Shown here: one piece after another, positions 1 through 64,000 of the stretch
Layout of the letters: each line of letters begins with the position of its first letter
How positions within the stretch are numbered: position 1 is the first letter of the stretch
From: an uncultured Elusimicrobia bacterium
Lineage (GTDB): Bacteria; Elusimicrobiota; Elusimicrobia; 2-01-FULL-59-12
NCBI GenBank assembly: GCA_963702895.1
Contig: OY969767.1
Location: 2,464,001-2,528,000, forward strand
Length of the DNA: 64,000 bases
Direction: 5' to 3'
The notes under the pieces: generated by a model
The model's database searches: none
The model's input: only the letters and a program-made list of their open reading frames with translations
What the model was told of the DNA's origin: nothing
Program-made: the position numbers and the translations under genes

Positions 1-3000
1 CGACACACTGCGCCATAACTACCAGGAACAAGCTGAAGGTCTGATCGACGGGGGCGTGGACATCCTCCTGATCGAAACCTGCCAGGATATCCTACAGGCC
101 AAAGCCGCCACGGTGGGCGTTCTGGACGCTCTTTCCCGCAAGAAGAAGGACCTCCCGATCATGGTGCAGGTCACCGTGGAGTCCACGGGGACTTTGCTCT
201 TGGGGACCGAAATGGCGGCGGTCATCTCCGCTTTGGAGCCCTATCCCATCGCTTCCCTCGGCATGAACTGTGCGACGGGCCCCCAGGAGATGTCGGAACA
301 CGTGCGGATCCTGTCCCAGCAGTGGGCCCGGCCTATTTCTGTTCTTCCCAACGCGGGTTTACCCGAAAACGTGGGCGGACGAGCAGTCTATCGGCTCACT
401 CCTCAGGAGCTGGCCGAGCATCTGAAAGATTTCGTCACCCGGTTCGGGATCAATATCGTAGGCGGCTGCTGTGGGACCACGCCCGCGCATCTGGCTGAAG
501 TCGTGAAAGTCATGGAGAAGATCAAGCCTGTTCCGAGAAGCCTCTCAAGCACCCCGGCTTGTTCAAGCCTCTACCTTCAAGTGCCCTTCAAGCAGGAGCC
601 GAGGCCTCTTATCATCGGTGAACGCACGAATGCCAACGGCTCCAAGAAATTTCGTGAGCTGCTCGCCAAGGATGACTTTGATGCGATCGCCGCCATGGGA
701 AAAGAAGAGGTGAACGAGGGCGCTCACATGATCGACCTCTGCACAGCTTTTGTGGGCCGGGACGAGGTCCGTGACATGAAGGAATGTGTGAGCCGCATGG
801 CGCTCCAGGTGCGCCTGCCGCTCATGATTGACTCCACCGAGGCCCCCGTGATTGAAGAAGCTCTTAAACGTGCGGGCGGACGCTGTGTCATCAATTCCAT
901 CAACCTGGAAGATGGCGAAGAAAGAATGAAGGCGGTCTGCCCTCTGGCCAAGACTTATGGCGCAGCCCTGGTGGCGCTCACAATCGACGAGCAAGGCATG
1001 GCCAAAACCCGGCAAAAGAAGCTCGCCATCGCCAAGCGCATTCACGATCTGGCCATCAAGCGCTTCGGTCTGCGACCGGAAGATTTGCTGTTCGACGCTT
1101 TGACGTTTACGCTCGGTTCGGGTGACGAGGATTTTCGCAAGGCAGGTCTCGAGACCATCGAGGCCATCCGCCTGATCAAAAAGGAGCTCCCCGGAGTCTT
1201 CACCGTACTGGGCGTTTCCAATATCTCGTTTGGTCTGGCACCCCAGATCCGCCAGGTGTTGAACTCGGTGTTTCTCCATTACGCCATTGAAGCCGGTCTC
1301 GACGCTGCCATTGTCCACGCACGCAAGATCCTGCCCCTCTACAAAATCGATGAGAAAGGACGGGAGCTCGCTCGTAAATTGATTTTTGATGATCGCACAC
1401 CCCTCTCGTCATCCCCCGCGGGTGTCAGCGGGGGATCCATCATGATGGACCCCGGGTCTCCAAACAACAGGCGACCCGGCCCGCCGGACGTGTGGAGGGC
1501 CGGCTTACAATCCGCCGGGGTGACGGCTTCTTTTGATCCTCTGACCGCGCTCATGGCGCACTATGCCGAAACCTCAGAGATCTCTGCGAAAGCGAATAAG
1601 GAAGAACCCAAGACCATCGAAGAGCATCTCAAGGTCCGTATCATCGACGGGAATAAACAGGGCCTGGAGGGACTGCTCGATGAGGCGATGAAGAAGTGGG
1701 GTCCGCTCGAGATCATCAACACCATACTGCTTGACGGGATGCGGGTGGTGGGCGATTTGTTTGGTTCGGGCCAGATGCAGCTCCCCTTCGTTCTTCAGTC
1801 CGCGGAAACCATGAAAGTGGCGGTGCGTCATCTGGAGCCCTTCATGCCTAAGGCGGACGCTGGTGTTCATAAAGGGAAGCTCGTCCTTGCGACCGTCAAA
1901 GGGGACGTTCACGACATCGGGAAGAACCTCGTCGATATCATCCTCACGAACAACGGCTACAAGGTTTTCAATTTGGGCATCAAGATGTCGATCGATGAGA
2001 TCCTCAAGGCTGCCGCGGAAAAGAAGGCCGATGCGATCGGGATGTCAGGCTTGCTCGTCAAATCGACGGCGGTCATGAAGGAAAACTTAGAGGAGATGAA
2101 TAAACGAGGCGTGCAAACGCCGGTCCTTTTGGGTGGGGCGGCTCTCACGCGCCGATTTGTGGAAGAAGATCTCCGGCAGCTCTACAAGGGCTATGTCTAT
2201 TATGGGGTGGACGCTTTTGCGGGGCTTCGCATCATGGACGAGCTGACCAACCCTTCCAGAGAAAAGAAGTTGACCCTCTATGAGACGCGTGGCGGTTCGG
2301 GCCAAACCTTGAAAGCGGGAGACTTGCCCTCACCCCACCCCTCTCCCGCCTTCGGCGGGAGAGGGCGGTCGCCAGACGCCTGGCGACCGGGTGAGGGCAC
2401 GCTCTATATCCCTCTATCCCCCTCTCCTTCTATTCCTCATCCGCCGTTCTGGGGCAGCCGGGTCGCGCGAGGAATCGCTTTAAAGGATGTCTTCCCCTAT
2501 ATCAACGAAACGGCCCTCCTCAAAGTGCGCTGGGGCTTTTCCAGGGGGCAAACAAGCGCCGAAGATTACGCGCAACTCCTTAAGGAAACCGTTGGGCCGC
2601 TCTTTCAGAAGTGGAAAAACTACTGCCTTAAGGAGCAGATACTGGTCCCGCAAGTGGTTTACGGTTATTTCCCTTGCCTGTCTGAAGGAGATGATGTGGT
2701 GGTGTATAGGCCGGAAGATTTGAAAAAGGAATGGGTGCGCTTTAAATTCCCGCGACAAAACACGACTCCGATGCGATGTATCAGTGACTTCTTTCTCCAA
2801 AAGCCGTCATCCCGGCATGCTGTAAGCCGGGATCCATCAGACGTGATGGATCCCCCGCTAAAGTCCGCGGGGGATGACAGAAAGAATTTTGACGTATTAG
2901 GTTGCTTTGTCGTGACGGTCGGAACCCAGGCAAGCAACAAAGCGCATGCCCTCTTCAAGGAGAACTCCTACAGCGATTATCTCTACCTGCACGGGCTAAG

Positions 3001-3301
3001 CGTGGAAACGGCCGAAGCCTTAGCCGAGCACTGGCACCGCCGCATGCGTGAGGAGCTGAACATCCACCAGGAAGATCACCCGGAGGTGCGTGAATGGTTT
3101 CACCAGAAGTACCATGGCGGTCGCTACTCTTTTGGGTATCCCGCCTGCCCCAACCTGGAAGATCAAGCAAAGCTTTTTGAACTGCTGGATCCCCAACGCA
3201 TTGGCGTAGCGCTCTCCGAAGCGTTTCAGTTAGACCCTGAGCAAAGCACCTCCGCCATCGTCCTGCACCACCCCGAAGCCAAATACTTTAACGTCCAGTA
3301 A
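1..3301 (+). CDS. metH: Cobalamin-dependent methionine synthase (5'-truncated by window edge), with three in-frame palindromic insertions
   Basis: GGCCGT Zn motif, IGERTNANGSKKF pterin domain, GDVHDIGKN B12-binding motif, RYSFGYPACP activation domain; the frame is open from the window start. Confidence 0.97.
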   Translation, partial: DTLRHNYQEQAEGLIDGGVDILLIETCQDILQAKAATVGVLDALSRKKKDLPIMVQVTVESTGTLLLGTEMAAVISALEPYPIASLGMNCATGPQEMSEHVRILSQQWARPISVLPNAGLPENVGGRAVYRLTPQELAEHLKDFVTRFGINIVGGCCGTTPAHLAEVVKVMEKIKPVPRSLSSTPACSSLYLQVPFKQEPRPLIIGERTNANGSKKFRELLAKDDFDAIAAMGKEEVNEGAHMIDLCTAFVGRDEVRDMKECVSRMALQVRLPLMIDSTEAPVIEEALKRAGGRCVINSINLEDGEERMKAVCPLAKTYGAALVALTIDEQGMAKTRQKKLAIAKRIHDLAIKRFGLRPEDLLFDALTFTLGSGDEDFRKAGLETIEAIRLIKKELPGVFTVLGVSNISFGLAPQIRQVLNSVFLHYAIEAGLDAAIVHARKILPLYKIDEKGRELARKLIFDDRTPLSSSPAGVSGGSIMMDPGSPNNRRPGPPDVWRAGLQSAGVTASFDPLTALMAHYAETSEISAKANKEEPKTIEEHLKVRIIDGNKQGLEGLLDEAMKKWGPLEIINTILLDGMRVVGDLFGSGQMQLPFVLQSAETMKVAVRHLEPFMPKADAGVHKGKLVLATVKGDVHDIGKNLVDIILTNNGYKVFNLGIKMSIDEILKAAAEKKADAIGMSGLLVKSTAVMKENLEEMNKRGVQTPVLLGGAALTRRFVEEDLRQLYKGYVYYGVDAFAGLRIMDELTNPSREKKLTLYETRGGSGQTLKAGDLPSPHPSPAFGGRGRSPDAWRPGEGTLYIPLSPSPSIPHPPFWGSRVARGIALKDVFPYINETALLKVRWGFSRGQTSAEDYAQLLKETVGPLFQKWKNYCLKEQILVPQVVYGYFPCLSEGDDVVVYRPEDLKKEWVRFKFPRQNTTPMRCISDFFLQKPSSRHAVSRDPSDVMDPPLKSAGDDRKNFDVLGCFVVTVGTQASNKAHALFKENSYSDYLYLHGLSVETAEALAEHWHRRMREELNIHQEDHPEVREWFHQKYHGGRYSFGYPACPNLEDQAKLFELLDPQRIGVALSEAFQLDPEQSTSAIVLHHPEAKYFNVQ
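1407..1525. repeat. GTCA...TGAC double-hairpin REP-like element in frame in metH, containing two nested 20-nt hairpin units
   Basis: cgtcatcccccgc..gcgggggatccat..atggaccccgg..gccggggtgacg; same architecture as 2806-2878 and 23416-23486. Confidence 0.85.
2325..2399. repeat. CCCTCACCC...GGGTGAGGG palindromic element (75 nt) in frame in metH linker
   Basis: tgccctcaccc..ccctctcccgccttcggcgggagaggg..gggtgagggca; sister copy at 13282-13349. Confidence 0.85.
2806..2878. repeat. GTCA...TGAC double-hairpin REP-like element in frame in metH activation domain
   Basis: gtcatcccggc..gccgggatccat..atggatcccccgc..gcgggggatgac. Confidence 0.85.
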
Positions 3302-3304
3302 CGT

Positions 3305-3337
3305 CGTCATCCCGGCTTACGTCCTGCCGGGGTGACG
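3305..3337. repeat. Single-hairpin version of the GTCA...TGAC element between convergent genes; possible terminator role
   Basis: cgtcatcccggc-ttacgtcct-gccggggtgacg. Confidence 0.7.
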
Positions 3338-3346
3338 TTAAAAAAT

Positions 3347-4861
3347 CTATTTCTGGGTGGAGGCCCTGAGGAACTGGAGTCGAGCGGCCGCCGGGAGTTT
3401 GGACGCAGGGATCGCCCGCAGCGACCATTCTTTCCAGCCTCCCTGTAAGCGGCCAAAGGCGGGCTGTGACTGATATTTCGTAGGGATGAGTGCTTTGAGG
3501 GGTGCGTCCTTTTCTCGAAAATCGATGCGCGTATAGACGTCGATGCCTTTGCGCTCAAGATCCACCCGGCCAAAACCGCTGGCCCGGACGCTCGACATGA
3601 CCAGAAGCCCCTCTTGCGCCGTGACGATGCCGTTTTTCGCCTGCCAACGGACGCTGAGCTTGCTAAAAGGGATACCCGTCGACGAGTCGAGATATTTTTT
3701 CTTCAAGTAGGGCATCGATTTGGCTTTGGCCAGTCGTTTAAGGGAACTCGCCGGGAACTCGTAGCGCCCTTCTTGAAGTTCCAGAGAACCCCGCCCTTCG
3801 ATCGTGCTCGAGGTGCGACTGGAGAAGACCATTCCGAAGTCTTGGGTGATGCCGGTGAGCTTCCCGGACAATGAGAGATTTTCCCCCGTCACCAGAAGCA
3901 ACGCTTCGACCGGCACGGCGCTCACAGCGCCCTCCAAACGCAGTCGCGGCCCCGCGGTCTCAGGCGTGAGAGTCCCCTTGAGCTCACTCTGTCCTCCAGA
4001 GATTTGGGCCGAATGCTCAAAGGCCATCCCAGATCCACTCTCTTTGATGGACAACTGCCATAGGTCCAAGCTCAGCGCTGTGTCGAGGGATGGACTGATC
4101 GGGAGCCGCGCCAGAAATTGAAGGACAGTGCTCGCCCGGCTCAGGCGCCACGTCGAGGCCTGAGATTTGAGCTCAAAGCCTTGAGGGGTCCTCGTGAGGC
4201 GTGCGGTGAGCGCGTGGGCCTGGTCGGCCACCTCGAGGTCTCCCGTCCACTGGGGATTTGCGAAAAACTGTCCATTGGCGGCAAACGCAAGGCTCACCCC
4301 CGAAAGAGGCCCCGTGAAGGCGCCACGAACTTCCAGCGTCTCAGGTCTTGGGTTCCAGCTCCCTTCGACAAGGGACAGAACAAGCTCCTGTGGCGCACTC
4401 GCGTAGGAGTCCACCCAGTGGATCTCCCCTTGCTTCCAATTCACGCGCCGGAGGGTTGACATCTTAGCGCCAGGAAGGCTTGCATCACGCGGCCACCAGT
4501 CGCGGTCGTCCCATTGGCCATTGGGCTTTCGATTGATGACCGCGGACCATCCTTTGATCTCAGCCTCTTCCGGCAAGATTTTTAAGCGAAGGAGGCCTGA
4601 GAAGCTCAAGGGCGCGGAAAGGGTCTCGATTTGGAGAAAAGGCTCCTTTTGGTCGTTCAGGACGGCGATCTGTCCGAGACGAAGGGTTGGCGGCCAGTAT
4701 CCGAAGGAGCATTGACCGATCACGACGGGCCGATGGAGGAGGGTGGCGAGGACTTCTTCTATTTTGGCCCGCTGCTGTTCCGGGCGAATCAGGAGTGGAA
4801 GGGTCGCGACCGCCGCCACCAGGACAACGATCAAGAGAACAAAAAACGCTAATCGTTTCAC
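3347..4861 (-). CDS. AsmA-like membrane-anchored protein
   Basis: N-terminal TM anchor followed by a predicted beta-rich body; C-terminal segment resembles AsmA_2. Confidence 0.65.
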   Translation of the reverse strand: MKRLAFFVLLIVVLVAAVATLPLLIRPEQQRAKIEEVLATLLHRPVVIGQCSFGYWPPTLRLGQIAVLNDQKEPFLQIETLSAPLSFSGLLRLKILPEEAEIKGWSAVINRKPNGQWDDRDWWPRDASLPGAKMSTLRRVNWKQGEIHWVDSYASAPQELVLSLVEGSWNPRPETLEVRGAFTGPLSGVSLAFAANGQFFANPQWTGDLEVADQAHALTARLTRTPQGFELKSQASTWRLSRASTVLQFLARLPISPSLDTALSLDLWQLSIKESGSGMAFEHSAQISGGQSELKGTLTPETAGPRLRLEGAVSAVPVEALLLVTGENLSLSGKLTGITQDFGMVFSSRTSSTIEGRGSLELQEGRYEFPASSLKRLAKAKSMPYLKKKYLDSSTGIPFSKLSVRWQAKNGIVTAQEGLLVMSSVRASGFGRVDLERKGIDVYTRIDFREKDAPLKALIPTKYQSQPAFGRLQGGWKEWSLRAIPASKLPAAARLQFLRASTQK

Positions 4862-4891
4862 TTTTCCCTCCCCTGGGTCCCGGCGCGGGCC

Positions 4892-5773
4892 TTACGGTAT
4901 GACTTTATTGAGCGGGTACTCGATGATCCCCTCAGCACCCGCGCGCTTGAGCTGAGGGAGCAGCTTCTTGACCGTTTTTTCTTCGATGATCACTTCCAGT
5001 GCCGACCAGCCGGGTTCACTCAAGCTGGCGATGGTAGGACGTTTGAGCGCTGGCAAAAGTTTCATCACTTCCTTCAAATCCTTCTGAGCGACATTCATCT
5101 TGAGACCCACAAGACCTTCAGCGGCAAGAGCGCCTTGGAGCAGCATCGCGAGATTTTCCATTTTCTCGCGTTTCCACGAGTCTTTCCAGGCCTGCGGATT
5201 CGCGATAAAACGCGTACTGGAGGTCAGAATCTCCTCCACCACACGCAGTTTATTGGCGCGCAGCGAGCTTCCGGTCTCAGTGAGCTCCACAATGGCATCG
5301 ACCAAGACCCCGGCTTTGGCTTCCGTGGCGCCCCAAGAGAACTCGACTTCGGCATTCACCTTGTGCTTCGCCAAGTATTTCTTGACCACCCCGACCAGCT
5401 CCGTCGCAATCCTTTTGCCTTCCAAATCTTTGACAGACTTAATCGCTGAATCCTGAGGAACCGCCAGCACCCAGCGGACCGGGCGGAAACCGGACTTTGC
5501 ATAAAGAAGTTCACAGACTTCATGGACCTTGGCCCCCGACTCCATCACCCAGTCATGACCGGTGAGGCCGGCATCAAAGACACCCTCCGCCACGTAACGG
5601 GCCATTTCCTGGGAACGGACGAGCATGATTTCAAGCTCATCGTCATCCGTGCCGGGAAAATAGGAGCGCTCCGAAGCGTGCACGCGGATACCGGCACGCT
5701 TAAAGATTTCAATCGTTGATTCCTGGAGACTCCCCTTGGGAAGCCCGAGTTTGAGTTTTTTGTCTTCAGCCAT
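4892..5773 (-). CDS. hisG: ATP phosphoribosyltransferase (long form)
   Basis: [26 protein letters not shown] motifs and C-terminal regulatory domain. Confidence 0.96.
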
Positions 5774-5849
5774 AAAGAGTCCTTTTATTGAGAAATGGTA
5801 GTGAATTATAGCAAGCAGAGCCAGTGTGGTGATTCCAACGTCGCTTTAT

Positions 5850-6782
5850 TTATGCGGAAGCGATTTTGGCCAGCGTCAAGGTGCGACGAGAGGGCCATGG
5901 TGAAGCTTTGTAAGCGTGGTGCACATAATCCTGAAAAAGCTGTTGCAAGCGCCGGGTTATGGGCTTGGACAAACCTCGGCCAAGAGGATGCGCCCGGGAA
6001 GATCCCGCGCTCTTGAGCAGGACGACCGGAACAACTTCGAGCGTTGTGCTGGTGAGGAAGACCTCCTCCGCTTTCAGCAGATCAAGCGGCCTGTAGCGGC
6101 CTTCATGAGCTGGAATCTCATGAAGCTTGGCAAGTTTCAAGACCACGCCGCGCGTAATGCCCGGGAGGAGTCCGCAGGCCAGAGACGGCGTGTAGAGCTG
6201 GCCTTGCTTGACGAAAAAGATATTGGAAGTCGTTCCTTCCGTGAGCTCACCCTTCAGGTTCAAGAGGATGGCCTCAAAAACGCCCATCGCGTTGGCTTCC
6301 ATCTTCGCCTGAATGGTATTAAGCGAGCTGATGGATTTGATCTGGGGATCGAGCGCCTCGGGCGGGTTACGGCGGACTTGGGTGATCCCAATGGACACGC
6401 CCTCGCGCTGATAGCGCTCCACGTCTCGATGGGGGTGCAGCATCATCACCAGGGTAGGCGTCTTGCAAACCGATGGATCAAGCCCCAAAGGGCCCGGGCC
6501 GCGCGCCAGGGTGATGCGAACGCTCGCGTTGGGCTGCCGATTGGCTTTGAGCAGTTTCACCACGGCTCTTTCGAGCGCCCGGCCCGCCCATGGGCATCTC
6601 AAAGCGATGCGGCTGGCAGAATTCAGAAACCTGCGGTAATGGTCAGGCCAATGAAAGATCTGGTAGCCATAGGCATGGACGGTCTCATAAACCCCGTCGC
6701 CGTAGAGAAAGCCATGGTCGAAGGCGGAGACCCTGGCCGAACGCGCGTCGACGAGGCGGTCATTGATCCAGATCATCGCCAA
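5850..6782 (-). CDS. Class IV PLP aminotransferase (PabC/IlvE/Dat-like); start possibly ATG at 6776
   Basis: DHGFLYGDGVYET, EGTTSNIF, LLPGITR motifs; lies downstream of a PabB/TrpE-like gene. Confidence 0.85.
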   Translation of the reverse strand: MAMIWINDRLVDARSARVSAFDHGFLYGDGVYETVHAYGYQIFHWPDHYRRFLNSASRIALRCPWAGRALERAVVKLLKANRQPNASVRITLARGPGPLGLDPSVCKTPTLVMMLHPHRDVERYQREGVSIGITQVRRNPPEALDPQIKSISSLNTIQAKMEANAMGVFEAILLNLKGELTEGTTSNIFFVKQGQLYTPSLACGLLPGITRGVVLKLAKLHEIPAHEGRYRPLDLLKAEEVFLTSTTLEVVPVVLLKSAGSSRAHPLGRGLSKPITRRLQQLFQDYVHHAYKASPWPSRRTLTLAKIASA

Positions 6783-6787
6783 GAGCG

Positions 6788-8077
6788 TTATCGATCCTTC
6801 GGGGCGAAGTACCCTCGACGCTTATCGAAGGTGAGACTCTCGGCGTTTTCTTTCCACCAGGCTTTGGCTTCTTTGAAGGCTTTCTTCTTGTCTTTGGAGG
6901 TATAGGCGGAGGAGAAATCAAAATTCCTGTGGCAGAGGAGCTCAAAAGCCTGTTCTGCCGGAATCACACCTACGGTCCGAAGGACGCTGAGTTGGTTGCG
7001 CGTCTCATCATCCATAATTTTGTAACTGAGAGGCTGTGTTTGATGGCGTTCGATAAGGGTCATCAGATCCACCAGGGCCGTCCGGTCCCCCAGTGAGCCG
7101 CGCGCCACAAGGCGCCCTCCTGTAGGCCAAGAGCGGGATGCCACCTGGAGGATTGGCAAAGAAGCCCGGCTGTTCCGCCAAGCGAGCAGTACGCTCGCGT
7201 AATCGCCGTAGCCCACGTCATTGACCAGTTTTTCAAGGTACGCGCCCACGCGCGGGTCTGGCTGATGGGCCACCCGGTCCAGGATGTCCTTGGCTTCGGA
7301 CCAGTCGGCAACGTGTTGCCTGGCTCCGGCGGCAGGGCCATTGCTCCAAGCGATGATTTTCTCCTGCTCCTGCTCCGGCCTTTTTTCAAAGGCGACTTGG
7401 GCGTCCTTGATCCCTTCTGGCACGTACCAGAACTGCTCTTGCGCAAAGGGATGGACGCGTATCTGCTGGAGCCTGGATCTTGTGTCCTTTAAAAGGTGCC
7501 CCACGAGGTCCGCCTTACCCCCCTGGCTTTTCCACCATTTCTGCCAGACCTTGACGGATGGATCGAGACGCTTGCCGGTCACCTCCTGAAGAATCTCATA
7601 AGCGAGCACATTCGGTCCGGGGACCTTGAGGAGATTGATCAGCTCAGGAACATGCGCGGGTTGGATGAAGAGCACGAGTTTTTTTCGTGCCTTGTTTCGC
7701 AAATCCGGGTTCTTGCTACGAAGTCCCGCCAAATAGAGATTGCCTGAGAGGGAGAAGCTGTCCCATCTTTGGGACACGATGCCCGCCAGAACACATCGCG
7801 CGGAGGGGTTGAGCTTTGAGCGGACCTCCGCTTTGCCCAGCAAGGTTCGCACGTTGAGAAAATCGGGGCCATCCTGATCGTAGATTGAGCGCAGGATGGA
7901 GAATCCAGGGTCGGTCATGTCGCTGAGCTGCTCTTCGGGGATCTGGTTGAGCCGCTGGATAAGCTGAAGGACCGAAGTCTCCTCCGCAGCAGGGGCGGAT
8001 CCCGACAACATCGCAAGCGCTAAGATCAAAGAGACAAGAGATGAGAGACGGATGGTGGGGTGTCGTGACGGGTTCAT
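6788..8077 (-). CDS. Hypothetical exported helical (HEAT-like) protein
   Basis: Signal peptide-like N-terminus; 429-aa ORF whose start overlaps the upstream stop. Confidence 0.6.
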   Translation of the reverse strand: MNPSRHPTIRLSSLVSLILALAMLSGSAPAAEETSVLQLIQRLNQIPEEQLSDMTDPGFSILRSIYDQDGPDFLNVRTLLGKAEVRSKLNPSARCVLAGIVSQRWDSFSLSGNLYLAGLRSKNPDLRNKARKKLVLFIQPAHVPELINLLKVPGPNVLAYEILQEVTGKRLDPSVKVWQKWWKSQGGKADLVGHLLKDTRSRLQQIRVHPFAQEQFWYVPEGIKDAQVAFEKRPEQEQEKIIAWSNGPAAGARQHVADWSEAKDILDRVAHQPDPRVGAYLEKLVNDVGYGDYASVLLAWRNSRASLPILQVASRSWPTGGRLVARGSLGDRTALVDLMTLIERHQTQPLSYKIMDDETRNQLSVLRTVGVIPAEQAFELLCHRNFDFSSAYTSKDKKKAFKEAKAWWKENAESLTFDKRRGYFAPKDR

Positions 8078-9624
8078 GGAAGCCTCCTGTCTTTCGTGGG
8101 TGCCGGGACGCTCGCCCCCAATGCCTCGAGCATCGCCGCAGCTTTATAGAGTGTTTCCTGATATTCCCGAAGAGGAACGGAATCCGCGACAATGCCGGCG
8201 CCCACGGGAAAGGACAACTGGTTCTGATCGAGAAAGAGGGTCCTGATCAGGATATTCAGGGTGGCATCTCCCGTAAACCCGATCCATCCGAGAGACCCGG
8301 TATAGGGCCCGCGCTTGTGCGGCTCGAGTTTATGAATGATTTCCATCGACCGGATCTTCGGACAGCCTGTGATGGTACCTCCGGGAAAGGCGGCGCGCAG
8401 AAGATCCAGCCAGGAACATTCAGGTTTGAGCGTTCCGCGCACGTCGGAGACCAGGTGAATCACATGCGAATAAATCTCCCGGACCAGAGCTTCGGCCACA
8501 CGAACGGTCTTCGGCAAGCACACGCGCCCTAAATCATTGCGCTCAAGGTCCACGAGCATGATATGTTCCGCGCGCTCCTTCGCATCTTGCGCGAGGGCCT
8601 TCGCGAGCCAGACGTCATTGGAGAGCGGCACTCTTCTCGGATAAGTGCCCGCGATCGGTCGCGTCTCCACGCGCCCAGCTTCCAGACGCAGGAGAAGTTC
8701 CGGGGATTGACTGACCATCCAGCGTGTGCCGGATTTATAAAGCGCCGCGTAGGGAGAGGGATTAATCCGGGTCAGCTCCCGGTAGAGTGCCCAGGGATGA
8801 CCGCTCCATCGCGAGGTAAAGGCCTGGCTCAGATTACATTGGTAGATCTCTCCTGCCGCAATGAGGCCCTTGGCGCGCCGTACCATCAGTTGATAAGCGG
8901 CCTCCGAACGGTTGGACCGCACGTCCGTCGCATGGAACTCTCCCCAAGACCTATGACGATGAATGGCCTTCTGGAGAACCACCGCTGATCGACGCAAACG
9001 GTCCTGCCCCTGGCGGTAAAGGCGTTCCAGTTGAATCGGGGAGAGCGCACGGCCTTCAGGAATGAAAACAGAATGCACAAGCCACAAACGCTTCCTGGCG
9101 TGATCGATCGCGGCCACCGCGTCATAGATGCCAAACTCGAAATCCGGAAATCTTTCTACGGAGAGCATCGCGGGTTTAGGCCGTTTGCTTTGGAACAGAG
9201 ACTGAAGGCGCGGCTCGAGCGATGCCGCGCTTTCATAGCCAAAATACCCTACCGCCCCACCCCAAAAGGGAGGAAGCCCGTCCACGCGGGGTCCTGTCAT
9301 AGGACTAAACCAACCATGGAAGCGTTCAAAGGTGTTCCCGATTTTGATGGCTTCTTGCTTGGTCCCGGAGGAGGTGCGATGACGGAGCGTTAACGTGTCC
9401 TGGGCGGCCTCGACATGATACCGAGGAGCGTCGAGCGATAAATAAGAATATCGGGCCTGGGAGCCACCCGCAGCGCTGTGGAGAAAAAACGAATCCTTGT
9501 CCTGGGACTGGAGGTTATACACCCACTCCAGCAAATCGCTGGAAGGGAGGTGCGGCTCGATCCAAAGAGGGACCACCCGGTACTGGGTGGCCCAGCGGGC
9601 GAACTGATTAAAGGTCGGAAACAT
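8074..9624 (-). CDS. Chorismate-binding enzyme, aminodeoxychorismate/anthranilate synthase component I family
   Basis: SPELLL, RPIAGT, KERAEHIMLVDLERNDLGRV, FPGGTITGCPK motifs. Confidence 0.9.
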   Translation of the reverse strand: MFPTFNQFARWATQYRVVPLWIEPHLPSSDLLEWVYNLQSQDKDSFFLHSAAGGSQARYSYLSLDAPRYHVEAAQDTLTLRHRTSSGTKQEAIKIGNTFERFHGWFSPMTGPRVDGLPPFWGGAVGYFGYESAASLEPRLQSLFQSKRPKPAMLSVERFPDFEFGIYDAVAAIDHARKRLWLVHSVFIPEGRALSPIQLERLYRQGQDRLRRSAVVLQKAIHRHRSWGEFHATDVRSNRSEAAYQLMVRRAKGLIAAGEIYQCNLSQAFTSRWSGHPWALYRELTRINPSPYAALYKSGTRWMVSQSPELLLRLEAGRVETRPIAGTYPRRVPLSNDVWLAKALAQDAKERAEHIMLVDLERNDLGRVCLPKTVRVAEALVREIYSHVIHLVSDVRGTLKPECSWLDLLRAAFPGGTITGCPKIRSMEIIHKLEPHKRGPYTGSLGWIGFTGDATLNILIRTLFLDQNQLSFPVGAGIVADSVPLREYQETLYKAAAMLEALGASVPAPTKDRRLP

Positions 9625-10843
9625 CGCCGTCTAAGGTCCGCATGACAAGGCCCGTGGTGACCTTGGGATAGAAATAAGTCGATTTTTGGGGCAGGGGCCT
9701 GCCCGCTTTACAAATGCGGGCAAACACCTCTTTGTCAGGGGGCGGCAGCAGGAACACCGCATCGTATTCCCCGCGCATGAGGTGTTCCGCCATCTCGCGC
9801 GGATTTTGCCCATAGGAGATCTGCTCCAGCGGAATATCTTTGAGGACGCCCTCATGCAGCGCGACCACAGGCATGGGAGAGACTTTGTCCTTGGGCGAGA
9901 GCCAGTAGGCCGGACCACTTTTTAAAAGAAGCCCCATGCCGGAATGCTCATTCTTTCGTCTCAAGCGGCTCATGACAACGCTCAAGCCCGGGACCTTTCG
10001 AAGGATGAAATAGGGCGTGATGCGATTTTCCCATTCCGCTTGTGAGGCTTGATAGCGCACGGCTCGATGCGTCGGTTGAATGACAAGCCCCGGGTCCGTC
10101 AGGGAGCACAAAAAGGTCATCACGTAATGGTAAGCCTTTGTCTTTTTGGACGAGTGCTGGCTTGCTTGAGAGCGCTCCTGTGCATAATCCCAAGACGTTT
10201 CATACCGGTGATGGCCGTCTGCGATCAAAATATCCCCTGAAGAAACGATTTTTCTTAAGGCCTTGATCGTTGGAGGATCTGACCATTTCCATAAGCGGTG
10301 TGTGACGCCTTTGTCGTCCCGGCAAACGAGAAGCGGTTTTGCCTGCATGCGCTCGCCGATGATCTTACAGGCCTGGCTTTGGGGGTCGAAATAGATGCCA
10401 AAGATAGGGCTGATGTTGGCGCGCGTCGCGCGCATGAGCATCAGACGGTCCGCCTTATGCTTGGGGAAGGTCCGCTCATGAGGACGGATGCGGCCTCTCC
10501 CCGGTTTTTCCACACGCAGCGCCGCGAAGAACCCCTGACGCACAAAAGGCGCGCCGCTCACATTAAATCGTTGTTCATACCCGTAGAAGCATGGTTCTTT
10601 TTCTCGGATGAGCGTCTTGTTGTTCTGCCACTTCTTCCAGAAAAGCGCGGCGACCTCATATTTGTCTTTGCTGCCCTGGGTCATCGGAAGCTCCACGCGG
10701 ACCATGTTCCAGGGACTCCTGCCCATCAAGCGGTGATAGTCCGTGATGCTGATCACGTCATAGGGAGGGCAAATGATCTGGGAAAGGCTGGGGTGGCGCT
10801 TGAGGTTATAGCGAAGTGCCTTGAAAGGCGCGATCTCGACCAT
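9608..10843 (-). CDS. DUF1015 family protein
   Basis: PPYDVI, HERT, IADGHHRY, PQKSTYFYPK motifs. Confidence 0.9.
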   Translation of the reverse strand: MVEIAPFKALRYNLKRHPSLSQIICPPYDVISITDYHRLMGRSPWNMVRVELPMTQGSKDKYEVAALFWKKWQNNKTLIREKEPCFYGYEQRFNVSGAPFVRQGFFAALRVEKPGRGRIRPHERTFPKHKADRLMLMRATRANISPIFGIYFDPQSQACKIIGERMQAKPLLVCRDDKGVTHRLWKWSDPPTIKALRKIVSSGDILIADGHHRYETSWDYAQERSQASQHSSKKTKAYHYVMTFLCSLTDPGLVIQPTHRAVRYQASQAEWENRITPYFILRKVPGLSVVMSRLRRKNEHSGMGLLLKSGPAYWLSPKDKVSPMPVVALHEGVLKDIPLEQISYGQNPREMAEHLMRGEYDAVFLLPPPDKEVFARICKAGRPLPQKSTYFYPKVTTGLVMRTLDGDVSDL

Positions 10844-10880
10844 GCTGCTATTTTAGCTTAGAAGGGCTTTCGAAACGAGT

Positions 10881-12173
10881 CTAGCTGACAGGAAGCTTGG
10901 AAAAAGTTTTTTCGATGGCGGCAAGGGCCTTCTTCAGCACAGCCTTGGAGTGGGTGGTCGTGATAAAAGCGGCCTCAAAGGCGGAAGGAGGAAGGTAGAC
11001 GCCGCGTTCCAGAAGCTCATGGAAGAACGTCGCGTAGAGCGCTGTGTTGGACCTTTGAACACTGACAAGGTCGACCACAGGAGCGTTGTTGAAGAAGAGT
11101 GTCCACATGGAACCGATGCGATTGATACGGACAGGCAGGCCCGCTTCCCTTGCGATCTCTTCAATTTCACCGGTGAACCAGGTTGTTACTTTTTCAAGGG
11201 CTTTATAAGGTGATCGTGCTTTCAGGATGGTGAGCGTGGCAATGCCGGCAGCGACCGCCACGGGGTTGCCCGCCAGGGTGCCAGCCTGGTAAACAGGGCC
11301 TAGGGGAGCGACCCATTCCATGATGTCGCGCCGACCGCCATAGGCGGCCAGGGGCATTCCCCCCCCTACGATCTTGCCAAGACAGGTGAGATCTGGCGTG
11401 ACTTTATAAACGGTTTGAGCGCCGCCGTAGTTGACGCGGAAACCGCTGATCACTTCGTCAAAAATAAGAAGAGCATTATGCGCCGACGTAAGGGTTCGGA
11501 GTTCTTCCAAAAAACCCTCGCGCGGAGGGACCACGCCCATATTGGCGGCGATAGGCTCCACAATGACAGCGGCGATCGACTCGCCTTCCCTCCGAAAGAG
11601 GTCCCGAGCGGCTTCAAGATCGTTGTAGGGCAAAACGCGGGTTTTCTGGGCCAAGGAAGCCGGAATCCCGGCAGAATCGGGCGAGGAGAGCGTCAGCGCC
11701 CCGGAACCGGCCTTGACGAGGAGCGAATCGACATGCCCATGGTAACATCCGGAAAATTTCACAATCACTTCGCGCTGGGTGGCCGCTCTTGCGACACGCA
11801 AGGCGGACATCACAGCTTCCGTGCCTGAGCTGACCAAGCGCATGCGCGCCATGGACGGAACAGCCTTTTGAATAAGCTGTCCCAACTCCAGTTCCAGCTC
11901 CGTAGGAGCCCCAAAGGAGAGACCCCGCTTGGCTGTGCGGGCAATCGTTGCCGCAAGCACATTCGGTATATGCCCCAAGACAGAGGCGCCCCAAGAGCCA
12001 CAGAAGTCGATCAGCCGGTGGCCATCGGCGTCCCACACATAGGGGCCCTGGCCGCGCGTGATAAAGCGCGGCGTCCCTCCCACGCCCTTAAACGAGCGGA
12101 CCGGGGAATTCACACCACCTACAAAAACGTCCTGGGACTTCCTAAATAAGAGATCGGATTTCTTCGTTTTCAT
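10881..12173 (-). CDS. hemL: Glutamate-1-semialdehyde 2,1-aminomutase
   Basis: GGVNSPVR, SSGTEA, GCYHGH, GKIVGGGMP, QAGTLAGNP motifs. Confidence 0.96.
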   Translation of the reverse strand: MKTKKSDLLFRKSQDVFVGGVNSPVRSFKGVGGTPRFITRGQGPYVWDADGHRLIDFCGSWGASVLGHIPNVLAATIARTAKRGLSFGAPTELELELGQLIQKAVPSMARMRLVSSGTEAVMSALRVARAATQREVIVKFSGCYHGHVDSLLVKAGSGALTLSSPDSAGIPASLAQKTRVLPYNDLEAARDLFRREGESIAAVIVEPIAANMGVVPPREGFLEELRTLTSAHNALLIFDEVISGFRVNYGGAQTVYKVTPDLTCLGKIVGGGMPLAAYGGRRDIMEWVAPLGPVYQAGTLAGNPVAVAAGIATLTILKARSPYKALEKVTTWFTGEIEEIAREAGLPVRINRIGSMWTLFFNNAPVVDLVSVQRSNTALYATFFHELLERGVYLPPSAFEAAFITTTHSKAVLKKALAAIEKTFSKLPVS

Positions 12174-12212
12174 GGGTTCATTCGGGCAAAATACTACCAT
12201 TTGAACCCGTCG

Positions 12213-12241
12213 TTGACAATATCGACGGAAAATTTTACAAT
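12213..12241 (+). promoter_or_regulatory. Sigma70-like promoter of the HAD operon
   Basis: TTGACA-17 nt-TACAAT; inverted repeat ccgtcg..cgacgg (12207-12228) overlaps the -35 box. Confidence 0.7.
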
Positions 12242-12298
12242 CCGCATCGGACCCACAGCAACGACACCGTAAATATCAATCCATATCTAAAAATAAAC

Positions 12299-13003
12299 AT
12301 GATTTCGGCATTATTATTTGATTTTGGGGGCACCCTGGACTCCGATGGCGAGCATTGGCTTAACCGGTTCTATGCCATTTATCCCGATATAGGCTTACCC
12401 GAAGTGCCTAAACCAAAGATTAAAGAGGCCTTTTACTGGGCTGATGAGCAGGCGAGTATCGACCCTGCCATGCGTCAGGCCGGTCTCAGACAAATGACCG
12501 AGCTTCACGTCCGCTGGCAATTTCATAAACTGGGGCTCCATGACCGTCAGCTTGAAGTCGAAGCCGCGGCGGCCTTCTACAAACCGGCCAACCGAATTCT
12601 TCGTCGTAATCGACACGTTCTAGAGAAATTAAAACACGCTGGTTTGAAACTCGGGATCCTCTCGAATTTTTATGGCAACATCGACACACTCTGCAGGGAA
12701 TATTCCTTCTCCCCCCATTTGGACATCATCTTGGACTCGGCCGTGATCGGAATAAAAAAGCCTGACCCGAGGCTCTTTGCGCTTGCCTGCGAGCGGCTGA
12801 AGCTACCGGCCCATGAAATCGCTTTTGTCGGCGACTCCTTTGAGCGTGATATCGTCCCAGCGAAAATCCTTGGAATGAAGACGTTTTGGCTTGTTGGAGA
12901 TCGCAAGCTCACACCCCCTGAGCCCGCCAAAGTGGACTGCATCCTTCGAAGCCTGGCGGACCTCCCCCATGATCTTGTCCCTCACCACAAAGATCCCAAA
13001 TGA
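12299..13003 (+). CDS. HAD-family hydrolase
   Basis: FDFGGTLD motif I variant, SN, KKPDP, VGDSFERD. Confidence 0.88.
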   Translation: MISALLFDFGGTLDSDGEHWLNRFYAIYPDIGLPEVPKPKIKEAFYWADEQASIDPAMRQAGLRQMTELHVRWQFHKLGLHDRQLEVEAAAAFYKPANRILRRNRHVLEKLKHAGLKLGILSNFYGNIDTLCREYSFSPHLDIILDSAVIGIKKPDPRLFALACERLKLPAHEIAFVGDSFERDIVPAKILGMKTFWLVGDRKLTPPEPAKVDCILRSLADLPHDLVPHHKDPK

Positions 13004-13869
13004 AGGCAGGCATCATCGCGGCGGGATGGGGCCAGAGACTAGCTCAGAACATCCCCAAAGCCCTGACGCCCATAGGACGGAGAGCTCTGATCGATTACGC
13101 CCTCGACGGCTTGCAAGCCGCGGGGGCGAGCGAAGTGACCTGTATTGTCAACGAAGCCGCAAGGTCGGTCCCCGACTATGTGGCAAAAGCCAGTCGAAGA
13201 ATCAAAATGGACTGGGTGATTCAAACGACACCTTCGTCGATGCACAGTTTTTTAATCGTGCTGGAGCATCTCGCGAATCAGCCCTCACCCCCAACCCTCT
13301 CCCGCGTGCACGCGGGAGAGGGCGAGGTCCGCAGGGCCGCGGGTGAGGGGAGCGAAGCCTTTTTGATTACCACGGTGGACTCGGTTGGTCCGCTTTCGAT
13401 CTACAAGGATTTTGTCGAATCTTGCCAGCACTTCCCGGACGCGGATCTCTGCCTGGGGCTGACCCCCCATACCGACGACGAAAAACCCCTACGCGTGGCG
13501 ATGCGCGGCAAGGAAGGAACAGGCCTGCTCCCGGAGCGCGTGGCGCAAGATCCCCCGGCCTTTGAGATCACGGCGATGAGCAGCAACGGATTCGAAAGCG
13601 AGTTCGTGACCGCCGGCCTCTACTGGGCTCATCCGCGCATTCTCCAAGAGAAGGAGAAGGTTCTCTCCGGCGGGCTCTCAGCGCTGCGGCAGTACTTCGG
13701 CTACCTGTTAAAATATGGTTATCGTTTCTACGGTGTGCCCCTGCCGCCAGTTCTGGACGTGGACCGGCCTCAGGACATCGCAAAGGCTGCAGAATGGGAA
13801 CGCTCCGGGCTCGTGGCGCAAGCCACGGGCAGCGCCCAAGCGCCTCCAGCCGAAAGACGAGAGGGATGA
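13000..13869 (+). CDS. Nucleotidyltransferase (NTP transferase family) with in-frame palindromic insertion
   Basis: IIAAGWGQRL..PKAL signature, TPSSMHSF, TTVD, DVD motifs. Confidence 0.85.
   Translation: MKAGIIAAGWGQRLAQNIPKALTPIGRRALIDYALDGLQAAGASEVTCIVNEAARSVPDYVAKASRRIKMDWVIQTTPSSMHSFLIVLEHLANQPSPPTLSRVHAGEGEVRRAAGEGSEAFLITTVDSVGPLSIYKDFVESCQHFPDADLCLGLTPHTDDEKPLRVAMRGKEGTGLLPERVAQDPPAFEITAMSSNGFESEFVTAGLYWAHPRILQEKEKVLSGGLSALRQYFGYLLKYGYRFYGVPLPPVLDVDRPQDIAKAAEWERSGLVAQATGSAQAPPAERREG
13282..13349. repeat. CCCTCACCC...GGGTGAGGG palindromic element in frame in nucleotidyltransferase
   Basis: ccctcaccc..ccctctcccgcgtgcacgcgggagaggg..gggtgaggg. Confidence 0.85.
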
Positions 13870-14717
13870 TGCGTTTCTTGGGTATTTATCGTGAGCCAGA
13901 GTTTTCTCCTGGCCGACACCTGTCCAATGACGCCAAAATCCTGCGCTTGGTCGCACAGGCCTTAGCGTGCCAGGACATCTCGGTGCGCCTGGCCACGCTG
14001 GAAGAGGCTCGAGGCGAGTGGCAGGACGCGGACCTCATTTTCTCCATGTGTCAGGGGCCACAAGCTCTCCACGAGCTCACGCGGTGGAAGAGGCAGGGCG
14101 CTTGGATCCTCAATGACCCCGAAGCCTCTCGCCGGACCTATCGCGACAGCCTCTGTTCAGCCCTGCGCGAAGAGGATCTGAGATTTCCGCACAGCGAATT
14201 TATTTCCACGAGCGCCCACCTCCGGGACCTGGAAAGTTTTCAGCCCTGGTTCTTGAACGAAGGCGCCTGGCTTAAACGCGCGGATGTCCACGCGACCACC
14301 CCGTCCGACGTGGTGAAACTCGAACGGTGGTCAGACTTGAACTCGGTACTCGGAAGATTTCGCGCGCGCGGCCTCGAGAAAGCGGTTTTGCAGCATCATT
14401 GCCCGGGCGATGAAGTGAAGTTCTATGCCGTCAAAGGGGATCGCCTGTTTTGGCCTTACTACCCTAAAGAATCCGAAGGGCACCCTTTTGATGAAAAAGC
14501 GCTCAAAGCCCTCGCGGAGCATGCGGCCAAAACGTTGGATCTCGCCATTTATGGCGGAGACGCGATTATTTCCCCGGAAGGCAGGATCACTCTGATCGAT
14601 TTAAACGACTGGCCATCTTTCGCCCCCTGCCGGGGTGCCGCGGCCAGCGCCATCGCCAAATTCTTAAAGGATGCCTATCGTGCCCGCCAAAACAAAAGAG
14701 AAACAGCCAAAGTCTAA
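13866..14717 (+). CDS. ATP-grasp-fold protein
   Basis: WLKRAD, QHHCPGDEVKFY, IYGGDAII..IDLNDWPSF motifs. Confidence 0.72.
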   Translation: MMRFLGIYREPEFSPGRHLSNDAKILRLVAQALACQDISVRLATLEEARGEWQDADLIFSMCQGPQALHELTRWKRQGAWILNDPEASRRTYRDSLCSALREEDLRFPHSEFISTSAHLRDLESFQPWFLNEGAWLKRADVHATTPSDVVKLERWSDLNSVLGRFRARGLEKAVLQHHCPGDEVKFYAVKGDRLFWPYYPKESEGHPFDEKALKALAEHAAKTLDLAIYGGDAIISPEGRITLIDLNDWPSFAPCRGAAASAIAKFLKDAYRARQNKRETAKV

Positions 14718-16152
14718 GTTCGTCCGACGTACGACGTCCGACGCCCGCACATCTCACCCGAAACGGCCTCTGCGGGTCGCCCCTGGCCCCGAAGGACTTC
14801 AGGACGTCGGACCTCGGACGTCGGACGCCCTCACAGGCTGGCCCGGCCCAAAATCCGTCGCCCTCTTCGAAGAGGAGCAAGCTTTCCTCTCCCCAGGCAA
14901 TCAGTCGATCGCGCTCCTCTCGAAATTAACGATCGAGCGTGGCAGCGGCTGTCGCCTCACGGATGCTGACGGCAACTCCTATCTCGACTTGAATGGAGGT
15001 GTTTCGAGCGCAAGCCTTGGCCACTGCCATCCAAAGTTCGTTCAGGCGATGACGGACCAGCTCTCCAAAGTGACCCTGGGCAGTTATACCAGCCGTTCCC
15101 GTCTGGCTTTGGTCAAGTTGCTCGCGAAGATTGCCCCCAAAGGCCTGCGGCGGACTCAGTTTTTTTCCAGCGGCGCCGAAGCCGTCGAGGCCGCTTTTCG
15201 GCTCGCGAAGTCGATCACGAAGAAAAACCAGATCTTTGGGTTCTGGGGTGGCTATCATGGCAAAACACAAGGGACCCTGCCGCTTTCTCTGGTTGATTGG
15301 AAGTTCGAGCTCGGCCCCTTGATGGCCGGCTACCAACAGACGCCTTATGCGGACTGCTACCGTTGCCCCTTCCGTGCGCGCTATCCGGAATGTGGTCTGG
15401 CCTGCGCTGAATATTTCCGTGATCAGATCCGTGCGACCGCCAGAGGCGACGTCGCCGCCGTTATCGCCGAGCCTGTTCAGGGCACGGCGGGCAATATCGT
15501 TCCTCCCGATGGATTCATTCGAGCGGTATGCGAAATCGCCAAAGAGGAAGGTGCTGTCTTTATCTCGGACGAAATGATTACGGGCTTTGGCCGCACCGGT
15601 CACATGTTCGGCGTGGACCACGACAACGTCTTGCCGGACGTGATGAGCGTGGGCAAAGGCATGGGCAACGGTTTCCCCGTATCGGGCGTCATCACCACGG
15701 ACGCGCATGCCCAGGCCAGGCCCTGGTCGCTCCCCAGCGCATCCTCTTCGAGCTACGGGGGCAATCCTTTCGCGAGCGAAGCGGTGCGCGTCACGACGCA
15801 AACGATCCTCGAAGAGGACCTCGTGAACAACAGCGCCCGCGTGGGACGCGTGCTCTTGGATGGCATTCGAAAGCTCCAAGGCCACTATCCTTTTATCGGG
15901 GACGTGCGCGGGCGTGGGCTGCTGATCGGCATGGACCTGGTCAAAGACCGCAAGACAAAGGAGTTCCTGCCTGCGGTCCTTTGCGAGAAGTTCTTTTTTG
16001 AATGTTTAAAGCGCGGTCTCCTCATGATGAGTTACACGCCGCGCGTCCGCATTCATCCGCCCTTGGTCCTGAGCGAATCCGAAGCCCAGGAAGCTCTCGC
16101 CAAAATGGATGAAGCGTTGGCGACCCTTGTCTCCGACTTCGAGAAGCTATGA
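14671..16152 (+). CDS. Class III PLP aminotransferase (GabT-like) with N-terminal in-frame repeat insertion
   Basis: SGAEAVE, YHGKT, EPVQG, DEMITGFGRTG, VGKGMGNG motifs. Confidence 0.9.
   Translation: MPIVPAKTKEKQPKSKFVRRTTSDARTSHPKRPLRVAPGPEGLQDVGPRTSDALTGWPGPKSVALFEEEQAFLSPGNQSIALLSKLTIERGSGCRLTDADGNSYLDLNGGVSSASLGHCHPKFVQAMTDQLSKVTLGSYTSRSRLALVKLLAKIAPKGLRRTQFFSSGAEAVEAAFRLAKSITKKNQIFGFWGGYHGKTQGTLPLSLVDWKFELGPLMAGYQQTPYADCYRCPFRARYPECGLACAEYFRDQIRATARGDVAAVIAEPVQGTAGNIVPPDGFIRAVCEIAKEEGAVFISDEMITGFGRTGHMFGVDHDNVLPDVMSVGKGMGNGFPVSGVITTDAHAQARPWSLPSASSSSYGGNPFASEAVRVTTQTILEEDLVNNSARVGRVLLDGIRKLQGHYPFIGDVRGRGLLIGMDLVKDRKTKEFLPAVLCEKFFFECLKRGLLMMSYTPRVRIHPPLVLSESEAQEALAKMDEALATLVSDFEKL
14721..14827. 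repeat. 107-nt MITE-like element with inverted (GTCCGAC)n arms, copy 1
   Basis: cgtccgacgtacgacgtccgacg...ggacgtcggacctcggacgtcggacg; colinear with 27436-27542. Confidence 0.85.
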
Positions 16153-17219
16153 CGAAACTGCAGGGGGCTTTCATCGGCTTTGGCAAGACCGCGGAACTGG
16201 GGCACTGGCCTTCTTACACCCGCTCCTCGGACGCGGAAATTGTGGCCGTCATGGACCCCGCGCCGGCCCGCCAGCAGGCAGCACGCGTTCTTGATCCTCG
16301 CTTGCGTGTGTACGGCTCGGTGGAGGAGCTTTTCCGGACCGTGGAGCTCGATTTTGTCGATATCTGCGCGCCTCCTTCCTTTCACGCGCCCCTCGCACTC
16401 GAGGCCCTGGAGCATCGGTGTCATGTCTTGTGCGAAAAACCCTTGACCTTGAAACCTTCGGAGTATGGGGCGCTCTCCCAGGCCATGAATCGTCATGGCC
16501 GGACGGTCTTTACCGTACACAACTGGAAGTTCGCGCCCATCTTTCAAAAGGCGCTCTCGCTCATCCAGGAAGGTCGGATTGGACCGGTGTGGCATGTGGA
16601 GATCTTCACCCTGCGCGACAACGCATGCAAAGGATCAGAATCGGCGGCGCAAAGAGCGGATTGGCGAAAAAGTATGGCGGTGGCGGGCGGCGGGATTTTG
16701 GTGGACCATGGATGGCATTCGTTCTACCTTCTCTTAAACCTGGTCAACGCCGAGCCGCAGAAAATCCTCGCCAAGATGCTCAAAGATCGGGAGGATCCGG
16801 AGAGCCTGGAGGAAGCAGTCCAAGCGCTGGTGCAATTCCCGGAAGCCCATGGCTACCTCCACCTGACTTGGTGTGCCCCCACGCGTCGGAACCATGTCCT
16901 GGTTCAGGGACAAAAGGGAATACTCCTGATCGACGATGACCGACTTCTCCTCACGACGCGTGACGGCCAGCGAGAGGAAGCCCACTTTGACGCCCCGCTC
17001 TCCGCCGGATCGCATCATGCGGATTGGTTTCAAGCGCTTTTACCGGAGTTTGTCGCTGAAATCAACATTCCCTCCAAACGCGGCACCAACTTCAAGGAGG
17101 CGGGCTGGTGCCTGGCACTGACGTCGGCCGCCTATCAATCGAACCTCCAAGGTTTTAAAGAGGTCTCGGTCGACTTTCCTGGCACCTTCAACGCGCCAGT
17201 CGCTCAAGAAAGCGGCTGA
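16149..17219 (+). CDS. Gfo/Idh/MocA-family oxidoreductase
   Basis: GFGKTA Rossmann loop, CEKP, GGGILVDHGWH motifs. Confidence 0.9.
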   Translation: MTKLQGAFIGFGKTAELGHWPSYTRSSDAEIVAVMDPAPARQQAARVLDPRLRVYGSVEELFRTVELDFVDICAPPSFHAPLALEALEHRCHVLCEKPLTLKPSEYGALSQAMNRHGRTVFTVHNWKFAPIFQKALSLIQEGRIGPVWHVEIFTLRDNACKGSESAAQRADWRKSMAVAGGGILVDHGWHSFYLLLNLVNAEPQKILAKMLKDREDPESLEEAVQALVQFPEAHGYLHLTWCAPTRRNHVLVQGQKGILLIDDDRLLLTTRDGQREEAHFDAPLSAGSHHADWFQALLPEFVAEINIPSKRGTNFKEAGWCLALTSAAYQSNLQGFKEVSVDFPGTFNAPVAQESG

Positions 17220-18302
17220 TCAGTTCGGAGGCGGGGAGGTGGGTTTGAATTTGGACAGACGCCAGAAGATCCAGAGGCCAGCGCAGTTCCAGAAGATTTC
17301 ACGAACACGTCGTATGAGAGCCACCGACACACCCAACGCAGGAGGAAGCCCCAGAGCGGCCGCCGCGAGATAGTGCCCTCCTTCATAAAGACCGATCCCC
17401 GCGGGGGCAAAAAGTCCGACGACGGCAGCCAGTTGTGCCATGGCCCCCACATACCAAGCTTCACGCCAATTGACCGCGTGACCGATTAGGCGGAAGATGA
17501 TCGCCACTTCGAGGGCCCCGGCCACCCAACCCGCACTGTGCCACAACGTGCTTCCCAAGAACCGGAGTTTGCCTTCTCGGTAGAAGGCCCCGATGGAATC
17601 ATCCAGAGCGTTGAGCTTTCCTTCCTGTTTCTTCAGCCAGGGGTGCCCGGTGAGATTGTGAAGCCACGCCCCTATCCGACTCAACGACCGGCTGGCCAAA
17701 AGAAAAGTAAAGATCATAATGCCCAGACACAAGGCCATGAGCGCGATGAGCGTTTTAGGGTGATGGGCGAGTCCCGGTTGTCCGCGTTGCGTGCCGAGCG
17801 TTAGTCCGACGCCTACAAAAAGCACCAGTCCTATGCTTTGCGCGGCTTTTGCGATCAGGACAGAAGACGCCGCTTCGCGCAAGGGGACCCACCGGGATAA
17901 GAGCTGCGCTTTTAAGGGCTCGCCACCGACATAACCAGAGGGCAAAAGAGAATTAAAAGTTTCGCCGGAGAGGCGGATCTGCAATAACCGCAAGAGAGGC
18001 TGATTGGCATATTCCTGATGCAGCGCCATGCGCCACCCTTGAGTGTTGAGCAGATTCCAGCTCACAGCATAAACAATCACCAGGAGGTAGCCCCAGCCGA
18101 TCATGCCAAGGGAATGTTGGATCTGCTGCCATCCCACTTCGTGGATGAGAAAAACGACGATCGCCACTCCGATCAGAACACCCAAAGCGCGGAGGAGGGT
18201 CATGAAGCGACTTTTCCGAGGATCAGGCTCGCCCAGAAGTTGATGGTAGATAGCCCTCAGCGACACTAAAAACGCGATACCTAGGGGCGCGTGAACAGGC
18301 AT
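17220..18302 (-). CDS. Lysylphosphatidylglycerol-synthase-TM / flippase-like membrane protein (start may be 18203)
   Basis: Multiple TM segments, GETFNSLLP..GGEPLK, PAGIGLYEGG, RRVREIFW. Confidence 0.8.
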   Translation of the reverse strand: MPVHAPLGIAFLVSLRAIYHQLLGEPDPRKSRFMTLLRALGVLIGVAIVVFLIHEVGWQQIQHSLGMIGWGYLLVIVYAVSWNLLNTQGWRMALHQEYANQPLLRLLQIRLSGETFNSLLPSGYVGGEPLKAQLLSRWVPLREAASSVLIAKAAQSIGLVLFVGVGLTLGTQRGQPGLAHHPKTLIALMALCLGIMIFTFLLASRSLSRIGAWLHNLTGHPWLKKQEGKLNALDDSIGAFYREGKLRFLGSTLWHSAGWVAGALEVAIIFRLIGHAVNWREAWYVGAMAQLAAVVGLFAPAGIGLYEGGHYLAAAALGLPPALGVSVALIRRVREIFWNCAGLWIFWRLSKFKPTSPPPN

Positions 18303-18346
18303 GGGGAGATTCTACGGCATCCGTCAAATTTAATAAACGGCAAACT

Positions 18347-18416
18347 TCGTAAATCGTGAATCGTAAATAGTTTGTGGGGACGGCCTCGTAAACCATTCAC
18401 TATTCACCATTCACGA
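18347..18416. repeat. Inverted heptamer-array element
   Basis: (tcgtRaa)x3 on the left and (Yattcac)x3 on the right are complementary. Confidence 0.7.
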
Positions 18417-18509
18417 TGTATGCCGTTCCCACAGCAGAAACCCCTTTCCGCAGCCCGTATACTTCAGACTGGGGAAAGGGGCTCTGGGTGTGACGTGGTA
18501 TGGAATGGA

Positions 18510-18731
18510 TTACCTTCTCTTCATCTTGGCGCGAGACACATCGCCCGCCTTGTCCAAGAAGTAGAGATAGCCCGCAGCTTTCTTTACTCCGACTTTCGCG
18601 ACTTTCTCTGGCTTGCCGCCCTTTTTACCACCACGTGCCATCTTCGCACGGGAGACATCCCCTTGCTTGTCGATGAAATAAAGGTAGCCGTCCTGTCGCT
18701 TCACGCCTGCTTTCGCCACTTTTTCTGCCAT
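18510..18731 (-). CDS. Small basic protein made of two tandem ~33-aa repeats
   Basis: EKVAKxGVK..GYLYFxDKxGDVSRAKM occurs twice; RBS gaggtga. Confidence 0.85.
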   Translation of the reverse strand: MAEKVAKAGVKRQDGYLYFIDKQGDVSRAKMARGGKKGGKPEKVAKVGVKKAAGYLYFLDKAGDVSRAKMKRR

Positions 18732-18782
18732 GTTGTTGTCACCTCCCTCGTCAGTAAGATGGGAATATTTTAAAGCGGATTC

Positions 18783-18812
18783 ATTCTATACCGTCGACAA
18801 AGAATCTGTCAA
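18783..18812 (-). promoter_or_regulatory. Sigma70-like promoter of the small basic protein
   Basis: Minus strand TTGACA-18 nt-TAGAAT. Confidence 0.6.
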
Positions 18813-18901
18813 CACTAATTTTCCGACGAAAGAGAATAGAGGCGTTACGGGAGAGTTTTTGGGCTCCTCTTTTGCCGCGGGGAGGGCTCTGAGCGCCTCT
18901 C

Positions 18902-19312
18902 TTATGATGAAAGCAACTCCTTGAGAGTCTTCCATTGGTTCGCGGTCACAGGCTGAACGGAGAGCCGGCTGTTTTTGAGAAGGACCATCTCAGAGAGCGC
19001 AGGGAGCTGCTTGATCTGATCGAGACTCAGCGGCCTGGCAAAGGTTTTCTTATAGCGCACATCCACTTGATCCCAACACGACCCCTCGGCTGTCGTGTCG
19101 GGATAGGCTTCACGGGTGATTTCCATGAGACCGACGATGGCGGGGGGCCTGGCGCTGGAGTGATAAAAGAAGGCGAGGTCTCCCCGACGCATGGCACGCA
19201 AGAATTTGCGCGCCTGATAGTTGCGAACGCCCTCCCAGCCCGCGACACGGCTGCGGCGCAGGTCTTCAATCGAGAAGACATTCGGCTCCGACTTCATCAA
19301 CCAATAGGCCAT
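18902..19312 (-). CDS. EVE domain protein
   Basis: YWLMKSEP, WEGVRNYQAR, FYHS, RLSVQPV motifs. Confidence 0.92.
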   Translation of the reverse strand: MAYWLMKSEPNVFSIEDLRRSRVAGWEGVRNYQARKFLRAMRRGDLAFFYHSSARPPAIVGLMEITREAYPDTTAEGSCWDQVDVRYKKTFARPLSLDQIKQLPALSEMVLLKNSRLSVQPVTANQWKTLKELLSS

Positions 19313-19313
19313 C

Positions 19314-19358
19314 AAAAACGAGGGGAGAAAGGAATTCGCCTTCCCGTCTCCCCTCGTG
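19314..19358 (-). terminator. Intrinsic terminator-like hairpin after the 53-aa gene
   Basis: Minus strand acgaggggaga..tctcccctcgt followed by a T-run. Confidence 0.55.
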
Positions 19359-19366
19359 ATACTCCT

Positions 19367-19528
19367 TTAGCTCCGGTGTTTCTCAACAAACTTCCTTATG
19401 TCTTCCACGTGCTCCAAAATCAGCCGGGCTTTTTTAAGGCCAAACTGAAACGGGAACTTATCTTCCGGGGCATGGCGAATAATAAGCATCGCATTGCCCC
19501 GGTAGTCACCTTCCATGATTTCAGACAT
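19367..19528 (-). CDS. Small 53-aa protein absent from the ORF track
   Basis: Hand translation MSEIMEGDYRGNAMLIIRHAPEDKFPFQFGLKKARLILEHVEDIRKFVEKHRS; RBS aaggagg. Confidence 0.8.
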   Translation of the reverse strand: MSEIMEGDYRGNAMLIIRHAPEDKFPFQFGLKKARLILEHVEDIRKFVEKHRS

Positions 19529-19608
19529 GTCCGCATCCTCCTTTATGAGATGTGCCTCATAAGCTTAGATGCAGAATTTCAAAAAATATTCACGCCTCCG
19601 ACGACAAT

Positions 19609-19872
19609 CTAGTGCAGGAGCTCCCTGGCGGCCGACCAGACCAGGACGAGAGCGACTGCGATGGCCATGGCGTAGCCCACCCAGAGAAGGCCTGTCAAGG
19701 CGGCCTTCCAAGGCGAAGCGGCGGACAATGGCTCCGCCCCAATCCCTTCACTGGCGATGGTATCAAACAGAAATTCCCGCCCTGGTGATGTGCTCTCCGA
19801 TGGAGCTTGCGCGATGTCTGGAGTGTGTACTTCTTGTTCCGGTGCGAGAGTCGACGTCCCTTGGTCTCCCAT
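19609..19872 (-). CDS. Small hypothetical protein with C-terminal TM helix
   Basis: ATG preceded by gggagg; hydrophobic C-terminus. Confidence 0.55.
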   Translation of the reverse strand: MGDQGTSTLAPEQEVHTPDIAQAPSESTSPGREFLFDTIASEGIGAEPLSAASPWKAALTGLLWVGYAMAIAVALVLVWSAARELLH

Positions 19873-20143
19873 GTGGTCTACCTCCCGACGTATATTAAAG
19901 CGCTCTTCGAAGAGGAATGCAACTCGAAGCTGGCCGTTTTTAAGGCCCCCCTGACCACCCTGAGGCGCGAAGCGAACGCACCGCCAATAAGGCTTTTTAA
20001 GCGCCGTTGCGGCAACCGTGAACTTGCCAATATGCATCTATTTCTAGATGTCTTTTTGAATTTTATGTTTCTGACTGTTAAGGCATTTGCAGGGCGAAAC
20101 CAGATCTTGCGCCTCTTTTGATCTGCTCCTACATTGGAGCGTT

Positions 20144-20965
20144 ATGAAAAAAATATTCTGGGTCGCAGGGGTCTTCGCGCTGAGCTTGCCGATCGCGCGA
20201 GCGGAGTATAAACCCGCCTTCCAAGAAGGCGAGGACCTGACCTTTGCGATCCGCTGGGGTGTGATCACCGGCGGCTACGCGACACTGAGCGTTCCATCCA
20301 TCGATCTCATCGGCGAGCAGAAAGCTTTTCATATCCTTTCGAAAGCCCAGTCCACGGGTTTCGTGGACACCTTCTATAAGGTCAGAGATATCAACGAAGC
20401 GTGGATGGACACGGAGCGCCCGCGTTCTCTGCGCTACTCAAAAAATATAAACGAGGGCAGCTACCGTGTCGATCAGAGTGTCGAGCTTGACCACGAAAAC
20501 CTTACGTTTCGCATGACCGAGGTCCGACACGACAAAAACGGCGAGAAGGTGGAAAAGACGGGGGACATCTCGCCGGATGTGCTGGACGTTCTCTCAAGCC
20601 TCTACTATATCCGGTCCCTTCCTTTAGAGGTCGGAAAATCCTTCACGATGGATGTCCATTCTGGGAAAAAAACCTGGCCGCTTGTCGTCAAAGTGAAGAA
20701 GATGGAGAAAGTCCGGGTCAAGGCGGGCAAATTCTTATGTTACCGGGTTGAGCCCGTGCTTCGAGGGCCCGGTATTTTTGTCAGCAAAGCTAAAAAGATG
20801 GAAGTTTGGCTCACGGCCGATGGCCCCCATATGCCGGTGCTCATGCGTTCCGAGATCTTCATCGGACATGTCTCGGCGGAGCTCGTCAAGCATAAGATTC
20901 CGCCAGCCCCCGAAACGCCGCCCGACCTCGCCACCGCTCTTGTGTCACCCCCTCATCACCTCTAA
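20144..20965 (+). CDS. DUF3108-like exported protein
   Basis: Signal peptide, GEDLTF, DVLSSLYYIR, VKAGKF, W.T.D..H.P pattern. Confidence 0.8.
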   Translation: MKKIFWVAGVFALSLPIARAEYKPAFQEGEDLTFAIRWGVITGGYATLSVPSIDLIGEQKAFHILSKAQSTGFVDTFYKVRDINEAWMDTERPRSLRYSKNINEGSYRVDQSVELDHENLTFRMTEVRHDKNGEKVEKTGDISPDVLDVLSSLYYIRSLPLEVGKSFTMDVHSGKKTWPLVVKVKKMEKVRVKAGKFLCYRVEPVLRGPGIFVSKAKKMEVWLTADGPHMPVLMRSEIFIGHVSAELVKHKIPPAPETPPDLATALVSPPHHL

Positions 20966-21046
20966 TCAGTCATTGCCAACCCCGGTCAATTAGAAGTAGT
21001 ATTTAGGCGAGGGGTCAGTTCCTTATCATTCGAGACTGGATGAGCC

Positions 21047-22042
21047 ATGAGCGAAGCGTTATCGGACACCCCCATTGACCCTACCCAGGATGACCTAGCT
21101 ACCAAGCTTCAACAAGTCCCTATCCGTCTCATCAGGCCGTCCCCTCACCAGGCGCGCAAACACTTTGAGGAAGAAAGTCTTTGGAAGCTGGCAGAGTCTC
21201 TCCGGCAGGAAGGGCTGATTCAGCCGATCACCGTGAGGCGTCTTCTGCCGATGGCTGGCGATCGGGAAGACCCTGGGTATGAGCTCGTCTCCGGAGAAAG
21301 ACGCCTGAGGGCTGCCAAACTTTTGAAGTGGGAATCGATCGAGGCCCGTGTGATCTCCGTGATCAGCGAAGGAGAGGTCGCCGCCAAAGGGCTCATCGAG
21401 AATCTTCAGAGGGAGGATTTAAACCCCCTTGAAGAGTCCGAAGGCTTCGCGCAGCTCAATACGGTCGATCCCACTTACTGGACCCATGAGCGAATCGCTC
21501 AAGTCACAGGGAAAAGCAGGGTCTACATTACTCAATCCCTGTCGCTTTTGCGTCTACCCGAAGCCATTCGGGAGGATGTTCGCCGGCGAACATACAGTCG
21601 CGCACACGCGCTCGAAATCGCAAGACTCCCAGGATCGACGCTTCAGCTCGCCGTTTCCAAAATGATCCGGGACCGACTGACCCGAGAGCAAACCCGGAAG
21701 CTCGTCGATTCAATTCTGTGCGGCAAGTGCCAGCCCCTGCTGGGGCCATCCGGGACATCAGGGACACCCAACGTCTTGAAGCAGATGCGTGACCCGCTGG
21801 CAGATTTATGGCCGGAATTCACGACCAATCCCTGGATCACAGAACCCGGCTCCATTAAGGTCAAATATTTAGGCAACTGGAAATGGTCCTTTGAAATTCC
21901 AGGGCCGGAAGTGAGTTCGGACAAGCTCTCTGAGCTTGAACTCAAGGTTTCTCTACGGAGTTGGCTTTCGAAACTCCTCACGCGCATGGGACGCTCCCTG
22001 GCTTTTAGTCAAGAGACCCCAACCACCACGACCCCAAAGTAA
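21047..22042 (+). CDS. ParB/Spo0J-family protein (orphan)
   Basis: PHQARK, GLIQPI, SGERRLRA, ENLQREDLNPLEE plus HTH. Confidence 0.85.
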   Translation: MSEALSDTPIDPTQDDLATKLQQVPIRLIRPSPHQARKHFEEESLWKLAESLRQEGLIQPITVRRLLPMAGDREDPGYELVSGERRLRAAKLLKWESIEARVISVISEGEVAAKGLIENLQREDLNPLEESEGFAQLNTVDPTYWTHERIAQVTGKSRVYITQSLSLLRLPEAIREDVRRRTYSRAHALEIARLPGSTLQLAVSKMIRDRLTREQTRKLVDSILCGKCQPLLGPSGTSGTPNVLKQMRDPLADLWPEFTTNPWITEPGSIKVKYLGNWKWSFEIPGPEVSSDKLSELELKVSLRSWLSKLLTRMGRSLAFSQETPTTTTPK

Positions 22043-22176
22043 CGTACGGTTCTTCCTCCAGCGGGATATGCACACAAGACACACCGCCCATCACACCCTG
22101 AAGTGCGCGGGCTCAAGAATCAACTTTTCTCTAGAATTAGAAGGAAAATTGCTTGATTTCTCGGTGATGGCCTGCT

Positions 22177-23358
22177 ATGGAACATGAGGTAGCTCTCATG
22201 ACTGTCGCATACTCACAATTCAAGGTGCAAAACAGACTGGCCCAAATGGGTGTCCTCTTGGCCAGCGAACAGCATCTGCCCAAACTCTATGATCTGATCG
22301 TCCGCGAGAGTATGGCCCTGACCAATGCTCAGGTCGGTTCCATTCTGATTCGAGAAGGAGACTTTCTTTTGCCTGCTGCCACGCGCTCGGAGCTTCCTCT
22401 GGATGGCCAGGAGCTGAAATCCTATTCCTTGTCTCGCTTCGCCCGCAAGGAGGAAGGCCTCTTTCATACGATTTTAGACAACAGCATGAGTCTCAACTTT
22501 TCAGATCTTCACATGCAGCCGGAAGGGCGGCCGGCCGCCCTTTGGCCGGAATTATCTCTCTTCACGGCCCGAGCGTTTCAGTCTCTTCTTGCCTTGCCGC
22601 TCCATACCCCCCAGAGCGGTCAAATGGGGATCCTTTTGCTGTTGAACGCGAGGTCCTATGACGGAGAAGTGGGGCCTTTCGATCCGCAAATCGAAGAACT
22701 GATGATGGCTGTTTCCGCCCAGGCGTCGCTCGCCATTCAAAATGTCCGCTGGAGCAAGCAACTTCATCAGGCCTATCAAGACACGCTCTACCGCCTGTCC
22801 CTGGTCGCCAAATACCGTGAAGACCCCAGCGGCGCCCAGATCCGCAGGATCAGCCAGTACTCCGCGATTCTTTCTGAAGCCCTGGGATTTCCCGAAGAGC
22901 GCGTGGACAAAATCAGGGTGGCAAGCGCCCTCTACGATATTGGCAAGCTGGGCATCCCGGAGGCGATTCTCCTGAAGCCCGGCCGTCTCACGCCGGAGGA
23001 GTTTGATCGCATGAAGCAGCACACGACGCTGGGCGCCGTCATCCTCGGAGGGTCGCAAACAGAAATCCTCCAGATCGCAGAGAAAATCGCGCTCACGCAT
23101 CATGAGAAATTTGATGGTTCCGGATACCCCAACGGGCAGGCCGGTCTTGAAATTCCTCTGGAAGGACGGATCGTCGCCCTGGCTGAAGTCTTCGACGCGT
23201 TGACCAGCGCCCGCCCTTACAAAAACCCCATGACCTTTGAGCAAGCGGTGGAAACCATCCGATCAGAATCCGGCAAACACTTTGATCCCACCCTCGTGGA
23301 CGTCTTTCTCAAGTCGGCGGAAGGGTTTAAAGCGGTCTTGCCAACACCCAAAGAATAA
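22177..23358 (+). CDS. GAF + HD-GYP domain protein with degenerate HD motif
   Basis: LYDIGK in place of HDIGK, HHEKFDGSGYP, RPYK. Confidence 0.85.
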   Translation: MEHEVALMTVAYSQFKVQNRLAQMGVLLASEQHLPKLYDLIVRESMALTNAQVGSILIREGDFLLPAATRSELPLDGQELKSYSLSRFARKEEGLFHTILDNSMSLNFSDLHMQPEGRPAALWPELSLFTARAFQSLLALPLHTPQSGQMGILLLLNARSYDGEVGPFDPQIEELMMAVSAQASLAIQNVRWSKQLHQAYQDTLYRLSLVAKYREDPSGAQIRRISQYSAILSEALGFPEERVDKIRVASALYDIGKLGIPEAILLKPGRLTPEEFDRMKQHTTLGAVILGGSQTEILQIAEKIALTHHEKFDGSGYPNGQAGLEIPLEGRIVALAEVFDALTSARPYKNPMTFEQAVETIRSESGKHFDPTLVDVFLKSAEGFKAVLPTPKE

Positions 23359-23415
23359 CCGGAAATCTTCGGTTCATTCTGCCTCATCGTCTGAACTCGA
23401 TGCACTTTTTTGTGC

Positions 23416-23486
23416 CGTCACCCCGGCGAAAGCCGGGGTCCAGTTCAACGACGATGGACTGGATCCCGGTTTTCACCGGGATGACG
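23416..23486. repeat. Intergenic GTCA...TGAC double-hairpin REP-like element
   Basis: cgtcaccccggcgaaagccggggtccag..ctggatcccggttttcaccgggatgacg. Confidence 0.85.
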
Positions 23487-23546
23487 ACAACTGCAGATTC
23501 CCGGATAACGTCCTTCCGAAGCCAGCTTGATAGAATAGTGTTGTCC

Positions 23547-24149
23547 GTGAAAAATGCGCTTGCAGCGTGTTGTGCTATTTTCCTCTTTGGAGCATTGACC
23601 ATGATCGACGCCAAAACGAAAAAAGATTTCATGACGGCCACTTTTGCAGGCGGATGTTTTTGGTGCATGCAGCCGCCCTTTGAGCAGCTCCAGGGGGTCG
23701 TCTCTGTGAAGGTCGGCTATACAGGAGGCCTTCGGGACAATCCCACTTACGAGGAAGTCTCCTCAGGCGCGACAGGGCATACAGAGGCCGTCCAAGTCGT
23801 CTATGACCCTGCGAAAATTGCGTACGAAAAGATGTTGGACGTGTTCTGGCGCAATATTGACCCGACCACGGAAGACGCACAGTTTTCTGACCAGGGCACA
23901 CAGTACCGTACCGCGATCTTCTATCACACGCAGGAGCAAAAGCGCTTGGCGGAGGCATCCAAAGAAAAGCTGGCGCGCTCGGGCAAATTTCGGGACCCCC
24001 TTGTCACCCGCATTGAGCCCGCTTCAAAGTTTTACGCCGCAGAGGATTACCATCAGGACTACTACAAAAAGAACCCGCTACGCTATAACGCTTACAAGGC
24101 GGGTTCCGGCCGTCAGACGTTTATCGAGAAAAACTGGGAGAAAAAGTAA
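23547..24149 (+). CDS. msrA: Peptide-methionine (S)-S-oxide reductase (start uncertain)
   Basis: GGCFWC, GYTGG, AEDYHQDYY motifs. Confidence 0.94.
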   Translation: MKNALAACCAIFLFGALTMIDAKTKKDFMTATFAGGCFWCMQPPFEQLQGVVSVKVGYTGGLRDNPTYEEVSSGATGHTEAVQVVYDPAKIAYEKMLDVFWRNIDPTTEDAQFSDQGTQYRTAIFYHTQEQKRLAEASKEKLARSGKFRDPLVTRIEPASKFYAAEDYHQDYYKKNPLRYNAYKAGSGRQTFIEKNWEKK

Positions 24150-24163
24150 GGGGCAGGTAAAAA

Positions 24164-24577
24164 TTACTGTTCGAGTTTTCGGTACTCCGCGACTTTCTTG
24201 TTGTATTCCTCCGCCATCTTGGTAAATTTCTCGCGCTCCGCGCGTTGTTCCGCCGCAAGCTTATTAAATTCCGCGACCGCCGCTTTGCCGCTCTTGTACT
24301 CCCCCATCTCAATGGCCGCGCGCCTTGCCTCGACGCGCTGGGTGAGCTCGCCCAGCTTTTCACGCTGGGCCTTGAGGGCTTCTTCGTCCGCGGTGAGTTC
24401 CTTGTCCAAGGCGCTGAGGACCTGCTCGCGCACTTGATCGCTCTTCTTCTGCTGGGTAATCCAATAGCCAAGCGCGATGAACACAATAAAAGTGACGATG
24501 GCCGCGATGATCCCTAACGGCCTCTGCCGGGAGGGTTGTTCATCGCTGATGCCTGGAATGTCGTCTTGGTCCGCCAT
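24164..24577 (-). CDS. Hypothetical single-TM coiled-coil protein
   Basis: One TM helix followed by a heptad-rich charged helix. Confidence 0.65.
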   Translation of the reverse strand: MADQDDIPGISDEQPSRQRPLGIIAAIVTFIVFIALGYWITQQKKSDQVREQVLSALDKELTADEEALKAQREKLGELTQRVEARRAAIEMGEYKSGKAAVAEFNKLAAEQRAEREKFTKMAEEYNKKVAEYRKLEQ

Positions 24578-24610
24578 AGCCCTGGCATTTATGTTACAAA
24601 TTCTTTTGCC

Positions 24611-25258
24611 ATGGCCATAGAGGTCCTTTATGAAGACGAGTCCCTCGTCGCTCTCGCCAAGCCTTCTGGGCAGCTCGTCATCCCGGGACGCGGCGTCGAG
24701 AACTCCGTGCCTCTGGTCCACGAGTTGGAACAACACCTGGGCAGGAAGGTGTATGTGGTGCATCGTCTTGATCGCGGCGCCAGCGGCCTTGTCCTTTTCG
24801 CCAAGGACGCGAAGACCCACCGCTGGCTGAGTCAGAAATTTGAGCACCGCGAAGTACGGAAGATTTATCTTGTCCTGGTGCAAGGAGAGATCCTCCAAGA
24901 CGGGCAGGTCGCGGCCTCTTTACGTTCCTTTGGGTCGGGGAGAATGGGCGTCGATGCGCGGGGCAAGCCTTCTGTGACCGACTACCGCGTCCAAGAAAGA
25001 CTTAAGACTTCGACGCTCCTCGAGGCGTCCCCCCATTCCGGGAGACGACATCAGATTCGCGTTCATCTCTATTCCATGGGACATCCCGTGATGGGGGATC
25101 CTCTCTACGGAAGGCCACGCCCGGTGGGCAACGCCGCCAGGCTGATGCTGCACGCTTGGAAAATCGAACTGGAGCGACCGGATGGCCGTTGGTTTAAAGC
25201 GGAAGCGGCGCTACCCGAAGATTTCGTTTCGATTTTAGAAGCGTCGCGAAATGCCTGA
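24611..25258 (+). CDS. RluA-family RNA pseudouridine synthase
   Basis: KPSG, HRLDRGASG, GRRHQIRVH, GDPLYG, LHA motifs. Confidence 0.92.
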   Translation: MAIEVLYEDESLVALAKPSGQLVIPGRGVENSVPLVHELEQHLGRKVYVVHRLDRGASGLVLFAKDAKTHRWLSQKFEHREVRKIYLVLVQGEILQDGQVAASLRSFGSGRMGVDARGKPSVTDYRVQERLKTSTLLEASPHSGRRHQIRVHLYSMGHPVMGDPLYGRPRPVGNAARLMLHAWKIELERPDGRWFKAEAALPEDFVSILEASRNA

Positions 25259-25681
25259 TTATTTCTTACGCCAGCCGAAGAGCCCGGAGGATTTTTTAGC
25301 GTCGAACGACGCCGGCTCTTTTCCCAGAATCGTCAGAAGTTTCTTCTGCAGGGCGTGAATATCAAAGGGTTTCACAAGATAGTCCGTCGCGCCCGCGCTG
25401 AGAGCCTGCCGAATGACGACGGGGTCGGAGACCGCGCTCAGCATCAGCAGCGGCGTCCGATTGCCGCCAGCGCGCAGGCGTTTCGCGTAGTGGATGCCGT
25501 CTTCTTCCGGCAGCATGACATCCAGGATGATGACGTCCACGATCTGACGCGCCAGCACTTGTTCCGCTTCGCTGGTGCGCTTGGCGGAAAACACTTCGAA
25601 GAGCCCGGAATTCATCATCGCCACCGCCAAAAGCTGAAGCGATTCGTCGTCGTCAATAAAAAGGACTCGGGTTCTGGCCAT
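25259..25681 (-). CDS. Single-domain response regulator
   Basis: IDDD, LDVMLP, SA, KPF receiver motifs. Confidence 0.88.
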   Translation of the reverse strand: MARTRVLFIDDDESLQLLAVAMMNSGLFEVFSAKRTSEAEQVLARQIVDVIILDVMLPEEDGIHYAKRLRAGGNRTPLLMLSAVSDPVVIRQALSAGATDYLVKPFDIHALQKKLLTILGKEPASFDAKKSSGLFGWRKK

Positions 25682-25839
25682 GATCAACTCTTCCGTCCTT
25701 TTATACTGAACAAGAAGAAGCCCTGCAAGCGTTATTTCGGTTCCGGCCCTTCGGCACCCGCCCTGCCGGCGCGGCCGCAGGCTCCTTGGCAGGCGCGGAT
25801 AGACAACCGAGCTGAAGAACTTATAAATTGATTCTTCTG

Positions 25840-26682
25840 ATGAAGATCCTGTGGGCCTCTTCGCTGGTGAGTCTGTTGATGTGGCCGTGCTTCTCGGCCG
25901 CCGCCGAATCCCTTTCTTCGGAGGCCGGCTTTTTTGCCAGCGGCAAGGAAGTCTTCCGTCCTCTGATGGCCGATCCACGCGAGGTTTCGCTGGCATTGCG
26001 GGTGGTGACGCCCGTCGGCCACCGCGCCCTCGGAGAAGTCTCCGCAGGAGATTATTTTGGCCTCTACCGCTGGGTCCTCCCCTGGAAAGATGCCTATCTC
26101 CAGTGGAGCGTGGCCGGCGGCTTTTTCGCCCGGTTTGACCTGGTCGCCGTCGAAAAGGACCTGCAGGTCCTGGACTTTACGGCCAGCATGCCCTTCGACC
26201 TGCGGGTCGGAAAATGGTGCATCAGGCTTCTTCCTTACCACCAGAGCTCCCATCTCGGCGATGATTACCTCGAGCGCACGGGCGAGAGTTTGACCAAGTA
26301 TTCCATGGACAGCTTCAAGACACTCGCCGCCTGGGAGCCCTCGGCGGCCTGGCGTCTTTATACGGGATACAACTTCACGATCCGCCACAACGAAGACATC
26401 TCCGGCGGCCAGATGCTCCAGGCGGGGTTCGAGTGGTCCTCCGCCTGGTGGTCCCATGAGCATGCTCAGCTCTATTGGGCCAACGACTTTCAGTCCTGGG
26501 AGAGAATCGGATGGAACCCCATCTTGAACACACAAGGGGGGGTGCGCTTCGCCCGCAGCCCCCAGGCACGGCAGCGCTTGGCCGTTTTTTTGGAATACGG
26601 CACTGGCCACCAAAGCTTTGGCCAATTCTACGAGAAAGAGGAATCGCACTGGGTCCTGGGCCTTCGCTTTGAATTCCTTTAA
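25840..26682 (+). CDS. DUF1207-like outer-membrane beta-barrel protein
   Basis: FRPLMADPRE, HQSSHLGDD, alternating-pattern C-terminus. Confidence 0.75.
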   Translation: MKILWASSLVSLLMWPCFSAAAESLSSEAGFFASGKEVFRPLMADPREVSLALRVVTPVGHRALGEVSAGDYFGLYRWVLPWKDAYLQWSVAGGFFARFDLVAVEKDLQVLDFTASMPFDLRVGKWCIRLLPYHQSSHLGDDYLERTGESLTKYSMDSFKTLAAWEPSAAWRLYTGYNFTIRHNEDISGGQMLQAGFEWSSAWWSHEHAQLYWANDFQSWERIGWNPILNTQGGVRFARSPQARQRLAVFLEYGTGHQSFGQFYEKEESHWVLGLRFEFL

Positions 26683-26767
26683 GACGTTTTCGCCAAGAGC
26701 TTTTGCGGCCTCCTCGTCAGGGCGGGTCGTACGCGCAAGCCGGAAAATCTCGTAGAATGAAAGCCGC

Positions 26768-28102
26768 ATGAACAGCACCGCCACTTTTGGAGACAGCGTC
26801 ATCGCGGAAGCCGAAAAGCTCCGCGCTTCGGGTCTTGACGTCAACCAGATCGCGGGTGCCCTGTGCAAAAAGGACCCTTTGGGCCAGAACTATGGCATTG
26901 GCATTCTTCTCGGCCGCGACGGCAAGCCGTTGCCGAGTTCCCTCACGCTTCTCGAATACATCGAAAAAGAGCTGCGCGAAAGCGGCGCCGGCAACTATTT
27001 GAATTCGGCCGCTCTCCAGAATGAAGTGCTGGAGGCCGTGCTCCAGTGGCAGGGCGTGCCCGAAGCGCACTGGCCGCACTTCCAGATTCTTTTGCCTTCC
27101 GATGCCGGGACCGGCGCGGTCCAAACGGGAATTCAAGCGGCGTTGCTCGTGAGCGACAAGATCTCCACCTTGGCCATCGAAGAGCTGGGATGGCCCGCTT
27201 ACAAGGCGATCGCCGCCTCGCTGCGCCTGCGCGTCCAGGAATACAAGACGGATGGCATCGCTCAGGGCGAAGGGATCCTCCCCCTCTATCAGGCCGGACC
27301 CATGAACACGACGGGCCGCGTGCCGTCGCTGGAGATCGTCAAGGCGCGCGCCGCCTCGGCCCAATCAGCCGGCGTTCCGGTGGTGCTCGACCGCGCCTAT
27401 TCAGGGTTTGAGTACGCCCGCCGGATGCTAACAGACGTCCGACGTGCGACGTCCGACGCCTGGACAGATCACCCTCAGCAATCAGTGCCAGTAGGCTCTG
27501 CTTCCGAAGGGTGTGGGGACGTCGGACGTAGGACCTCGGACGGCCTCTACGCTGAAATTATGAAGGAGAGTTTCCGCACGCAAATTCTGCCGTTCATGGA
27601 AGCGGGGGTCCCTTTCGCAGCCGCGATCAGCCCGACCAAAGCTTTCGTGACCTTCTCGCTGCGCCCTTGCGGGATCCTGCTCATCTTCCACCCCGACAAG
27701 GCCAAGGCGCAAGCGCTCTCCCCCAAGCTCTCAGGTCTCATCCGCGCGCGCGGGTCTTCCTTTGAACACCCCGTCACACGCGCCTTCGTGAAAGCCCTCG
27801 TCAAGGACCGCGCGCGCCTGGAACATGAACATGTCGGAGCGCTCCAGCGCTGCGCCGAAGCCGAACTCGCCTGGCAAACTCATGTGAAGGGAACTGCAAT
27901 CGAGCCCTTGTTCACCGATGCCTACGCGGGTCTTTTCCGTAATCCTCTGGCGCGCCCGGACGCGGCGAAGGAACTCTATGGCGCGCACCTCTATCCCGTC
28001 TTCGCCGAAGGCCGGTGCCGTCTCAATGTCACCGGGTTGCCTGCGGATCCCAAACAGGCCTCTTCTCATGCAACCTATTTCGCGAAGTATTGTTATCTTT
28101 AG
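26768..28102 (+). CDS. PLP-dependent aminotransferase class I/II-like, with in-frame 107-nt insertion
   Basis: AGTGA, DRAYSGF, SPTKAF (putative PLP lysine). Confidence 0.72.
   Translation: MNSTATFGDSVIAEAEKLRASGLDVNQIAGALCKKDPLGQNYGIGILLGRDGKPLPSSLTLLEYIEKELRESGAGNYLNSAALQNEVLEAVLQWQGVPEAHWPHFQILLPSDAGTGAVQTGIQAALLVSDKISTLAIEELGWPAYKAIAASLRLRVQEYKTDGIAQGEGILPLYQAGPMNTTGRVPSLEIVKARAASAQSAGVPVVLDRAYSGFEYARRMLTDVRRATSDAWTDHPQQSVPVGSASEGCGDVGRRTSDGLYAEIMKESFRTQILPFMEAGVPFAAAISPTKAFVTFSLRPCGILLIFHPDKAKAQALSPKLSGLIRARGSSFEHPVTRAFVKALVKDRARLEHEHVGALQRCAEAELAWQTHVKGTAIEPLFTDAYAGLFRNPLARPDAAKELYGAHLYPVFAEGRCRLNVTGLPADPKQASSHATYFAKYCYL
27436..27542. repeat. 107-nt MITE-like element with inverted (GTCCGAC)n arms, copy 2
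   Basis: Same length, arms and internal tcaccc/ccgaagg landmarks as 14721-14827. Confidence 0.85.
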
Positions 28103-28592
28103 CTTCTGTGGAGGGTTGACGCTCATGGGCATCTCGAAAGCCAAGGCGGCAGACTTAAAGGTCGGGGACGCGGCACCGCTTTTTACGGCTGCCTCCAGCG
28201 ATGGCACGCAAGTGACTCTCAAGTCTCTCATCGGCCAAGGACCCATCGTGCTCTATTTCTATCCCAAAGACGACACACCCGGCTGCACCAAGGAAGCCTG
28301 CGGCCTGCGGGACGATTTCGCGGCTTTTCGGAAGCTTTCGGTCACCGTCTTTGGCATCAGCTACGACACCATCGAATCACACAAAAAGTTCATCGAGAAA
28401 TATCATCTGCCGTTCGCGCTCCTGTCGGACCGGGATCGCTCCATCGCCAAAGCCTATGGCGCGGACGGCCTGCTCTTCCCCAAAAGGATGACCTTTGTGA
28501 TCGACAAGGCCGGCAAGATCGCCTGGATCAACCCGAAGGTCAGCCCCGCCACGCACAGCGCCGAACTGCAGAGCGCCCTCCGAAGTTTATAG
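28068..28592 (+). CDS. bcp: Peroxiredoxin (Bcp/PrxQ family); alternative start 28125
   Basis: FYPKDDTPGCTKEAC. Confidence 0.88.
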   Translation: MQPISRSIVIFSFCGGLTLMGISKAKAADLKVGDAAPLFTAASSDGTQVTLKSLIGQGPIVLYFYPKDDTPGCTKEACGLRDDFAAFRKLSVTVFGISYDTIESHKKFIEKYHLPFALLSDRDRSIAKAYGADGLLFPKRMTFVIDKAGKIAWINPKVSPATHSAELQSALRSL

Positions 28593-28686
28593 CAAGCTGT
28601 TCCCCAAGCTGGATTGATTGAGGGCCGGGGCCTTGACTGCCTGCGGCGCCACCGGACAGAAGCCCTTGAGCTACAATAGCCTCGCT

Positions 28687-29244
28687 ATGGCGGAACAAGT
28701 CTGTCCCTATTGGGTTGGTTATCTTCTCATTAGCCCGCTCAGGCGCTGGGTGCATGATCCGGCGCGGCTTCTTGAGCGCTATGTCCAAGAAGGGATGACC
28801 GTTCTTGAGCCCGGGCCGGGGATGGGATTTTTTACGCTGGAGATGGCCCGGAGGGTCGGGCCTTCAGGACGTGTGATCGCCGTGGATCTCCAGCCGAAAA
28901 TGCTTGAGCGCTTGAAGTCGCGGGCCGCCACCGCAGGACTCCTTGGCCGCATCGATCTGCGGCTCTCTTCCGGCGTCAGCCTGGGCTTGAGGGACCTCCG
29001 GGACAAGGTCGATTTTACGCTCGCTTTTGCGGTCGTTCATGAACTTCCTGATGAAGGAAGCTTCTTCCGAGAAGTGGCGGAGGTCTCGAAATCCGGCGCG
29101 CGGCTCCTGGTCGCCGAGCCCCGCTGGCACGTCCGAAAGGCGAACTTTGATGCAGAGGAAGCATTTGCCGCACAAGCTGGATTTCAGGTGCTGGAGCGTC
29201 CGTCCATTCGGGGATCTCATTCGACCCTCTTTCAAAAGGAATGA
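28687..29244 (+). CDS. Class I SAM-dependent methyltransferase
   Basis: VLEPGPGMG, AVD, VVHE motifs. Confidence 0.85.
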   Translation: MAEQVCPYWVGYLLISPLRRWVHDPARLLERYVQEGMTVLEPGPGMGFFTLEMARRVGPSGRVIAVDLQPKMLERLKSRAATAGLLGRIDLRLSSGVSLGLRDLRDKVDFTLAFAVVHELPDEGSFFREVAEVSKSGARLLVAEPRWHVRKANFDAEEAFAAQAGFQVLERPSIRGSHSTLFQKE

Positions 29245-29266
29245 CCCTCGCGCAAGAGACACGCTT

Positions 29267-29827
29267 CTAGAAGAGCGGCGCTTCGTATTCTGGACTGTAG
29301 ATCGGACCTGCCGGGGTGAGTTCGCTACGAATAAGCAGAAGACGTTTCACAACCGTTTCCGGGCAGGGATCTTGGGGTGCCGGGAGGTTCTCAAGCATTT
29401 TAGGGGTCATCGGCGCTCGAGCGCGGGCGAGCGTCACATGGCCGTGAAAGGGGCGCTTTTCCGGCACAAATCCCAAACTGGCGAGTCTCGTTTGTAAATC
29501 CTTCGACAGGGCATGAAGCTCCTGCTGCCCGCTCTCAACTCCAAGCCATAACACACCGCCTCGCGGCCCGCCAAAAGTGCCCAGTGGCCCGAGGGACAGC
29601 CGAAAGGACTTCGCAGAGGCTGCCGTGTCCTTGATCGCAGAGGTAAGCCCAGGGATTTTTGCCTCGGAACATTCCCCCAGGAATTGAAGCGTGATGTGCC
29701 ACTGATCGGGAGAGGTCCAGCGCAAGGAGATGCCTTTTCTGGCGCAGACGGCCTGAAGCGGAGACCGGAAGGTCTTGATCCAGTCCACCACGAGCTCCGA
29801 AAGTTCGACCGCAATGAAGAGCCTCAT
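29267..29827 (-). CDS. thpR: RNA 2',3'-cyclic phosphodiesterase
   Basis: MRLFIA, HITLQFLG and HVTLAR 2H motifs. Confidence 0.92.
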   Translation of the reverse strand: MRLFIAVELSELVVDWIKTFRSPLQAVCARKGISLRWTSPDQWHITLQFLGECSEAKIPGLTSAIKDTAASAKSFRLSLGPLGTFGGPRGGVLWLGVESGQQELHALSKDLQTRLASLGFVPEKRPFHGHVTLARARAPMTPKMLENLPAPQDPCPETVVKRLLLIRSELTPAGPIYSPEYEAPLF

Positions 29828-31239
29828 CGGCTGCCTTTGAGACGACTGAAATGGTCCAAAGCTCGCGCGCGGGCAAATCCATGGTCAATCACTGGCGCTG
29901 GGTAGGTGGTGCCGATCCGCACGCCCGCGCGCTCAAGGATGGCGGCGGGCGCTTGCCAGGGCTTGTGGATCCACGCATCAGGCAGTGCTTGGAGCTCCGG
30001 CACCCAGCGTCGGACGTAAGCGCCCGCCGCGTCAAAGCGTTCGCCTTGCATGATGGGGTTGAAGACGCGGAAGTAGGGCGCGGCGTCCGCCCCGCAGCCG
30101 CCGGCCCACTGCCAGTTGAAACTGTTGCTGGCCAGGTCCGCGTCGACGAGCGTCTCCCAGAACCAGAGCGCGCCTTCTTTCCAGGATGCGAGAAGGTCTT
30201 TCACAAGAAAAGACGCCACCACCATCCTCACGCGGTTGTGCATCCAGCCCGTGCTCCAAAGCTCGCGCATGCCGGCATCCACAATCGGGTAACCCGTTCG
30301 ACCCTCCTTCCATGCCTGGAGGTGCGGGCTCTCGAGCCATCGGAAGCGGCGAAACTCGGGCCGGAGCGGCTCGTCTTGGGTTTCCGGAAAATGAAAAAGA
30401 ATGGTGCGGGCAAAATCCCGCCAGCCGATTTCTTTGCGGTAGATAAAACCGGGCGCTTCATGCCACACCTCGCGCGCGGAGATCTCCCCAAAGTGCAGAT
30501 GCGCGGACAACCGCGAGGTCCCATCCCGATCCGGGAGATCACGTCCCCGGGGATAATCCTCAAGAGCCTTCGCCACAAACCGCTTCAGTTGCCGACGTGC
30601 GCTTGCTTCACCCGGAGTCCAATAACGCGTGAACGCTTGCGCCCAATCACTCTTGGGAAGGAGCCCCAAAGAGGCGAGAGCATCGCCGCAAGGCGCTCTC
30701 GCGCTCGCTTGGAGATGCTTGGGAGCCGGGAGCGGCTTGGGGGGCGGTGGAAGCTCGAGGCAATGGTTCCAATAGGGCGTAAACACCTGAAAGGGCTTCT
30801 GGGCTTGGTTCAACACATCAGACGGCTCAAAGAGAACGTCTCCCGGGAAGGTTTGGACGGCAATCCCCTTAGCCTGAAGGAGCCGTTCGAGTTCGGCATC
30901 GCGCCGGCGCAAGGCGGGCTCGTAGCGACGGTTCCAGTAAACGCTCGTGGCGCCCGCGGCCTGTGCGATGCTGAGGAGCGCCGCAGCCGAATTCCGCGCC
31001 TTACGCAGCACGAGCGGCAGGCCGCGGGCGGAAAGATCCTGCTTGAGCGCCACAAGCGAGTGGTGCAGCCACCAACGGCTTGCCGCTCCGGGCGCCCAGG
31101 GGGCCTCTTCCCCGGGGCACCAAAGAAAGACCGGAAGCACCGCGCCCCGTGCTGCGGCAGCGCGCAGCGCCGGGTGATCGCGCAGGCGCAAGTCCCGGTG
31201 GAACCAGACGATGGTCGTGGGTGTCTGACGTGTTGGCAT
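29824..31239 (-). CDS. phrB: Deoxyribodipyrimidine photolyase
   Basis: WFHRDLRLRD, TSRLSAHL, GRTGYPIVDAGMR, WMHNRVRM, YFRVFNP. Confidence 0.93.
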   Translation of the reverse strand: MPTRQTPTTIVWFHRDLRLRDHPALRAAAARGAVLPVFLWCPGEEAPWAPGAASRWWLHHSLVALKQDLSARGLPLVLRKARNSAAALLSIAQAAGATSVYWNRRYEPALRRRDAELERLLQAKGIAVQTFPGDVLFEPSDVLNQAQKPFQVFTPYWNHCLELPPPPKPLPAPKHLQASARAPCGDALASLGLLPKSDWAQAFTRYWTPGEASARRQLKRFVAKALEDYPRGRDLPDRDGTSRLSAHLHFGEISAREVWHEAPGFIYRKEIGWRDFARTILFHFPETQDEPLRPEFRRFRWLESPHLQAWKEGRTGYPIVDAGMRELWSTGWMHNRVRMVVASFLVKDLLASWKEGALWFWETLVDADLASNSFNWQWAGGCGADAAPYFRVFNPIMQGERFDAAGAYVRRWVPELQALPDAWIHKPWQAPAAILERAGVRIGTTYPAPVIDHGFARARALDHFSRLKGSR

Positions 31240-31270
31240 GCGCTATTTTACTCTGCTTAGTGGCGAGGAT

Positions 31271-32542
31271 CACTCGTGTCCGGTTAAAAATGCGAAATCC
31301 CCCTGGTTCGGTAGAATGATTGCGACCAAGCAAACCATTCTGTCCGAGGGAGGATTTCGCTCATGCATTCTAACACCATAATGAACCAACTGCTTCTCCT
31401 TTTACCACGACATCAGTTCGACCAAGCCGTTTCTGGCTTCGGCGGCGACGCCTACGTTAAAAAATTCTCGACTTGGAACCAGCTCACGACACTCCTCTAT
31501 GCTCAGGCCAGCGGTAAAACAAGCCTGCGTGACATCCAGACGGCTTTAGGCACGCAACAACCCAAGCTCTATCACTTGGGGCTGCCGCCAGTGAAACGTT
31601 CTACCCTGGCTGACGCTAACGCTGGGCGCGACTGGCGCATCATGGAAAAGCTCTTCTATCACCTGCTGGATCGGTGCCAAGCCATCGCGCCTAAGCATCA
31701 GTTCCGTTTTAAACACAAAGTGACCTGCTTCGATTCCACGAACATGGAACTGTGCCTGAACCTTTTCCCTTGGGCCACCTTTAAACAGGCCAAAGGAGCG
31801 ATCAAACTGCATTGCCAACTGGACTTGCGTGGCCAAATCCCTTCCTTTGCCGTCATCACCGATGGAAAGTGCTTCGACCATGCCGCCAAACGTCTTTTTC
31901 CCTTAGAACCGGACAGCATCTATGTCTTCGACCGCGGCTACATGGATTACGGCTGGTACCGTCAGATCGACGATCTCGGCTCTTTCTTCGTCACCCGTGC
32001 CAAAGACAACCTCACCTGCCGCATCACCGGACAGCAAGAAATTCCCTTAAAAAACGGCCTGTTGTACGATCGCACCATTGAGCTTACAGGCCCACGCACC
32101 AAGACGAAATACAAGAAACCTTTACGACTCATCGGCTACTACGATGCCGACACCGCCATCACTTACCAGTTTATGACCAATAACTTCAAACTGGCCGCTT
32201 TCACCATTGCCCAAATCTATAAGGCCCGTTGGCAGATCGAGCTGTTCTTCAAGTGGCTCAAGCAGCATCTCAAAATCAAAACGTTCCTCGGCACTTCCAA
32301 AAATGCCGTCTTTACCCAAATCTGGGTGGCCTTGTGCTATTTCCTGCTCCTGGCCTACATCAAGTTCCAGACACGATTCCAGCGTTCGCTGTTCTTGCTG
32401 CACCGGTTGGTTCAGAATACCCTTCTCGACCGGCTCAGTCTCATCGATCTATTGCGTATGCCCGAAAAGAATCTTTCAAAAGTTCGAACTATGGAGCCTC
32501 AGCTATGGCTAAGCTTCGGCTAACTTTTACCGGACACCAGTG
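31271..32542 (+). mobile_element. IS4-family insertion sequence
   Basis: IRs cactcgtgtccggt / accggacaccagtg; 9-bp TSD GGCGAGGAT at 31262-31270 and 32543-32551. Confidence 0.93.
31363..32523 (+). CDS. IS4-family transposase
   Basis: DST, FDRGY, YKARWQIELFFKWLKQ (YREK) motifs. Confidence 0.94.
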   Translation: MHSNTIMNQLLLLLPRHQFDQAVSGFGGDAYVKKFSTWNQLTTLLYAQASGKTSLRDIQTALGTQQPKLYHLGLPPVKRSTLADANAGRDWRIMEKLFYHLLDRCQAIAPKHQFRFKHKVTCFDSTNMELCLNLFPWATFKQAKGAIKLHCQLDLRGQIPSFAVITDGKCFDHAAKRLFPLEPDSIYVFDRGYMDYGWYRQIDDLGSFFVTRAKDNLTCRITGQQEIPLKNGLLYDRTIELTGPRTKTKYKKPLRLIGYYDADTAITYQFMTNNFKLAAFTIAQIYKARWQIELFFKWLKQHLKIKTFLGTSKNAVFTQIWVALCYFLLLAYIKFQTRFQRSLFLLHRLVQNTLLDRLSLIDLLRMPEKNLSKVRTMEPQLWLSFG

Positions 32543-32574
32543 GGCGAGGATGTAAAATCTATGATTCGAATCCA

Positions 32575-33234
32575 ATGAAACCCATCACCACCGCTCACAT
32601 GCAGCGCGCGGACCGCTTGGCGAGCAAGCGCTACGGCATTCCGGTTCTTCTCCTGATGGAGAACGCGGGCCGCGCCGTCGCGCAAGCCGCCGTGCGCCGG
32701 CTCAGGAAGCGGCGCGGCCCGGTCCTCGTCCTTTGCGGCGGCGGCCACAACGGCGGCGACGGTCTGGCCGCCGCCCGCACACTCCACAACCTGGGTTATC
32801 GTGTGGATGTCTGGCTTCTTAAAAATCCGGCCGATTGGACGGGCGTGCTGGCGCAACACCACTTCATGGCCAAGCGAGCCGGCGTGCGGCTGAGACACTT
32901 TGAAAAGATTCCGGCCAAACGCCAGCTCTCCGCATTGAAACGGGCGGCTCTGGTGGTGGACGCGCTCCTGGGAACAGGCACGAAAGGCGGCCTCCGCGGC
33001 CCTTATGCGGAAGCGATTGCTCTTATCAATAGGGCGAGGAGGCCTGTTCTTGCGGTGGATGTGCCGTCAGGGTTGGATGCCGATTCCGGAAAACCTCTTG
33101 GCCCCTGCGTGCGGGCCGCCGAAACCATCACCATGGCCGCACCGAAAACCGGCCTGGTGAAGCCCCGCGCCCGTCCTTACGTCGGCCGCCTCACGGTCGC
33201 CGAGATCGGGATCCCCCGTTCCCTTCTCGCCTAG
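32575..33234 (+). CDS. nnrE: NAD(P)H-hydrate epimerase
   Basis: LMENAG, GGHNGGDG, DALLGTG, DVPSG. Confidence 0.92.
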   Translation: MKPITTAHMQRADRLASKRYGIPVLLLMENAGRAVAQAAVRRLRKRRGPVLVLCGGGHNGGDGLAAARTLHNLGYRVDVWLLKNPADWTGVLAQHHFMAKRAGVRLRHFEKIPAKRQLSALKRAALVVDALLGTGTKGGLRGPYAEAIALINRARRPVLAVDVPSGLDADSGKPLGPCVRAAETITMAAPKTGLVKPRARPYVGRLTVAEIGIPRSLLA

Positions 33235-36200
33235 CCCGAACGCCCGGGAGGCTGCGTCTTCCGGCGGAGGGAACGCCAGCGCTCTTTGATGTCATCCAGG
33301 ATGACATACGCGATGGGAATCACAAAGAGCGTGAGCGGCATCGCGAAGGTCAGTCCCCAGGCGAGCGACAAGGCCATCGGCTGGACAAACGGTTCCAGCC
33401 CGCCAAAGCCATAGGCGGTCGGAAAGAGCCCCAGCAGGGTGGTGACGGAACTGGCCCAAATGGGCCGCAGGCGCGTGGCGCCCGCTTGCACGCAGGCCTG
33501 GCGGGCGTCGAGTCCTTCCCCGCGCGCCTGGTTGATGAAATTCACCAGCACAATCGCGTTATTGACCACCACGCCCGTCATCGCCACCACGCCGAGAAGC
33601 GCCATAAACGACAGGGGCTTGTTGTGCAGCACGAGCGCGTAGACCACCCCGGTCAGGCCGATCGGTACCGTGAGGAGAATGAGGAAAGGCTGGAGGTAGG
33701 AACCGAAGAGGGCCGCCACGATCACAAAAATGAGCAGGATGCAGACGCCAAAAGCGCGGAAGAGCGAATCGAGCGACTTCTGGGTGTCTTCTTCTTCGCC
33801 CCCAAAGATGATTTCATAGCCGGGATTTTCCCGCGGGACCGAGGCCAAGCGTTCCTTGAGAACCTTGTTGGCCTGCCGGGAGGTGATGGTTTGATCGTCG
33901 ACATTGGCGGAGACGGTGACCGTGCGCCGGTAGTTGTAGCGTTCGATGAACGGCGGCGCCTGGACTTCCTTCGCCTGCACGACCCGGCGGATCGGCACGG
34001 TATAGCCGCGGCTGTTGGCGACCTCGAGCTCCCCGAACGTCTCGATGCGGTTGGCCTGGTTTTCGGGAAGGCGAATCTTGATTTCCACTTCTTCGGTTGG
34101 CCGGCGGATTTTGGTGATCTCCCCGCCTTCATAGGCGAAGAGCAGGTGCCGCGCGACCGTTTCCACATTGAGACCCGCAAACGAGGCGGCCTCAGGCAGG
34201 ACGCGCACTTGCAGCTCGCCTTTCCCGCCTTCCCAGGTGGAGCGCACATCGCTCACGCCCGACAGGGCCGAGACTTCCCGCTTGACGCGCTCGACAATCC
34301 CATGGATCTTCTCCATGTCCCGCCCGCGCACGCGCAGGTAGATGGCCCTCCCCACCGGGGGGCCCGCGCGCAGTTTTTCAATTTCGAGCGTCTTCATGCC
34401 GGGCACCGACCCGATGCGCTGCCGGAGCTCGGCGATGATGGCGTCGGTTGAGCGCGGGCGCTTCTCTTCGGGCGTCAGGAACACGCGGGCCTGCGCGTAA
34501 TGCGTGCCGCGGCGGATATCATCGTCAAAGCCCATCAGGCCAATGGCGGTGCTCACGGTCTCGAGCTCCTGCGGCGGCAGGGCGAGCACCGCCTGCTCCA
34601 CCGGCGCGAAGCGCTTTTCGCTTTCGCTCAAGGAGGTCCCCGGCGTGAACTCGACCTTGATGAAGAATTGGTCAATGAGTCCCGCGGGGAACATGATGAT
34701 CTTCAGGCGCAGCGCGGCGACCCCGATCGTGATGAGGCCGAAACCCGCCAAAATCAAGGCGGTCTTCCAGCGATGGTGGAGCAGCCAGTCCAAGGTCTTC
34801 CGGTAAGTCGCGACGACCGCCGTGTACCAGCGCCCGGAGGAGGATTCCCGGTTGATCGGCTTCCCAAAGTGGCTCATCTCCACCACGTGGGCCGGCAGGA
34901 TAAAGAAGGCTTCGAGGAGCGAGGCGATGAAGCACAGAATGATCACGACCGGGATGATGATCATGAATTTCCCCGTGATCCCGGAGACCATGGCAAACGG
35001 GAGAAACGCCGCACATGCCGCGGCCACCGAACCCAGCACCGGCAGGAGCACTTCGCGCGCTCCATCAACAGCCGCCTGCTCGGCGGGCTTGCCCATTTCC
35101 ATGTGACGGTAGATGTTTTCGGCCACCACCACCGAATCGTCATCGAGCATGCCGAGAACGATGATAAAGGCCATGAGGCTCAAGAGGTTGATCGTTACGC
35201 CCATAAACGGGATGCCGAAGGCGAGCGCCGTCGCAAAGGAGATCGGCACCCCCCAGGCCGCGACCACCGCCAGGCGCCAGTCCAGGAAAATAAAGAGCGC
35301 GAGCATAATGAGTACGCCGCCCTGGAAAAAGTTGGAGCGCATGACGCCAAGGCGCCGTTTGACGAAATAGGAAATATCGTTCGAGAGGGTGAGGGTCATG
35401 CCCTGCGCCTGGGCCGCCGCGAGATGCGCTTCGCGGACCTGCTTGACCTGCTCGGCGAGATGGATCGTGTCCCCCTTGCGCTGTTTGCGAACGAGGAGAT
35501 TAATCGCGGGGCGCCCGTCGGATTTGAAGATCACGCGCCGTTTGGCAAAGGTTTCGCGCACCCGGGCCACGTCCCGGACGCGGACAAAGGTCCGGTCGTC
35601 ATTGCCCCGGACAATGAGCTCGCCCACCTGGTCGGGCGTGTCGAGCATCCCATCGGTGCGCACGAAGATTTCGCGCTCGCCGACCTCGATCGGCCCTCCC
35701 GGCAGGTTCATGTTGTTGGCGCGGATGGCCTCGGCCACCTGCGCGATGGAGAGCCGCAGCTCCCGCAGGCGCGCCGTGTCGACCTCGACCCAGATCTCGC
35801 GCGGCACGTCGCCCTCCGGCTCCACTTTGGAAACCCCGGGGATGTCTTCGAGCGTGTCCTGGAGCTCCTCGGCGAAACGGTCGCGCGCCTCTTCCGTACC
35901 GCCGGCGACGCTCAAGGTGATGAGCGGCCGGTCGCTCGAGACCTCCCGGGCGATCGGACGATCGACTTCCTCGGGGAGGTCTTTGACGCGGTTGACCGCC
36001 TGCTGGATTTCCTGGACCGCCTTGTCGACTTCGCGCGCGCGAAGGTCCTCATCGAGCCAGATGATGATCTGGGTCCGGTCCTCCAGCGACCACGACTGGA
36101 CCTTGTCGATGCCGTTGACGCCGCGCAGCTCGTCTTCGATGGGGGCGGTCACCAGGCGCTCGACTTCCTGGGGGCTGGCGCCGGGATAGAGGGCCTCAAC

Positions 36201-36332
36201 GATCACGATGTCAAAGGAAAAATCCGGGAAGGCCTCGCGGCGCACACGGACAAATTGATAGGCCCCCACCACAATCAGGAAAACGGTGAGCAGGTTGGAG
36301 AGGATTTTCCGCTTGAGGAAAAACTCGATCAT
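33231..36332 (-). CDS. RND efflux transporter permease (AcrB/CzcA family)
   Basis: YPGASP, GMLDDDSVVVAENI, GVVVNNAIVL, RLRPI; 1033 aa. Confidence 0.93.
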   Translation of the reverse strand: MIEFFLKRKILSNLLTVFLIVVGAYQFVRVRREAFPDFSFDIVIVEALYPGASPQEVERLVTAPIEDELRGVNGIDKVQSWSLEDRTQIIIWLDEDLRAREVDKAVQEIQQAVNRVKDLPEEVDRPIAREVSSDRPLITLSVAGGTEEARDRFAEELQDTLEDIPGVSKVEPEGDVPREIWVEVDTARLRELRLSIAQVAEAIRANNMNLPGGPIEVGEREIFVRTDGMLDTPDQVGELIVRGNDDRTFVRVRDVARVRETFAKRRVIFKSDGRPAINLLVRKQRKGDTIHLAEQVKQVREAHLAAAQAQGMTLTLSNDISYFVKRRLGVMRSNFFQGGVLIMLALFIFLDWRLAVVAAWGVPISFATALAFGIPFMGVTINLLSLMAFIIVLGMLDDDSVVVAENIYRHMEMGKPAEQAAVDGAREVLLPVLGSVAAACAAFLPFAMVSGITGKFMIIIPVVIILCFIASLLEAFFILPAHVVEMSHFGKPINRESSSGRWYTAVVATYRKTLDWLLHHRWKTALILAGFGLITIGVAALRLKIIMFPAGLIDQFFIKVEFTPGTSLSESEKRFAPVEQAVLALPPQELETVSTAIGLMGFDDDIRRGTHYAQARVFLTPEEKRPRSTDAIIAELRQRIGSVPGMKTLEIEKLRAGPPVGRAIYLRVRGRDMEKIHGIVERVKREVSALSGVSDVRSTWEGGKGELQVRVLPEAASFAGLNVETVARHLLFAYEGGEITKIRRPTEEVEIKIRLPENQANRIETFGELEVANSRGYTVPIRRVVQAKEVQAPPFIERYNYRRTVTVSANVDDQTITSRQANKVLKERLASVPRENPGYEIIFGGEEEDTQKSLDSLFRAFGVCILLIFVIVAALFGSYLQPFLILLTVPIGLTGVVYALVLHNKPLSFMALLGVVAMTGVVVNNAIVLVNFINQARGEGLDARQACVQAGATRLRPIWASSVTTLLGLFPTAYGFGGLEPFVQPMALSLAWGLTFAMPLTLFVIPIAYVILDDIKERWRSLRRKTQPPGRSG

Positions 36333-37786
36333 CGCGCCGCCCCCGGCCGCAGGGATTCACCGATGGCATAGCGCAAGCCGATCTCGCTTAAGGCCAGCTC
36401 CTCTTCAGCTCCCGCCAGGCGCCGCCGGGCGGTGCGGGCGTCTTCCTGGAAACGGATGAACTGATCGGTCGAGGACCGGCCGCGGGACACCTCCCGGCGC
36501 TCCTCCGCGAGTTTCGCGGACTGGGCTTTCGCCACGCGCTCATACGCCTCGTACTTGGCGCGCACCGCCCGCCAGTTCTCCCAGGCGGTTCGCACCTCGC
36601 GCTCCACGCGCTGGCGCAGCGCGTCCAGGCTCGCCTGCTCAACCGCGACGCGGTAGTGGGCGGCTTGGCGATCGATGCGCTCCCGCCGGAAACTCATCGG
36701 GACCGAGAGGGAAAGGCCCGTCCGGAACACCGGATGGTCCCCGGAGAACGTGTCATCCCAGGACTCCTGATGCTGCGTGTCCAGCCCGGTCCATCCCAAA
36801 CCGGCGGAGAGGTCCAGCCGCGGGAGCACCTGAAGTTTGGCGAGGCTCAGCGCATGGTCGGCCGCCTTCGCGCGCGCGCGGGCCGCCTGGACATCCGGCC
36901 GGGTTTCCCAGGCCCGGGCAACGGCCTCCTTCAGGCCGGGCGGTGTCCATTGCGGCGTGTAGAGGGAAACGGGATTCACCTTGTCTTCCGGGGGGAATTG
37001 ATCCAGGATGCCCATGGTCTCCAGAAGTGCGAACTGCTGGTTCCAGATCAGGTTCTCGATCACCACGAGATCCGCTTCATAGACCGCCTTGGCCGCGTCG
37101 GCCTGGAGCACATCGGATTCCAGGGCGGTCCCATAGCGCTTCTTTTCCTGCTGTTTGGTGAGCAGTTTGCGGGCGTCCGCAAGCGCCTCTTGCTCGATCG
37201 AGAGAAGCCGGTAGCCGATCCTCAGCCGCCAGTAATTTCGTGACGCTTCGGCCGAGAGCGTGTCCTCCAATCGCCTGAGGTCACCTTCCGCCGCGGTGGT
37301 GGCTTCCCGCTCGCGGCCGCGGATGGCCCGGTCGGGACGGCCCCAGAAGTCACGCAAGAGAGACTGCGACAGCGTGAGCGCAAGGGAGGAGGCCACGGCG
37401 GGGTTGACCGGGCGCAAGGCGGCGTTGGAATCGGCGTCGTTGGAGAGCCAGTCGAGTGAGACCTGGGTCCCTGTGACCAGAGCCTGAGAGAGGCCGAGCC
37501 CCCATTCGCTCGTGATGTTTCGGTTTCCCTGGAAGGGCACGACCGGCGAGGTTTGGTCCTTGAGATAGTCATAGCGCGCGGACAACTGGGGATCTTGGAT
37601 GGAAAGATAGCGCGCTTCGCCGAGGGCCACGATGTCGCTCTGTCGTGCCGCTTCGCGCAGCACGGCGCTGTTTTGGAGCGTTTGCGTGATGGCCTCTTCG
37701 ATGGTGAGCTCGCGCGCGACCGCTCCCGCTGGACCCGTCAGTCCCAGCGCACACCCAAGAAGCACCGCCCCGAAAATCTGCCTCAT
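36329..37786 (-). CDS. TolC-family outer membrane protein
   Basis: Signal peptide, ELTIEEAI, RPDV, LPRLDL; stop overlaps the RND start. Confidence 0.88.
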   Translation of the reverse strand: MRQIFGAVLLGCALGLTGPAGAVARELTIEEAITQTLQNSAVLREAARQSDIVALGEARYLSIQDPQLSARYDYLKDQTSPVVPFQGNRNITSEWGLGLSQALVTGTQVSLDWLSNDADSNAALRPVNPAVASSLALTLSQSLLRDFWGRPDRAIRGREREATTAAEGDLRRLEDTLSAEASRNYWRLRIGYRLLSIEQEALADARKLLTKQQEKKRYGTALESDVLQADAAKAVYEADLVVIENLIWNQQFALLETMGILDQFPPEDKVNPVSLYTPQWTPPGLKEAVARAWETRPDVQAARARAKAADHALSLAKLQVLPRLDLSAGLGWTGLDTQHQESWDDTFSGDHPVFRTGLSLSVPMSFRRERIDRQAAHYRVAVEQASLDALRQRVEREVRTAWENWRAVRAKYEAYERVAKAQSAKLAEERREVSRGRSSTDQFIRFQEDARTARRRLAGAEEELALSEIGLRYAIGESLRPGAAR

Positions 37787-37813
37787 ATTCTTTCAGTATA
37801 CGAAAGCACTCTG

Positions 37814-38095
37814 CTATTCGGCCGTTGTATCGACGTACGGCTTTGAGGTTGGCGGGGCATTTTGCTTCGTCAGTTGCTGGCCCCATCGGCGGATGAGAAG
37901 GGCCGCAACGACCATCAGAAAGTCATCCAGGAAGCCAACAAGTCCGGTGAGCGCTTCGGGGAAAAGATCGATCGGAGAAAAGACGTAGGCCAGAACGGTG
38001 ATCAAGAGGAGCACGGGATGCCGCTCAAAAAAACGGGCCAGGCCCTCTGCCGCCCATCGTAGGATGGAAGCCTTCGCGCTCATCGCTGGCATCAT
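37814..38095 (-). CDS. DUF1232/YkvA-family small membrane protein
   Basis: YVFSPIDLFPE..GFLDD. Confidence 0.82.
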   Translation of the reverse strand: MMPAMSAKASILRWAAEGLARFFERHPVLLLITVLAYVFSPIDLFPEALTGLVGFLDDFLMVVAALLIRRWGQQLTKQNAPPTSKPYVDTTAE

Positions 38096-38126
38096 ACACC
38101 TGGAGGGAGGGTCCTCACAAACGCAA

Positions 38127-38250
38127 GTATCGGGGTAAGGGGGTATCGGGGTAACAGAGTATCGGAGTAACGGGGTAACGGGGTAACGGGGTAACGGGGT
38201 AACGGTGGATCCGCTTTGACTTGACTCCGGTGCGCCGATACTCCGTTACG
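38127..38250. repeat. Octamer tandem array (about 10 x GTAWCGGG-like) with a short inverted arm
   Basis: Units at 38127-38205; complementary ccgatact-ccgttac at 38235-38249. Confidence 0.85.
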
Positions 38251-38260
38251 CGAATAGCTA

Positions 38261-38392
38261 TCAGCGGCCGCAGGCGGGGCAGGCGGAATCCTGTTGGACA
38301 CGGATGGTCTGGAAATCGGCAGACTCACCGTCCCAGAGGAGGAGCTCCCCCTTGAAGGGCCGGCCGATGCCTGCGAGCCGCTTGCGAGGGAG
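38261..38392 (-). pseudogene. C-terminal remnant of a ThiF/MoeB-family gene
   Basis: Hand translation ..KRLAGIGRPFKGELLLWDGESADFQTIRVQQDSACPACGR*; no start codon. Confidence 0.65.
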
Positions 38393-38587
38393 TCAGCCTG
38401 ACCCTTTGGGTTTGTCTGTATTGATGCCGAAGAGTGTCCAGAGGGGGCAGAAGCGGAAAAAGCCCGTTGCCAGCGGCACCAAGCCAACCAAGCCCCACCA
38501 GCTCTGCCACAGCGCTCCCGCCACAAGAATAAGAGCGCCCGCGACGATACGGATTTTGCGTTCAGCCCCACCAACATTGCATGTCAT
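38393..38587 (-). CDS. DUF2892 (YgaP-like) small membrane protein
   Basis: NVGGAERKIR, TG..FCP.W..FGINT. Confidence 0.88.
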   Translation of the reverse strand: MTCNVGGAERKIRIVAGALILVAGALWQSWWGLVGLVPLATGFFRFCPLWTLFGINTDKPKGSG

Positions 38588-38648
38588 GAGAAGCCTCCTT
38601 AGGAGATATCCGTCTGGCAAAACGATGGCCGCCCAGGTGGAGCGCTGT

Positions 38649-39314
38649 CTATTTCTTGTCCAGCAAGCGGTTCAGGAGGGAAGAGGCAAAGCCTGTCCCA
38701 CCGACACCGAAGGCCAACACAAAGGTAATGCAAAGGGTCACATACGTCACGCCAAGAACCATCAAGAGAATCTCCCGAGGAACGCCGATATGAAACATGC
38801 AAGCCAGGGCGGTGGAAATGAGCACCACCCATTTGGCGCCGTCAGCCAGAAGATCCGGTTTCGCATAGCCAGCGCTCGCCGCCGCCCCGCGGATGACCCG
38901 ATGGACCAGCATGCTCAAGAAAAGACCGGCCATGCCAACGACGGCCACCACCAGCACGGCAATCGTATAACCCACAATCATGTCGATCTGAAACGACACG
39001 TTTCGGAGTTTGAGCCGCTCCAGGGCCATGACCGCGACCGAAACCACAATCAGCCAATAGACGACCGTGGCCACGTATTGATGCGGGGGCCTGCTTTCCT
39101 CGTCCGGTAGGAGCCGTATGGATTTCGAGAACCGGTCAAAACCCACCGATCTTAAAAAGGCCCGGAGGAAGACCTGCACCAGAAGCGCCGCGGCCACGCC
39201 CATCGCCATGATGAAAAAGGCAGAAATGAGATTGGGTAAAAAAGTGACGACACTGCGCCCGATGTCTAAGACTGGAGTGATGAGAAGCTGATACCAATCC
39301 AAGGGTTGCTCCAT
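38649..39314 (-). CDS. Conserved TM-helix (CmpX/MscS-associated) membrane protein
   Basis: FLPNLI, GFD, LAFGVGG motifs; several TM helices. Confidence 0.72.
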   Translation of the reverse strand: MEQPLDWYQLLITPVLDIGRSVVTFLPNLISAFFIMAMGVAAALLVQVFLRAFLRSVGFDRFSKSIRLLPDEESRPPHQYVATVVYWLIVVSVAVMALERLKLRNVSFQIDMIVGYTIAVLVVAVVGMAGLFLSMLVHRVIRGAAASAGYAKPDLLADGAKWVVLISTALACMFHIGVPREILLMVLGVTYVTLCITFVLAFGVGGTGFASSLLNRLLDKK

Positions 39315-39477
39315 GTGCAGGCCTCCTTTTGACGATTTCTCGAGATACCGCTTCTTGACTTGATGAGGAGCGCCCTCCTGGGGAGCGCCGTCACCGTTTT
39401 CATGCTACAAAAATCTGTCGCCTTTGCGCACCCGCGAAGGAACATCCCGGGTCGCCTGGGTCGGTCACAAAAGATAA

Positions 39478-39505
39478 GCCCCCCGCCACTTCCGTGGCGG
39501 GGGGC
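39478..39505 (-). terminator. 12-bp stem hairpin, probable terminator; its core fits the 20-nt unit consensus
   Basis: gccccccgccac-ttcc-gtggcggggggc downstream of the 39542 stop. Confidence 0.55.
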
Positions 39506-39541
39506 CTGCTCGGTTAAGCTAGGGGCCTCCGAGATTTTTCT

Positions 39542-40033
39542 TTAGAGCCTGGCCATCGGCAACGTCACATCCAGCGGGGCCAGCGCTTCATCGATCAGGA
39601 TCTGCCGTCCTTGCACAGTACTTGTCTGGAGTTCGAGGGAGGTCCCCGTAATTTCCCAGCTCAGGGCGGTGTTCGGTTCTCCTTGAACAGACACGGCGAT
39701 ACGGTAGCGGCCATTTTCATCGGCCCTGCTATGGAAAGAGCGTACCTCGAGGCTGGACATCACCCGAAGCTCGATCCGGGCATTCGGACAGGGTCTGTCT
39801 TCATGAAGAGCTTCCCCGGAAAATACGTACTTATAAGTACGTAAGAGCGACGCCGTGGAATTCTTTCGGCGGACATTGTTCATCCGCTCCGGCAGAGCTG
39901 TGATATCTCGGACCGCGGTCGGGGCGGCGAGCGTGACGGGCTGGTGTGGTGAGCGACTTGTCGAGAGGCTGCTTGAACCGAAGGAGCTTATGATCGAGGC
40001 GATAAGCGCAATCGGGAGGTAGATGGCTTTCAT
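39542..40033 (-). CDS. Hypothetical exported protein with a small beta-sandwich-like domain
   Basis: Hydrophobic N-terminus; ADENGRY pattern. Confidence 0.55.
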   Translation of the reverse strand: MKAIYLPIALIASIISSFGSSSLSTSRSPHQPVTLAAPTAVRDITALPERMNNVRRKNSTASLLRTYKYVFSGEALHEDRPCPNARIELRVMSSLEVRSFHSRADENGRYRIAVSVQGEPNTALSWEITGTSLELQTSTVQGRQILIDEALAPLDVTLPMARL

Positions 40034-40173
40034 GGTTTTGGGGCCCCTATTCTCCCCTCCCTGCGACATTCTATGAGTACCTGGAATAGCAAAAATGTGA
40101 AATAGGGCCCCAGGGCCGAAATACGGTCCTGATAGGCCTATGAAATTCCTGGGCCCGTTATTGACTTTGGGTG

Positions 40174-41561
40174 GAGTTCTTGTCAAATGTACTGGAAATA
40201 GGGCAACGCCCCTTTCGTTGAATGTCTCTTAGGCCGCGACCTCCAGCTTCTCTCTTTCCACAAATAGTACTTCAACCAATTCCGGCTTTGCGATCGGCTT
40301 CCAGAACTGCGCTAAACGCTCAATGACCTTGTAGACGAATGCCACGCCTGTTCGGGATTTCTGGAACCGGCGCACGACTCGCGTCCGCAACCGCACTCCC
40401 GCGAAGACCGACTCAATCGGATTGCTCGTCTTCAAATGGACCCAGTGCTCCTTCGGAAAGTCGAAGTACCTCAGCAACGTGTCATGATCCTTGCGCACAC
40501 AAGCCGCAGCCTTCGGATAGCGAATTTCAAGATCCTCAGCCAACAAGGCCAACTGGTTCTCCGCGTCTTCGCGGCGCTCCGCCTGATAGGCCACCCGCAG
40601 GCGATTGAGGACTTCATCCTGCTTAGCCTTCGGCACTTTATCCACGACGTTGCGCATCTTGTGCTTCCAACACCGTTGATCCTTCGCCGAGGGATACACC
40701 TCTGCCACCGCCTCCCAGAGCCCTCCGATCCCGTCGCCGATGACCAACAGCGGAGCAGGCATACCGCGCTCCGCGACCCCTCTCCAGATTTCCTTCCAGG
40801 AATCCCGGCTCTCCCGGTAGCCTTCCATCAGCGCGATCAGTTCCTTCTGGCCTTTCGCGTTGACGCCCACCAGAACCAGAAGCGCTGTGTTCTCTTTTTC
40901 CAGCCCCGCTTTTAAATACACGCCGTCTGCCCAGACATAGGCGTAACGCGTCTCCGATAGGTCCCGGCGACTGAACGTAGCCAGGTCCGACTGAAACTTC
41001 GCCGATAGACGCAGGATCGTGCTGGCTGATAAGGTGGCTCCATCCCCGATCAGTGCTCGCAACGCCGGCTCAAAGTCCCGACTCGAGAGTCCCTCCAGGT
41101 ACAGCCGCCGGAATAACTCCTCGACCCCTTCCGTCCGCCGCTGGTAGGGCCGCAAGATGCTCGACTCAAACTCGCCTCCGTCCACCTGGGGCACCGATAG
41201 CTTCAGCCCCGCCCCCAACACCGTCACCTTCCGCTCCCGCGTTCCGTTCCGATAGCCTTTCTCCAGATTCTTCGCCCGTTCATAGCGCCGACGCTCTAAA
41301 TACATCGTCACTTCTTCTTCCAGGGCCTCCACCAGCATCTTGCGCGCTCCTTCACGGGCCAGATAATCCACCATGCTCTCGCCTTTGTGCTGAGTCCCTT
41401 TCTCGTTTACAATGGTTTCCATAACGGCGTCTCCTTTTCGTTTATTGTCCGCTCGAACGGACAGGTTTGTGTGTTTCAACGAAAGGGTACGCCGTTTCTA
41501 TTTCCTAAGGCAAATCCTTCCTTGCCTTAAAACCTATTTCCAGCACTTTTGATGGTAACTC
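40174..41561 (-). mobile_element. IS256-family insertion sequence
   Basis: Imperfect 28-bp IRs gagtt..tcaaa..ctggaaatag; 8-bp TSD TTTGGGTG at 40166-40173 and 41562-41569. Confidence 0.9.
40229..41422 (-). CDS. IS256-family transposase
   Basis: YRNG, WADG, IGDG, QRCWKH, TSNPIES motifs. Confidence 0.93.
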   Translation of the reverse strand: METIVNEKGTQHKGESMVDYLAREGARKMLVEALEEEVTMYLERRRYERAKNLEKGYRNGTRERKVTVLGAGLKLSVPQVDGGEFESSILRPYQRRTEGVEELFRRLYLEGLSSRDFEPALRALIGDGATLSASTILRLSAKFQSDLATFSRRDLSETRYAYVWADGVYLKAGLEKENTALLVLVGVNAKGQKELIALMEGYRESRDSWKEIWRGVAERGMPAPLLVIGDGIGGLWEAVAEVYPSAKDQRCWKHKMRNVVDKVPKAKQDEVLNRLRVAYQAERREDAENQLALLAEDLEIRYPKAAACVRKDHDTLLRYFDFPKEHWVHLKTSNPIESVFAGVRLRTRVVRRFQKSRTGVAFVYKVIERLAQFWKPIAKPELVEVLFVEREKLEVAA

Positions 41562-41575
41562 TTTGGGTGGAAAAA

Positions 41576-42703
41576 TCATCCTTTTGTGCCCATGTCCAGC
41601 CAGAACAGCTTGCTGGTGTCGACACCGGCCAGTTGAAGCGGCGACTTGCCTTTGATGTGCCGATACGCTTTGGACGGGTTGTCGAATTGATGAAATCGAT
41701 AGAATAAGACGAGCAGCTTGACGATCGCCCAGGCGGCCTCGCGCGCATGAAAGCGGTCCATGGGCGTTAAGCGCCGGTCCATAAAGCGGAAGAGGTTTTC
41801 GATCAAGTTGTTGGTTCGCGGCATGCCGGGATGAAAGAACGCCGGAATGATTTGTGGGAGCGTACGAAGAAACAAATCCCGTGCCGGCTTGAACATCGGC
41901 CTTTGGAACGAAGGATAGTGCAGAAAGAACCGCACCCACTCCTTGGCCTGGTACCAGTGCGCCGCGCTGACAAACTGGTGATAGGCTTTTTGAAAGCGTT
42001 CGTATTCGGTGGGCAACTGCGGGTAGGTCGCGAAGCGAGGCTCGAGCAACGCGTCTAAGTTGCGCTGAAAATGAACCGTGCAACGCTGATGGATGCCTTT
42101 CGGATAGACGCTCTTGTAGGCGAGAAGGATGGCGCTGTCTCCGTCGGAAGTCAGCCCCTTGAGCGGATAGCTCAGCTCCTTGAGTTGCCCGAATAATTCC
42201 CGATAATTGACCTCCGTTTCGCGCCCCAGAATCACGCCCGGAACGTCCCGTGTGTTGGCATCGAAGGCCGCCAGAATGGAGACATCCATCCCTTCCACCG
42301 GAATCCGGTCGCCATCGACCTGCAGCCAGCCGGACCATTTCGGATCCAGCCGTTGGCTCACGGTAAAAGGATCGGCGCAGCGGTGCCCCATGTCTTGAAT
42401 CCACTGCCAGACCTGGTAGGTCTGCACATGCGGCAGTCCCCATTGATGCAGTTGCCGCATCACCGCCCGGTAGGAGCCTCCGGTATCGATGTAGAGAATC
42501 GTTGATTGTTCTTTGACCTCCTGGTCGTAGGACGTCATCGAGTCGCGCTTTTGCTCGACCGGAATAAATGGCTTGTTGCACGCGACGCAGAACCATCGTT
42601 GGTATCCTTTCGATTCCACTCCTGACAAACTGATCTTCCGGTACGTCCGAAAATCGTGACGGTGTGTGTGGCTGCTGCCACAGCGCGGACATTCGGGTGT
42701 CAT
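41576..42703 (-). CDS. DDE transposase with N-terminal zinc finger
   Basis: CPRC..CVAC, QVDGD, TSDG, QRCTVH, TNNLIE. Confidence 0.85.
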   Translation of the reverse strand: MTPECPRCGSSHTHRHDFRTYRKISLSGVESKGYQRWFCVACNKPFIPVEQKRDSMTSYDQEVKEQSTILYIDTGGSYRAVMRQLHQWGLPHVQTYQVWQWIQDMGHRCADPFTVSQRLDPKWSGWLQVDGDRIPVEGMDVSILAAFDANTRDVPGVILGRETEVNYRELFGQLKELSYPLKGLTSDGDSAILLAYKSVYPKGIHQRCTVHFQRNLDALLEPRFATYPQLPTEYERFQKAYHQFVSAAHWYQAKEWVRFFLHYPSFQRPMFKPARDLFLRTLPQIIPAFFHPGMPRTNNLIENLFRFMDRRLTPMDRFHAREAAWAIVKLLVLFYRFHQFDNPSKAYRHIKGKSPLQLAGVDTSKLFWLDMGTKG

Positions 42704-43031
42704 GGCGGGCCTCCTTTTCCACCCATCGGGTGGATTTAGAGACCCTACTGCTTCACGATTGCATTGATATTACGCGGCGGCTCAACTATTCACACCCTTC
42801 ATTTCCCACCCAAAACCGATAACAGCCCAAAATTCCTGGGCCCCGCGCAGCCCCGGGCTTAGAGTACACCTCAGCATAGCGCGGGCTTCTGCCTTGTGCT
42901 TTGCGCCGGCGTATCGATGGGTCTTTTGGCTCCGTAAGTTTACGCTCGCGTAACATTCAATTAACACAGGTGAAACCTAGAGAAGGCATCCTTAGAGTGC
43001 CAAGGATCGTCGTACGACAAGGGAGATCGGG

Positions 43032-44234
43032 ATGGACCTTGAACTCAAGAATGTCACCCAGCGCCTCGTGAACGTTTGTTTTGCGCTTTTTCTCCTGTGC
43101 GGCGCCTCCGCCGTCGCGTCCGCAAGGGAAAATTACACAGGAAACCATACCCCGGGCCAATACGTTCCCCTTGATCCAACTTTCGCGGGTGCCTACCTAG
43201 GTCAATTAAACGAACAGCTTCAGCAGGGCCTTATCTCGTACGAGGAATATGAGCAGGCCATGACGCAAGCCAGTAAAGGCGCTCGGCCTTCAGAGAGGCG
43301 CCAGCGGCCCCCGCGTGCCCCTCAAGGCAACTCTCTAAATACTCCTTCTACACCTGCTACGCCCCGACCTTCTGGGTCCAATACTTGCGACAACATCACA
43401 GGCTGTGGAGCGTGTTTTTTGACCGCGAACAACAGCTGGGATAATAGCCGGTGCGTCCCTGGAGATCCCAGCGTATTCCTTGGTTGTGACTTTAAGGCCT
43501 GTGGGGCGGTCTCGGACGGGTACGCCTGTGGCACGAGCCAACCCGGCCCTTCAGGCTATGACTGGCCCTGCAAATCGGGATCGGTTTGTGCGGGCCCGAG
43601 TCCGGGCGGCAATTTCACGGGCGTCTGCCGCCCGGCAAGCGAGGCGGGACAGCTCGCGGGAACTGCTTTCATGTCAGGGTTTGATACAGCCAAACTGAAC
43701 AATCCAGCCCACAAAACACCGAAATATATCTTTGCTCGCACCGTCTTGGAACTCGGCCTGAGCGCCTCCGCCTCGCGGGACCATCTCCAGCCGCTGGTTG
43801 ACGTGCTTCGCCAACGGGGGTTGCCCAACGCGAAAGTCGCTGGCGATGACAAAATTGATTTTGGCAAGGGCGTCGGCGTGGTCGATGTGATCACCCGCGA
43901 TGGCGTTTGGTGGTGGGGGCCCGAGTCGAGCCTCGAAAACGATTCCGCCGCGGCGGTCTCTGCGTCTTCGCCTTTCATGGAAGGCTTCGATACAGCCAAA
44001 CTGAACAATCCGGCCCACAAGACCACGAAATATATCTTCGGTCGCACCGTTCAGGAACTTGGCGTGAGCGGTTCCTCCTCGCGGGACCATCTCCAGCCGC
44101 TGGTTGACGCGCTTCGCCAAAAGGGTTTAACCGACGCGAAAGTCGTGGGCGATGACAAGATTGATTTTGGCGCTGGCGTCGGCGTGGTTGATGTGATCAC
44201 CAGTAAGGGCACCTGGTGGTGGGGAACGCCGTAA
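43032..44234 (+). CDS. Exported Cys-rich protein with a duplicated C-terminal ~84-aa domain
   Basis: Signal peptide-like N-terminus, Cys-rich mid region, two GFDTAKL..KYIF.R..DDKIDFG..DVI..WWWG repeats. Confidence 0.78.
   Translation: MDLELKNVTQRLVNVCFALFLLCGASAVASARENYTGNHTPGQYVPLDPTFAGAYLGQLNEQLQQGLISYEEYEQAMTQASKGARPSERRQRPPRAPQGNSLNTPSTPATPRPSGSNTCDNITGCGACFLTANNSWDNSRCVPGDPSVFLGCDFKACGAVSDGYACGTSQPGPSGYDWPCKSGSVCAGPSPGGNFTGVCRPASEAGQLAGTAFMSGFDTAKLNNPAHKTPKYIFARTVLELGLSASASRDHLQPLVDVLRQRGLPNAKVAGDDKIDFGKGVGVVDVITRDGVWWWGPESSLENDSAAAVSASSPFMEGFDTAKLNNPAHKTTKYIFGRTVQELGVSGSSSRDHLQPLVDALRQKGLTDAKVVGDDKIDFGAGVGVVDVITSKGTWWWGTP
43666..44223 (+). repeat. Intragenic direct repeat, two ~252-nt copies at 306-nt period
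   Basis: 43666-43918 versus 43972-44223. Confidence 0.9.
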
Positions 44235-44436
44235 AGAATCACCCTCCTGAAGTATCTTTCTCCAACAAACAACGTCATCGGGCCTCTCGGCCTGGCTCCG
44301 TTCGCCAGGCCGCTCTGGCACAACAGATGCTCGACGTTCTTCCCCTCTGTTAGACACGGTCCTGTCCGTCGACATTCGCCTTCCATAGATAGCATGTTGA
44401 CAAGCAGCACAATTCGTGCCAGATATTGGACAGATT

Positions 44437-46026
44437 ATGAAGCGCCCCTCCCGGATCCTTCGCTCTTGGCAGGCGTTCTGGAACCGCATGTTCCGGTCTT
44501 CCGTTCACGACGATGCTCTGCTGCGGCTGACTGAGAAAATGGAGGCCGAATTCGCCGAGCGACGAAAAATCGAGCGGGAGTTGGCGCACTTGGCCTCCTT
44601 CGCGGAGATGGACCCCAATATCATTATTGAAACGGACATGACGGGCAACGTCCTGTACCGCAACATCGTGGCCCAGGAGGAGTTTCCCGATCTGGAAACA
44701 CGGGGGCGGGAACACCCTCTGCTGGACGGGTTGAAAGCGGTGGTGGAGGTGTTTCGAAACGAAAAAAAGTCCTTGTTGAGTCGCCTTCTCAAGGTCGGGG
44801 AGAGGGTCTTCAGGCAACAAATCACGCTGATCGACCAGGGCGCGCGCCTGCGGATCTACGTCACGGATGTGACGGAACTGAAGCGGCTGGACCAGCTGAA
44901 AACGGAGTTCGTCAACACGGTCTCCCATGAGCTCCGCACGCCGCTGACCGGCCTGCAGGCCTCGGTCCGGATGCTCCAGTCGGACATGCTCGGACCGACG
45001 ACGCCCGACCAGCAGGCGGCGCTGACGCTGGCGGTGTCCGGCATCCAGCGGCTGGCCCGGCTCGTCAGCAACCTCTTGGACATCTCCAAGATCGAAGCCG
45101 GCAAATTGGACCTCCATTACGACGAGGCGGACCTGGCGGAGGTGGCCAGCGAAATCGCCCGCAGTGTCGAGCCTCTCGCGCGTGAGCGCGGCCTCGAGAT
45201 CCGGCTCCGCCTGCCACCCGAGCCGCTGCGGGTGTTCATCGACCGGGACAAGATCCTGCAGGTCTTCTCGAACCTCGTCAGCAACGCCTTGAAGTTCTCG
45301 CGCCATGGTGCCGTGGAAATCGAGGTCGCCGTGCGCGGCGAGGAGGCTCTTTGCGCCGTGAAGGATACGGGGCCGGGCATCGCGCCCAACGACCTGCCCA
45401 AACTCTTCGGGAAGTTCCAGCAGATCGGCCAGCCGTCGGGCAGTGTCGAGAAGGGCACCGGGCTGGGGCTTTCGATCTGCAAGGGTATCGTGGAACTGCA
45501 TCAAGGCAAGATTTGGGTGGAGAGCCGGCTGGGAGAAGGGACGCACTTTTTGTTCACCCTCCCGCGGGTCAGCGCCGAAAACATATTCCGGGACCAGGCG
45601 CTCCGGCTCTTCGAACAGGCGGTGGCGGCGTCCAAACCCCTGTGTTTGTTCGCATTCCATCTGCAGAACTGGCCGGACATCACGCAGAGGCTCAGCCGGG
45701 AGCAAGCCGACGCCCTGATGGATCGTTTTGAAATCCTTGTGCGCTCGACCTCGCGCGGGGAGCACGACCCCCTGGTCAAAACGCCAGGCCGAATTTGGCT
45801 CGCCGTGCCGGGAGCGGACAAAAACCAGGCCCGCCAGGTGGCCGATCGCATCGAACTGGCATCGCAGGACTATGCATTCCAGGCCGGCGCGCAAACACCT
45901 CTTGCCGTCGAGTACGGCCTGGCGGCTTATCCGGAAGACGGCAAGGTTGCCGAACAACTCCTGGCCACGGTCCTCCAGTTTCCTTCCACCCCAGCAGCGC
46001 CGTTCGCCCCAAACCCCAAACCTTAA
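44437..46026 (+). CDS. Cytoplasmic PAS-like + HisKA/HATPase histidine kinase with degenerate GGDEF-like tail
   Basis: SHELRTPL, NLVSNALKF, DTGPGI, GTGLGL; tail ends YGLAAYPEDG and lacks GGDEF. Confidence 0.9.
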   Translation: MKRPSRILRSWQAFWNRMFRSSVHDDALLRLTEKMEAEFAERRKIERELAHLASFAEMDPNIIIETDMTGNVLYRNIVAQEEFPDLETRGREHPLLDGLKAVVEVFRNEKKSLLSRLLKVGERVFRQQITLIDQGARLRIYVTDVTELKRLDQLKTEFVNTVSHELRTPLTGLQASVRMLQSDMLGPTTPDQQAALTLAVSGIQRLARLVSNLLDISKIEAGKLDLHYDEADLAEVASEIARSVEPLARERGLEIRLRLPPEPLRVFIDRDKILQVFSNLVSNALKFSRHGAVEIEVAVRGEEALCAVKDTGPGIAPNDLPKLFGKFQQIGQPSGSVEKGTGLGLSICKGIVELHQGKIWVESRLGEGTHFLFTLPRVSAENIFRDQALRLFEQAVAASKPLCLFAFHLQNWPDITQRLSREQADALMDRFEILVRSTSRGEHDPLVKTPGRIWLAVPGADKNQARQVADRIELASQDYAFQAGAQTPLAVEYGLAAYPEDGKVAEQLLATVLQFPSTPAAPFAPNPKP

Positions 46027-46363
46027 ATAACCCGTCTCTCGAAACCTGAACGACGCTGGATTCTCCGCCTGCGACAGGCACCCAGGAGTGACAGACACCC
46101 ATCACAATCGATTCAGATGTGAAATGAGAACACGGACTCTTTTTTCTTCTCTTTTCTCTTCTGACACATTACGTTACACGAAATCGAGACGAACGCAGTG
46201 TAAGAACACGCTATTTATTCGATGCGAAATCGACTTCGGATAAATTTACAAAAATTAATTCACATGGATGTCATCTTCGTTTGATAATATTCGTCGAGTA
46301 TCTAAACGCTGAACGCCGGCTGATAGCCCGGCGATCGCGCAAAAAACAAAGGAGATTATTAAT

Positions 46364-46612
46364 ATGAAAAGTGTGGTTCGATTCTTGGCAGTGTTGTCTG
46401 TCGTTTTCGCAATCGGTGGAGTTCGCACAAGCTTCGCAGAGGACCCGCACATCTGTGCGTCTCTTGTCTACAATTGCGAAACAGCAACTCAAGCGTACTC
46501 AGATTGTCAATGGCCTTACGGTGAGCCTTTTACGGGGTATTGTGCGGGGAAAAAAGCGGATATGGATTCAGTTTGTGAGGCCCGTCGGCTCATTTGTCCT
46601 CACATTAATTGA
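46364..46612 (+). CDS. Small secreted six-cysteine protein
   Basis: RBS aaggag, signal peptide ending SFA, 6 Cys in the mature part, own terminator. Confidence 0.75.
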   Translation: MKSVVRFLAVLSVVFAIGGVRTSFAEDPHICASLVYNCETATQAYSDCQWPYGEPFTGYCAGKKADMDSVCEARRLICPHIN

Positions 46613-46635
46613 TTGAAGTTGCTATAGAGTAGAAC

Positions 46636-46679
46636 AAGCCCCTCGGATCTGCCTCAGGCATGTTCGAGGGGCTTTTTAT
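46636..46679 (+). terminator. Intrinsic terminator
   Basis: aagcccctcgga..ttcgaggggcttttt. Confidence 0.75.
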
Positions 46680-46804
46680 GCCCAGTCAAATCATCTTTGC
46701 CGGGATGTTCCGCGGTGTAATAGCTTGTGGTTCCTTTCACAAAGGACGAACTGAGCGTACCGTTGTGCCAGGCGCTTCTCCTATGGCCCCGCGAACGGCC
46801 GGGC

Positions 46805-47668
46805 CTACAGTTTGGGTGCAAGAGTCGTAATGTCGTGGAGTTCGGCGGTGTCTTGACCGAGGTCTTTGAGGTTGCCTTTCCGCCGCACAATGGCGGAGGA
46901 GACGGTTTGATACGAACTGGGCGGATCGTCGCTGATCACTTGTGCGGCCCGGATCGGTAGAAGGGCTTGATCCTTGTCCGTCTGCGTCGCTGACGGGGTG
47001 ACTGGATGGTTGGGAGGCTCGATCTTAAATGTTTCGAGCATCATCTCGGCTACGCGTGCCGCCGCGGGGTATTCCGTGACCGTAATGCCCTCCAGTAAGA
47101 GCCCCGATCTTGGGGGATTGCCGGTGGGCGTTGTGCCAAAATGGGCGCCGAAGTGAATGGCCATTCCCTCCCAGGGCGGATACGTGGTCGGCGCAATAGC
47201 GATGGAGAGCGCCATCGATTCTCCTGATGAGACATCGAATGTTTTATTGAGTTTTATGCTGGATGTCTGCGGATGCTGTGTGATGGCGATGGTTCGAAGG
47301 CCATCGAGCGCCTTGACACGAAGATCGATCTGGCAGCCTTTGGTGCAATCCAGCTTGTGACCCACCGCGTCTGCAAAAAGGATCCCGAAGGAGCTCCACG
47401 AATAACCCCAGTTGTATTGGCGAAATACGATGCCATTGGATTGTGTGCTTTTGTTGGTGTCCCCGAATGGCGTCCAATACCGCGCGTGCGCCGAATCTCC
47501 AAGATTGTACGTGTAAGAGACGACGGGGGGTATGGGCGCGGGGGTTATGGGCGCTGTCCCGCCCGTTGACCCCGAGCTGCTCCCGCCTTTTTTACACCCT
47601 GTGATCAATAAAGGGAGAACTCCCAGGGCCACCCACATCACCGCCGACAATAGTTTTCGTTGAGCCAT
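46805..47668 (-). CDS. Hypothetical lipoprotein
   Basis: Lipobox ITGC followed by a G/S/P-rich linker. Confidence 0.7.
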   Translation of the reverse strand: MAQRKLLSAVMWVALGVLPLLITGCKKGGSSSGSTGGTAPITPAPIPPVVSYTYNLGDSAHARYWTPFGDTNKSTQSNGIVFRQYNWGYSWSSFGILFADAVGHKLDCTKGCQIDLRVKALDGLRTIAITQHPQTSSIKLNKTFDVSSGESMALSIAIAPTTYPPWEGMAIHFGAHFGTTPTGNPPRSGLLLEGITVTEYPAAARVAEMMLETFKIEPPNHPVTPSATQTDKDQALLPIRAAQVISDDPPSSYQTVSSAIVRRKGNLKDLGQDTAELHDITTLAPKL

Positions 47669-47792
47669 CGCAGCACCTGCGTATAGCGTAAGCGATCCGT
47701 CGGTGCTATTCCATGGGCCTTCCGGGCCAAAATCGATGCCTGAAAGGTATCGCGGGTGTCTGGGCCTCCCCCTTCATGCTGACCATGAGCCC

Positions 47793-48554
47793 TTATTTTT
47801 GAGAAATGACAAGCATTTCAAAATCTTCGGTGGTCAGTTTGTCGTTTCTTGAGTAAGCCCCAAGTTTGGCACCCAAGATATCGATGGTTCTGAACCCGAG
47901 CGTTTTCAAGAGCCACGTGATCTCGCTGGGCACGTAATAACGCTCGTTGCACTTGAGCTCCCTTTTCTGGCCGGAATCATCCTCCATAACAACGGTGTTA
48001 TGATCACGGAACGTCATCAGATCAAAGGAACACTCCTTACATTGGGACTGTCCTTCTTTCTGCGCCGACTTATAGAATTCATTGACAGAATGAAACAGCG
48101 GGAACAATCCGTTTAAGGCGGTGAAAATGAGCTTGCCTGTATCGTTCAGTGCTTTGGTTGCGTTCTTGAGGATCTCAAAGTTCATCTCATCGGTTTCCAT
48201 GAGAGAAAACCCGCCTTCGCAGAGCATGATGGCCAGGTCAAATTCACCGTCAAACGGAAGATGGCGCGCATCTTGGATTTGGAAGTCGATGGTCACCCCT
48301 GCCTCTTTTGCTTTTTCCCTTGCCCTTTTGATCTGATTCTCGGAAAGATCCACGCCGGTCACATGATATCCCCTCTTGGCGAGCTCGATCGCATGGCGGC
48401 CGGTGCCGCATCCGATATCGAGAATCTTGATGGACTTGTCTCGCCCGACCTCCTGTTCGATGAAATCGCATTCGCCCATGGTCCCTTGGACAAAACATTC
48501 CTGGTCATATTTCCTGGCGTAATTTTCAAATAGGGACTCGTACCATTGTTTCAT
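47793..48554 (-). CDS. Class I SAM-dependent methyltransferase
   Basis: ILDIGCGTGRH, GVDLS, DARHLPF. Confidence 0.9.
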   Translation of the reverse strand: MKQWYESLFENYARKYDQECFVQGTMGECDFIEQEVGRDKSIKILDIGCGTGRHAIELAKRGYHVTGVDLSENQIKRAREKAKEAGVTIDFQIQDARHLPFDGEFDLAIMLCEGGFSLMETDEMNFEILKNATKALNDTGKLIFTALNGLFPLFHSVNEFYKSAQKEGQSQCKECSFDLMTFRDHNTVVMEDDSGQKRELKCNERYYVPSEITWLLKTLGFRTIDILGAKLGAYSRNDKLTTEDFEMLVISQK

Positions 48555-48635
48555 GGCTGACTCCTTTGTTTTTTGATGCCTGTCACAAAGGGAGAACGTA
48601 GGTTATTCCCTGGGACCGGCACCCGTCACCCGCGA

Positions 48636-49160
48636 TCAACGGATTCGTTTCAGCTCGGTCATGAACACCTCGCCGTTGATCACGAGGTTGAGGGACGTCT
48701 CGGTGGCTTCCCCGATCATGTCGTTCTGTTCCTGGATGAGCCGGCTCCAGCGGTCATACTCCCCGGGCGCAAACGACCAGATCTCGACGCGGCGAATCCC
48801 ATCACTTTCAAGTGACTCCGCCATCTGCTCCCCTTCACGGGGGAGAGCGGTGAGCATGACGATGCGGGCATTCCGGAAGCGTTTGGTCGCCTTGTCCAGC
48901 TTATGAACGGTGGTCTTGCCGCATTCGATCCAGAGGGTCACCTGGTTGGTGTCGTCGATGTGGATGAGATCAGGCGCAAAATCCTGTCCGGCGAGCGCGG
49001 AATGCTGCTGGGGGCTTGAGACCACGACCGGCTCGTAGGCGTGATAAAACAGGGAGGCCGCCAGCTTCAGCTCCAAATGTTCATCGGTCTCGGAAAGGAT
49101 CGGGAACAGCTGAAGCGCGAAGGACTTCTCGCCGAGGTGGACGGCAGATCGAATCTTCAT
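48636..49160 (-). CDS. YaeQ-family protein (PD-(D/E)xK-like fold)
   Basis: SETDEHL.LK, PDL, LWIECG..KL.KA. Confidence 0.72.
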   Translation of the reverse strand: MKIRSAVHLGEKSFALQLFPILSETDEHLELKLAASLFYHAYEPVVVSSPQQHSALAGQDFAPDLIHIDDTNQVTLWIECGKTTVHKLDKATKRFRNARIVMLTALPREGEQMAESLESDGIRRVEIWSFAPGEYDRWSRLIQEQNDMIGEATETSLNLVINGEVFMTELKRIR

Positions 49161-49393
49161 CGCCCCTGATGATAACAAACACCCAGGCGCGGGATCCCAC
49201 GGGGTGGCTAGCCCGAATTGTTCGGTTGCCCAGGATCTCCCTTTCCCGCGGAACGTGGGAGAAGGGACTCAAAAGTGCAGCCGGCTTAGACGGACAGAGC
49301 CGCTTTGCTGAAGATTTTGGGTTAATTAGTTAGGACCGTCCCTGATCCCCAGGCTCTCGCCCGACTGTTGTGTGTCGGGCGAACCCATCTCGC

Positions 49394-49510
49394 TGGCGGA
49401 GGGAACAGGATTCGGGCCGCTTTCATTATCAAGTTGTGGCGACCCTACCCCAAGGCCGGCAGGCCGGCTGGGGTGCGAACCTGCGGCACCCTTTCGGATA
49501 CGCCTGTTTT
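49394..49510 (-). pseudogene. tRNA-Ser 3' half (att scar) with a 63-nt hairpin insertion in the T-loop
   Basis: Removing 49415-49477 gives AAAACAGG-CGTATCCGAAAGGGTGC-C-GCAGG-TTCGAAT-CCTGT-TCCCTCC-GCCA. Confidence 0.82.
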
Positions 49511-50734
49511 TTATTGCCCATTCGTTGTTATCCCGTCCTCTTCACCCACATTGACACCCGCAAACCCAAAGGTGCGGTCGTGGTTGCGGAACCAGTCGAT
49601 CTCGCCAATGAGCTTGCGGATTTTAGGAACAGCTTTGGGATTTGATCGGCGGGCTGCCTTCAGGAGCTCACGGACCTTGGATTCCAGCACGTCTGCGGTC
49701 GCCGGGAGGTTTAACCGTGTCATGTTAAAAAAGTCGGCGCCGAAACGGCAGACCTTATGGCGCACCATGCCGTCCGGGTCTTGAAGACCTTCAAGAATGA
49801 AGTCGATGCATTCTTCAGAAAAATCGTCCAGAACAAAGCTGAACTGAAGTCCCGGCAAGGCGCATAAGGCCGCGCGCCTGTAGACGGGATCGGGATGCCG
49901 GAGCACTCCACGAACGCCATCCCAGTACGCCAGGAGGTCCTTGCTCGCCTGCCAGTTGGATTCAGGCGCCCGGCCCCACCGTTCGTCCACGCTCCGATGG
50001 CGGAGCTTTTCAAGCTCCTTCCGGGCGGCCTTGCGCTCGGGTTCATCGGAGGAGCAAATCCGCTCGACGAAGCGATCGAAGATACTTTTGCTTTCAGGCG
50101 TGACGCGCCTTTCAATGACGTTCTTGATTCTCCACGCTTTTTGGGACTCCGCTATGGATTGATCGCCATCGCCCGGAAGCGGCGTATGCATCAGGAGCAC
50201 CTGCAGGAGCGGGACCAGCTCATAGATCTTCATGTTGTCGCCCCGGGTGGGCCCTCCCATCAGAAGCATCGGGACGGCCGTGGGATGTTCGGCGCGGCGC
50301 AGAAGCTTCTGAACGGCCCGGCGTTGGAACCAGGGGACCGCAAGCTCGGCGGCTTTGCGGTCATACTCTTCGAAAGCGGCACGGGCAAGAGGCGCTGATG
50401 TCAAAGGAATGTCCTCGTCTGGGCAGGCGGCGATGATCGCCTCCACGAGCTTCGGCCATTGCCGGCTCAATGCGTCCAATGCCCGCGCCAGGCCGGGCGC
50501 GATCTCACGATACTCCCGGGCAGGCAGGGTCTGTCCAGATCCCGATAAACGCTTAACCAGAGCCTCAAGCTCCAGGACTCGGCCTATAAATTCGTCTGCC
50601 AACGGATGCCAGCCCTCGCCGGGCTTACGGCCGAACTGATCGAGACCTTTGACCAGTTCCTGATAATCGGCCAGGGTCTTTTTCCCCACCCGCTTCATCT
50701 CCGCCAAAGACGGCTTTTCGCTCAAAGTTTCCAT
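49511..50734 (-). CDS. Hypothetical helical protein with C-terminal HEAT-like repeats
   Basis: Long ORF; LRHPDPVYRR and LQDPDGMVR patterns. Confidence 0.6.
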   Translation of the reverse strand: METLSEKPSLAEMKRVGKKTLADYQELVKGLDQFGRKPGEGWHPLADEFIGRVLELEALVKRLSGSGQTLPAREYREIAPGLARALDALSRQWPKLVEAIIAACPDEDIPLTSAPLARAAFEEYDRKAAELAVPWFQRRAVQKLLRRAEHPTAVPMLLMGGPTRGDNMKIYELVPLLQVLLMHTPLPGDGDQSIAESQKAWRIKNVIERRVTPESKSIFDRFVERICSSDEPERKAARKELEKLRHRSVDERWGRAPESNWQASKDLLAYWDGVRGVLRHPDPVYRRAALCALPGLQFSFVLDDFSEECIDFILEGLQDPDGMVRHKVCRFGADFFNMTRLNLPATADVLESKVRELLKAARRSNPKAVPKIRKLIGEIDWFRNHDRTFGFAGVNVGEEDGITTNGQ

Positions 50735-50741
50735 GGTGTTC

Positions 50742-51137
50742 TCACGCCGGGCGCCCCCGTGCTTTGTCATTGAGCGAGCGGAGGTGCTCGTGGAAAGCTT
50801 CATCGGATTGTTTCTTAGCTTCCTCATATTGGATCAGCCGCCGCAGCACCGCGCGGCGCTGGCGGGTGGTCATTCGTTTCTCCGCGCGGGAAAGACTCCC
50901 ATAGAGCCAAAGAAAAGGGTCCCGATAGCTCTCACGCCCTTGCCGTATCATCGCCAACCCATGGTCCGGACGGTCGTCCCCCGCCATGGCGTCTGAAACA
51001 TGGTGACAAAAGAGCGCCAGGGTAGAGAGGAAGGCTTTCGGCACTCGAATGCGCACGGAATCCCGTGATACCTTTAGGGCAACTCTGCTGAAGCGGTCGT
51101 TCGCTCTGCGAAAGGCTTGCCGTGTACGCGTCTTCAT
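50742..51137 (-). CDS. Hypothetical protein
   Basis: Start overlaps the Fic stop (ATGA). Confidence 0.5.
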   Translation of the reverse strand: MKTRTRQAFRRANDRFSRVALKVSRDSVRIRVPKAFLSTLALFCHHVSDAMAGDDRPDHGLAMIRQGRESYRDPFLWLYGSLSRAEKRMTTRQRRAVLRRLIQYEEAKKQSDEAFHEHLRSLNDKARGRPA

Positions 51138-52318
51138 GCCGGGCGCTCTGTCCCTTCGTTGAGGATTTTTAGATAGGGCTCATAGGCAAAGACGCGGTAG
51201 GTCTGCTTGCCGGTCAGTTCGCGCACGAGCCCAAGTTTCTCCAAATTGGCCATCGCTTTGTTGATGGCCGGATAGGACATCTTAAGCTCGCGCTGCGCCA
51301 CGACAGGCGCCACCAGGACCCGGCGCTGGAGTAGAGTATGGACGCGCTCGGCGGACAAACCGACCCGGCCTAAGGTTCGAATCTTGGTTTGATGCTCCTG
51401 AAACATCGCTGCGAGTCTTCGAGCGGTCTCGCTCGCTTGGTTTCCCACTTCTTCGATGCCCTTCAAGTAAAAAGCCAGCCATGCTTCCCAGCCGCCCTCG
51501 GTGCGAATTCCTTGCAGTGCGTCGTAGTATTCGGTCCGATGCGCCTTGAAGTAGAGACTCAGATAGAGCAACGGCGTGGATATGACGCCATCGGCCAGGA
51601 GGATCAAGGTGATCAACAAACGCCCCAAGCGCCCATTGCCGTCCAGGAATGGATGGATCGTCTCGAACTGCGGATGGGCCAGACCGGCCTTGATCACAGG
51701 TGAGGTCCTCACCGGATCGTCATGCAGAAATTTCTCCAGAGCAGACATCGCTGGGATCACTTCATGGGGAGGCGGCGGGACATAGCGGGCGTTGCCGGGC
51801 CGTGAGCCGCCAATCCAATTTTGAGAGCGGCGAAATTCGCCGGGTTCTTTATCGCTCCCTCGACCGCCCTTGAGCAGCACGTTGTGCATCTCGCGGAGAA
51901 GCCTCAAACTTAATGGGAACCCTTCCTGGATTCGCCGGATGCCGTACAGAAGAGCCGCCACGTAATTGGAGACTTCCTGAACGTCATTCACGGGCACGCC
52001 AGGGGCCGCTTCGTTTTCGAACAGCAGCAGCTCGGAGAGCGAAGATTGCGTCCCTTCTATCTGCGAAGAGAGGACCGCTTCTTTGCGGATATAGGAATAG
52101 AGGAAAAGATTGGGGTCAGGCAGGAGCGCCGTGACTCCGTCCAAGCGGCCAAGCGCCCGATTGGCCCGTTCGAGAAGATCCTGAAGCTCAGCGTCAAAAA
52201 TAATCGGGGGATGGGGCGGCAGGGGTGCGGGGATGAATACGCGATAGGATTCCTCCGGCATTGAAACCAGCTGCCAGTGGCCCGCCCGAAGATTTTCCGT
52301 CTTCTCTAATTCACTCAT
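51134..52318 (-). CDS. Fic-family protein
   Basis: HPFLDGNGRLGR catalytic motif; N-terminal SSQIEG inhibitory motif; C-terminal wHTH-like region. Confidence 0.93.
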   Translation of the reverse strand: MSELEKTENLRAGHWQLVSMPEESYRVFIPAPLPPHPPIIFDAELQDLLERANRALGRLDGVTALLPDPNLFLYSYIRKEAVLSSQIEGTQSSLSELLLFENEAAPGVPVNDVQEVSNYVAALLYGIRRIQEGFPLSLRLLREMHNVLLKGGRGSDKEPGEFRRSQNWIGGSRPGNARYVPPPPHEVIPAMSALEKFLHDDPVRTSPVIKAGLAHPQFETIHPFLDGNGRLGRLLITLILLADGVISTPLLYLSLYFKAHRTEYYDALQGIRTEGGWEAWLAFYLKGIEEVGNQASETARRLAAMFQEHQTKIRTLGRVGLSAERVHTLLQRRVLVAPVVAQRELKMSYPAINKAMANLEKLGLVRELTGKQTYRVFAYEPYLKILNEGTERPA

Positions 52319-52327
52319 ATATTTCTC

Positions 52328-52355
52328 ATTAAGCGATACGGCTGTACCGCTTAAT
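52328..52355. promoter_or_regulatory. Inverted repeat upstream of Fic (possible operator)
   Basis: attaagcg-atacggctgtac-cgcttaat in an AT-rich region. Confidence 0.45.
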
Positions 52356-52573
52356 TATACATGAACTTATGAAATTCAGCTTAACTAAACATAATCGTAT
52401 CTATAAATAGAATTGGTTATCTATTCGTTAATTCTAGATTGACTCGAATCAACACCTCCGACCGCCTTCCTTCTTCAAATTTTCTAGGAACGAGGTATGA
52501 CGTGCCAGGGCTTGAAAGCCCTGAAGCATGCAGAAGATGTATGGTTGCCTGCCGATCAATCAGGAAATCAAAA

Positions 52574-52768
52574 TGGAGGGAGAGGTCCGCCGCACTCCCG
52601 GCGGATCCGCCGGACGTCTGGCGGAGATTCGTCCGCCACTGAGTCGCTGGCGGACCCGCCTACGTCTTAGTGGCGGGGAACCTTCGGTACGCCCTCCACT
52701 CACCTGGCGGGCGTCCGCCTGTAGTGTGGCGGACGGTTTCCCGCACAATGCTTTTCAAGAGCATCGCC
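52574..52768 (-). pseudogene. tRNA-Ser(TGA) 3' fragment interrupted by six hairpin units at three sites
   Basis: Removing the inserts gives ATGCT-CTTGAAA-AGCAT-TGTGCGGGAAACCGTAC-C-GAAGG-TTCGAAT-CCCTC-TCCCTCC-A. Confidence 0.85.
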
Positions 52769-52793
52769 TCGTGGCGCTTGTGTAGGTCGTGAG

Positions 52794-52852
52794 CGGAGGG
52801 AGAGGGATTCGAACCCCCGGTACAGTTTCCTGTACACCTGTTTTCAAGACAG
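52794..52852 (-). tRNA. tRNA-Ser(TGA) 3' portion only (att site of adjacent element)
   Basis: CTGT-CTTGAAA-ACAGG, long variable arm, GGGGG-TTCGAAT-CCCTC, TCCCTCCG; D-arm and 5' acceptor strand absent. Confidence 0.85.
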
Positions 52853-52957
52853 CTCACCCTCTGTTTCGACGGTTGCTTGATTCAGTTTGATTTATGGAAG
52901 AGAAACGCTGATTGGATTCGTCCCATTTCCATCTCCATTTACAGCCCGATTTACAAC

Positions 52958-54013
52958 TTATGCGATTACGGGTGGCTTTGGCAAGGTCAAAACCCCTTCG
53001 ATGTTGTGAATTTCATCGGTCAGGTCCTTCCTATCCAAGTGCCCGTAATGTTGCTCCGTGACGACCGAAGTGGAATGCCCCAATATCTTTGAAACCTTAT
53101 ATATCGGGGTACCCCCGCTCAGCATCCGTTGCGCGAATGTGTGACGCAGACAATGGAAAGTGAAATCCATCACTTGCGCATCCTTACAACAGTCCTTAAA
53201 CCATTCGCTAACTGTAGTGCAGTGAACGGCATCCAGCAAACGCGTCTCTGGATCTCGGCCAATGGCACGCTGAGACACGACTTCCGCCACTTCTCGCGTG
53301 AGTGGCACATGACGACTGCGCTGAGTCTTCGAATTCGGAACGAAGATGTAGGGCTCCGGGTAAGGGATGAAATCTCTGACCCTTGTCGCCCATATTTCCC
53401 CGATCCGCATTCCGGTATGAATCGCGATGACGTAGTAAGGCCAGAGCCGTGTATGCTTTGCCACGATCGGCGTTAGCCTTTTTTCCTCATCAGGTGATAG
53501 ATACCGGACTCGCGCTTTCGGAACTTTGGCCATCGGGACACCCCAAGCGGGATTGTCTCCGAAATACATCCGGCGTTTCTTGACCCAATTGATAATCGCC
53601 TTTAATCCGGCGTGATACCGGTTCACGCTGTTCAGCGAAATGTGGGGGCTCGAAATGCCGGGGATTGTCTTTTCGACAAACCTACGGAAACCCTCCACAT
53701 CTTTTGGGCCTATGTCTCGTATGCGCCGATTGCCGAAGTAACGCTTTATCCCCTTGATGTATGCCCTATCTCCCTTCCAAGTCCTCTTAAAGGGCCGGGC
53801 GTATTCATCAAAGAACTCGTCACAGGCATCACTCAACTTCAAGTTATCGTTGCCCAATTGGCCTGTCGCCATGCGCTTGAGCATTTCTGACTTCTTGTGT
53901 GTCTCCGCTTTTGCGGCATTACCGCGCGTCTTGTAGCCTTGCTTCCATTTCGTCTGTTTGCCGACTTGGAAGCGGTAACACCATTCTCCGCTTGGCAGTT
54001 GTCTGACCGACAT
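52958..54013 (-). CDS. Tyrosine recombinase/integrase
   Basis: TGMRIGE, K, HCLRH, LGH, HY catalytic set. Confidence 0.94.
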   Translation of the reverse strand: MSVRQLPSGEWCYRFQVGKQTKWKQGYKTRGNAAKAETHKKSEMLKRMATGQLGNDNLKLSDACDEFFDEYARPFKRTWKGDRAYIKGIKRYFGNRRIRDIGPKDVEGFRRFVEKTIPGISSPHISLNSVNRYHAGLKAIINWVKKRRMYFGDNPAWGVPMAKVPKARVRYLSPDEEKRLTPIVAKHTRLWPYYVIAIHTGMRIGEIWATRVRDFIPYPEPYIFVPNSKTQRSRHVPLTREVAEVVSQRAIGRDPETRLLDAVHCTTVSEWFKDCCKDAQVMDFTFHCLRHTFAQRMLSGGTPIYKVSKILGHSTSVVTEQHYGHLDRKDLTDEIHNIEGVLTLPKPPVIA

Positions 54014-54051
54014 TTAAGCCTCCTGTCGGCCAAACCTACCGCACGGGTACA

Positions 54052-54261
54052 TTATAGATCCCATTTGAGATTGTGTGGGTTGTTGGCCGCGAGCCATTTC
54101 TCAATATCAATTCGACGAAAAATGACCCTTCTACCGACATGAATGAACGGAATTCGCGCATTACTGGTCATTTTTCGGATCGTTGACTTCTTAATCCGAA
54201 GCAATTCAGCCAACTCCGTAACGTTCAAGAAATCTCGCGGACTCTCAATCGGTGTCGTCAT
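54052..54261 (-). CDS. Excisionase-like HTH protein
   Basis: FLNVTELAELL..KSTI..IPF..GRRV.F. Confidence 0.85.
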   Translation of the reverse strand: MTTPIESPRDFLNVTELAELLRIKKSTIRKMTSNARIPFIHVGRRVIFRRIDIEKWLAANNPHNLKWDL

Positions 54262-54297
54262 AAGATTATTTTTCAAAAACAAACCCAATCGAAGCCC

Positions 54298-54963
54298 TTA
54301 TTCATCGCTTGGCTCCGAGCCGTGTGTCTCATCCGCAGAATCAGGAGACCGAGCATACTCCGGCCCTTTTCTTCTGGCCTGTAACCGTTCCAGTTCATGG
54401 ATGCACCTGAGGAGCTTCCGTTCGATGCTCGTTTCATACTGGGATAGCAGTTGAAGGCTCTCCTGCACTGTCTGGAATGAAAGACCGGGCACAACATCTG
54501 CTCCCCCAGTCATTCGGCTGAGGCGGTCGATCTGTTTCTGAGCACGCGCCTTTCCCTCTGGGTCAAGAATCTGCTCGAATGGCTCACATAATTTATCCTC
54601 CATGGGGTTCACTATTGCGACATATCGCTTCGCTTTTTCCCGTGCCTCTACCAGCCATTGCGTCAAAAGGCCTCTCATCAAAAGTCCATGTTCCGCATTT
54701 TCTGACCGTCGGAGCCTCCACATCAAACTCGCGACTCTATCAGTCATGAATTGTTCCATGGAACCCTCCGGCTTGTATAAATGATGGACCCCTTCGCTCA
54801 GTTGTTCACATTCTTGGGGATCTTCGTTCGGCAGGACTGCACGTTCCGATGTAAGGCCGTGCTTCAAGGCATTCCTCGCGATAATTGCTTTGCCCGCCAG
54901 ACTTTTTACACCTCCTGCTTTCGCATTGATCCGATTGGCTTGATTTTGCTTTTCAGTGGCCAT
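54298..54963 (-). CDS. Hypothetical protein (ANRxNA / NALKHGL type)
   Basis: MATEKQNQANRINA, NALKHGL, WRLRR, YETSIER motifs. Confidence 0.72.
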   Translation of the reverse strand: MATEKQNQANRINAKAGGVKSLAGKAIIARNALKHGLTSERAVLPNEDPQECEQLSEGVHHLYKPEGSMEQFMTDRVASLMWRLRRSENAEHGLLMRGLLTQWLVEAREKAKRYVAIVNPMEDKLCEPFEQILDPEGKARAQKQIDRLSRMTGGADVVPGLSFQTVQESLQLLSQYETSIERKLLRCIHELERLQARRKGPEYARSPDSADETHGSEPSDE

Positions 54964-57445
54964 ACTGACCCCCCCTTTGGACTTCAAATAGTGAAGGCTG
55001 TGAACTTGGTGAACCATTTTCGACGTGCTCAGGATTAGGGATGTCCGTTTCTCGGGGTCCATTAAGTACAACATCGGGCTGGCCGAGGTTCACAGGGTTC
55101 ACAGGTTCACTGAGTGAAATGAGTTTCCACTGCTTTGCCCGTTGCTTTGATCCGGCCAGTAGCACACGGAATTCATCGAATTGCCGGTCACGGAGTTTCA
55201 TGAGTTCTTGACCCATCTTGGTTCGACGGCTTTTCTCCTGACCCAGTCCAAGGTTTATGGGTTCTTCCAACTTCTCGTTCAGATCAAAGAGTTCCGCCAC
55301 CCCTACCTCAGCGTCGCCATGGACTTCCCACCACCTCTGTATAAATCCCCGTAAGATGTTGCCTTCCTCATCAGATGCGCCGTAGAAGTCGTTGAGATTG
55401 CCAAGGAATCCGGGCACACCGGCAACCGATAGGACTCCACCCATGGTCTTTGACCAAGATTCGAACATTCCCAGACTTACACCCTTGAAAGGAGGCCTTC
55501 CTTGAGCGATCCACCCCTGAATGATGGTCAGAGCGGCCCAGATAATCTGCGGACGCTTTTCTCTTGCCCAGCACATAAGGTCTGGATGTCGAAATCTGTC
55601 GCGCAACCATGGGCGGTCAGCTTTGGCATCCATTCTTATTCTGATCGAGCGGCGGGACATTTCGTTGGATAAAGCTGGATTATTTCCATTGGCAACCCAA
55701 GCGCATCTCACTGGCAAGGAGATGACTTTTGAGAACCCTAGAATCCGATCCTCCCAACAAGGCGAAGTGATGGCTGACGCGAGTGCGGACGAGTCCAGCC
55801 GTCTTCTGATGTTGTCGATGAGCAGGATGTCGGGTCTTTCCATGAGTTTTGACGTGAGTCTTTTTCGCCATTCGTCAGAATCCCTCCCCTCACTCATAGT
55901 CGATACGGGCCGACCCAGAGAAGCAAACGCCACAGCGTTGATCAGAAGCGTTTTCCCAGTTCCGGGCGATGGGGCTTCTACGAGGTGAAGCGGTGTCGCT
56001 CCATTAATCAGATCCCTCGCAAATGGAAGCAACAAAAGCGCAAACGCATGGGCACGCTCCGCCTCTCCTGTAAACGGGAACTCCCCGATCAGTTCATCTA
56101 GGATCAGGCCGCGAGCTCCTTGCAGTTCGTCATGGCTCGGTACTGCGGCGACCTCAGGAATCTCTCTGGGATCAGAATGAAAAAGGTATGTCTGGCTTGC
56201 TGGGTGGTAGCCAGATGATGTTTGCAATAGCCCTTCCGGAGAAAATACCGGAGCTTCCACGATGCGGGTCAATATTGGCAGGGGTAATTCGGGAGATGCC
56301 AGCATGTCTTTGACAACATGCATCGGAGGTAGCACGGGATAGACTTCTCCTTGGTAAACGCGATACCAATCCGCAGAGCGAGCCAAAACATGCCGCATCT
56401 TGTCCTGAACCAATTCCCTCAAACGCGGGTATCCCTTATCGTCTTTTTCGATTCGAACCGGCAGACCTCCTGAGCGGAACAGTGTGGGGGGCCGATTGAA
56501 TTGCTCAACCGCTTCCCATGCCAAAGGCGTAATTCTCTTGAGTTCAAAGTCTCCTGCATCGATGTGCGGAAGTGAATCAGCGCTCTTGCCGATCTCATGA
56601 GAGACTATAGGCAACATTAAGGCCTCTGCTGAATCTCGCGCCGCAGAAAAGCGGCTTGAGAACTCATTGGGATATTTAAGATGCAGGTCGCTGAGGTCCT
56701 TGGCATCACTCAGCTTGATTAGTTTGAGGATTCCATGCCATTCAAGGTTCTGCACACGGGAGGAAATCCCATCGGCAAATACCTCGCCGCCTCTATCGGG
56801 CTCTTGGATCACACAGAGTTCCTCGAACGCCCGGATATGTTCAGCGTTAAGCTTTTTGGCCATATCGGCACCCGGAAGTCCCAGCACGGGCAATTGATGA
56901 AACCAACCCGTTAAGACATCGGTCTCGCCTTCTACGAGCACCAGATACTTCTCAGATGCAAATTCTTGCAACCTCCACAGCCCGTATGGAACCGATGACC
57001 CTGACCCACTCGACCACCTACTCCCTTCCTTGGCAACTAAGGAAGTCCGAATCCTCTGGCGGGAGGCTTTACTGCCGTCCATCAATCGATAGGTTATTCT
57101 TGCGCCCTTGAATGGAATATCCTCCACGCCGTGTTGTCTAAGAAACTGCGAAGGCAGGTGCTTGTGCTGGGCAATCGCCTCTACAGTTACCAGCACCCGG
57201 TGCTTCGGTTCTGTGGTAGGGACTTGGGCAAAGAGCGTTTCTAACGGAAGTCTTAACGCTTTGCGAATGTTCTCAAAGGGGCACCCCGCAAAGCATTTGA
57301 AAAGGATTTTCCCATCGTTCCCAATCCCGACTGATAGGCTCTGTTGTCGGTCCTCGTGCGACGGACAAAGTGCAGTCCACTGGGATTCTCCGTTCTTTTT
57401 GACACCTTTGAGGCGAGACAACACAAGTTCGACACTCATTGCCAT
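54953..57445 (-). CDS. Primase-like replication protein (Zn-binding + Toprim + P-loop ATPase)
   Basis: CPSHED..CFAGC, VEGETD, EPDRGG, GTGKT Walker A, LLIDN. Confidence 0.85.
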   Translation of the reverse strand: MAMSVELVLSRLKGVKKNGESQWTALCPSHEDRQQSLSVGIGNDGKILFKCFAGCPFENIRKALRLPLETLFAQVPTTEPKHRVLVTVEAIAQHKHLPSQFLRQHGVEDIPFKGARITYRLMDGSKASRQRIRTSLVAKEGSRWSSGSGSSVPYGLWRLQEFASEKYLVLVEGETDVLTGWFHQLPVLGLPGADMAKKLNAEHIRAFEELCVIQEPDRGGEVFADGISSRVQNLEWHGILKLIKLSDAKDLSDLHLKYPNEFSSRFSAARDSAEALMLPIVSHEIGKSADSLPHIDAGDFELKRITPLAWEAVEQFNRPPTLFRSGGLPVRIEKDDKGYPRLRELVQDKMRHVLARSADWYRVYQGEVYPVLPPMHVVKDMLASPELPLPILTRIVEAPVFSPEGLLQTSSGYHPASQTYLFHSDPREIPEVAAVPSHDELQGARGLILDELIGEFPFTGEAERAHAFALLLLPFARDLINGATPLHLVEAPSPGTGKTLLINAVAFASLGRPVSTMSEGRDSDEWRKRLTSKLMERPDILLIDNIRRRLDSSALASAITSPCWEDRILGFSKVISLPVRCAWVANGNNPALSNEMSRRSIRIRMDAKADRPWLRDRFRHPDLMCWAREKRPQIIWAALTIIQGWIAQGRPPFKGVSLGMFESWSKTMGGVLSVAGVPGFLGNLNDFYGASDEEGNILRGFIQRWWEVHGDAEVGVAELFDLNEKLEEPINLGLGQEKSRRTKMGQELMKLRDRQFDEFRVLLAGSKQRAKQWKLISLSEPVNPVNLGQPDVVLNGPRETDIPNPEHVENGSPSSQPSLFEVQRGGQYGH

Positions 57446-57466
57446 ACCTCTTGAAGGTAATGTCGA

Positions 57467-57733
57467 TTATTTCGATGCCAAGGGGCTATTTCCATATCCA
57501 TCGCTCCTATGAATGAGATCTTTGATTCGTCTTTGTGAGTCAGAGAAATCGCGAATGTTGCCCACAAGGTCGCCGCGCAGGAAGGCCTCAATCAGACTTG
57601 CGGCTTGGTCAGATGACTTAAATTGGAAATGACATACGCCGCGATCCCGCAGAACGGTAATCAGCGGAATGCGAAACGCGAGAAGAAGCGCGGCTTCGTT
57701 AAAATCTTTCGTGGAGAAGGGTTGCATGTTCAT
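57467..57733 (-). CDS. DUF5659-like small protein
   Basis: FSTKDFNEAA.L..F.F pattern; directly upstream of the primase. Confidence 0.6.
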   Translation of the reverse strand: MNMQPFSTKDFNEAALLLAFRIPLITVLRDRGVCHFQFKSSDQAASLIEAFLRGDLVGNIRDFSDSQRRIKDLIHRSDGYGNSPLASK

Positions 57734-57782
57734 TCCATGTGATGCTTTGCATGGAATTATTATGCGGAATGCAAATTACCCG

Positions 57783-57802
57783 AAAGGGCGTATACGCCCT
57801 TT
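57783..57802. promoter_or_regulatory. Perfect 20-bp palindrome upstream of the replication module
   Basis: aaagggcgtatacgcccttt. Confidence 0.55.
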
Positions 57803-57823
57803 ATGCGATGGAAATTAGGTAAT

Positions 57824-58324
57824 TTATTTCTGGGATAGGATCTTGCGAATAGTGTTTCCGCTAAGGCAAGGGAATGACTCACCACTCTCGGCTGAAAGAT
57901 TCAGATTATGATCTTCGAGTCGATCCGTCAGGATGCGAGCGGCTTCACGTCTTGTTATTTTCGAGTTGTGTGTTTTCATCTCATCGAATTGGTTCCAGAG
58001 CCATTGATGTAGTGCTTTGGATCTTTGTCTTCTGCGAGGCTTCTGAGTTGCAGATCTGTATTTGGATTTGACTTGTCCGTGCACCTTCCTTAGCTGTCGA
58101 GTCGTTCTATCAAGCTTGCTATAGGGGAAGAACCGCTCCCCTTGTTTCTCCTTCGCTTCATAGGATCTCCACACCGATGCGACGTGCTTTTGCACTTCAC
58201 GCAAACTCCAAATCAAAGGAATCTTTAGAACAATTCGTTTCTGCTTCCCGGATGCTTCCTCATGTACAGAGAATGAAGTTGGGGGAAGTGGTCGATACGA
58301 TTCCTTTGATTTATCCATTTCCAT
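57824..58324 (-). CDS. Hypothetical basic protein, possible C-terminal HTH
   Basis: K/R-rich; TRREAARIL..SGNTIRKIL. Confidence 0.5.
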   Translation of the reverse strand: MEMDKSKESYRPLPPTSFSVHEEASGKQKRIVLKIPLIWSLREVQKHVASVWRSYEAKEKQGERFFPYSKLDRTTRQLRKVHGQVKSKYRSATQKPRRRQRSKALHQWLWNQFDEMKTHNSKITRREAARILTDRLEDHNLNLSAESGESFPCLSGNTIRKILSQK

Positions 58325-58355
58325 GTCAATACTTGCTAGACGAGCTAAGCCGGTG

Positions 58356-61166
58356 TCACTCCTCCTCAAATTCGGCGATATTGAATCGCAAGGTGTTGGC
58401 ATTTTCCTGAACGATTCGGCGGGTGGAGTCCGAGACTCCGCCGGGTGACTCGGCCTCGATCTCCATCGTAATCTTGACCTTGGTTCCGTACTGGCTGGTG
58501 AAATGCTGAACGACCTCATCAGCGATCCGAGCGGCCTCGATCCCCATCTTGACCGGATCGAGGGGCACGGAACCGTGGAACCGCTTCATTGGCTTGGATT
58601 GAGGAGCTGATGTGCCCGGCAATCCCCCGGCGATTGGAGTCTTTCCACTTGGTGTGACCTCTGGTGTGGAAGGGGCTGTACCGTCCTTGACCATCCCGGC
58701 CTGCCGAGCGAGGGCTTCTCTCTCAATCTGGGCTTTGGCGGCGACCGGGTTGATGAGAATGCTGACCTCATCCTTGTAAACCGTGCCCTGTTTTCCGAAC
58801 AGGAGTCCCAAGTACCGTCCATCCTCTTTCCCGGTTGCGAAGGCGAAAAAGTCCTGACTGCCTATCCCGGCAGAAATCGTTTCAAAGAGCACATGGGTAT
58901 CCACAAGGCGAGGTAAGTATGGATAACAGCAAACCGCTTTCCACACTTCCTTGACGGTAACCTCCGGGCGGTCATCCTTCCAGAACCACTCCCGGAGCAT
59001 ATCGCGCAGATGAATTGGTGACCACCGGGGATAGATGAACTCATTTTCGACGCAGAGCTTCTCTATCGCTTCCATCGGATTGGACCCGGCGGATTGAAGG
59101 CTCTTTTCCCCCCAGAACACATCCTTGGCTCCACCCTTCGAATTGGCTTCCTGCGCCGGAACCAGAACCCATCTGTACACTTCCTTCACGGCGGCGCTGA
59201 CCCTGCCGTCAGCCTCATCCCGGTTGTCCTTCGATTCCTTGATCTGGTGCTGATCCAGATTCAGAAGCGCCGTGTCATTGACGATGCTGTCCCACGCCAT
59301 AAACCTTTTGACCTGATCCCAAAGGTGGGTGCTCGCATCCTCGTCCGCCGCCAAAAAGACGAGCCTGTTCTGGTTCTGGCGTGGCTGTTGACCTCTCTGC
59401 GTGTTGATCGTGGAAGCGGCATCCACGGCCCTCGATTTCGGAGTCTTGCCACGGTGCGGCGCGGCTGGCGACAAAACGACAAGCCGTACGGATTCGTCGT
59501 CCGGGATGTCCTCATGTCCCGTGAAAACATGGACTCCCGAAAAGGGACCGCCCCGGACAAGATTCCGCACACGATTCTGTATCTCCGGGATCAGATGCTC
59601 GTCCCGTTGGAACCGGGACAGCCTGTCCTCCATCTCACGCCTCAAATTCGGACGAGTGTCGTACCAATACCTGTCGTTCCCGGTGTAGAGATGATGAAGC
59701 TGGTCCTCCAAATGCTTCAAGGCATCGTCATATCGTCCGATCTGTTGTCCGGGCTGGGCACATCCCAGCCGCACGCGCTGGGCATTCACGCCCCGCACTC
59801 TCTGGGCCGCGACCGACGGAGCGCTTCCCAAGAAGATCGTCCGGGCGACGCGCCGCGCCGCCTGCACGCTCCCTCCAAGGGGGTTTTTCTTGTCCATTTC
59901 GGTGGGTACAGCTTCATCGCCATCAATATCGTTCTCAATGACTGCGTCCCAACCCTGTGGGAGATACCGATTCAGTTCATTGTCCACCTGCGGATCATAA
60001 AGCGGAAACGAGCCGGGCATAACGAGCAGGTCTGTGTTCCCATCAGCCCAAAGCCGATGAATGACCATCGCCATGAGCCGGAGTACGCCTCGCGTGCGCT
60101 GAAAGTGTTCAAGGCTGGCCCAATCCTTGTATAAGCGCTCAAAGACTTCCGGGTGGATCGGGTAGGAATCCGTCAGTTGGGTCAGGTAGGCGGCTTCAAC
60201 GGTTTCAGATGGAAATTGCCCCTTGTTCTCGACGTATAGATCAGCAAAAGCGCGGGAGACGGCATCCCTCGTCTTTGTGTCTTTGATCTTTCCAAAAAGC
60301 CGTCGCCGGACGATCTCAAACCCTTCATGCGTTGCCACGGGCTTCCAAATGGCTTCCTTGCGGCCAAAAATCTTCTGGATTTGCGCGAGCGCGACCTTCC
60401 CTCTCTCGCCACCGACTTCCATATCCGATTCTGGTAGCGATGCCAAGAGCACCATGTTGGTCTGCTCCGCCGACTCCGTCAAAGCCTGAAAAAATGACAG
60501 GTTCGAGTCAAAAGTCCCGCCAGAATACTGTTTGCCATCCTCAAACTGGCGGAGGTATGCCACGGTTTCGTCAATGAGAACGACGCATGGAGAGTATTTC
60601 GTGAACAGCTCGACCAATACTTTCTTGCCCGGCGATGTCCCGTCACGGTCAGATGCTTCGACCAACTTGTAACCCTGATCGCCACCCAGTTGCCATCCCA
60701 GCTCCCCCCAAAGTGTTTTAACTTCAACGCCATCGCGCTTTCTTGTGTGAGACGGACTGAGAGCGTTTCCGTCAATGATGGCAACCCGCGCACGGGGAGA
60801 TTCTTTTATGCCAGCTTGGTCCAAAATCTTTGGGATTCCGGCCAGCTCCTTGGCCGGGCGTTTGGATGTCACCAAGTGATAGACAGCGAGCATGGCGTGA
60901 GTTTTTCCGCCGCCGAACGCGGTTTGGAGCCGGATCACCGGATCACCACCCTTGCCTGCCAGCCTGCGTAGAACGCTATCGAGAAGCAGGTGCATTCCCT
61001 CGGTAATGAACGTCCGATCAAAAAAGGTTGCTGGGTCTTGGTATTCCGGGGAGGCTTTTCCTTCGGCGACCTTACTGAGGTCTGCGGCGAACTCAGACTC
61101 CTGAAAAGTCCCTTCAAGCACATCGCTGTTAGGTGGTATCACGTCTCGCCACGGTTTAAGGCTCAT
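58356..61166 (-). CDS. DUF499-family AAA+ ATPase
   Basis: [21 protein letters not shown] Walker A, LIDE Walker [16 protein letters not shown]. Confidence 0.92.
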
Positions 61167-61182
61167 AAGTTTGCTCCCGCTC

Positions 61183-64000
61183 TTAGATGTTTAATTCCGT
61201 CTGCTCGTTGACGTGCCCAACCTTGTGGCTGGTTTCGCTCACGCCGTGCCAGCTCACAATCAGCTCGTTGTAAATCCGAGCTTCCTCGGCCCAACCTTTT
61301 TTTTCGCAAAGGGTATAGAGTCGGTATGCCAACTGCCGTATGCGTTCCGTTTTTTCTGGCATCTTGGCAAGAAGCGCTCCGGCTTCGGATTCACTTACAC
61401 GCAATGCTCGGCTCAACTGATGGCACGCCTCCCAGATAGGAACCCTTGCGTCTTTCTCTGGATTCCATTCGGCAGAATACTCAGAGACTTTGAGGAGCCG
61501 TACTTTACCAGCGCCAGCTTCCACCACACCCGCGTCTGATAGTCCACCCACGCTTGTTCCTTTGGCTCTGGCAAGTACATCAGCCTCCCCATAAGCTCCT
61601 GCCTTAAAACCATATTGCTGAAACCAATCAATACAGAATCGGGTGTCCGAATCCATATCGCTCTCAGCGTGAGTGAAATACTCCTCGATGGCTTTGTTGA
61701 TGAGTTTGAGAACGGTATGGACTGACATTGACTTTCCATCAGCTTCCAAAACGGCGGGATATTGAGAGAACACAGCCATGCCCGGACCGATAGCCGCTTG
61801 TGCGAGGTCAACAGGTGCAATGGGACTCGCCCCCTCTGTGCCGCCGATCATTGCCTCAAGCGCTTCCGGGAGTGATTCATCGAGTTCACGAAGGAATTGT
61901 TTTCTCGGAACGGTGGGAGTATCGGCAGGGCGTTTTCGACAGACAAGAACAATGGATGATGCCAATGCGTTTGTGTCCGCACCCACCATTCTGTTGCTAA
62001 GTTCCGTACGCATGGGCCATGTTCCTGTGATCGCAAAGCCTGATCGGATCACCGCCTCAAGAAATGTTTCCCAGCCAGTAGATGTTGTCCCTTCGCTGTC
62101 TGTCTCTGCCTGCTTGAAGGCATAGTAAATCGTCACTGGAATAGCCGGGTGACTTACCGTCTCTATGTTGTGAACAGCTTGAGACATTCCATTAATAAAA
62201 AAGGTTTCCGCGTTATCTTTCCCGCCATGCCTGAAAGGACTCGCAATAAGTTCCTGAGCCTTCGGAACTAATAATGTCGAAAATAGCTCAGGGAATATTG
62301 AGCGCAATGAGCGACGCAACCAAACATAGAAGAAGTCAGAAAGATCAGCGTAACCAATATTGTCGTAATAGGGTGGATCGGTTGAAATTATTGCTCGATT
62401 CACATAGTTTTCAAATGGAGCCATCGCATCGCGCTGAGTGACCGAGGCCGAACGATAGACGGGCAGATTAAGGATAGCTTCACTTATTGATGATAACGAC
62501 ACCACAAAATCGCCTGCCGCTCCTGCGAAGGGATTTACATCAGGAAAATCCCATGTCATCGGGATTGCTTGCCTCGCAAAAGCGGTCACAGTTTGTTCTC
62601 TGCTTGATGTCCACCTTGCTATCGTGCATAGTGTATTTGCCATTCGACTGACACCCATCGACAAATAGATGGCAATCGCCTCGGCATAGGCTTTAGCACC
62701 GACCCCATTTTCCATGAGTCCTTTACTACCATCAGATGGATTTAAGGTCTTAGCATCTGACATTATCTTCTGTCGCACCTCTGACACCAAATCTGAGAAA
62801 GTGGACATAGCAACTAATTGGCGGGACGTAAACAGATGCCGATGTTTCGTCATGCCATATTCCTGTATACGGAAGCCCAGTGCTTTCTTGGGGAGATCGG
62901 TGTCTGGGATGTCCCGTGGATCGGCAGACTTAGCAATGCGTTCCATATCGTCGCTTGCTGGCAGATAAATACGGCCTGATTTGCATTCGACAACAACAGC
63001 CATCAACCGTTGGCTCATACGGCCAGCCTTTGCTTCTGAGCGGATGTAATTAAACGGGACAGGAGTCTGAGACAGGAGACATATAGCTCCATTTCGATTG
63101 ACAGTGCCTTCAATCGTCGGTTTTCCCTTGCCAGCTCGGATTACAAATGAGTAACTCATCTTGTCCTTAGCAATTTGAGGTTCAATCCATACTTTCTTGT
63201 CATCCTTCGTCGATAGCCAGAATGAACGCACCAAAGGAATGTGTACGCCTTTGCAGGCAGGGTTCGGACTTGCAACAGTCCGTGCCCAAAGCCACGCAAT
63301 TACGTTCGCTTTTCCTGCACCATACTCTTTGGGTAGATCGACCTGTGGGTAAAGGTAACCAATCCGTTTGAAAGCTTCGTCACGCATCCATCTACCATAG
63401 CGACGCACATCTTCGGCCAATCCTTTTGCCCCGGACCAATCCTCCATTGCGTCGATCTGTTCCTTTTCATTCAGAGGAATTGGGCCGATTGGTTTGCGTC
63501 CAGCGAATTTTGGTGGAATTTCTAAGAGTGCTTTGCTGATCATTACGGCCACAGGGTTCAAATCGGAAGCATGAGCTTCAAGACCTAGTCGCTGGGCCTC
63601 AAGCGGTATAGAACCACCTCCTGCAAAAGGATCGAGGAAGGGTGGCAATTTGTCTGGGTTCTCGCCTGTAAGCTTGCAGGTTTCTACCCACGATTTACGA
63701 ATCTCAGTGCGTGCTTGTTCCAACACTTTCTCGTTAGTCGTGCTCTCCCATTTCACCAGCTCCCTGACAATAGCGAACAGCCGCTCTCTCTCTTTGAGCG
63801 CATCTGCTTTGGTTTGGCCGGGATAAGCGCCATAACCCCTCTCGCCGCCGGGATCGTTCACCATTTGGGCAAATAGAACGGCTCTCGCCGCCGCTAAAGG
63901 CCGTCTTGCCCACCAGAGATGGAGGGTTGAGGGGTGTCCATGTCGGATGGACTTCTCCCGGACACAAGCCTCGTTAATGTCGTCAAGGGGCAAGGCCACT
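61183..64000 (-). CDS. DUF1156 DNA amino-methyltransferase (5'-truncated by window edge)
   Basis: [28 protein letters not shown] motifs. Confidence 0.92.

Follow-up and report, generated by a model that had tools for sequence, protein, structure and literature searches.

Oriented hairpin units in repeats and tRNA copies of an Elusimicrobiota genome, and how they may come to be joined

Described palindromic repeats and how the unit compares

The repeats tagged with CGTC (REP halves, known as dRS3, NTS or SRM, the last with the nuclease Ssn) form dimers that are often heterodimers, and dRS3 itself combines 6+8+6 geometry with an oriented motif (Di Nocera 2013, PMC3733652; Chenal 2025, PMC11893778). 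SRM flank a gene for a single-domain GIY-YIG protein, as do the repeats at two genes in the genome considered here (G000), and SsnA cuts just one of the strands, a few bases 5' of its own hairpin (PMC11893778). PMC3733652 leaves the origin of CGTC repeats open, and PMC11893778 raises a mobile origin merely as a hypothesis. Such a repeat hosts a double-hairpin insertion, or plug, in metH, near the start of the window (the whole 64,000-nucleotide stretch of DNA that was analysed). It is the host, however, and not the unit of which the plug is built: the unit lacks the CGTC tag, differs in its stem, has a conserved loop and splits the stem of the SRM. The passages on these repeats in the two papers mention neither inserted accessory hairpins nor tRNA copies nor the junction rule given below; related sequences could stand in the supplementary SRM lists of PMC11893778 or in the figures of PMC3733652.

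A second host is the triplex repeat BoxC, also called PIT or TM (Holder 2015, PMC4666352), whose purine and pyrimidine blocks recur around the unit at 2368. BoxC is described there as intergenic in E. coli, and its published consensus has a 3-nt gap where the BoxC repeats of G000 have a slot with varied hairpins.

REPINs with their RAYT (TnpA-REP) are like the unit in being short oriented palindromes that form inverted doublets, possibly folding into one long hairpin (PMC3116915, PMC6006769). The engine proposed for them is strand-specific processing of single strands (Bertels and Rainey 2011, PMC3116915; Quentin 2018, PMC6006769). As characterised in those papers, REPINs have long spacers, a GTAG-type foot, random extragenic placement and a RAYT. 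The unit does form inverted doublets, but with spacers of 0-4 host-templated bases and inside other stem-loops; it has no GTAG foot, no cognate or linked RAYT and no random extragenic spread. Nor does it show the fixed-length direct duplication around one element that marks a MITE or transposon, since the repeated host bases number 0-4 and their central copy is inverted. The double-hairpin elements (DHE) of fungal mitochondria are likewise GC-rich, tiny, non-coding and probably mobile, consist of two adjacent hairpins and occur within structured RNA genes as well (PMC10085805). They are organellar, however, and unrelated in sequence, and the account in that paper gives them neither a mirror-junction rule nor a tRNA-linked nuclease. 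Rickettsia palindromic elements (RPE) and intragenic REPs, palindromes translated in frame within housekeeping genes (PMC3733652), are a parallel to the host repeats of metH, not to the nested unit of 16-20 nt.

At the gathering score, Rfam gave no match in the window or in four unit-bearing or neighbouring loci, and a search of IMG/VR with two patterns gave no hits and hence no viral source. Full-text searches in the main texts of mostly open papers gave the host families but no account of the unit, the plugged tRNA copies or the junction rule. Within that scope the unit could be matched to no described family; the preliminary description of this DNA had not recognised one either.

The unit and its places in metH

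The unit is an oriented hairpin, NN-C[GT]CC-A[CG]ACNNCN-GGCG-N'N', present in about 300 genomic copies besides sisters with loops of 9-11 nt. It is 16-20 bases long, with a core of CGCC-loop-GGCG and either no or two self-complementary clamp bases. When flanked hairpins of the form 6+L+6 (4-nt flanking repeat) are counted, there is a peak at L=8, 219 against 63 in an order-5 Markov control, all other values of L giving 57-135 against 56-83. The clamped motif occurs 276 times against 38 in the chance comparison, and a profile of the unit (working cut-off 11) yields 383 strand-hits at a score of 15, against 14. The profile leaves the outer bases free around the CGCC/GGCG core and includes no CGTC or GTAG tag at the foot and no NTS-type stem; the flanks differ according to the host. 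The length constraint first proposed is therefore seen genome-wide as a peak at 8, but the enrichment extends to loops of 9, 10 and 11 nt, and other genomes have loops of 2-3 nt and 5 nt. Units are concentrated in one Elusimicrobiota family. The inserts of RNase P belong to other repeats, with no 8-nt-loop unit seen in the region. For population polymorphism, six sequencing runs, with no RNA run listed, contained 5-7% of the sequence words; four of them were aligned and gave scattered short pieces, none spanning the plug, and no polymorphic site was seen.

The window contains eight clear units, starting at 1456, 1480, 2368, 49360, 52586, 52606, 52692 and 52714, and two weak ones. Eight had been counted before, all as 6+8+6. 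That geometry is not intrinsic, and one of the earlier members, 39482..39501, is a doubtful one: it scores 7.1, below the cut-off, and is the middle part of a longer, perfectly paired hairpin whose loop has 4 nt. The unit at 49360..49379, on the reverse strand, lies behind a T-loop-like GGTTCG and has no recognisable second partner.

The gene for B12-dependent methionine synthase, metH, occupies 56..3301 on the forward strand in the list of open reading frames, the frame beginning upstream of the window. It contains three translated palindromic repeats, all in linkers, the inserts being flanked by Pfam domains at 1-152, 188-421, 522-594, 607-724 and 857-1080 (Pfam and orthologue alignment). 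Its translated units encode no conserved peptide. Host repeat 1 (1407..1525) is a dimer of CGTC-tagged REP halves of the NTS/SRM type, read in frame. It has the CGTC/TGTC tag, then a stem starting with AT or AC, then a short tail, and tag and stem match those of PMC3733652 and PMC11893778. The same repeat stands at the same metH site in three orthologues (L002, L003 and L004). Within it lies a 48-nt plug marked by three CCGG (1452..1503): X at 1452-1455, its reverse complement at 1476-1479 and X again at 1500-1503. The first unit (u1, 1456..1475, forward, score 19.4) has the clamp GT/AC and the core CTCC-8-GGCG; the second (u2, 1480..1499, score 23.1) has the clamp CC/GG and the opposite orientation. 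These positions are as first given, and the sister versions of metH that might lack the 48 nt do exist, the plug being absent from the repeat in L002 and L003.

Host repeat 2 (2326..2398), also translated in frame, has the BoxC/TM pattern of PMC4666352, CCCTCNCCC-loop-GGGNGAGGG-gap-GGGNGAGGG, with all blocks present except that hairpins enlarge the loop and the gap. Its middle slot holds a single CG-framed unit on the forward strand (2368..2387, score 21.8). This too is where it had been placed, but it is not the separate insertion at a CG site that it was taken for: it fills a slot that holds other hairpins elsewhere in the same CG..CG frame, and one orthologue (L005) has a BoxC repeat at the same metH site with a different short hairpin in the slot. 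The view that the units sit in pre-existing coding palindromes is borne out, then, with the addition that the palindromes belong to known families.

Host repeat 3 (2805..2879) is an unplugged CGTC dimer that serves as an internal empty control; it is missing from the aligned orthologues, and a lone unplugged CGTC half (3305..3337, forward) follows just 3' of the metH stop. Compared with the paralogous host repeat 3, the 48 nt of the plug are extra. The plug block occurs in 22 copies in the genome, with the same clamps and 17 loop combinations, and the very loop pair of metH recurs at C1:2692003. A very small, spreading or templated hairpin family in pre-existing stem-loops, often at CG or CCGG, is real, but metH received a ready-made plug; the two units were not inserted on the spot, as had been thought. 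The frame is indeed open through the plug, but frame-keeping is not built in. Pairs of 40, 44 and 47 nt exist, so where the frame is kept this reflects selection and not design. Deep inside rough gene calls lie 3 of 18 pairs of 36 nt, 3 of 23 of 48 nt, none of 8 of 40 nt and none of 29 of 44 nt, the last class being confounded for this count by its residence in tRNA copies. On these counts and sizes, intrinsic frame-keeping was rejected.

Pairs, junctions and tRNA copies

Paired units obey a simple rule. They stand as X-u1-revcomp(X)-u2-X, where X stands for 0-4 bases of the host that the empty site has only once. In G000 the rule is kept by 89 of 110 pairs, including 42 whose X is non-palindromic (C, GA, CC, CA, CCG, CCCG), and by 24 of 38 distinct junction types, against 1.2 (at most 7) with shuffled spacers. 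Of the 21 exceptions, many are off by a single base; others, among them three BoxC-type junctions, are of a different kind, and some 11-nt-loop pairs have a duplicated base without the central inverted copy. In L070 a CT/AG junction obeys the rule. The preliminary description had seen target duplications here. At CCGG and CG, duplication and stem extension look the same because both sites are palindromes, but at non-palindromic sites the copy in the middle shows the host bases in reverse complement. Transposon duplication gives no such copy, so a simple transposon duplication is not supported.

Adjacent pairs are oriented +/- in 90 of 111 cases and never -/+, and the control has no adjacent pairs. 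In none of 74 pairs are the partners identical, and their loop identity is 5.0, against 5.2+/-0.1 when shuffled. The partners are independent picks from a pool of units, and inverted duplication of a single unit is ruled out. Ancestral plugs were few, one having 22 copies and another 16; since most copies descend from these few, independent origins number about ten, not hundreds. Composite plugs shift between different repeat backbones, swapping loops: finished plugs are copied between repeat copies.

The hosts are CGTC repeats, of which the genome has 571 tagged halves, together with BoxC repeats and duplicated tRNA fragments; of the 168 unit clusters, 143 belong to one of four types of repeat or to a tRNA locus. 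BoxC right halves number 60; 7 of the 60 copies hold the unit, and others hold other hairpins in the CG..CG frame. A unit lies within 400 nt of 27 of the 48 called tRNA genes, compared with 8% of random sites. All 48 are nonetheless intact and unit-free, the plugs sitting in neighbouring copies, and the idea of units within working tRNAs, as spliced or T-loop introns, was rejected on that ground. Because each tRNA copy adjoins its intact parent, the junction signature can be read directly. With the three X positions left free in the search, T-loop plugs agree with the rule in 22 of 24 cases in G000, in 13 of 13 in G007 (seven CA/TG/CA, six CG/CG/CG) and in 74 of 78 distinct metagenome hits, where the dinucleotide of the parent tRNA also agrees in 25 of the 25 with an assigned parent.

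The window has an example at 52574..52770 on the reverse strand, a duplicated 3' part of tRNA-Ser, recognised by comparison with intact tRNA-Ser genes and not called as a tRNA. This stub carries three hairpin pairs: 8-nt-loop units in the variable arm with X = CG (52692..52733), 11-nt-loop sister units in the T-loop (52632..52677), and 8-nt-loop units without spacer at the T-stem/acceptor end (52586..52625). The unit at 52692-52711, half of the first pair, resembles the reverse complement of 1480-1499, as had been reported. Single units replace a whole stem-loop, or arm, at its branch point; in the Thr and Arg stubs a 17-nt anticodon arm is exchanged exactly for a 20-nt unit, the Thr stub having CG where the neighbouring gene has CA. 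The anticodon-slot pattern matched 13 of 401 genomes, fewer than the roughly 21 of its reversed control, and for this reason only matches with complementary clamps (23 of 27) were used.

Candidate nucleases and a proposed origin of the plugs

What might cut the DNA? The two single-domain GIY-YIG genes with CGTC repeats on both sides (C1:543339 and 554279) belong to a clade in which a repeat adjoins 10 of 11 members. The GIY-YIG tree sets apart from this clade (support 100/99 and 98/99) another whose genes adjoin a tRNA in 7 of 8 cases and units in 5 of 8; a clade of 10 has neither neighbour. No SRM stands beside 7 of the first 8 members of the tRNA-linked clade. Its proteins, PF01541 matches in frames of 77-108 aa, come nearest to the UPF0213 and Slx1 folds (best E 1e-3, with no match below that). 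For three GIY-YIG proteins NCBIfam gave no family above its cut-off. Like Ssn, they are single domains of less than 150 aa flanked by hairpin repeats, in this case plugged tRNA copies. GIY-YIG genes beside metagenome plugs fall in this clade in 14 of 14 cases, nine of them in a short subclade (row L105, with a junk second hit, was disregarded). In G000 a short tRNA-linked gene lies at C1:1813148-1813381 on the minus strand, and L220-L223 are its homologues. The short-subclade profile was built from the four unit-rich genomes, so that its match to them is circular, but it alone led to G323, which has a plugged tRNA-Gly copy directly before the GIY-YIG gene and only one strict pair; G338 has one pair and no short-subclade gene. 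This circumstantial evidence makes the clade a candidate cutter akin to Ssn. Nuclease and plugs may, however, merely both gather at tRNA copies.

I propose that the two ends of a staggered break each capture a hairpin, which is lengthened by fold-back synthesis, that the ends are then joined, and that the result spreads by gene conversion, the cutter being a GIY-YIG nuclease; I would put the probability of this at a little under one half. A staggered cut in a stem-loop would leave X on both ends. Each end would receive a hairpin fragment freed from a unit already present in the genome, always the same strand, which would fix the orientation of the pair. Each hairpin would then prime fold-back synthesis over a few bases of the DNA it now adjoins, giving revcomp(X) and keeping variable clamps complementary, and the two ends would anneal through this overlap before fill-in. 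Finished plugs would pass between copies by gene conversion. The cutter would be the clade found beside tRNA genes and plugged copies, with the tRNA copy in the role of the Ssn repeat. Joining would have to fall to host repair, since a nuclease does not ligate. Plugs break the T-loop or the CGTC stem, and plugged copies should therefore resist recutting and accumulate. The fullest form of the idea, that a gene-less hairpin of 16-20 bases is cut from single-stranded DNA by a tRNA-anchored GIY-YIG enzyme, caps break ends elsewhere and immunises the site, is more tentative, and I consider it possible but doubtful.

An alternative view, somewhat improbable but to be taken seriously, dispenses with any dedicated enzyme or end-capping: a few ancestral plugs arose by template switching during replication in hairpins and spread among repeats and tRNA copies by gene conversion driven by homology, and the mirror rule is maintained since each strand thereby gets one correctly oriented hairpin with a longer stem. 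Gene conversion is required by the preferred explanation too, composite plugs do cross repeat backbones and exchange loops, and all four CA-type T-loop plugs of G000 have the same clamps. In G007, though, the clamps of the CA-type plugs vary among the seven sites, of which six could be assigned, each to a different tRNA. Template switching also predicts that u2 is the reverse complement of u1, as it is in none of the 74 pairs, whose loops are no closer than random. At least six non-palindromic classes of X obey the rule in unrelated hosts, besides CT/AG in L070, and to hold the rule in dead tRNA copies, selection would have to act almost absolutely on two stem pairs. It is less probable, and I think unlikely, that a site-specific recombinase or HUH enzyme (RAYT, IS110-type or a tRNA-targeting integrase) swaps hairpin tips between folded single strands at a short core X that they share. 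The exact arm swaps resemble recombination between stems, three of the 13 IS110-family genes of the genome adjoin truncated plugged repeats, and an integrase adjoins the tRNA-Ser fragment in the window. But X varies from 0 to 4 bases and is no fixed core, the foot of the unit bears neither GTAG nor CGTC, and units flank no such gene that was found, whereas they do flank GIY-YIG genes. The sole Y1 match in the genome (98% complete) is a fragment with a weak score of 23 bits and no units on either side, and RAYT was rejected as the driver for want of a convincing gene. Three near-identical reverse transcriptase genes of 507 aa are not flanked by units either.

The distribution of the units tells against reading them as selected binding or structural tags for a host protein, placed where stem-loops tolerate them and mobile only incidentally. 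The fixed strand-asymmetric loop consensus and the lineage-wide change of loop length do suggest co-evolution with a protein, and each pair puts one plug on each strand. However, 143 of the 168 clusters lie in repeats or in tRNA copies that are dead, units are absent or almost absent from 8 of the 12 genomes of the order, and those in metH are translated without a conserved peptide; I regard this reading as quite improbable. Least credible, and largely refuted, is a mini-transposon of 20 nt whose single insertions directly duplicate a CG/CCGG target. Direct repeats do flank units at palindromic sites, and at two related singles (C1:1609152, 1959334) the direct repeat is of 4 nt and non-palindromic, but no empty form of these two was found, singles with known empty sites replace sequence, the duplication varies in length, and the central copy is inverted whenever X is non-palindromic.

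Taken as a whole, the evidence favours a so far undescribed patching of cut DNA over ordinary transposition. The origin and spread of very small palindromic repeats that lack a transposase still call for an explanation, and a candidate enzyme of 75-90 aa with defined oligonucleotide substrates makes the question testable. If the capture of hairpins at break ends is true, there is mobility without transposase, integrase or reverse transcriptase, recorded in mirror-image junctions, and a second family of Ssn-like nucleases, with a tRNA copy as its cognate repeat. Single-strand nucleases would thereby gain what is probably a new class of specificity. The hairpin family itself explains the odd in-frame peptides and mis-called tRNAs in this Elusimicrobiota lineage.

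A directional hairpin unit and its habitats

The preliminary coordinates in the window proved exact. The source genome is assembled as one contig (C1) of 2.72 Mb with 57% G+C, and in it hairpins of form 6+L+6 with a 4-nt flanking repeat are most numerous at L=8 (219 vs 63 in a Markov control). That geometry is not the whole of it. Enrichment extends to loops of 9, 10 and 11 nt (57, 55 and 112 vs 13, 7 and 7) and to no lengths outside 8-11 nt in this genome, and since the CGCC/GGCG stem recurs in other genomes with 2-3-nt and 5-nt loops, 6+8+6 is the form that a broader hairpin family takes here. A profile built from the L=8 hairpins having the 4-nt repeat gave, at score 15, 383 strand-hits (14 in the control), and when the cut-off was lowered to 13.5 it marked 328 distinct places; by this score the member once proposed at 39482 is doubtful. 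A consensus unit consists of two free clamp bases, C[GT]CC, a loop A[CG]ACNNCN, GGCG and the complementary clamp, and because the loop is asymmetric the unit has a direction.

The 289 units counted in the habitat census form 168 clusters. CGTC-type repeats host 77 of these, tRNA loci 39, BoxC repeats 14, heptamer-repeat hairpins 10 and another small repeat three; the other 25 are found outside all of these. The host repeats are already known families: the commonest is CGTC/dRS3/NTS (as described in passages of PMC3733652 and PMC11893778), and the second is BoxC/TM, by comparison with the pattern given in PMC4666352. The tRNA-linked units sit inside partial tRNA copies adjoining intact genes. 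A unit is found within 400 nt of 27 of the 48 tRNA genes, against 8% of random places, and none lies within a called tRNA or tmRNA gene of this genome. The unit at 52692, noted earlier as a distant likeness of one in metH, belongs to a pair occupying the variable arm of a tRNA-Ser copy with three hairpin pairs in all.

Several other features stand out. A displaced 3' part of tRNA-Ser(TGA) (52793-52860, minus strand) stands directly behind a tyrosine integrase gene (52958-54013), upstream of which follow a DnaG-type zinc-finger ORF and DUF499 and DUF1156 genes (52958-63999 in all). This is an integrative defence-type island; it probably ends, on the far side, at the intact tRNA-Ser(TGA), C1:2532323, which lies beyond the window. 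Hairpins whose arms are tandem 7- or 8-mers in inverted pairs, additional repeat families in this genome, lie at 38126-38256, 14706-14842, 27436-27547 and 18343-18427, and heptamer-type hairpins elsewhere in the genome carry 36-nt plugs, as I call unit pairs within a host. Two 253-nt direct repeats, 85% alike (43666-44224), lie inside a 400-aa ORF that matched nothing in a Pfam search. At C1:90238, 446672 and 505977 one common foreign sequence truncates a plugged CGTC repeat in the right loop. Transposase genes of the IS110 family lie about 0.9 kb away, and an IS110 element appears to target the CGTC repeat. Three near-identical 507-aa reverse transcriptase genes (C1:230277, 463860, 1962540), probably group II introns, each have a CGTC or BoxC repeat closely behind.

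A rule for junctions

Where the empty site is known, it holds the host bases X once, and the filled site reads X, first unit, reverse complement of X, second unit, X. Neighbouring units face opposite ways (+/- in 90 of 111 pairs, -/+ in none; the control sequence has no adjacent pairs), and 89 of 110 pairs fit the rule exactly, with X being CCGG (21), CG (20), CCG (16), GA (9), C (6), absent (6), CC (5), CA (5) or CCCG (1). Many of the 21 failures are off by one base. By distinct junction type, 24 of 38 fit, against 1.2 with shuffled spacers (maximum 7 in 2000). Pairs measure 36, 40, 42, 44, 47 or 48 nt, only 36 and 48 being seen deep in coding regions.

The cleanest test comes from the T-loop of tRNA copies, since each copy has its parent gene alongside, with CG or CA at positions 56-57. 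With all three junction positions left free in the search, 22 of 24 plugs here are concordant (both exceptions are mutated copies in one tandem array), as are 13 of 13 in a second genome, G007 (seven CA/TG/CA, six CG/CG/CG) and 74 of 78 distinct metagenome matches; the four discordant ones are G+C-rich, with non-complementary clamps and no tRNA. The parent dinucleotide agrees in all 25 metagenome cases having an assigned parent, and one tRNA-Thr stub in the source genome is at odds with its gene. The pair is no inverted duplication: none of 74 pairs has identical partners, and partner loops share 5.0 of 8 bases (5.2 +/- 0.1 expected at random).

Compared with its paralogue at 2805-2879, the first metH palindrome (1407-1525) has 48 nt more, and two relatives within the family (L002, L003) carry the repeat at the same codon without the 48 nt; in a third, L004, a variant repeat lacks the block, five others (L005-L008, L010) have no repeat 1, and L011 has a short, seemingly unrelated remnant. 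A target duplication had been read from the three CCGG copies, which cannot prove it since CCGG is its own reverse complement. The block is one of 22 copies in the genome of a ready-made composite, with identical clamps and odd stem mismatches, on several repeat backbones and in 17 loop combinations; the metH loop pair is found again at C1:2692003, the composite occurs also in G001 and G005, and 184 arms of this type are unplugged. The simplest reading of these sequences is that metH acquired its block by conversion of a resident repeat from a plugged copy. That repeat is scattered over the MetH tree, its closest carrier (L002) unplugged, and would be either old with losses or repeatedly gained. 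In relatives these MetH linkers have been recolonised by other repeats, namely BoxC variants: site 2 has them in L003, where they bear 11-nt-loop units, and in L005, and site 3 has them in L006.

Single units replace arms. In tRNA-Thr and tRNA-Arg copies a 20-nt unit stands exactly in place of the 17-nt anticodon arm. Of 60 BoxC copies, 7 have a unit in the middle slot, and in others that slot is taken by different small hairpins framed likewise by CG..CG; as the slot takes various hairpins, a different one at metH in G001, the unit at 2368, formerly taken as inserted at CG, is a slot exchange.

Among GTDB representatives the strict pair pattern occurs at 35 loci, and five Elusimicrobiota genomes account for 30 of these; genomes of the order have 52, 23, 17, 15, 1 and 1, and six have none (several are 73-90% complete). 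T-loop plugs turned up in 2 of 301 genomes of the phylum. Nine genomes, from five families, have clamped CGCC/GGCG stems with 2-3-nt loops in place of anticodon arms, counting only the 23 of 27 matches with complementary clamps (the pattern itself matched 13 of 401 genomes, its reversed control about 21), and such hairpins also flank GIY-YIG genes there. The 5-nt-loop version keeps the rule at four metagenome loci.

GIY-YIG genes beside plugs

The source genome has eight small GIY-YIG genes plus UvrC; no convincing RAYT gene was found in it. In a tree of 32 small GIY-YIG proteins from 12 genomes, one clade is flanked by CGTC repeats (10 of 11 genes, the Ssn arrangement), two adjoin tRNA (7 of 8 genes in one, 3 of 3 in the other), and a fourth (10 genes) has neither beside it. 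Genes of the tRNA-adjacent kind have a tRNA on one side and its plugged copy on the other, in one case as a tandem array: tRNA-Asn, GIY-YIG, plugged copy, GIY-YIG, plugged copy (C1:1813148-1813693, minus strand), a layout equalled at the tRNA-Asn of G007 (L105). Of 80 metagenome plug loci 16 have a GIY-YIG match, and all 14 genes found there belong to the larger tRNA-linked clade, nine in a short subclade. That subclade is present in four unit-rich genomes, themselves the training set of its profile; the other eight of the order score at most 72 bits. Among 171 genomes the sole independent strong match is G323, with a plugged tRNA-Gly copy directly before the gene and just one strict pair; G338 has one pair and no short-subclade gene. 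The predicted structure has a GIY-YIG fold, to which UPF0213 and Slx1 come closest; nothing matched below E 0.001.

The rRNA spacer has, between its tRNA-Ile and tRNA-Ala, a GIY-YIG gene that contains an internal TGA (C1:580611-580850) and is followed by a plugged tRNA-Ala copy. A separate small clade (C1:205875-206090, L074, L085) occurs beside tRNA-Gln only, amid another palindromic repeat. At L086 (G006:C5:66189-69389) the GIY-YIG gene stands amid tRNA-Leu 5' copies whose palindromic insert is of another kind and shows a one-base duplication, so in relatives this role falls to other hairpin types. The only DUF559 nuclease gene (C1:1904956-1905273) has BoxC arrays on both sides, a gene-plus-repeat layout like Ssn.

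How plugs might arise

Some GIY-YIG enzymes leave 2-base 3' overhangs. What the sequences show directly is the anatomy and the rule. For the mechanism I propose, as the likeliest course and with a probability a little under one half (about 0.48), that plugs come from cutting and capping, with a GIY-YIG enzyme as the candidate cutter. Each end of a staggered break would be joined to one hairpin fragment, each joined hairpin would prime fold-back over X, and the ends would anneal through the overlap newly made. Such a course would account for the rule, for the constant orientation and for partners that are independent of each other.

Conversion plus template switching alone might produce plugs, and I regard this as a doubtful but serious account. 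A recombinase swapping hairpin tips seems improbable, and a unit kept by selection as a host tag still more so. The least credible is a plain mini-transposon. The unit fails the defining tests of CGTC REP, GTAG REP, REPIN and MITE alike. It works like a REP doublet and, compared through published passages, like the mitochondrial double-hairpin element. In the openly accessible full texts searched, supplements aside, neither the unit nor the plugged tRNA copies nor the rule is described.

Cutting and capping has a candidate agent in the tRNA-linked GIY-YIG genes. The small GIY-YIG enzyme SsnA, in the portions of PMC11893778 consulted, recognises one hairpin strand and cuts a few bases 5' of it; one-strand cutting of this kind would free hairpin fragments for joining. 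Plugs disrupt the T-loop, or the CGTC stem beside bases that SsnA needs (same source and portions), so plugged copies should escape recutting and would then spread by conversion.

What the first reader, a model, noticed from the sequence alone, without database searches (positions are those of the whole stretch)
52574..52768. Dead tRNA-Ser att copy studded with three tandem pairs of fixed-geometry micro-hairpins
Seen in sequence: deleting 52586-52625, 52631-52677 and 52691-52734 leaves a sequence colinear, without gaps, with the neighbouring tRNA-Ser(TGA) 3' fragment at 52794-52852. Each insert is exactly two hairpin units with 6-bp (t/c)CCGCC..GGCGG(a/g)-type stems and unrelated loops. Four units are 20 nt (8-nt loop) and two are 23 nt (11-nt loop). 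The third pair reads CG-unit-CG-unit-CG, like repeated duplication of a 2-bp target. Inference: an insertion machinery repeatedly writes short variable-loop hairpins into structured DNA. It may scar att sites, or the inserts may simply survive only in non-functional tRNA copies.
Basis: partly seen in the sequence, partly recalled or inferred. Interest (0 to 1): 0.88.

Follow-up and report, generated by a model that had tools for sequence, protein, structure and literature searches.

The report
Mobile hairpin pairs plugging a dead tRNA
A discarded piece of a serine tRNA gene has been hit three separate times by a tiny two-hairpin DNA repeat that, across this bacterial lineage, lands in the loop-coding spots of dead tRNA copies and spares working tRNA genes, moved by an enzyme that is still unknown.

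Summary
Removing 52586-52625, 52631-52677 and 52691-52734 leaves 64 nt colinear with the tRNA-Ser(TGA) 3' part. Joining that sequence to a 5' stub 17.8 kb away, at a shared 16-nt direct repeat, gives a sequence ARAGORN calls tRNA-Ser(tga); without the excisions it calls nothing.

The inserts are not novel "written" hairpins with unrelated loops. They are three copies of a dispersed family of inverted hairpin doublets, YCCGCC-N8-11-GGCGGR, with conserved loop motifs. The family is 14-fold enriched beside tRNA genes and absent from all 48 working ones. Inside tRNA remnants it sits mostly in the D-, anticodon- and T-loops.

A homologous dead tRNA-Ser in a same-genus genome has two of the three sites empty. 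It carries a different element in the T-loop and an extra doublet in the anticodon loop. The insertions were therefore independent.

The family resembles REP/REPIN elements but fails two defining tests. Its GTAG-like motif lies inside the loop. The lineage's RAYT genes are flanked by a different palindrome, and this genome has only a RAYT stub. The mobilising enzyme is unknown.

The scan has met such "tRNA-remnant plugs" before, in this genome and in others.

The parts
52574..52585 (-). Dead tRNA-Ser(TGA): 3' strand of the acceptor stem, seen as antisense on the + strand
   Evidence: Colinear with the tRNA-Ser 3' end. Forms the acceptor stem in the ARAGORN cloverleaf of the rejoined gene.
52586..52625 (.). 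Insert 1: 40-nt doublet of two 20-nt hairpins (TCCGCC-N8-GGCGGA twice, N8 type). It lies in the 3' strand of the T stem, with no target duplication.
   Evidence: As DNA it folds into two hairpins, -15.3 kcal/mol, z -3.3. The site is empty in the G002 homologue.
52626..52631 (-). Dead tRNA-Ser: 3' half of the T-loop and first T-stem base (GATTCG); one G is extra
52632..52677 (.). Insert 2: 46-nt doublet of two 23-nt hairpins with N11 loops (first loop ACTGAGTCGCT, second TACGTCTTAGT). It sits in the T-loop directly after GGTTC on the tRNA sense strand.
   Evidence: Its lowest-energy DNA fold is one long hairpin, -16.3 kcal/mol, z -4.5. Eight genome clusters sit directly after GGTTC or GGTT (7 T-loop, one a D-loop) and two single-unit T-loop clusters after GGTTCA. 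A same-genus genome carries an identical first unit at an unrelated locus.
52678..52690 (-). Dead tRNA-Ser: 5' strand of the T stem and 3' strand of the variable arm
52691..52734 (.). Insert 3: 44 nt reading CG-unit-CG-unit-CG with the flanking CG. Two N8 hairpins whose stems extend to 8 bp; the first has one mismatch. It sits near the tip of the variable arm and shows an apparent 2-bp CG duplication.
   Evidence: The G002 homologue has a single CG and no insert at this point.
52735..52768 (-). Dead tRNA-Ser: 5' strand of the variable arm and the anticodon arm (anticodon TGA)
52753..52768 (.). 16-nt direct repeat TTTCAAGAGCATCGCC. Its second copy starts the 5' stub of the same ancestral gene at G000 2534556-2534571, outside the window at the equivalent of 70556-70571.
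   Evidence: Longest common string, and rejoining at it gives an ARAGORN tRNA-Ser(tga). BLAST hit.
52769..52793 (.). 25-nt spacer between the two tRNA-Ser fragments
52794..52852 (-). Younger tRNA-Ser(TGA) 3' fragment without inserts. It is the displaced end of the 15.5-kb island whose other end is the intact tRNA-Ser gene at G000 2532323-2532412.
   Evidence: 26 of 27 nt match the real gene's 3' part. tRNA-like by Rfam, 30.2 bits to a tRNA-clan model, below the gathering score.
52958..54013 (-). Tyrosine integrase of the island
   Evidence: PF00589 at 2.5e-21.
54953..57445 (-). 830-aa island protein with a weak match to the primase-type CHC2 zinc finger
   Evidence: PF01807, 20.1 bits, below the cut-off of 24.9.
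51134..52318 (-). Fic/DOC-domain gene beyond the dead copy. Close homologues in two related genera lie on contigs that also hold tRNA-Ser fragments.
   Evidence: PF13784 and PF02661.

Best explanation
The 195-nt stretch is the displaced 3' two-thirds of an older tRNA-Ser(TGA) gene. That gene was split in its anticodon arm when foreign DNA entered. The foreign DNA now spans 17.8 kb and holds the working tRNA-Ser gene, a later integrase island and other dead tRNA-Ser copies.

Once the fragment was free of selection, it was hit three separate times by members of a dispersed family of 40-47-nt inverted hairpin doublets. The family occurs in several Elusimicrobiota genera. These doublets behave like very small non-autonomous mobile elements. 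They are copied from existing family members rather than made afresh.

They enter with either no duplication or a 2-bp duplication of the target. They strongly prefer the short single-stranded-prone tips of hairpin-coding DNA: tRNA D-, anticodon- and T-loops, and a riboswitch loop. They persist only where the host tolerates them.

Inferred, not shown: insertion acts on transiently single-stranded, folded DNA and is carried out by an enzyme supplied in trans. That enzyme is not identified, and it is not the RAYT of this lineage.
For: Dead gene:
- The excised sequence is colinear with tRNA-Ser.
- A 16-nt direct repeat links it to a 5' stub, and rejoining gives an ARAGORN tRNA-Ser(tga) cloverleaf.
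- An integrase lies inside the interval, and a second repeat, 26 of 27 nt, bounds the inner island.

Family:
- Counts are 3-6 times those of Markov-matched genomes.
- The sixth stem pair is complementary in 71 of 97 N8, 36 of 46 N10 and 55 of 84 N11 units, against 8 of 25 and 7 of 14 in the reversed-motif control.
- The strict doublet pattern occurs 26 times here and 2-10 times in 5 of 7 family relatives. It occurs in 1 of 53 genomes outside the family, and in the reversed control in 1 of 61 genomes.

Independent insertion:
- The G002 homologue has the insert-1 and insert-3 sites empty, another element in the T-loop and an extra doublet in the anticodon loop.
- Excising the T-loop and anticodon-loop inserts there gives an ARAGORN tRNA-Ser(tga) in 46 of 99 boundary choices.

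Targeting:
- 44 of 237 clusters lie within 400 nt of a tRNA gene, a zone that is 1.3% of the genome. None lies inside a working tRNA.
- 19 of 237 clusters have flanks that rejoin into tRNA-like sequence above the 99th percentile of 400 random sites.
- Of those 19, 10 are in T-loops, 5 in D-loops and 1 in an anticodon loop.
- One doublet fills a loop that the c-di-GMP riboswitch model expects to be 3 nt.
Against: - No mobilising enzyme is identified. G000 has only an 84-aa Y1 remnant.
- The RAYT genes of relatives are flanked by other palindromes in 4 of 4 loci.
- Only 1 of 6 Y1 transposase loci in relatives has a family unit within 1.5 kb.
- Most copies differ from one another in the variable loop positions, so recent activity is not shown.
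- Flanks of clusters form a stem of 5 bp or more in only 23 of 237 cases, against 3.8% of 5000 random sites. Hairpin-tip targeting is therefore a tendency and not a rule. Many doublets sit in tandem 7/8-mer arrays or after genes.
- Inserts 1 and 3 are not in canonical cloverleaf loops.
- The G000 and G002 dead copies are homologous but not syntenic, so loss in G002 instead of gain in G000 cannot be excluded.
Confidence: 0.6

Rival explanations
1. Canonical REP/REPIN system. The doublets are the cognate repeats of a RAYT (Y1 HUH) transposase, which cuts and rejoins them as single-stranded hairpins. G000 has recently lost the enzyme.
For: - Short palindromes in inverted doublets carry a GTAG-like motif. 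Insert 2 folds as one long hairpin.
- Relatives encode proteins above the cut-off of NCBIfam 'REP-associated tyrosine transposase': 94.5 and 83 bits against a cut-off of 80.
- G000 keeps an HUH-motif remnant.
- One RAYT locus (L017) has a family unit about 230 nt upstream of the gene.
Against: - RAYT genes in 4 of 4 loci examined are bracketed by a different palindrome of GGTRCCWGGYACC type. That palindrome is absent from G000 (0 matches).
- G000 has the most doublets (26) but no intact RAYT. G004 has 2 Y1 genes and 0 strict doublets.
- The GTAG-like motif lies inside the loop. The REPs defined in PMC3733652 carry it as an unpaired terminal tag.
Confidence: 0.12
2. Break-and-plug. Small GIY-YIG-type nucleases that ride with tRNA genes cut tRNA-coding DNA in its loops. 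Repair of the break copies a doublet from elsewhere into the gap. The plug then protects the discarded tRNA copy from being cut again.
For: - 6 of 9 small GIY-YIG ORFs in G000 lie within 500 nt of a tRNA gene.
- At tRNA-Asn, each of two GIY-YIG ORFs is followed by a tRNA tail whose T-loop carries a CG-unit-CG-unit-CG doublet.
- The 2-bp duplication seen in 7 of 7 tRNA-embedded 8-bp-stem doublets would fit a 2-nt staggered cut. That GIY-YIG homing enzymes cut this way is recalled, not tested here.
- The anticodon-loop plug site of G002 lies inside the 16-nt repeat at which the G000 gene was split.
- A T5orf172/MUG113-domain ORF follows the working tRNA-Ser gene by 53 nt.
Against: - No GIY-YIG ORF lies near the dead copy. 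Most plugged stubs have none within 500 nt (comparison of the positions).
- Most clusters (193 of 237) are not near tRNA genes at all.
- Doublets with 6-bp stems show no duplication in 7 of 7 tRNA-embedded cases.
- The three GIY-YIG ORFs away from tRNAs are not flanked by this family: two are wrapped by a CCCGG-type hairpin, the third has only one unrelated hairpin downstream.
Confidence: 0.18
3. Selected RNA or DNA structure. The hairpin cluster is kept because it does something between the integrase gene and the Fic gene, such as blocking exonucleases, insulating transcription or binding a protein. Its position in a tRNA remnant is incidental.
For: - The region folds much better than shuffles as RNA: -111.7 against -87.5 kcal/mol, z -5.3.
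- Stems stay paired through paired changes.
- REPs are proposed to act in this way (PMC3733652, abstract).
Against: - No terminator-like T tracts.
- The same family fills dead tRNA loops at many unrelated loci, which is a targeting pattern rather than a local function.
- No run listed as RNA holds the stretch, so expression could not be examined.
Confidence: 0.07
4. Artefact or local duplication. The hairpins are an assembly error, or arose in place by slippage without any insertion.
For: GC-rich palindromes can mislead assemblers. No public run holding the stretch could be laid on it.
Against: - The genome is a single 2.72-Mb contig.
- The family recurs in independent assemblies of at least five other genera and in further Elusimicrobiota and Omnitrophota assemblies.
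- The loops match a family consensus and not their own flanks.
Confidence: 0.03

Closest known systems
REP / BIME / REPIN elements with RAYT transposases (Bertels & Rainey 2011, PMC3116915 and PMC3337134: search listing and abstract starts only; Di Nocera et al. 2013, PMC3733652: abstract, the section 'GTAG families' and passages read)
   Same: Short GC-rich palindromes in high copy. They are mostly paired in inverted orientation and can fold separately or as one long hairpin. Stems vary through complementary changes. A GTAG-like motif is present. Dimers combine two loop types, as in the heterodimers described in PMC3733652.
   Different: The GTAG-like motif lies inside the loop and is not an unpaired terminal tag. 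Loops are 8-11 nt, where most REP loops are 2-5 nt. The lineage's RAYT genes are flanked by another palindrome, and this genome lacks an intact RAYT. Insertion into tRNA-remnant loops appears in none of the top-listed papers of two of my literature searches, of which only PMC3733652 was read beyond the listing; in it the term tRNA occurs four times, and the shown passage names only genes of tRNA-handling proteins.
Displaced tRNA-gene fragments at genomic-island ends (Islander database paper, PMC4383910: abstract start in the search listing)
   Same: A tRNA 3' fragment, a direct repeat at the other end of the inserted DNA, and a tyrosine integrase inside. This holds for the insert-free fragment 52794-52852 and, in part, for the dead copy.
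   Different: The dead copy's 5' partner is not completed into a working gene. The working tRNA-Ser lies as a whole gene inside the inserted DNA. Island literature does not describe hairpin repeats filling the fragment.
Small mobile hairpin elements of mitochondria: double-hairpin elements, GC clusters and repetitive hairpin-forming elements (PMC2800124 and PMC4478555: search listing only; details recalled)
   Same: Tiny GC-rich one- or two-hairpin units that spread within a genome and settle in tolerant parts of RNA genes and spacers, with no known dedicated enzyme.
   Different: Those are organellar and unrelated in sequence. A preference for tRNA loops was not checked in those papers.
Hairpin 'plugs' in tRNA remnants noted earlier by this scan (e1-7796345 in this genome; e1-2317817, e1-7110687, e1-1202897 and e1-1189598 in other genomes)
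   Same: GC-rich hairpin doublets at fixed loop positions in dead tRNA copies beside working tRNA genes. An association with small GIY-YIG ORFs was suggested there and partly reproduced here.
   Different: This site is not beside its tRNA gene. It holds three inserts of two subtypes in one 64-nt remnant, two of them outside the canonical loops. It has a same-genus homologue with empty sites. The earlier notes are unchecked AI notes.

Membership tests
REP/REPIN-RAYT system | Short palindromic repeat present in many copies per genome | tested here: met
   278 perfect CCGCC-N8-11-GGCGG units, against 46-69 in each of five Markov-matched genomes.
REP/REPIN-RAYT system | Two units in inverted orientation that can form one hairpin (REPIN) | tested here: met
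   26 strict doublets. Insert 2 folds as a single long hairpin. Inserts 1 and 3 fold as two hairpins.
REP/REPIN-RAYT system | Unpaired GTAG or CGTC tag at one end of the palindrome (PMC3733652) | tested here: not met
   The ACTAC/GTAGT motif lies inside the loop next to the stem. The outer flanks are target sequence.
REP/REPIN-RAYT system | RAYT gene flanked by the same repeats | tested here: not met
   G000 has only an 84-aa remnant with no units within about 1.5 kb on either side. In relatives, 4 of 4 RAYT loci are flanked by GGTRCCWGGYACC-type palindromes.
Displaced tRNA fragment of an integrated island (att-type) | The fragment repeats part of a tRNA gene and has a direct-repeat partner at the other end of the inserted DNA | tested here: met
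   16-nt exact repeat with the 5' stub at G000 2534556. The inner island has a repeat of 26 of 27 nt.
Displaced tRNA fragment of an integrated island (att-type) | Tyrosine integrase inside the interval | tested here: met
   PF00589 at 52958-54013. Which repeat pair this integrase made is not shown.
Displaced tRNA fragment of an integrated island (att-type) | The island regenerates an intact tRNA at the opposite junction | tested here: inconclusive
   Met for the inner island: the working tRNA-Ser at G000 2532323-2532412. Not met for the 16-nt pair: the 5' stub is followed by non-tRNA sequence.
GIY-YIG nuclease plus tRNA cassette (earlier scan notes) | Small GIY-YIG ORF directly beside the tRNA gene, with a hairpin doublet at the junction to the displaced tRNA piece | tested here: inconclusive
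   Seen at tRNA-Asn, and 6 of 9 small GIY-YIG ORFs are tRNA-linked. At this locus there is only a T5orf172/MUG113-domain ORF beside the working gene, 15 kb from the dead copy.
E. coli-type tRNA-linked tandem repeats (recalled, and named in note e1-2403736) | Tandem array of units, each repeating the tRNA 3' end directly behind the gene | tested here: not met
   There is a single remnant here, 15.5 kb from the gene. Arrays do exist elsewhere in this genome, at tRNA-Gln and tRNA-Val.

The most novel reading that the evidence does not exclude
The doublets are not moved by a transposase. Nucleases that travel with replacement tRNA genes cut resident tRNA DNA in its loop-coding tips. Such nucleases would be small GIY-YIG-type enzymes; integrase-borne islands would be a second route of entry. 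The break is healed either by capturing the invading cassette, which splits the old gene, or by copying a hairpin doublet into the gap. The doublet then makes the discarded copy uncuttable. Plugs in dead tRNAs would thus be the fossil record of a homing-type arms race over tRNA genes, in which a repair-copied hairpin acts as the immunity device.
Probability: 0.18. Interest if true: 0.85.

Novelty: new variant of a known kind. Interest (0 to 1): 0.58.

Why it matters
How REP-like palindromes spread is still an open question, and for many families no enzyme is known. This family gives unusually clean evidence. The conserved tRNA cloverleaf serves as a built-in empty-site reference, so each insertion point can be read to the base. 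The reading shows a preference for loop-coding tips and two insertion signatures: no duplication, or a 2-bp duplication.

The family also shows that a lineage can carry RAYT genes with their own palindromes alongside a second, more abundant hairpin family that does not belong to them. If the link to tRNA-associated GIY-YIG genes holds, it would tie small palindromic repeats to homing-type turnover of tRNA genes.

In practice, these plugs hide dead and possibly live structured RNA genes from standard finders. ARAGORN and Rfam miss or under-score them.

Tried and rejected
- Sequencing runs: the 4 listed runs each hold only 0.04 of the sampled words and none is on record as RNA. Nothing was laid, so neither the assembly nor expression could be checked.
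- Synteny: searches of relatives with 52300-53000 and with 52735-52800 found no syntenic locus, only repeat copies and tRNA-Ser genes. The apparent 91% match in G001 (L003) proved to be a doublet after a gene's stop codon, not an orthologue.
- MAFFT alignment of the plugged copies was unreadable. It was replaced by excision by coordinates in scripts.
- My first excision of the G002 copy gave no ARAGORN call. A scan of 99 boundary pairs gave 46 calls.
- Rfam on the unexcised region gave only a spurious microRNA match for the dead copy.
- Terminator role: no terminator-like site in the hairpins.
- Palindrome-apex targeting as a general rule: only a 2.5- to 6-fold enrichment.
- RAYT as the mover: rejected as the cognate enzyme.
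- Restriction to one family: the strict doublet pattern is nearly confined to family f1 in the class sample. Among the first 80 record titles, 24 are Elusimicrobia/-ota (9 assemblies), 4 are Omnitrophota and 6 come from one unnamed assembly. The rest are mostly single hits in GC-rich taxa. I estimate that about 17 or more such hits are expected by chance.
- Orientation of doublets relative to replication was considered and dropped: too few copies can be oriented.
- Sequence look-up in the scan's earlier notes found nothing.

Full report
**What is in the sequence.** The window holds no intact tRNA (ARAGORN). At 52574-52768 the + strand reads as the antisense of a tRNA-Ser(TGA) 3' part broken by three blocks of GC-rich hairpins. 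Removing 52586-52625 (40 nt), 52631-52677 (47 nt) and 52691-52734 (44 nt) leaves 64 nt. These align without gaps to the neighbouring fragment 52794-52852 (46 of 59 identical). They align even better to the genome's real tRNA-Ser(TGA) gene at G000 2532323-2532412: score 38, against 1.5 +/- 1.25 and a maximum of 7 for 1000 shuffles. The anticodon stem and variable arm differ from the real gene by paired changes that keep the helices. The copy therefore descends from a once-working gene. The fifth unit has one stem mismatch, and the second block carries one extra G.

**The dead copy has a partner.** A BLAST of the excised copy found a 16-nt exact match at G000 2534556. A tRNA-Ser 5' stub begins there, covering the acceptor stem, D arm and anticodon stem-loop. 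The shared string TTTCAAGAGCATCGCC (window 52753-52768) is a direct repeat. Joining stub and excised copy at it gives an 87-nt sequence that ARAGORN folds as tRNA-Ser(tga), with a 7-bp acceptor stem, a long variable arm and one T-stem mismatch. The same join with the inserts left in gives nothing. An older tRNA-Ser gene was therefore split in its anticodon arm by what is now 17.8 kb. That interval holds:
- a HepT/MNT gene pair;
- a further plugged pseudo-tRNA-Ser;
- the working tRNA-Ser gene;
- a 15.5-kb island whose genes include a T5orf172-domain gene beside the tRNA, an SNF2-type helicase, a weakly primase-like protein and a tyrosine integrase at 52958-54013;
- the insert-free fragment 52794-52852, which repeats 26 of 27 nt of the working gene's 3' end.

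"Dead att-type copy" is thus a fair description. The 5' stub, however, is not completed into a gene as in a textbook integration.

**The hairpins belong to a family.** CCGCC-N-GGCGG occurs 97, 51, 46 and 84 times with loops of 8, 9, 10 and 11 nt. Other loop lengths give about 11-47, the reversed motif 12-30, and five third-order Markov genomes 6-24. The sixth stem pair is complementary (T-A or C-G) in 71 of 97, 36 of 46 and 55 of 84 units, against 8 of 25 and 7 of 14 in the reversed-motif control.

The loops are not unrelated. N8 loops begin A[CG]A[CGA] or end [CGT]T[CG]T in 62 of 97 units. N10 and N11 loops begin ACT or end AGT in 34 of 46 and 35 of 84. Across genomes the N10/11 doublets pair a unit with a loop like ACTGAGTCGTT with an inverted unit with a loop like ACTACGGCTTT. 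Each of the three inserts here is such an inverted pair. As DNA, insert 2 folds best as one long hairpin and inserts 1 and 3 as two hairpins.

The strict doublet pattern occurs 26 times in this genome and 2-10 times in 5 of 7 relatives of the same family. It occurs once in 53 genomes of other families of the class, and in the reversed control in 1 of 61 genomes. The first unit type alone is found in many further Elusimicrobiota and some Omnitrophota assemblies.

**Where the family sits.**
- Of 237 clusters of units, 44 lie within 400 nt of one of the 48 tRNA genes, a zone that is 1.3% of the genome. None lies inside a working tRNA. The one overlap is the working tRNA-Ser's own 3' end, which pairs with a downstream GGCGGA.
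- For 19 clusters the two flanks rejoin into tRNA-like sequence above the 99th percentile of 400 random sites.
- Their junctions fall in T-loops (10), D-loops (5), an anticodon loop (1) and the variable-arm/T-stem border (2). The nineteenth is the merged cluster of inserts 1 and 2 here. Eight clusters sit directly after GGTTC or GGTT (7 T-loop, one a D-loop); two single-unit T-loop clusters sit after GGTTCA.
- Doublets with 8-bp stems show a duplicated target dinucleotide (CG, or TG with CA in the centre) in 7 of 7 tRNA-embedded cases. Doublets with 6-bp stems show none in 7 of 7.
- One doublet fills a loop that the c-di-GMP riboswitch model expects to be 3 nt.
- Flanks pair as a stem of 5 bp or more in 23 of 237 clusters, against 3.8% of random sites. 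Hairpin tips are preferred but not required.
- The genome as a whole is littered with tRNA stubs, 5' pieces upstream and 3' pieces downstream of the genes. One search found 68 local matches, a few of which are neighbouring true genes.

**Independent insertion.** A same-genus genome (G002, locus L025) has, upstream of its working tRNA-Ser(tga), a full-length dead copy of the same gene lineage: the same A7:T66 acceptor pair and nearly the same variable arm. In it:
- the insert-1 and insert-3 sites are empty;
- the T-loop holds a different element at the same point;
- the anticodon loop, which is empty in G000, holds an N11 doublet.

Removing its T-loop and anticodon-loop inserts gives an ARAGORN tRNA-Ser(tga) in 46 of 99 boundary choices. 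A further 5' stub there, and a pseudo-copy in G000, carry a doublet at the same anticodon-loop position. In G001 a doublet with an identical first unit sits after a gene's stop codon. These are separate events at the level of single sites.

**What moves them.** The obvious candidate fails. G000 has one weak Y1 match, an 84-aa ORF with the HUH motif but no tyrosine region, and no units nearby. Relatives encode proteins above the cut-off of NCBIfam's "REP-associated tyrosine transposase". In 4 of 4 loci, however, these genes are bracketed by another palindrome (GGTRCCWGGYACC type), which does not occur in G000. Doublet numbers also do not follow Y1 gene numbers.

A lead from earlier notes of this scan proved partly reproducible. 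Of 9 small GIY-YIG ORFs in G000, 6 lie within 500 nt of a tRNA gene. At tRNA-Asn, two such ORFs are each followed by a tRNA tail whose T-loop carries a CG-type doublet. No such ORF lies near the dead tRNA-Ser copy, and most clusters are far from tRNAs. I therefore rank "nuclease break plus copied-in plug" as the boldest reading still open, not the best one.

**Comparison with what is known.** The family works like REP/BIME/REPIN elements: short palindromes, inverted dimers, complementary stem variants and a GTAG-like motif. It fails two defining tests, the terminal unpaired tag and flanking of the RAYT gene by the same repeats (PMC3733652, abstract and section "GTAG families"). The insert-free neighbour fragment is an ordinary island end (PMC4383910, abstract start seen in the listing). 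Mitochondrial double-hairpin and GC-cluster elements are the nearest in anatomy (search listing only; details recalled). Two full-text searches for palindromic repeats in tRNA loops or tRNA fragments showed no such report among their top-listed papers (20 of 1,577 and 15 of 392 matching papers; listings only). A search for tRNA-linked repeats found none of its listed papers holding the phrase.

**Verdict.** It is wrong on de novo "writing", on unrelated loops, on a flanked HUH gene and on att scarring. The scan has described the same kind of plug before, in this genome (e1-7796345) and in other genomes. This site adds three things:
- a triple hit in one 64-nt remnant;
- a recovered 5' partner;
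- a same-genus homologue with empty sites.

The mover remains unknown.

Noticed in passing
G000 205875-206090, 580617-580811, 1652975-1653118, 1700967-1701170, 1813193-1813381, 1813505-1813693 (all outside the window): Six of nine small GIY-YIG ORFs (70-136 aa) lie within 500 nt of tRNA genes: Gln-ttg, between Ile and Ala-tgc, between Arg-tct and Lys-ctt, Ala-ggc, and Asn (two). One of them has an in-frame TGA.
   Followed up: partly
G000 1813150-1814020 (outside the window): tRNA-Asn locus, in order: a full-length dead tRNA-Asn with four hairpin units in the D-loop and two in the T-loop; the working gene; then twice a GIY-YIG ORF followed by a tRNA tail with a T-loop doublet.
   Followed up: partly
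Flanks of most tRNA genes of G000: About 60 tRNA stubs, with 5' pieces upstream and 3' pieces downstream of the working genes. Several genes are bracketed by both halves of an older copy, for example tRNA-Pro(cgg) with pieces 1-38 and 35-73. Tandem tail arrays lie behind tRNA-Gln(ctg) at an 82-nt period and tRNA-Val(gac) at a 120-nt period.
   Followed up: partly
G000 2532306-2532329 (outside the window): The working tRNA-Ser(TGA) ends in TCCGCC-A. This pairs with a GGCGGA 11 nt downstream, so the gene's own 3' end forms a family-like hairpin. The G002 dead copy does the same with an N8 loop.
   Followed up: no
G000 2340178-2340306 (-) and 74089-74134 (outside the window): A c-di-GMP-I-type riboswitch scores below the Rfam gathering score (32.9 bits, E 1e-5) because a 46-nt doublet sits in a hairpin loop. 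A second locus with similar flanks carries another doublet next to a weak c-di-GMP-I match (23.9 bits).
   Followed up: partly
L013, L014, L015, L017 (relatives G002, G008, G004, G005): RAYT-type genes (217-224 aa where read) are each bracketed by their own palindrome, of the form AAATAGTACCWGGTACTATTT or GGTGCCAGGCACC. This genome has no such palindrome and only an 84-aa RAYT remnant at G000 390719-390889.
   Followed up: partly
G000 503495, 717545, 728973, 890085, 1102486, 1852572, 1889895, 2213746, 2223976 (outside the window): Doublets embedded in arrays of tandem 7- or 8-nt repeats. Three of them have near-identical loops although the surrounding repeat units differ.
   Followed up: no
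G000 2533740-2534433 (L030 5740-6433, -): A HepT-like RNase and MNT nucleotidyltransferase pair (a toxin-antitoxin type module) lies between the working tRNA-Ser and the 5' stub of the old gene.
   Followed up: no
L010 2730-2885 (relative G008): A near-complete tRNA-Ser(TGA) copy whose D-loop holds a roughly 65-nt insert built on a different palindrome (CCCTACGCC...GGCGTAGGG). ARAGORN does not call it.
   Followed up: no
window 51134-52318 (-); G006 contig C10 and G008 contig C7: The Fic/DOC gene beside the dead copy has 63-73% identical homologues in two other genera, on contigs that also carry tRNA-Ser fragments. It may belong to a further island family that uses this tRNA.
   Followed up: no
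G000 543295-543325 and 554233-554600 (outside the window): Two GIY-YIG ORFs not near any tRNA are wrapped by another hairpin family (ACCCCGG...CCGGGGT type). That family also forms part of a repeat of about 15 copies containing GTCCGCC-ACACGGCAG-GGCGGAC.
   Followed up: no
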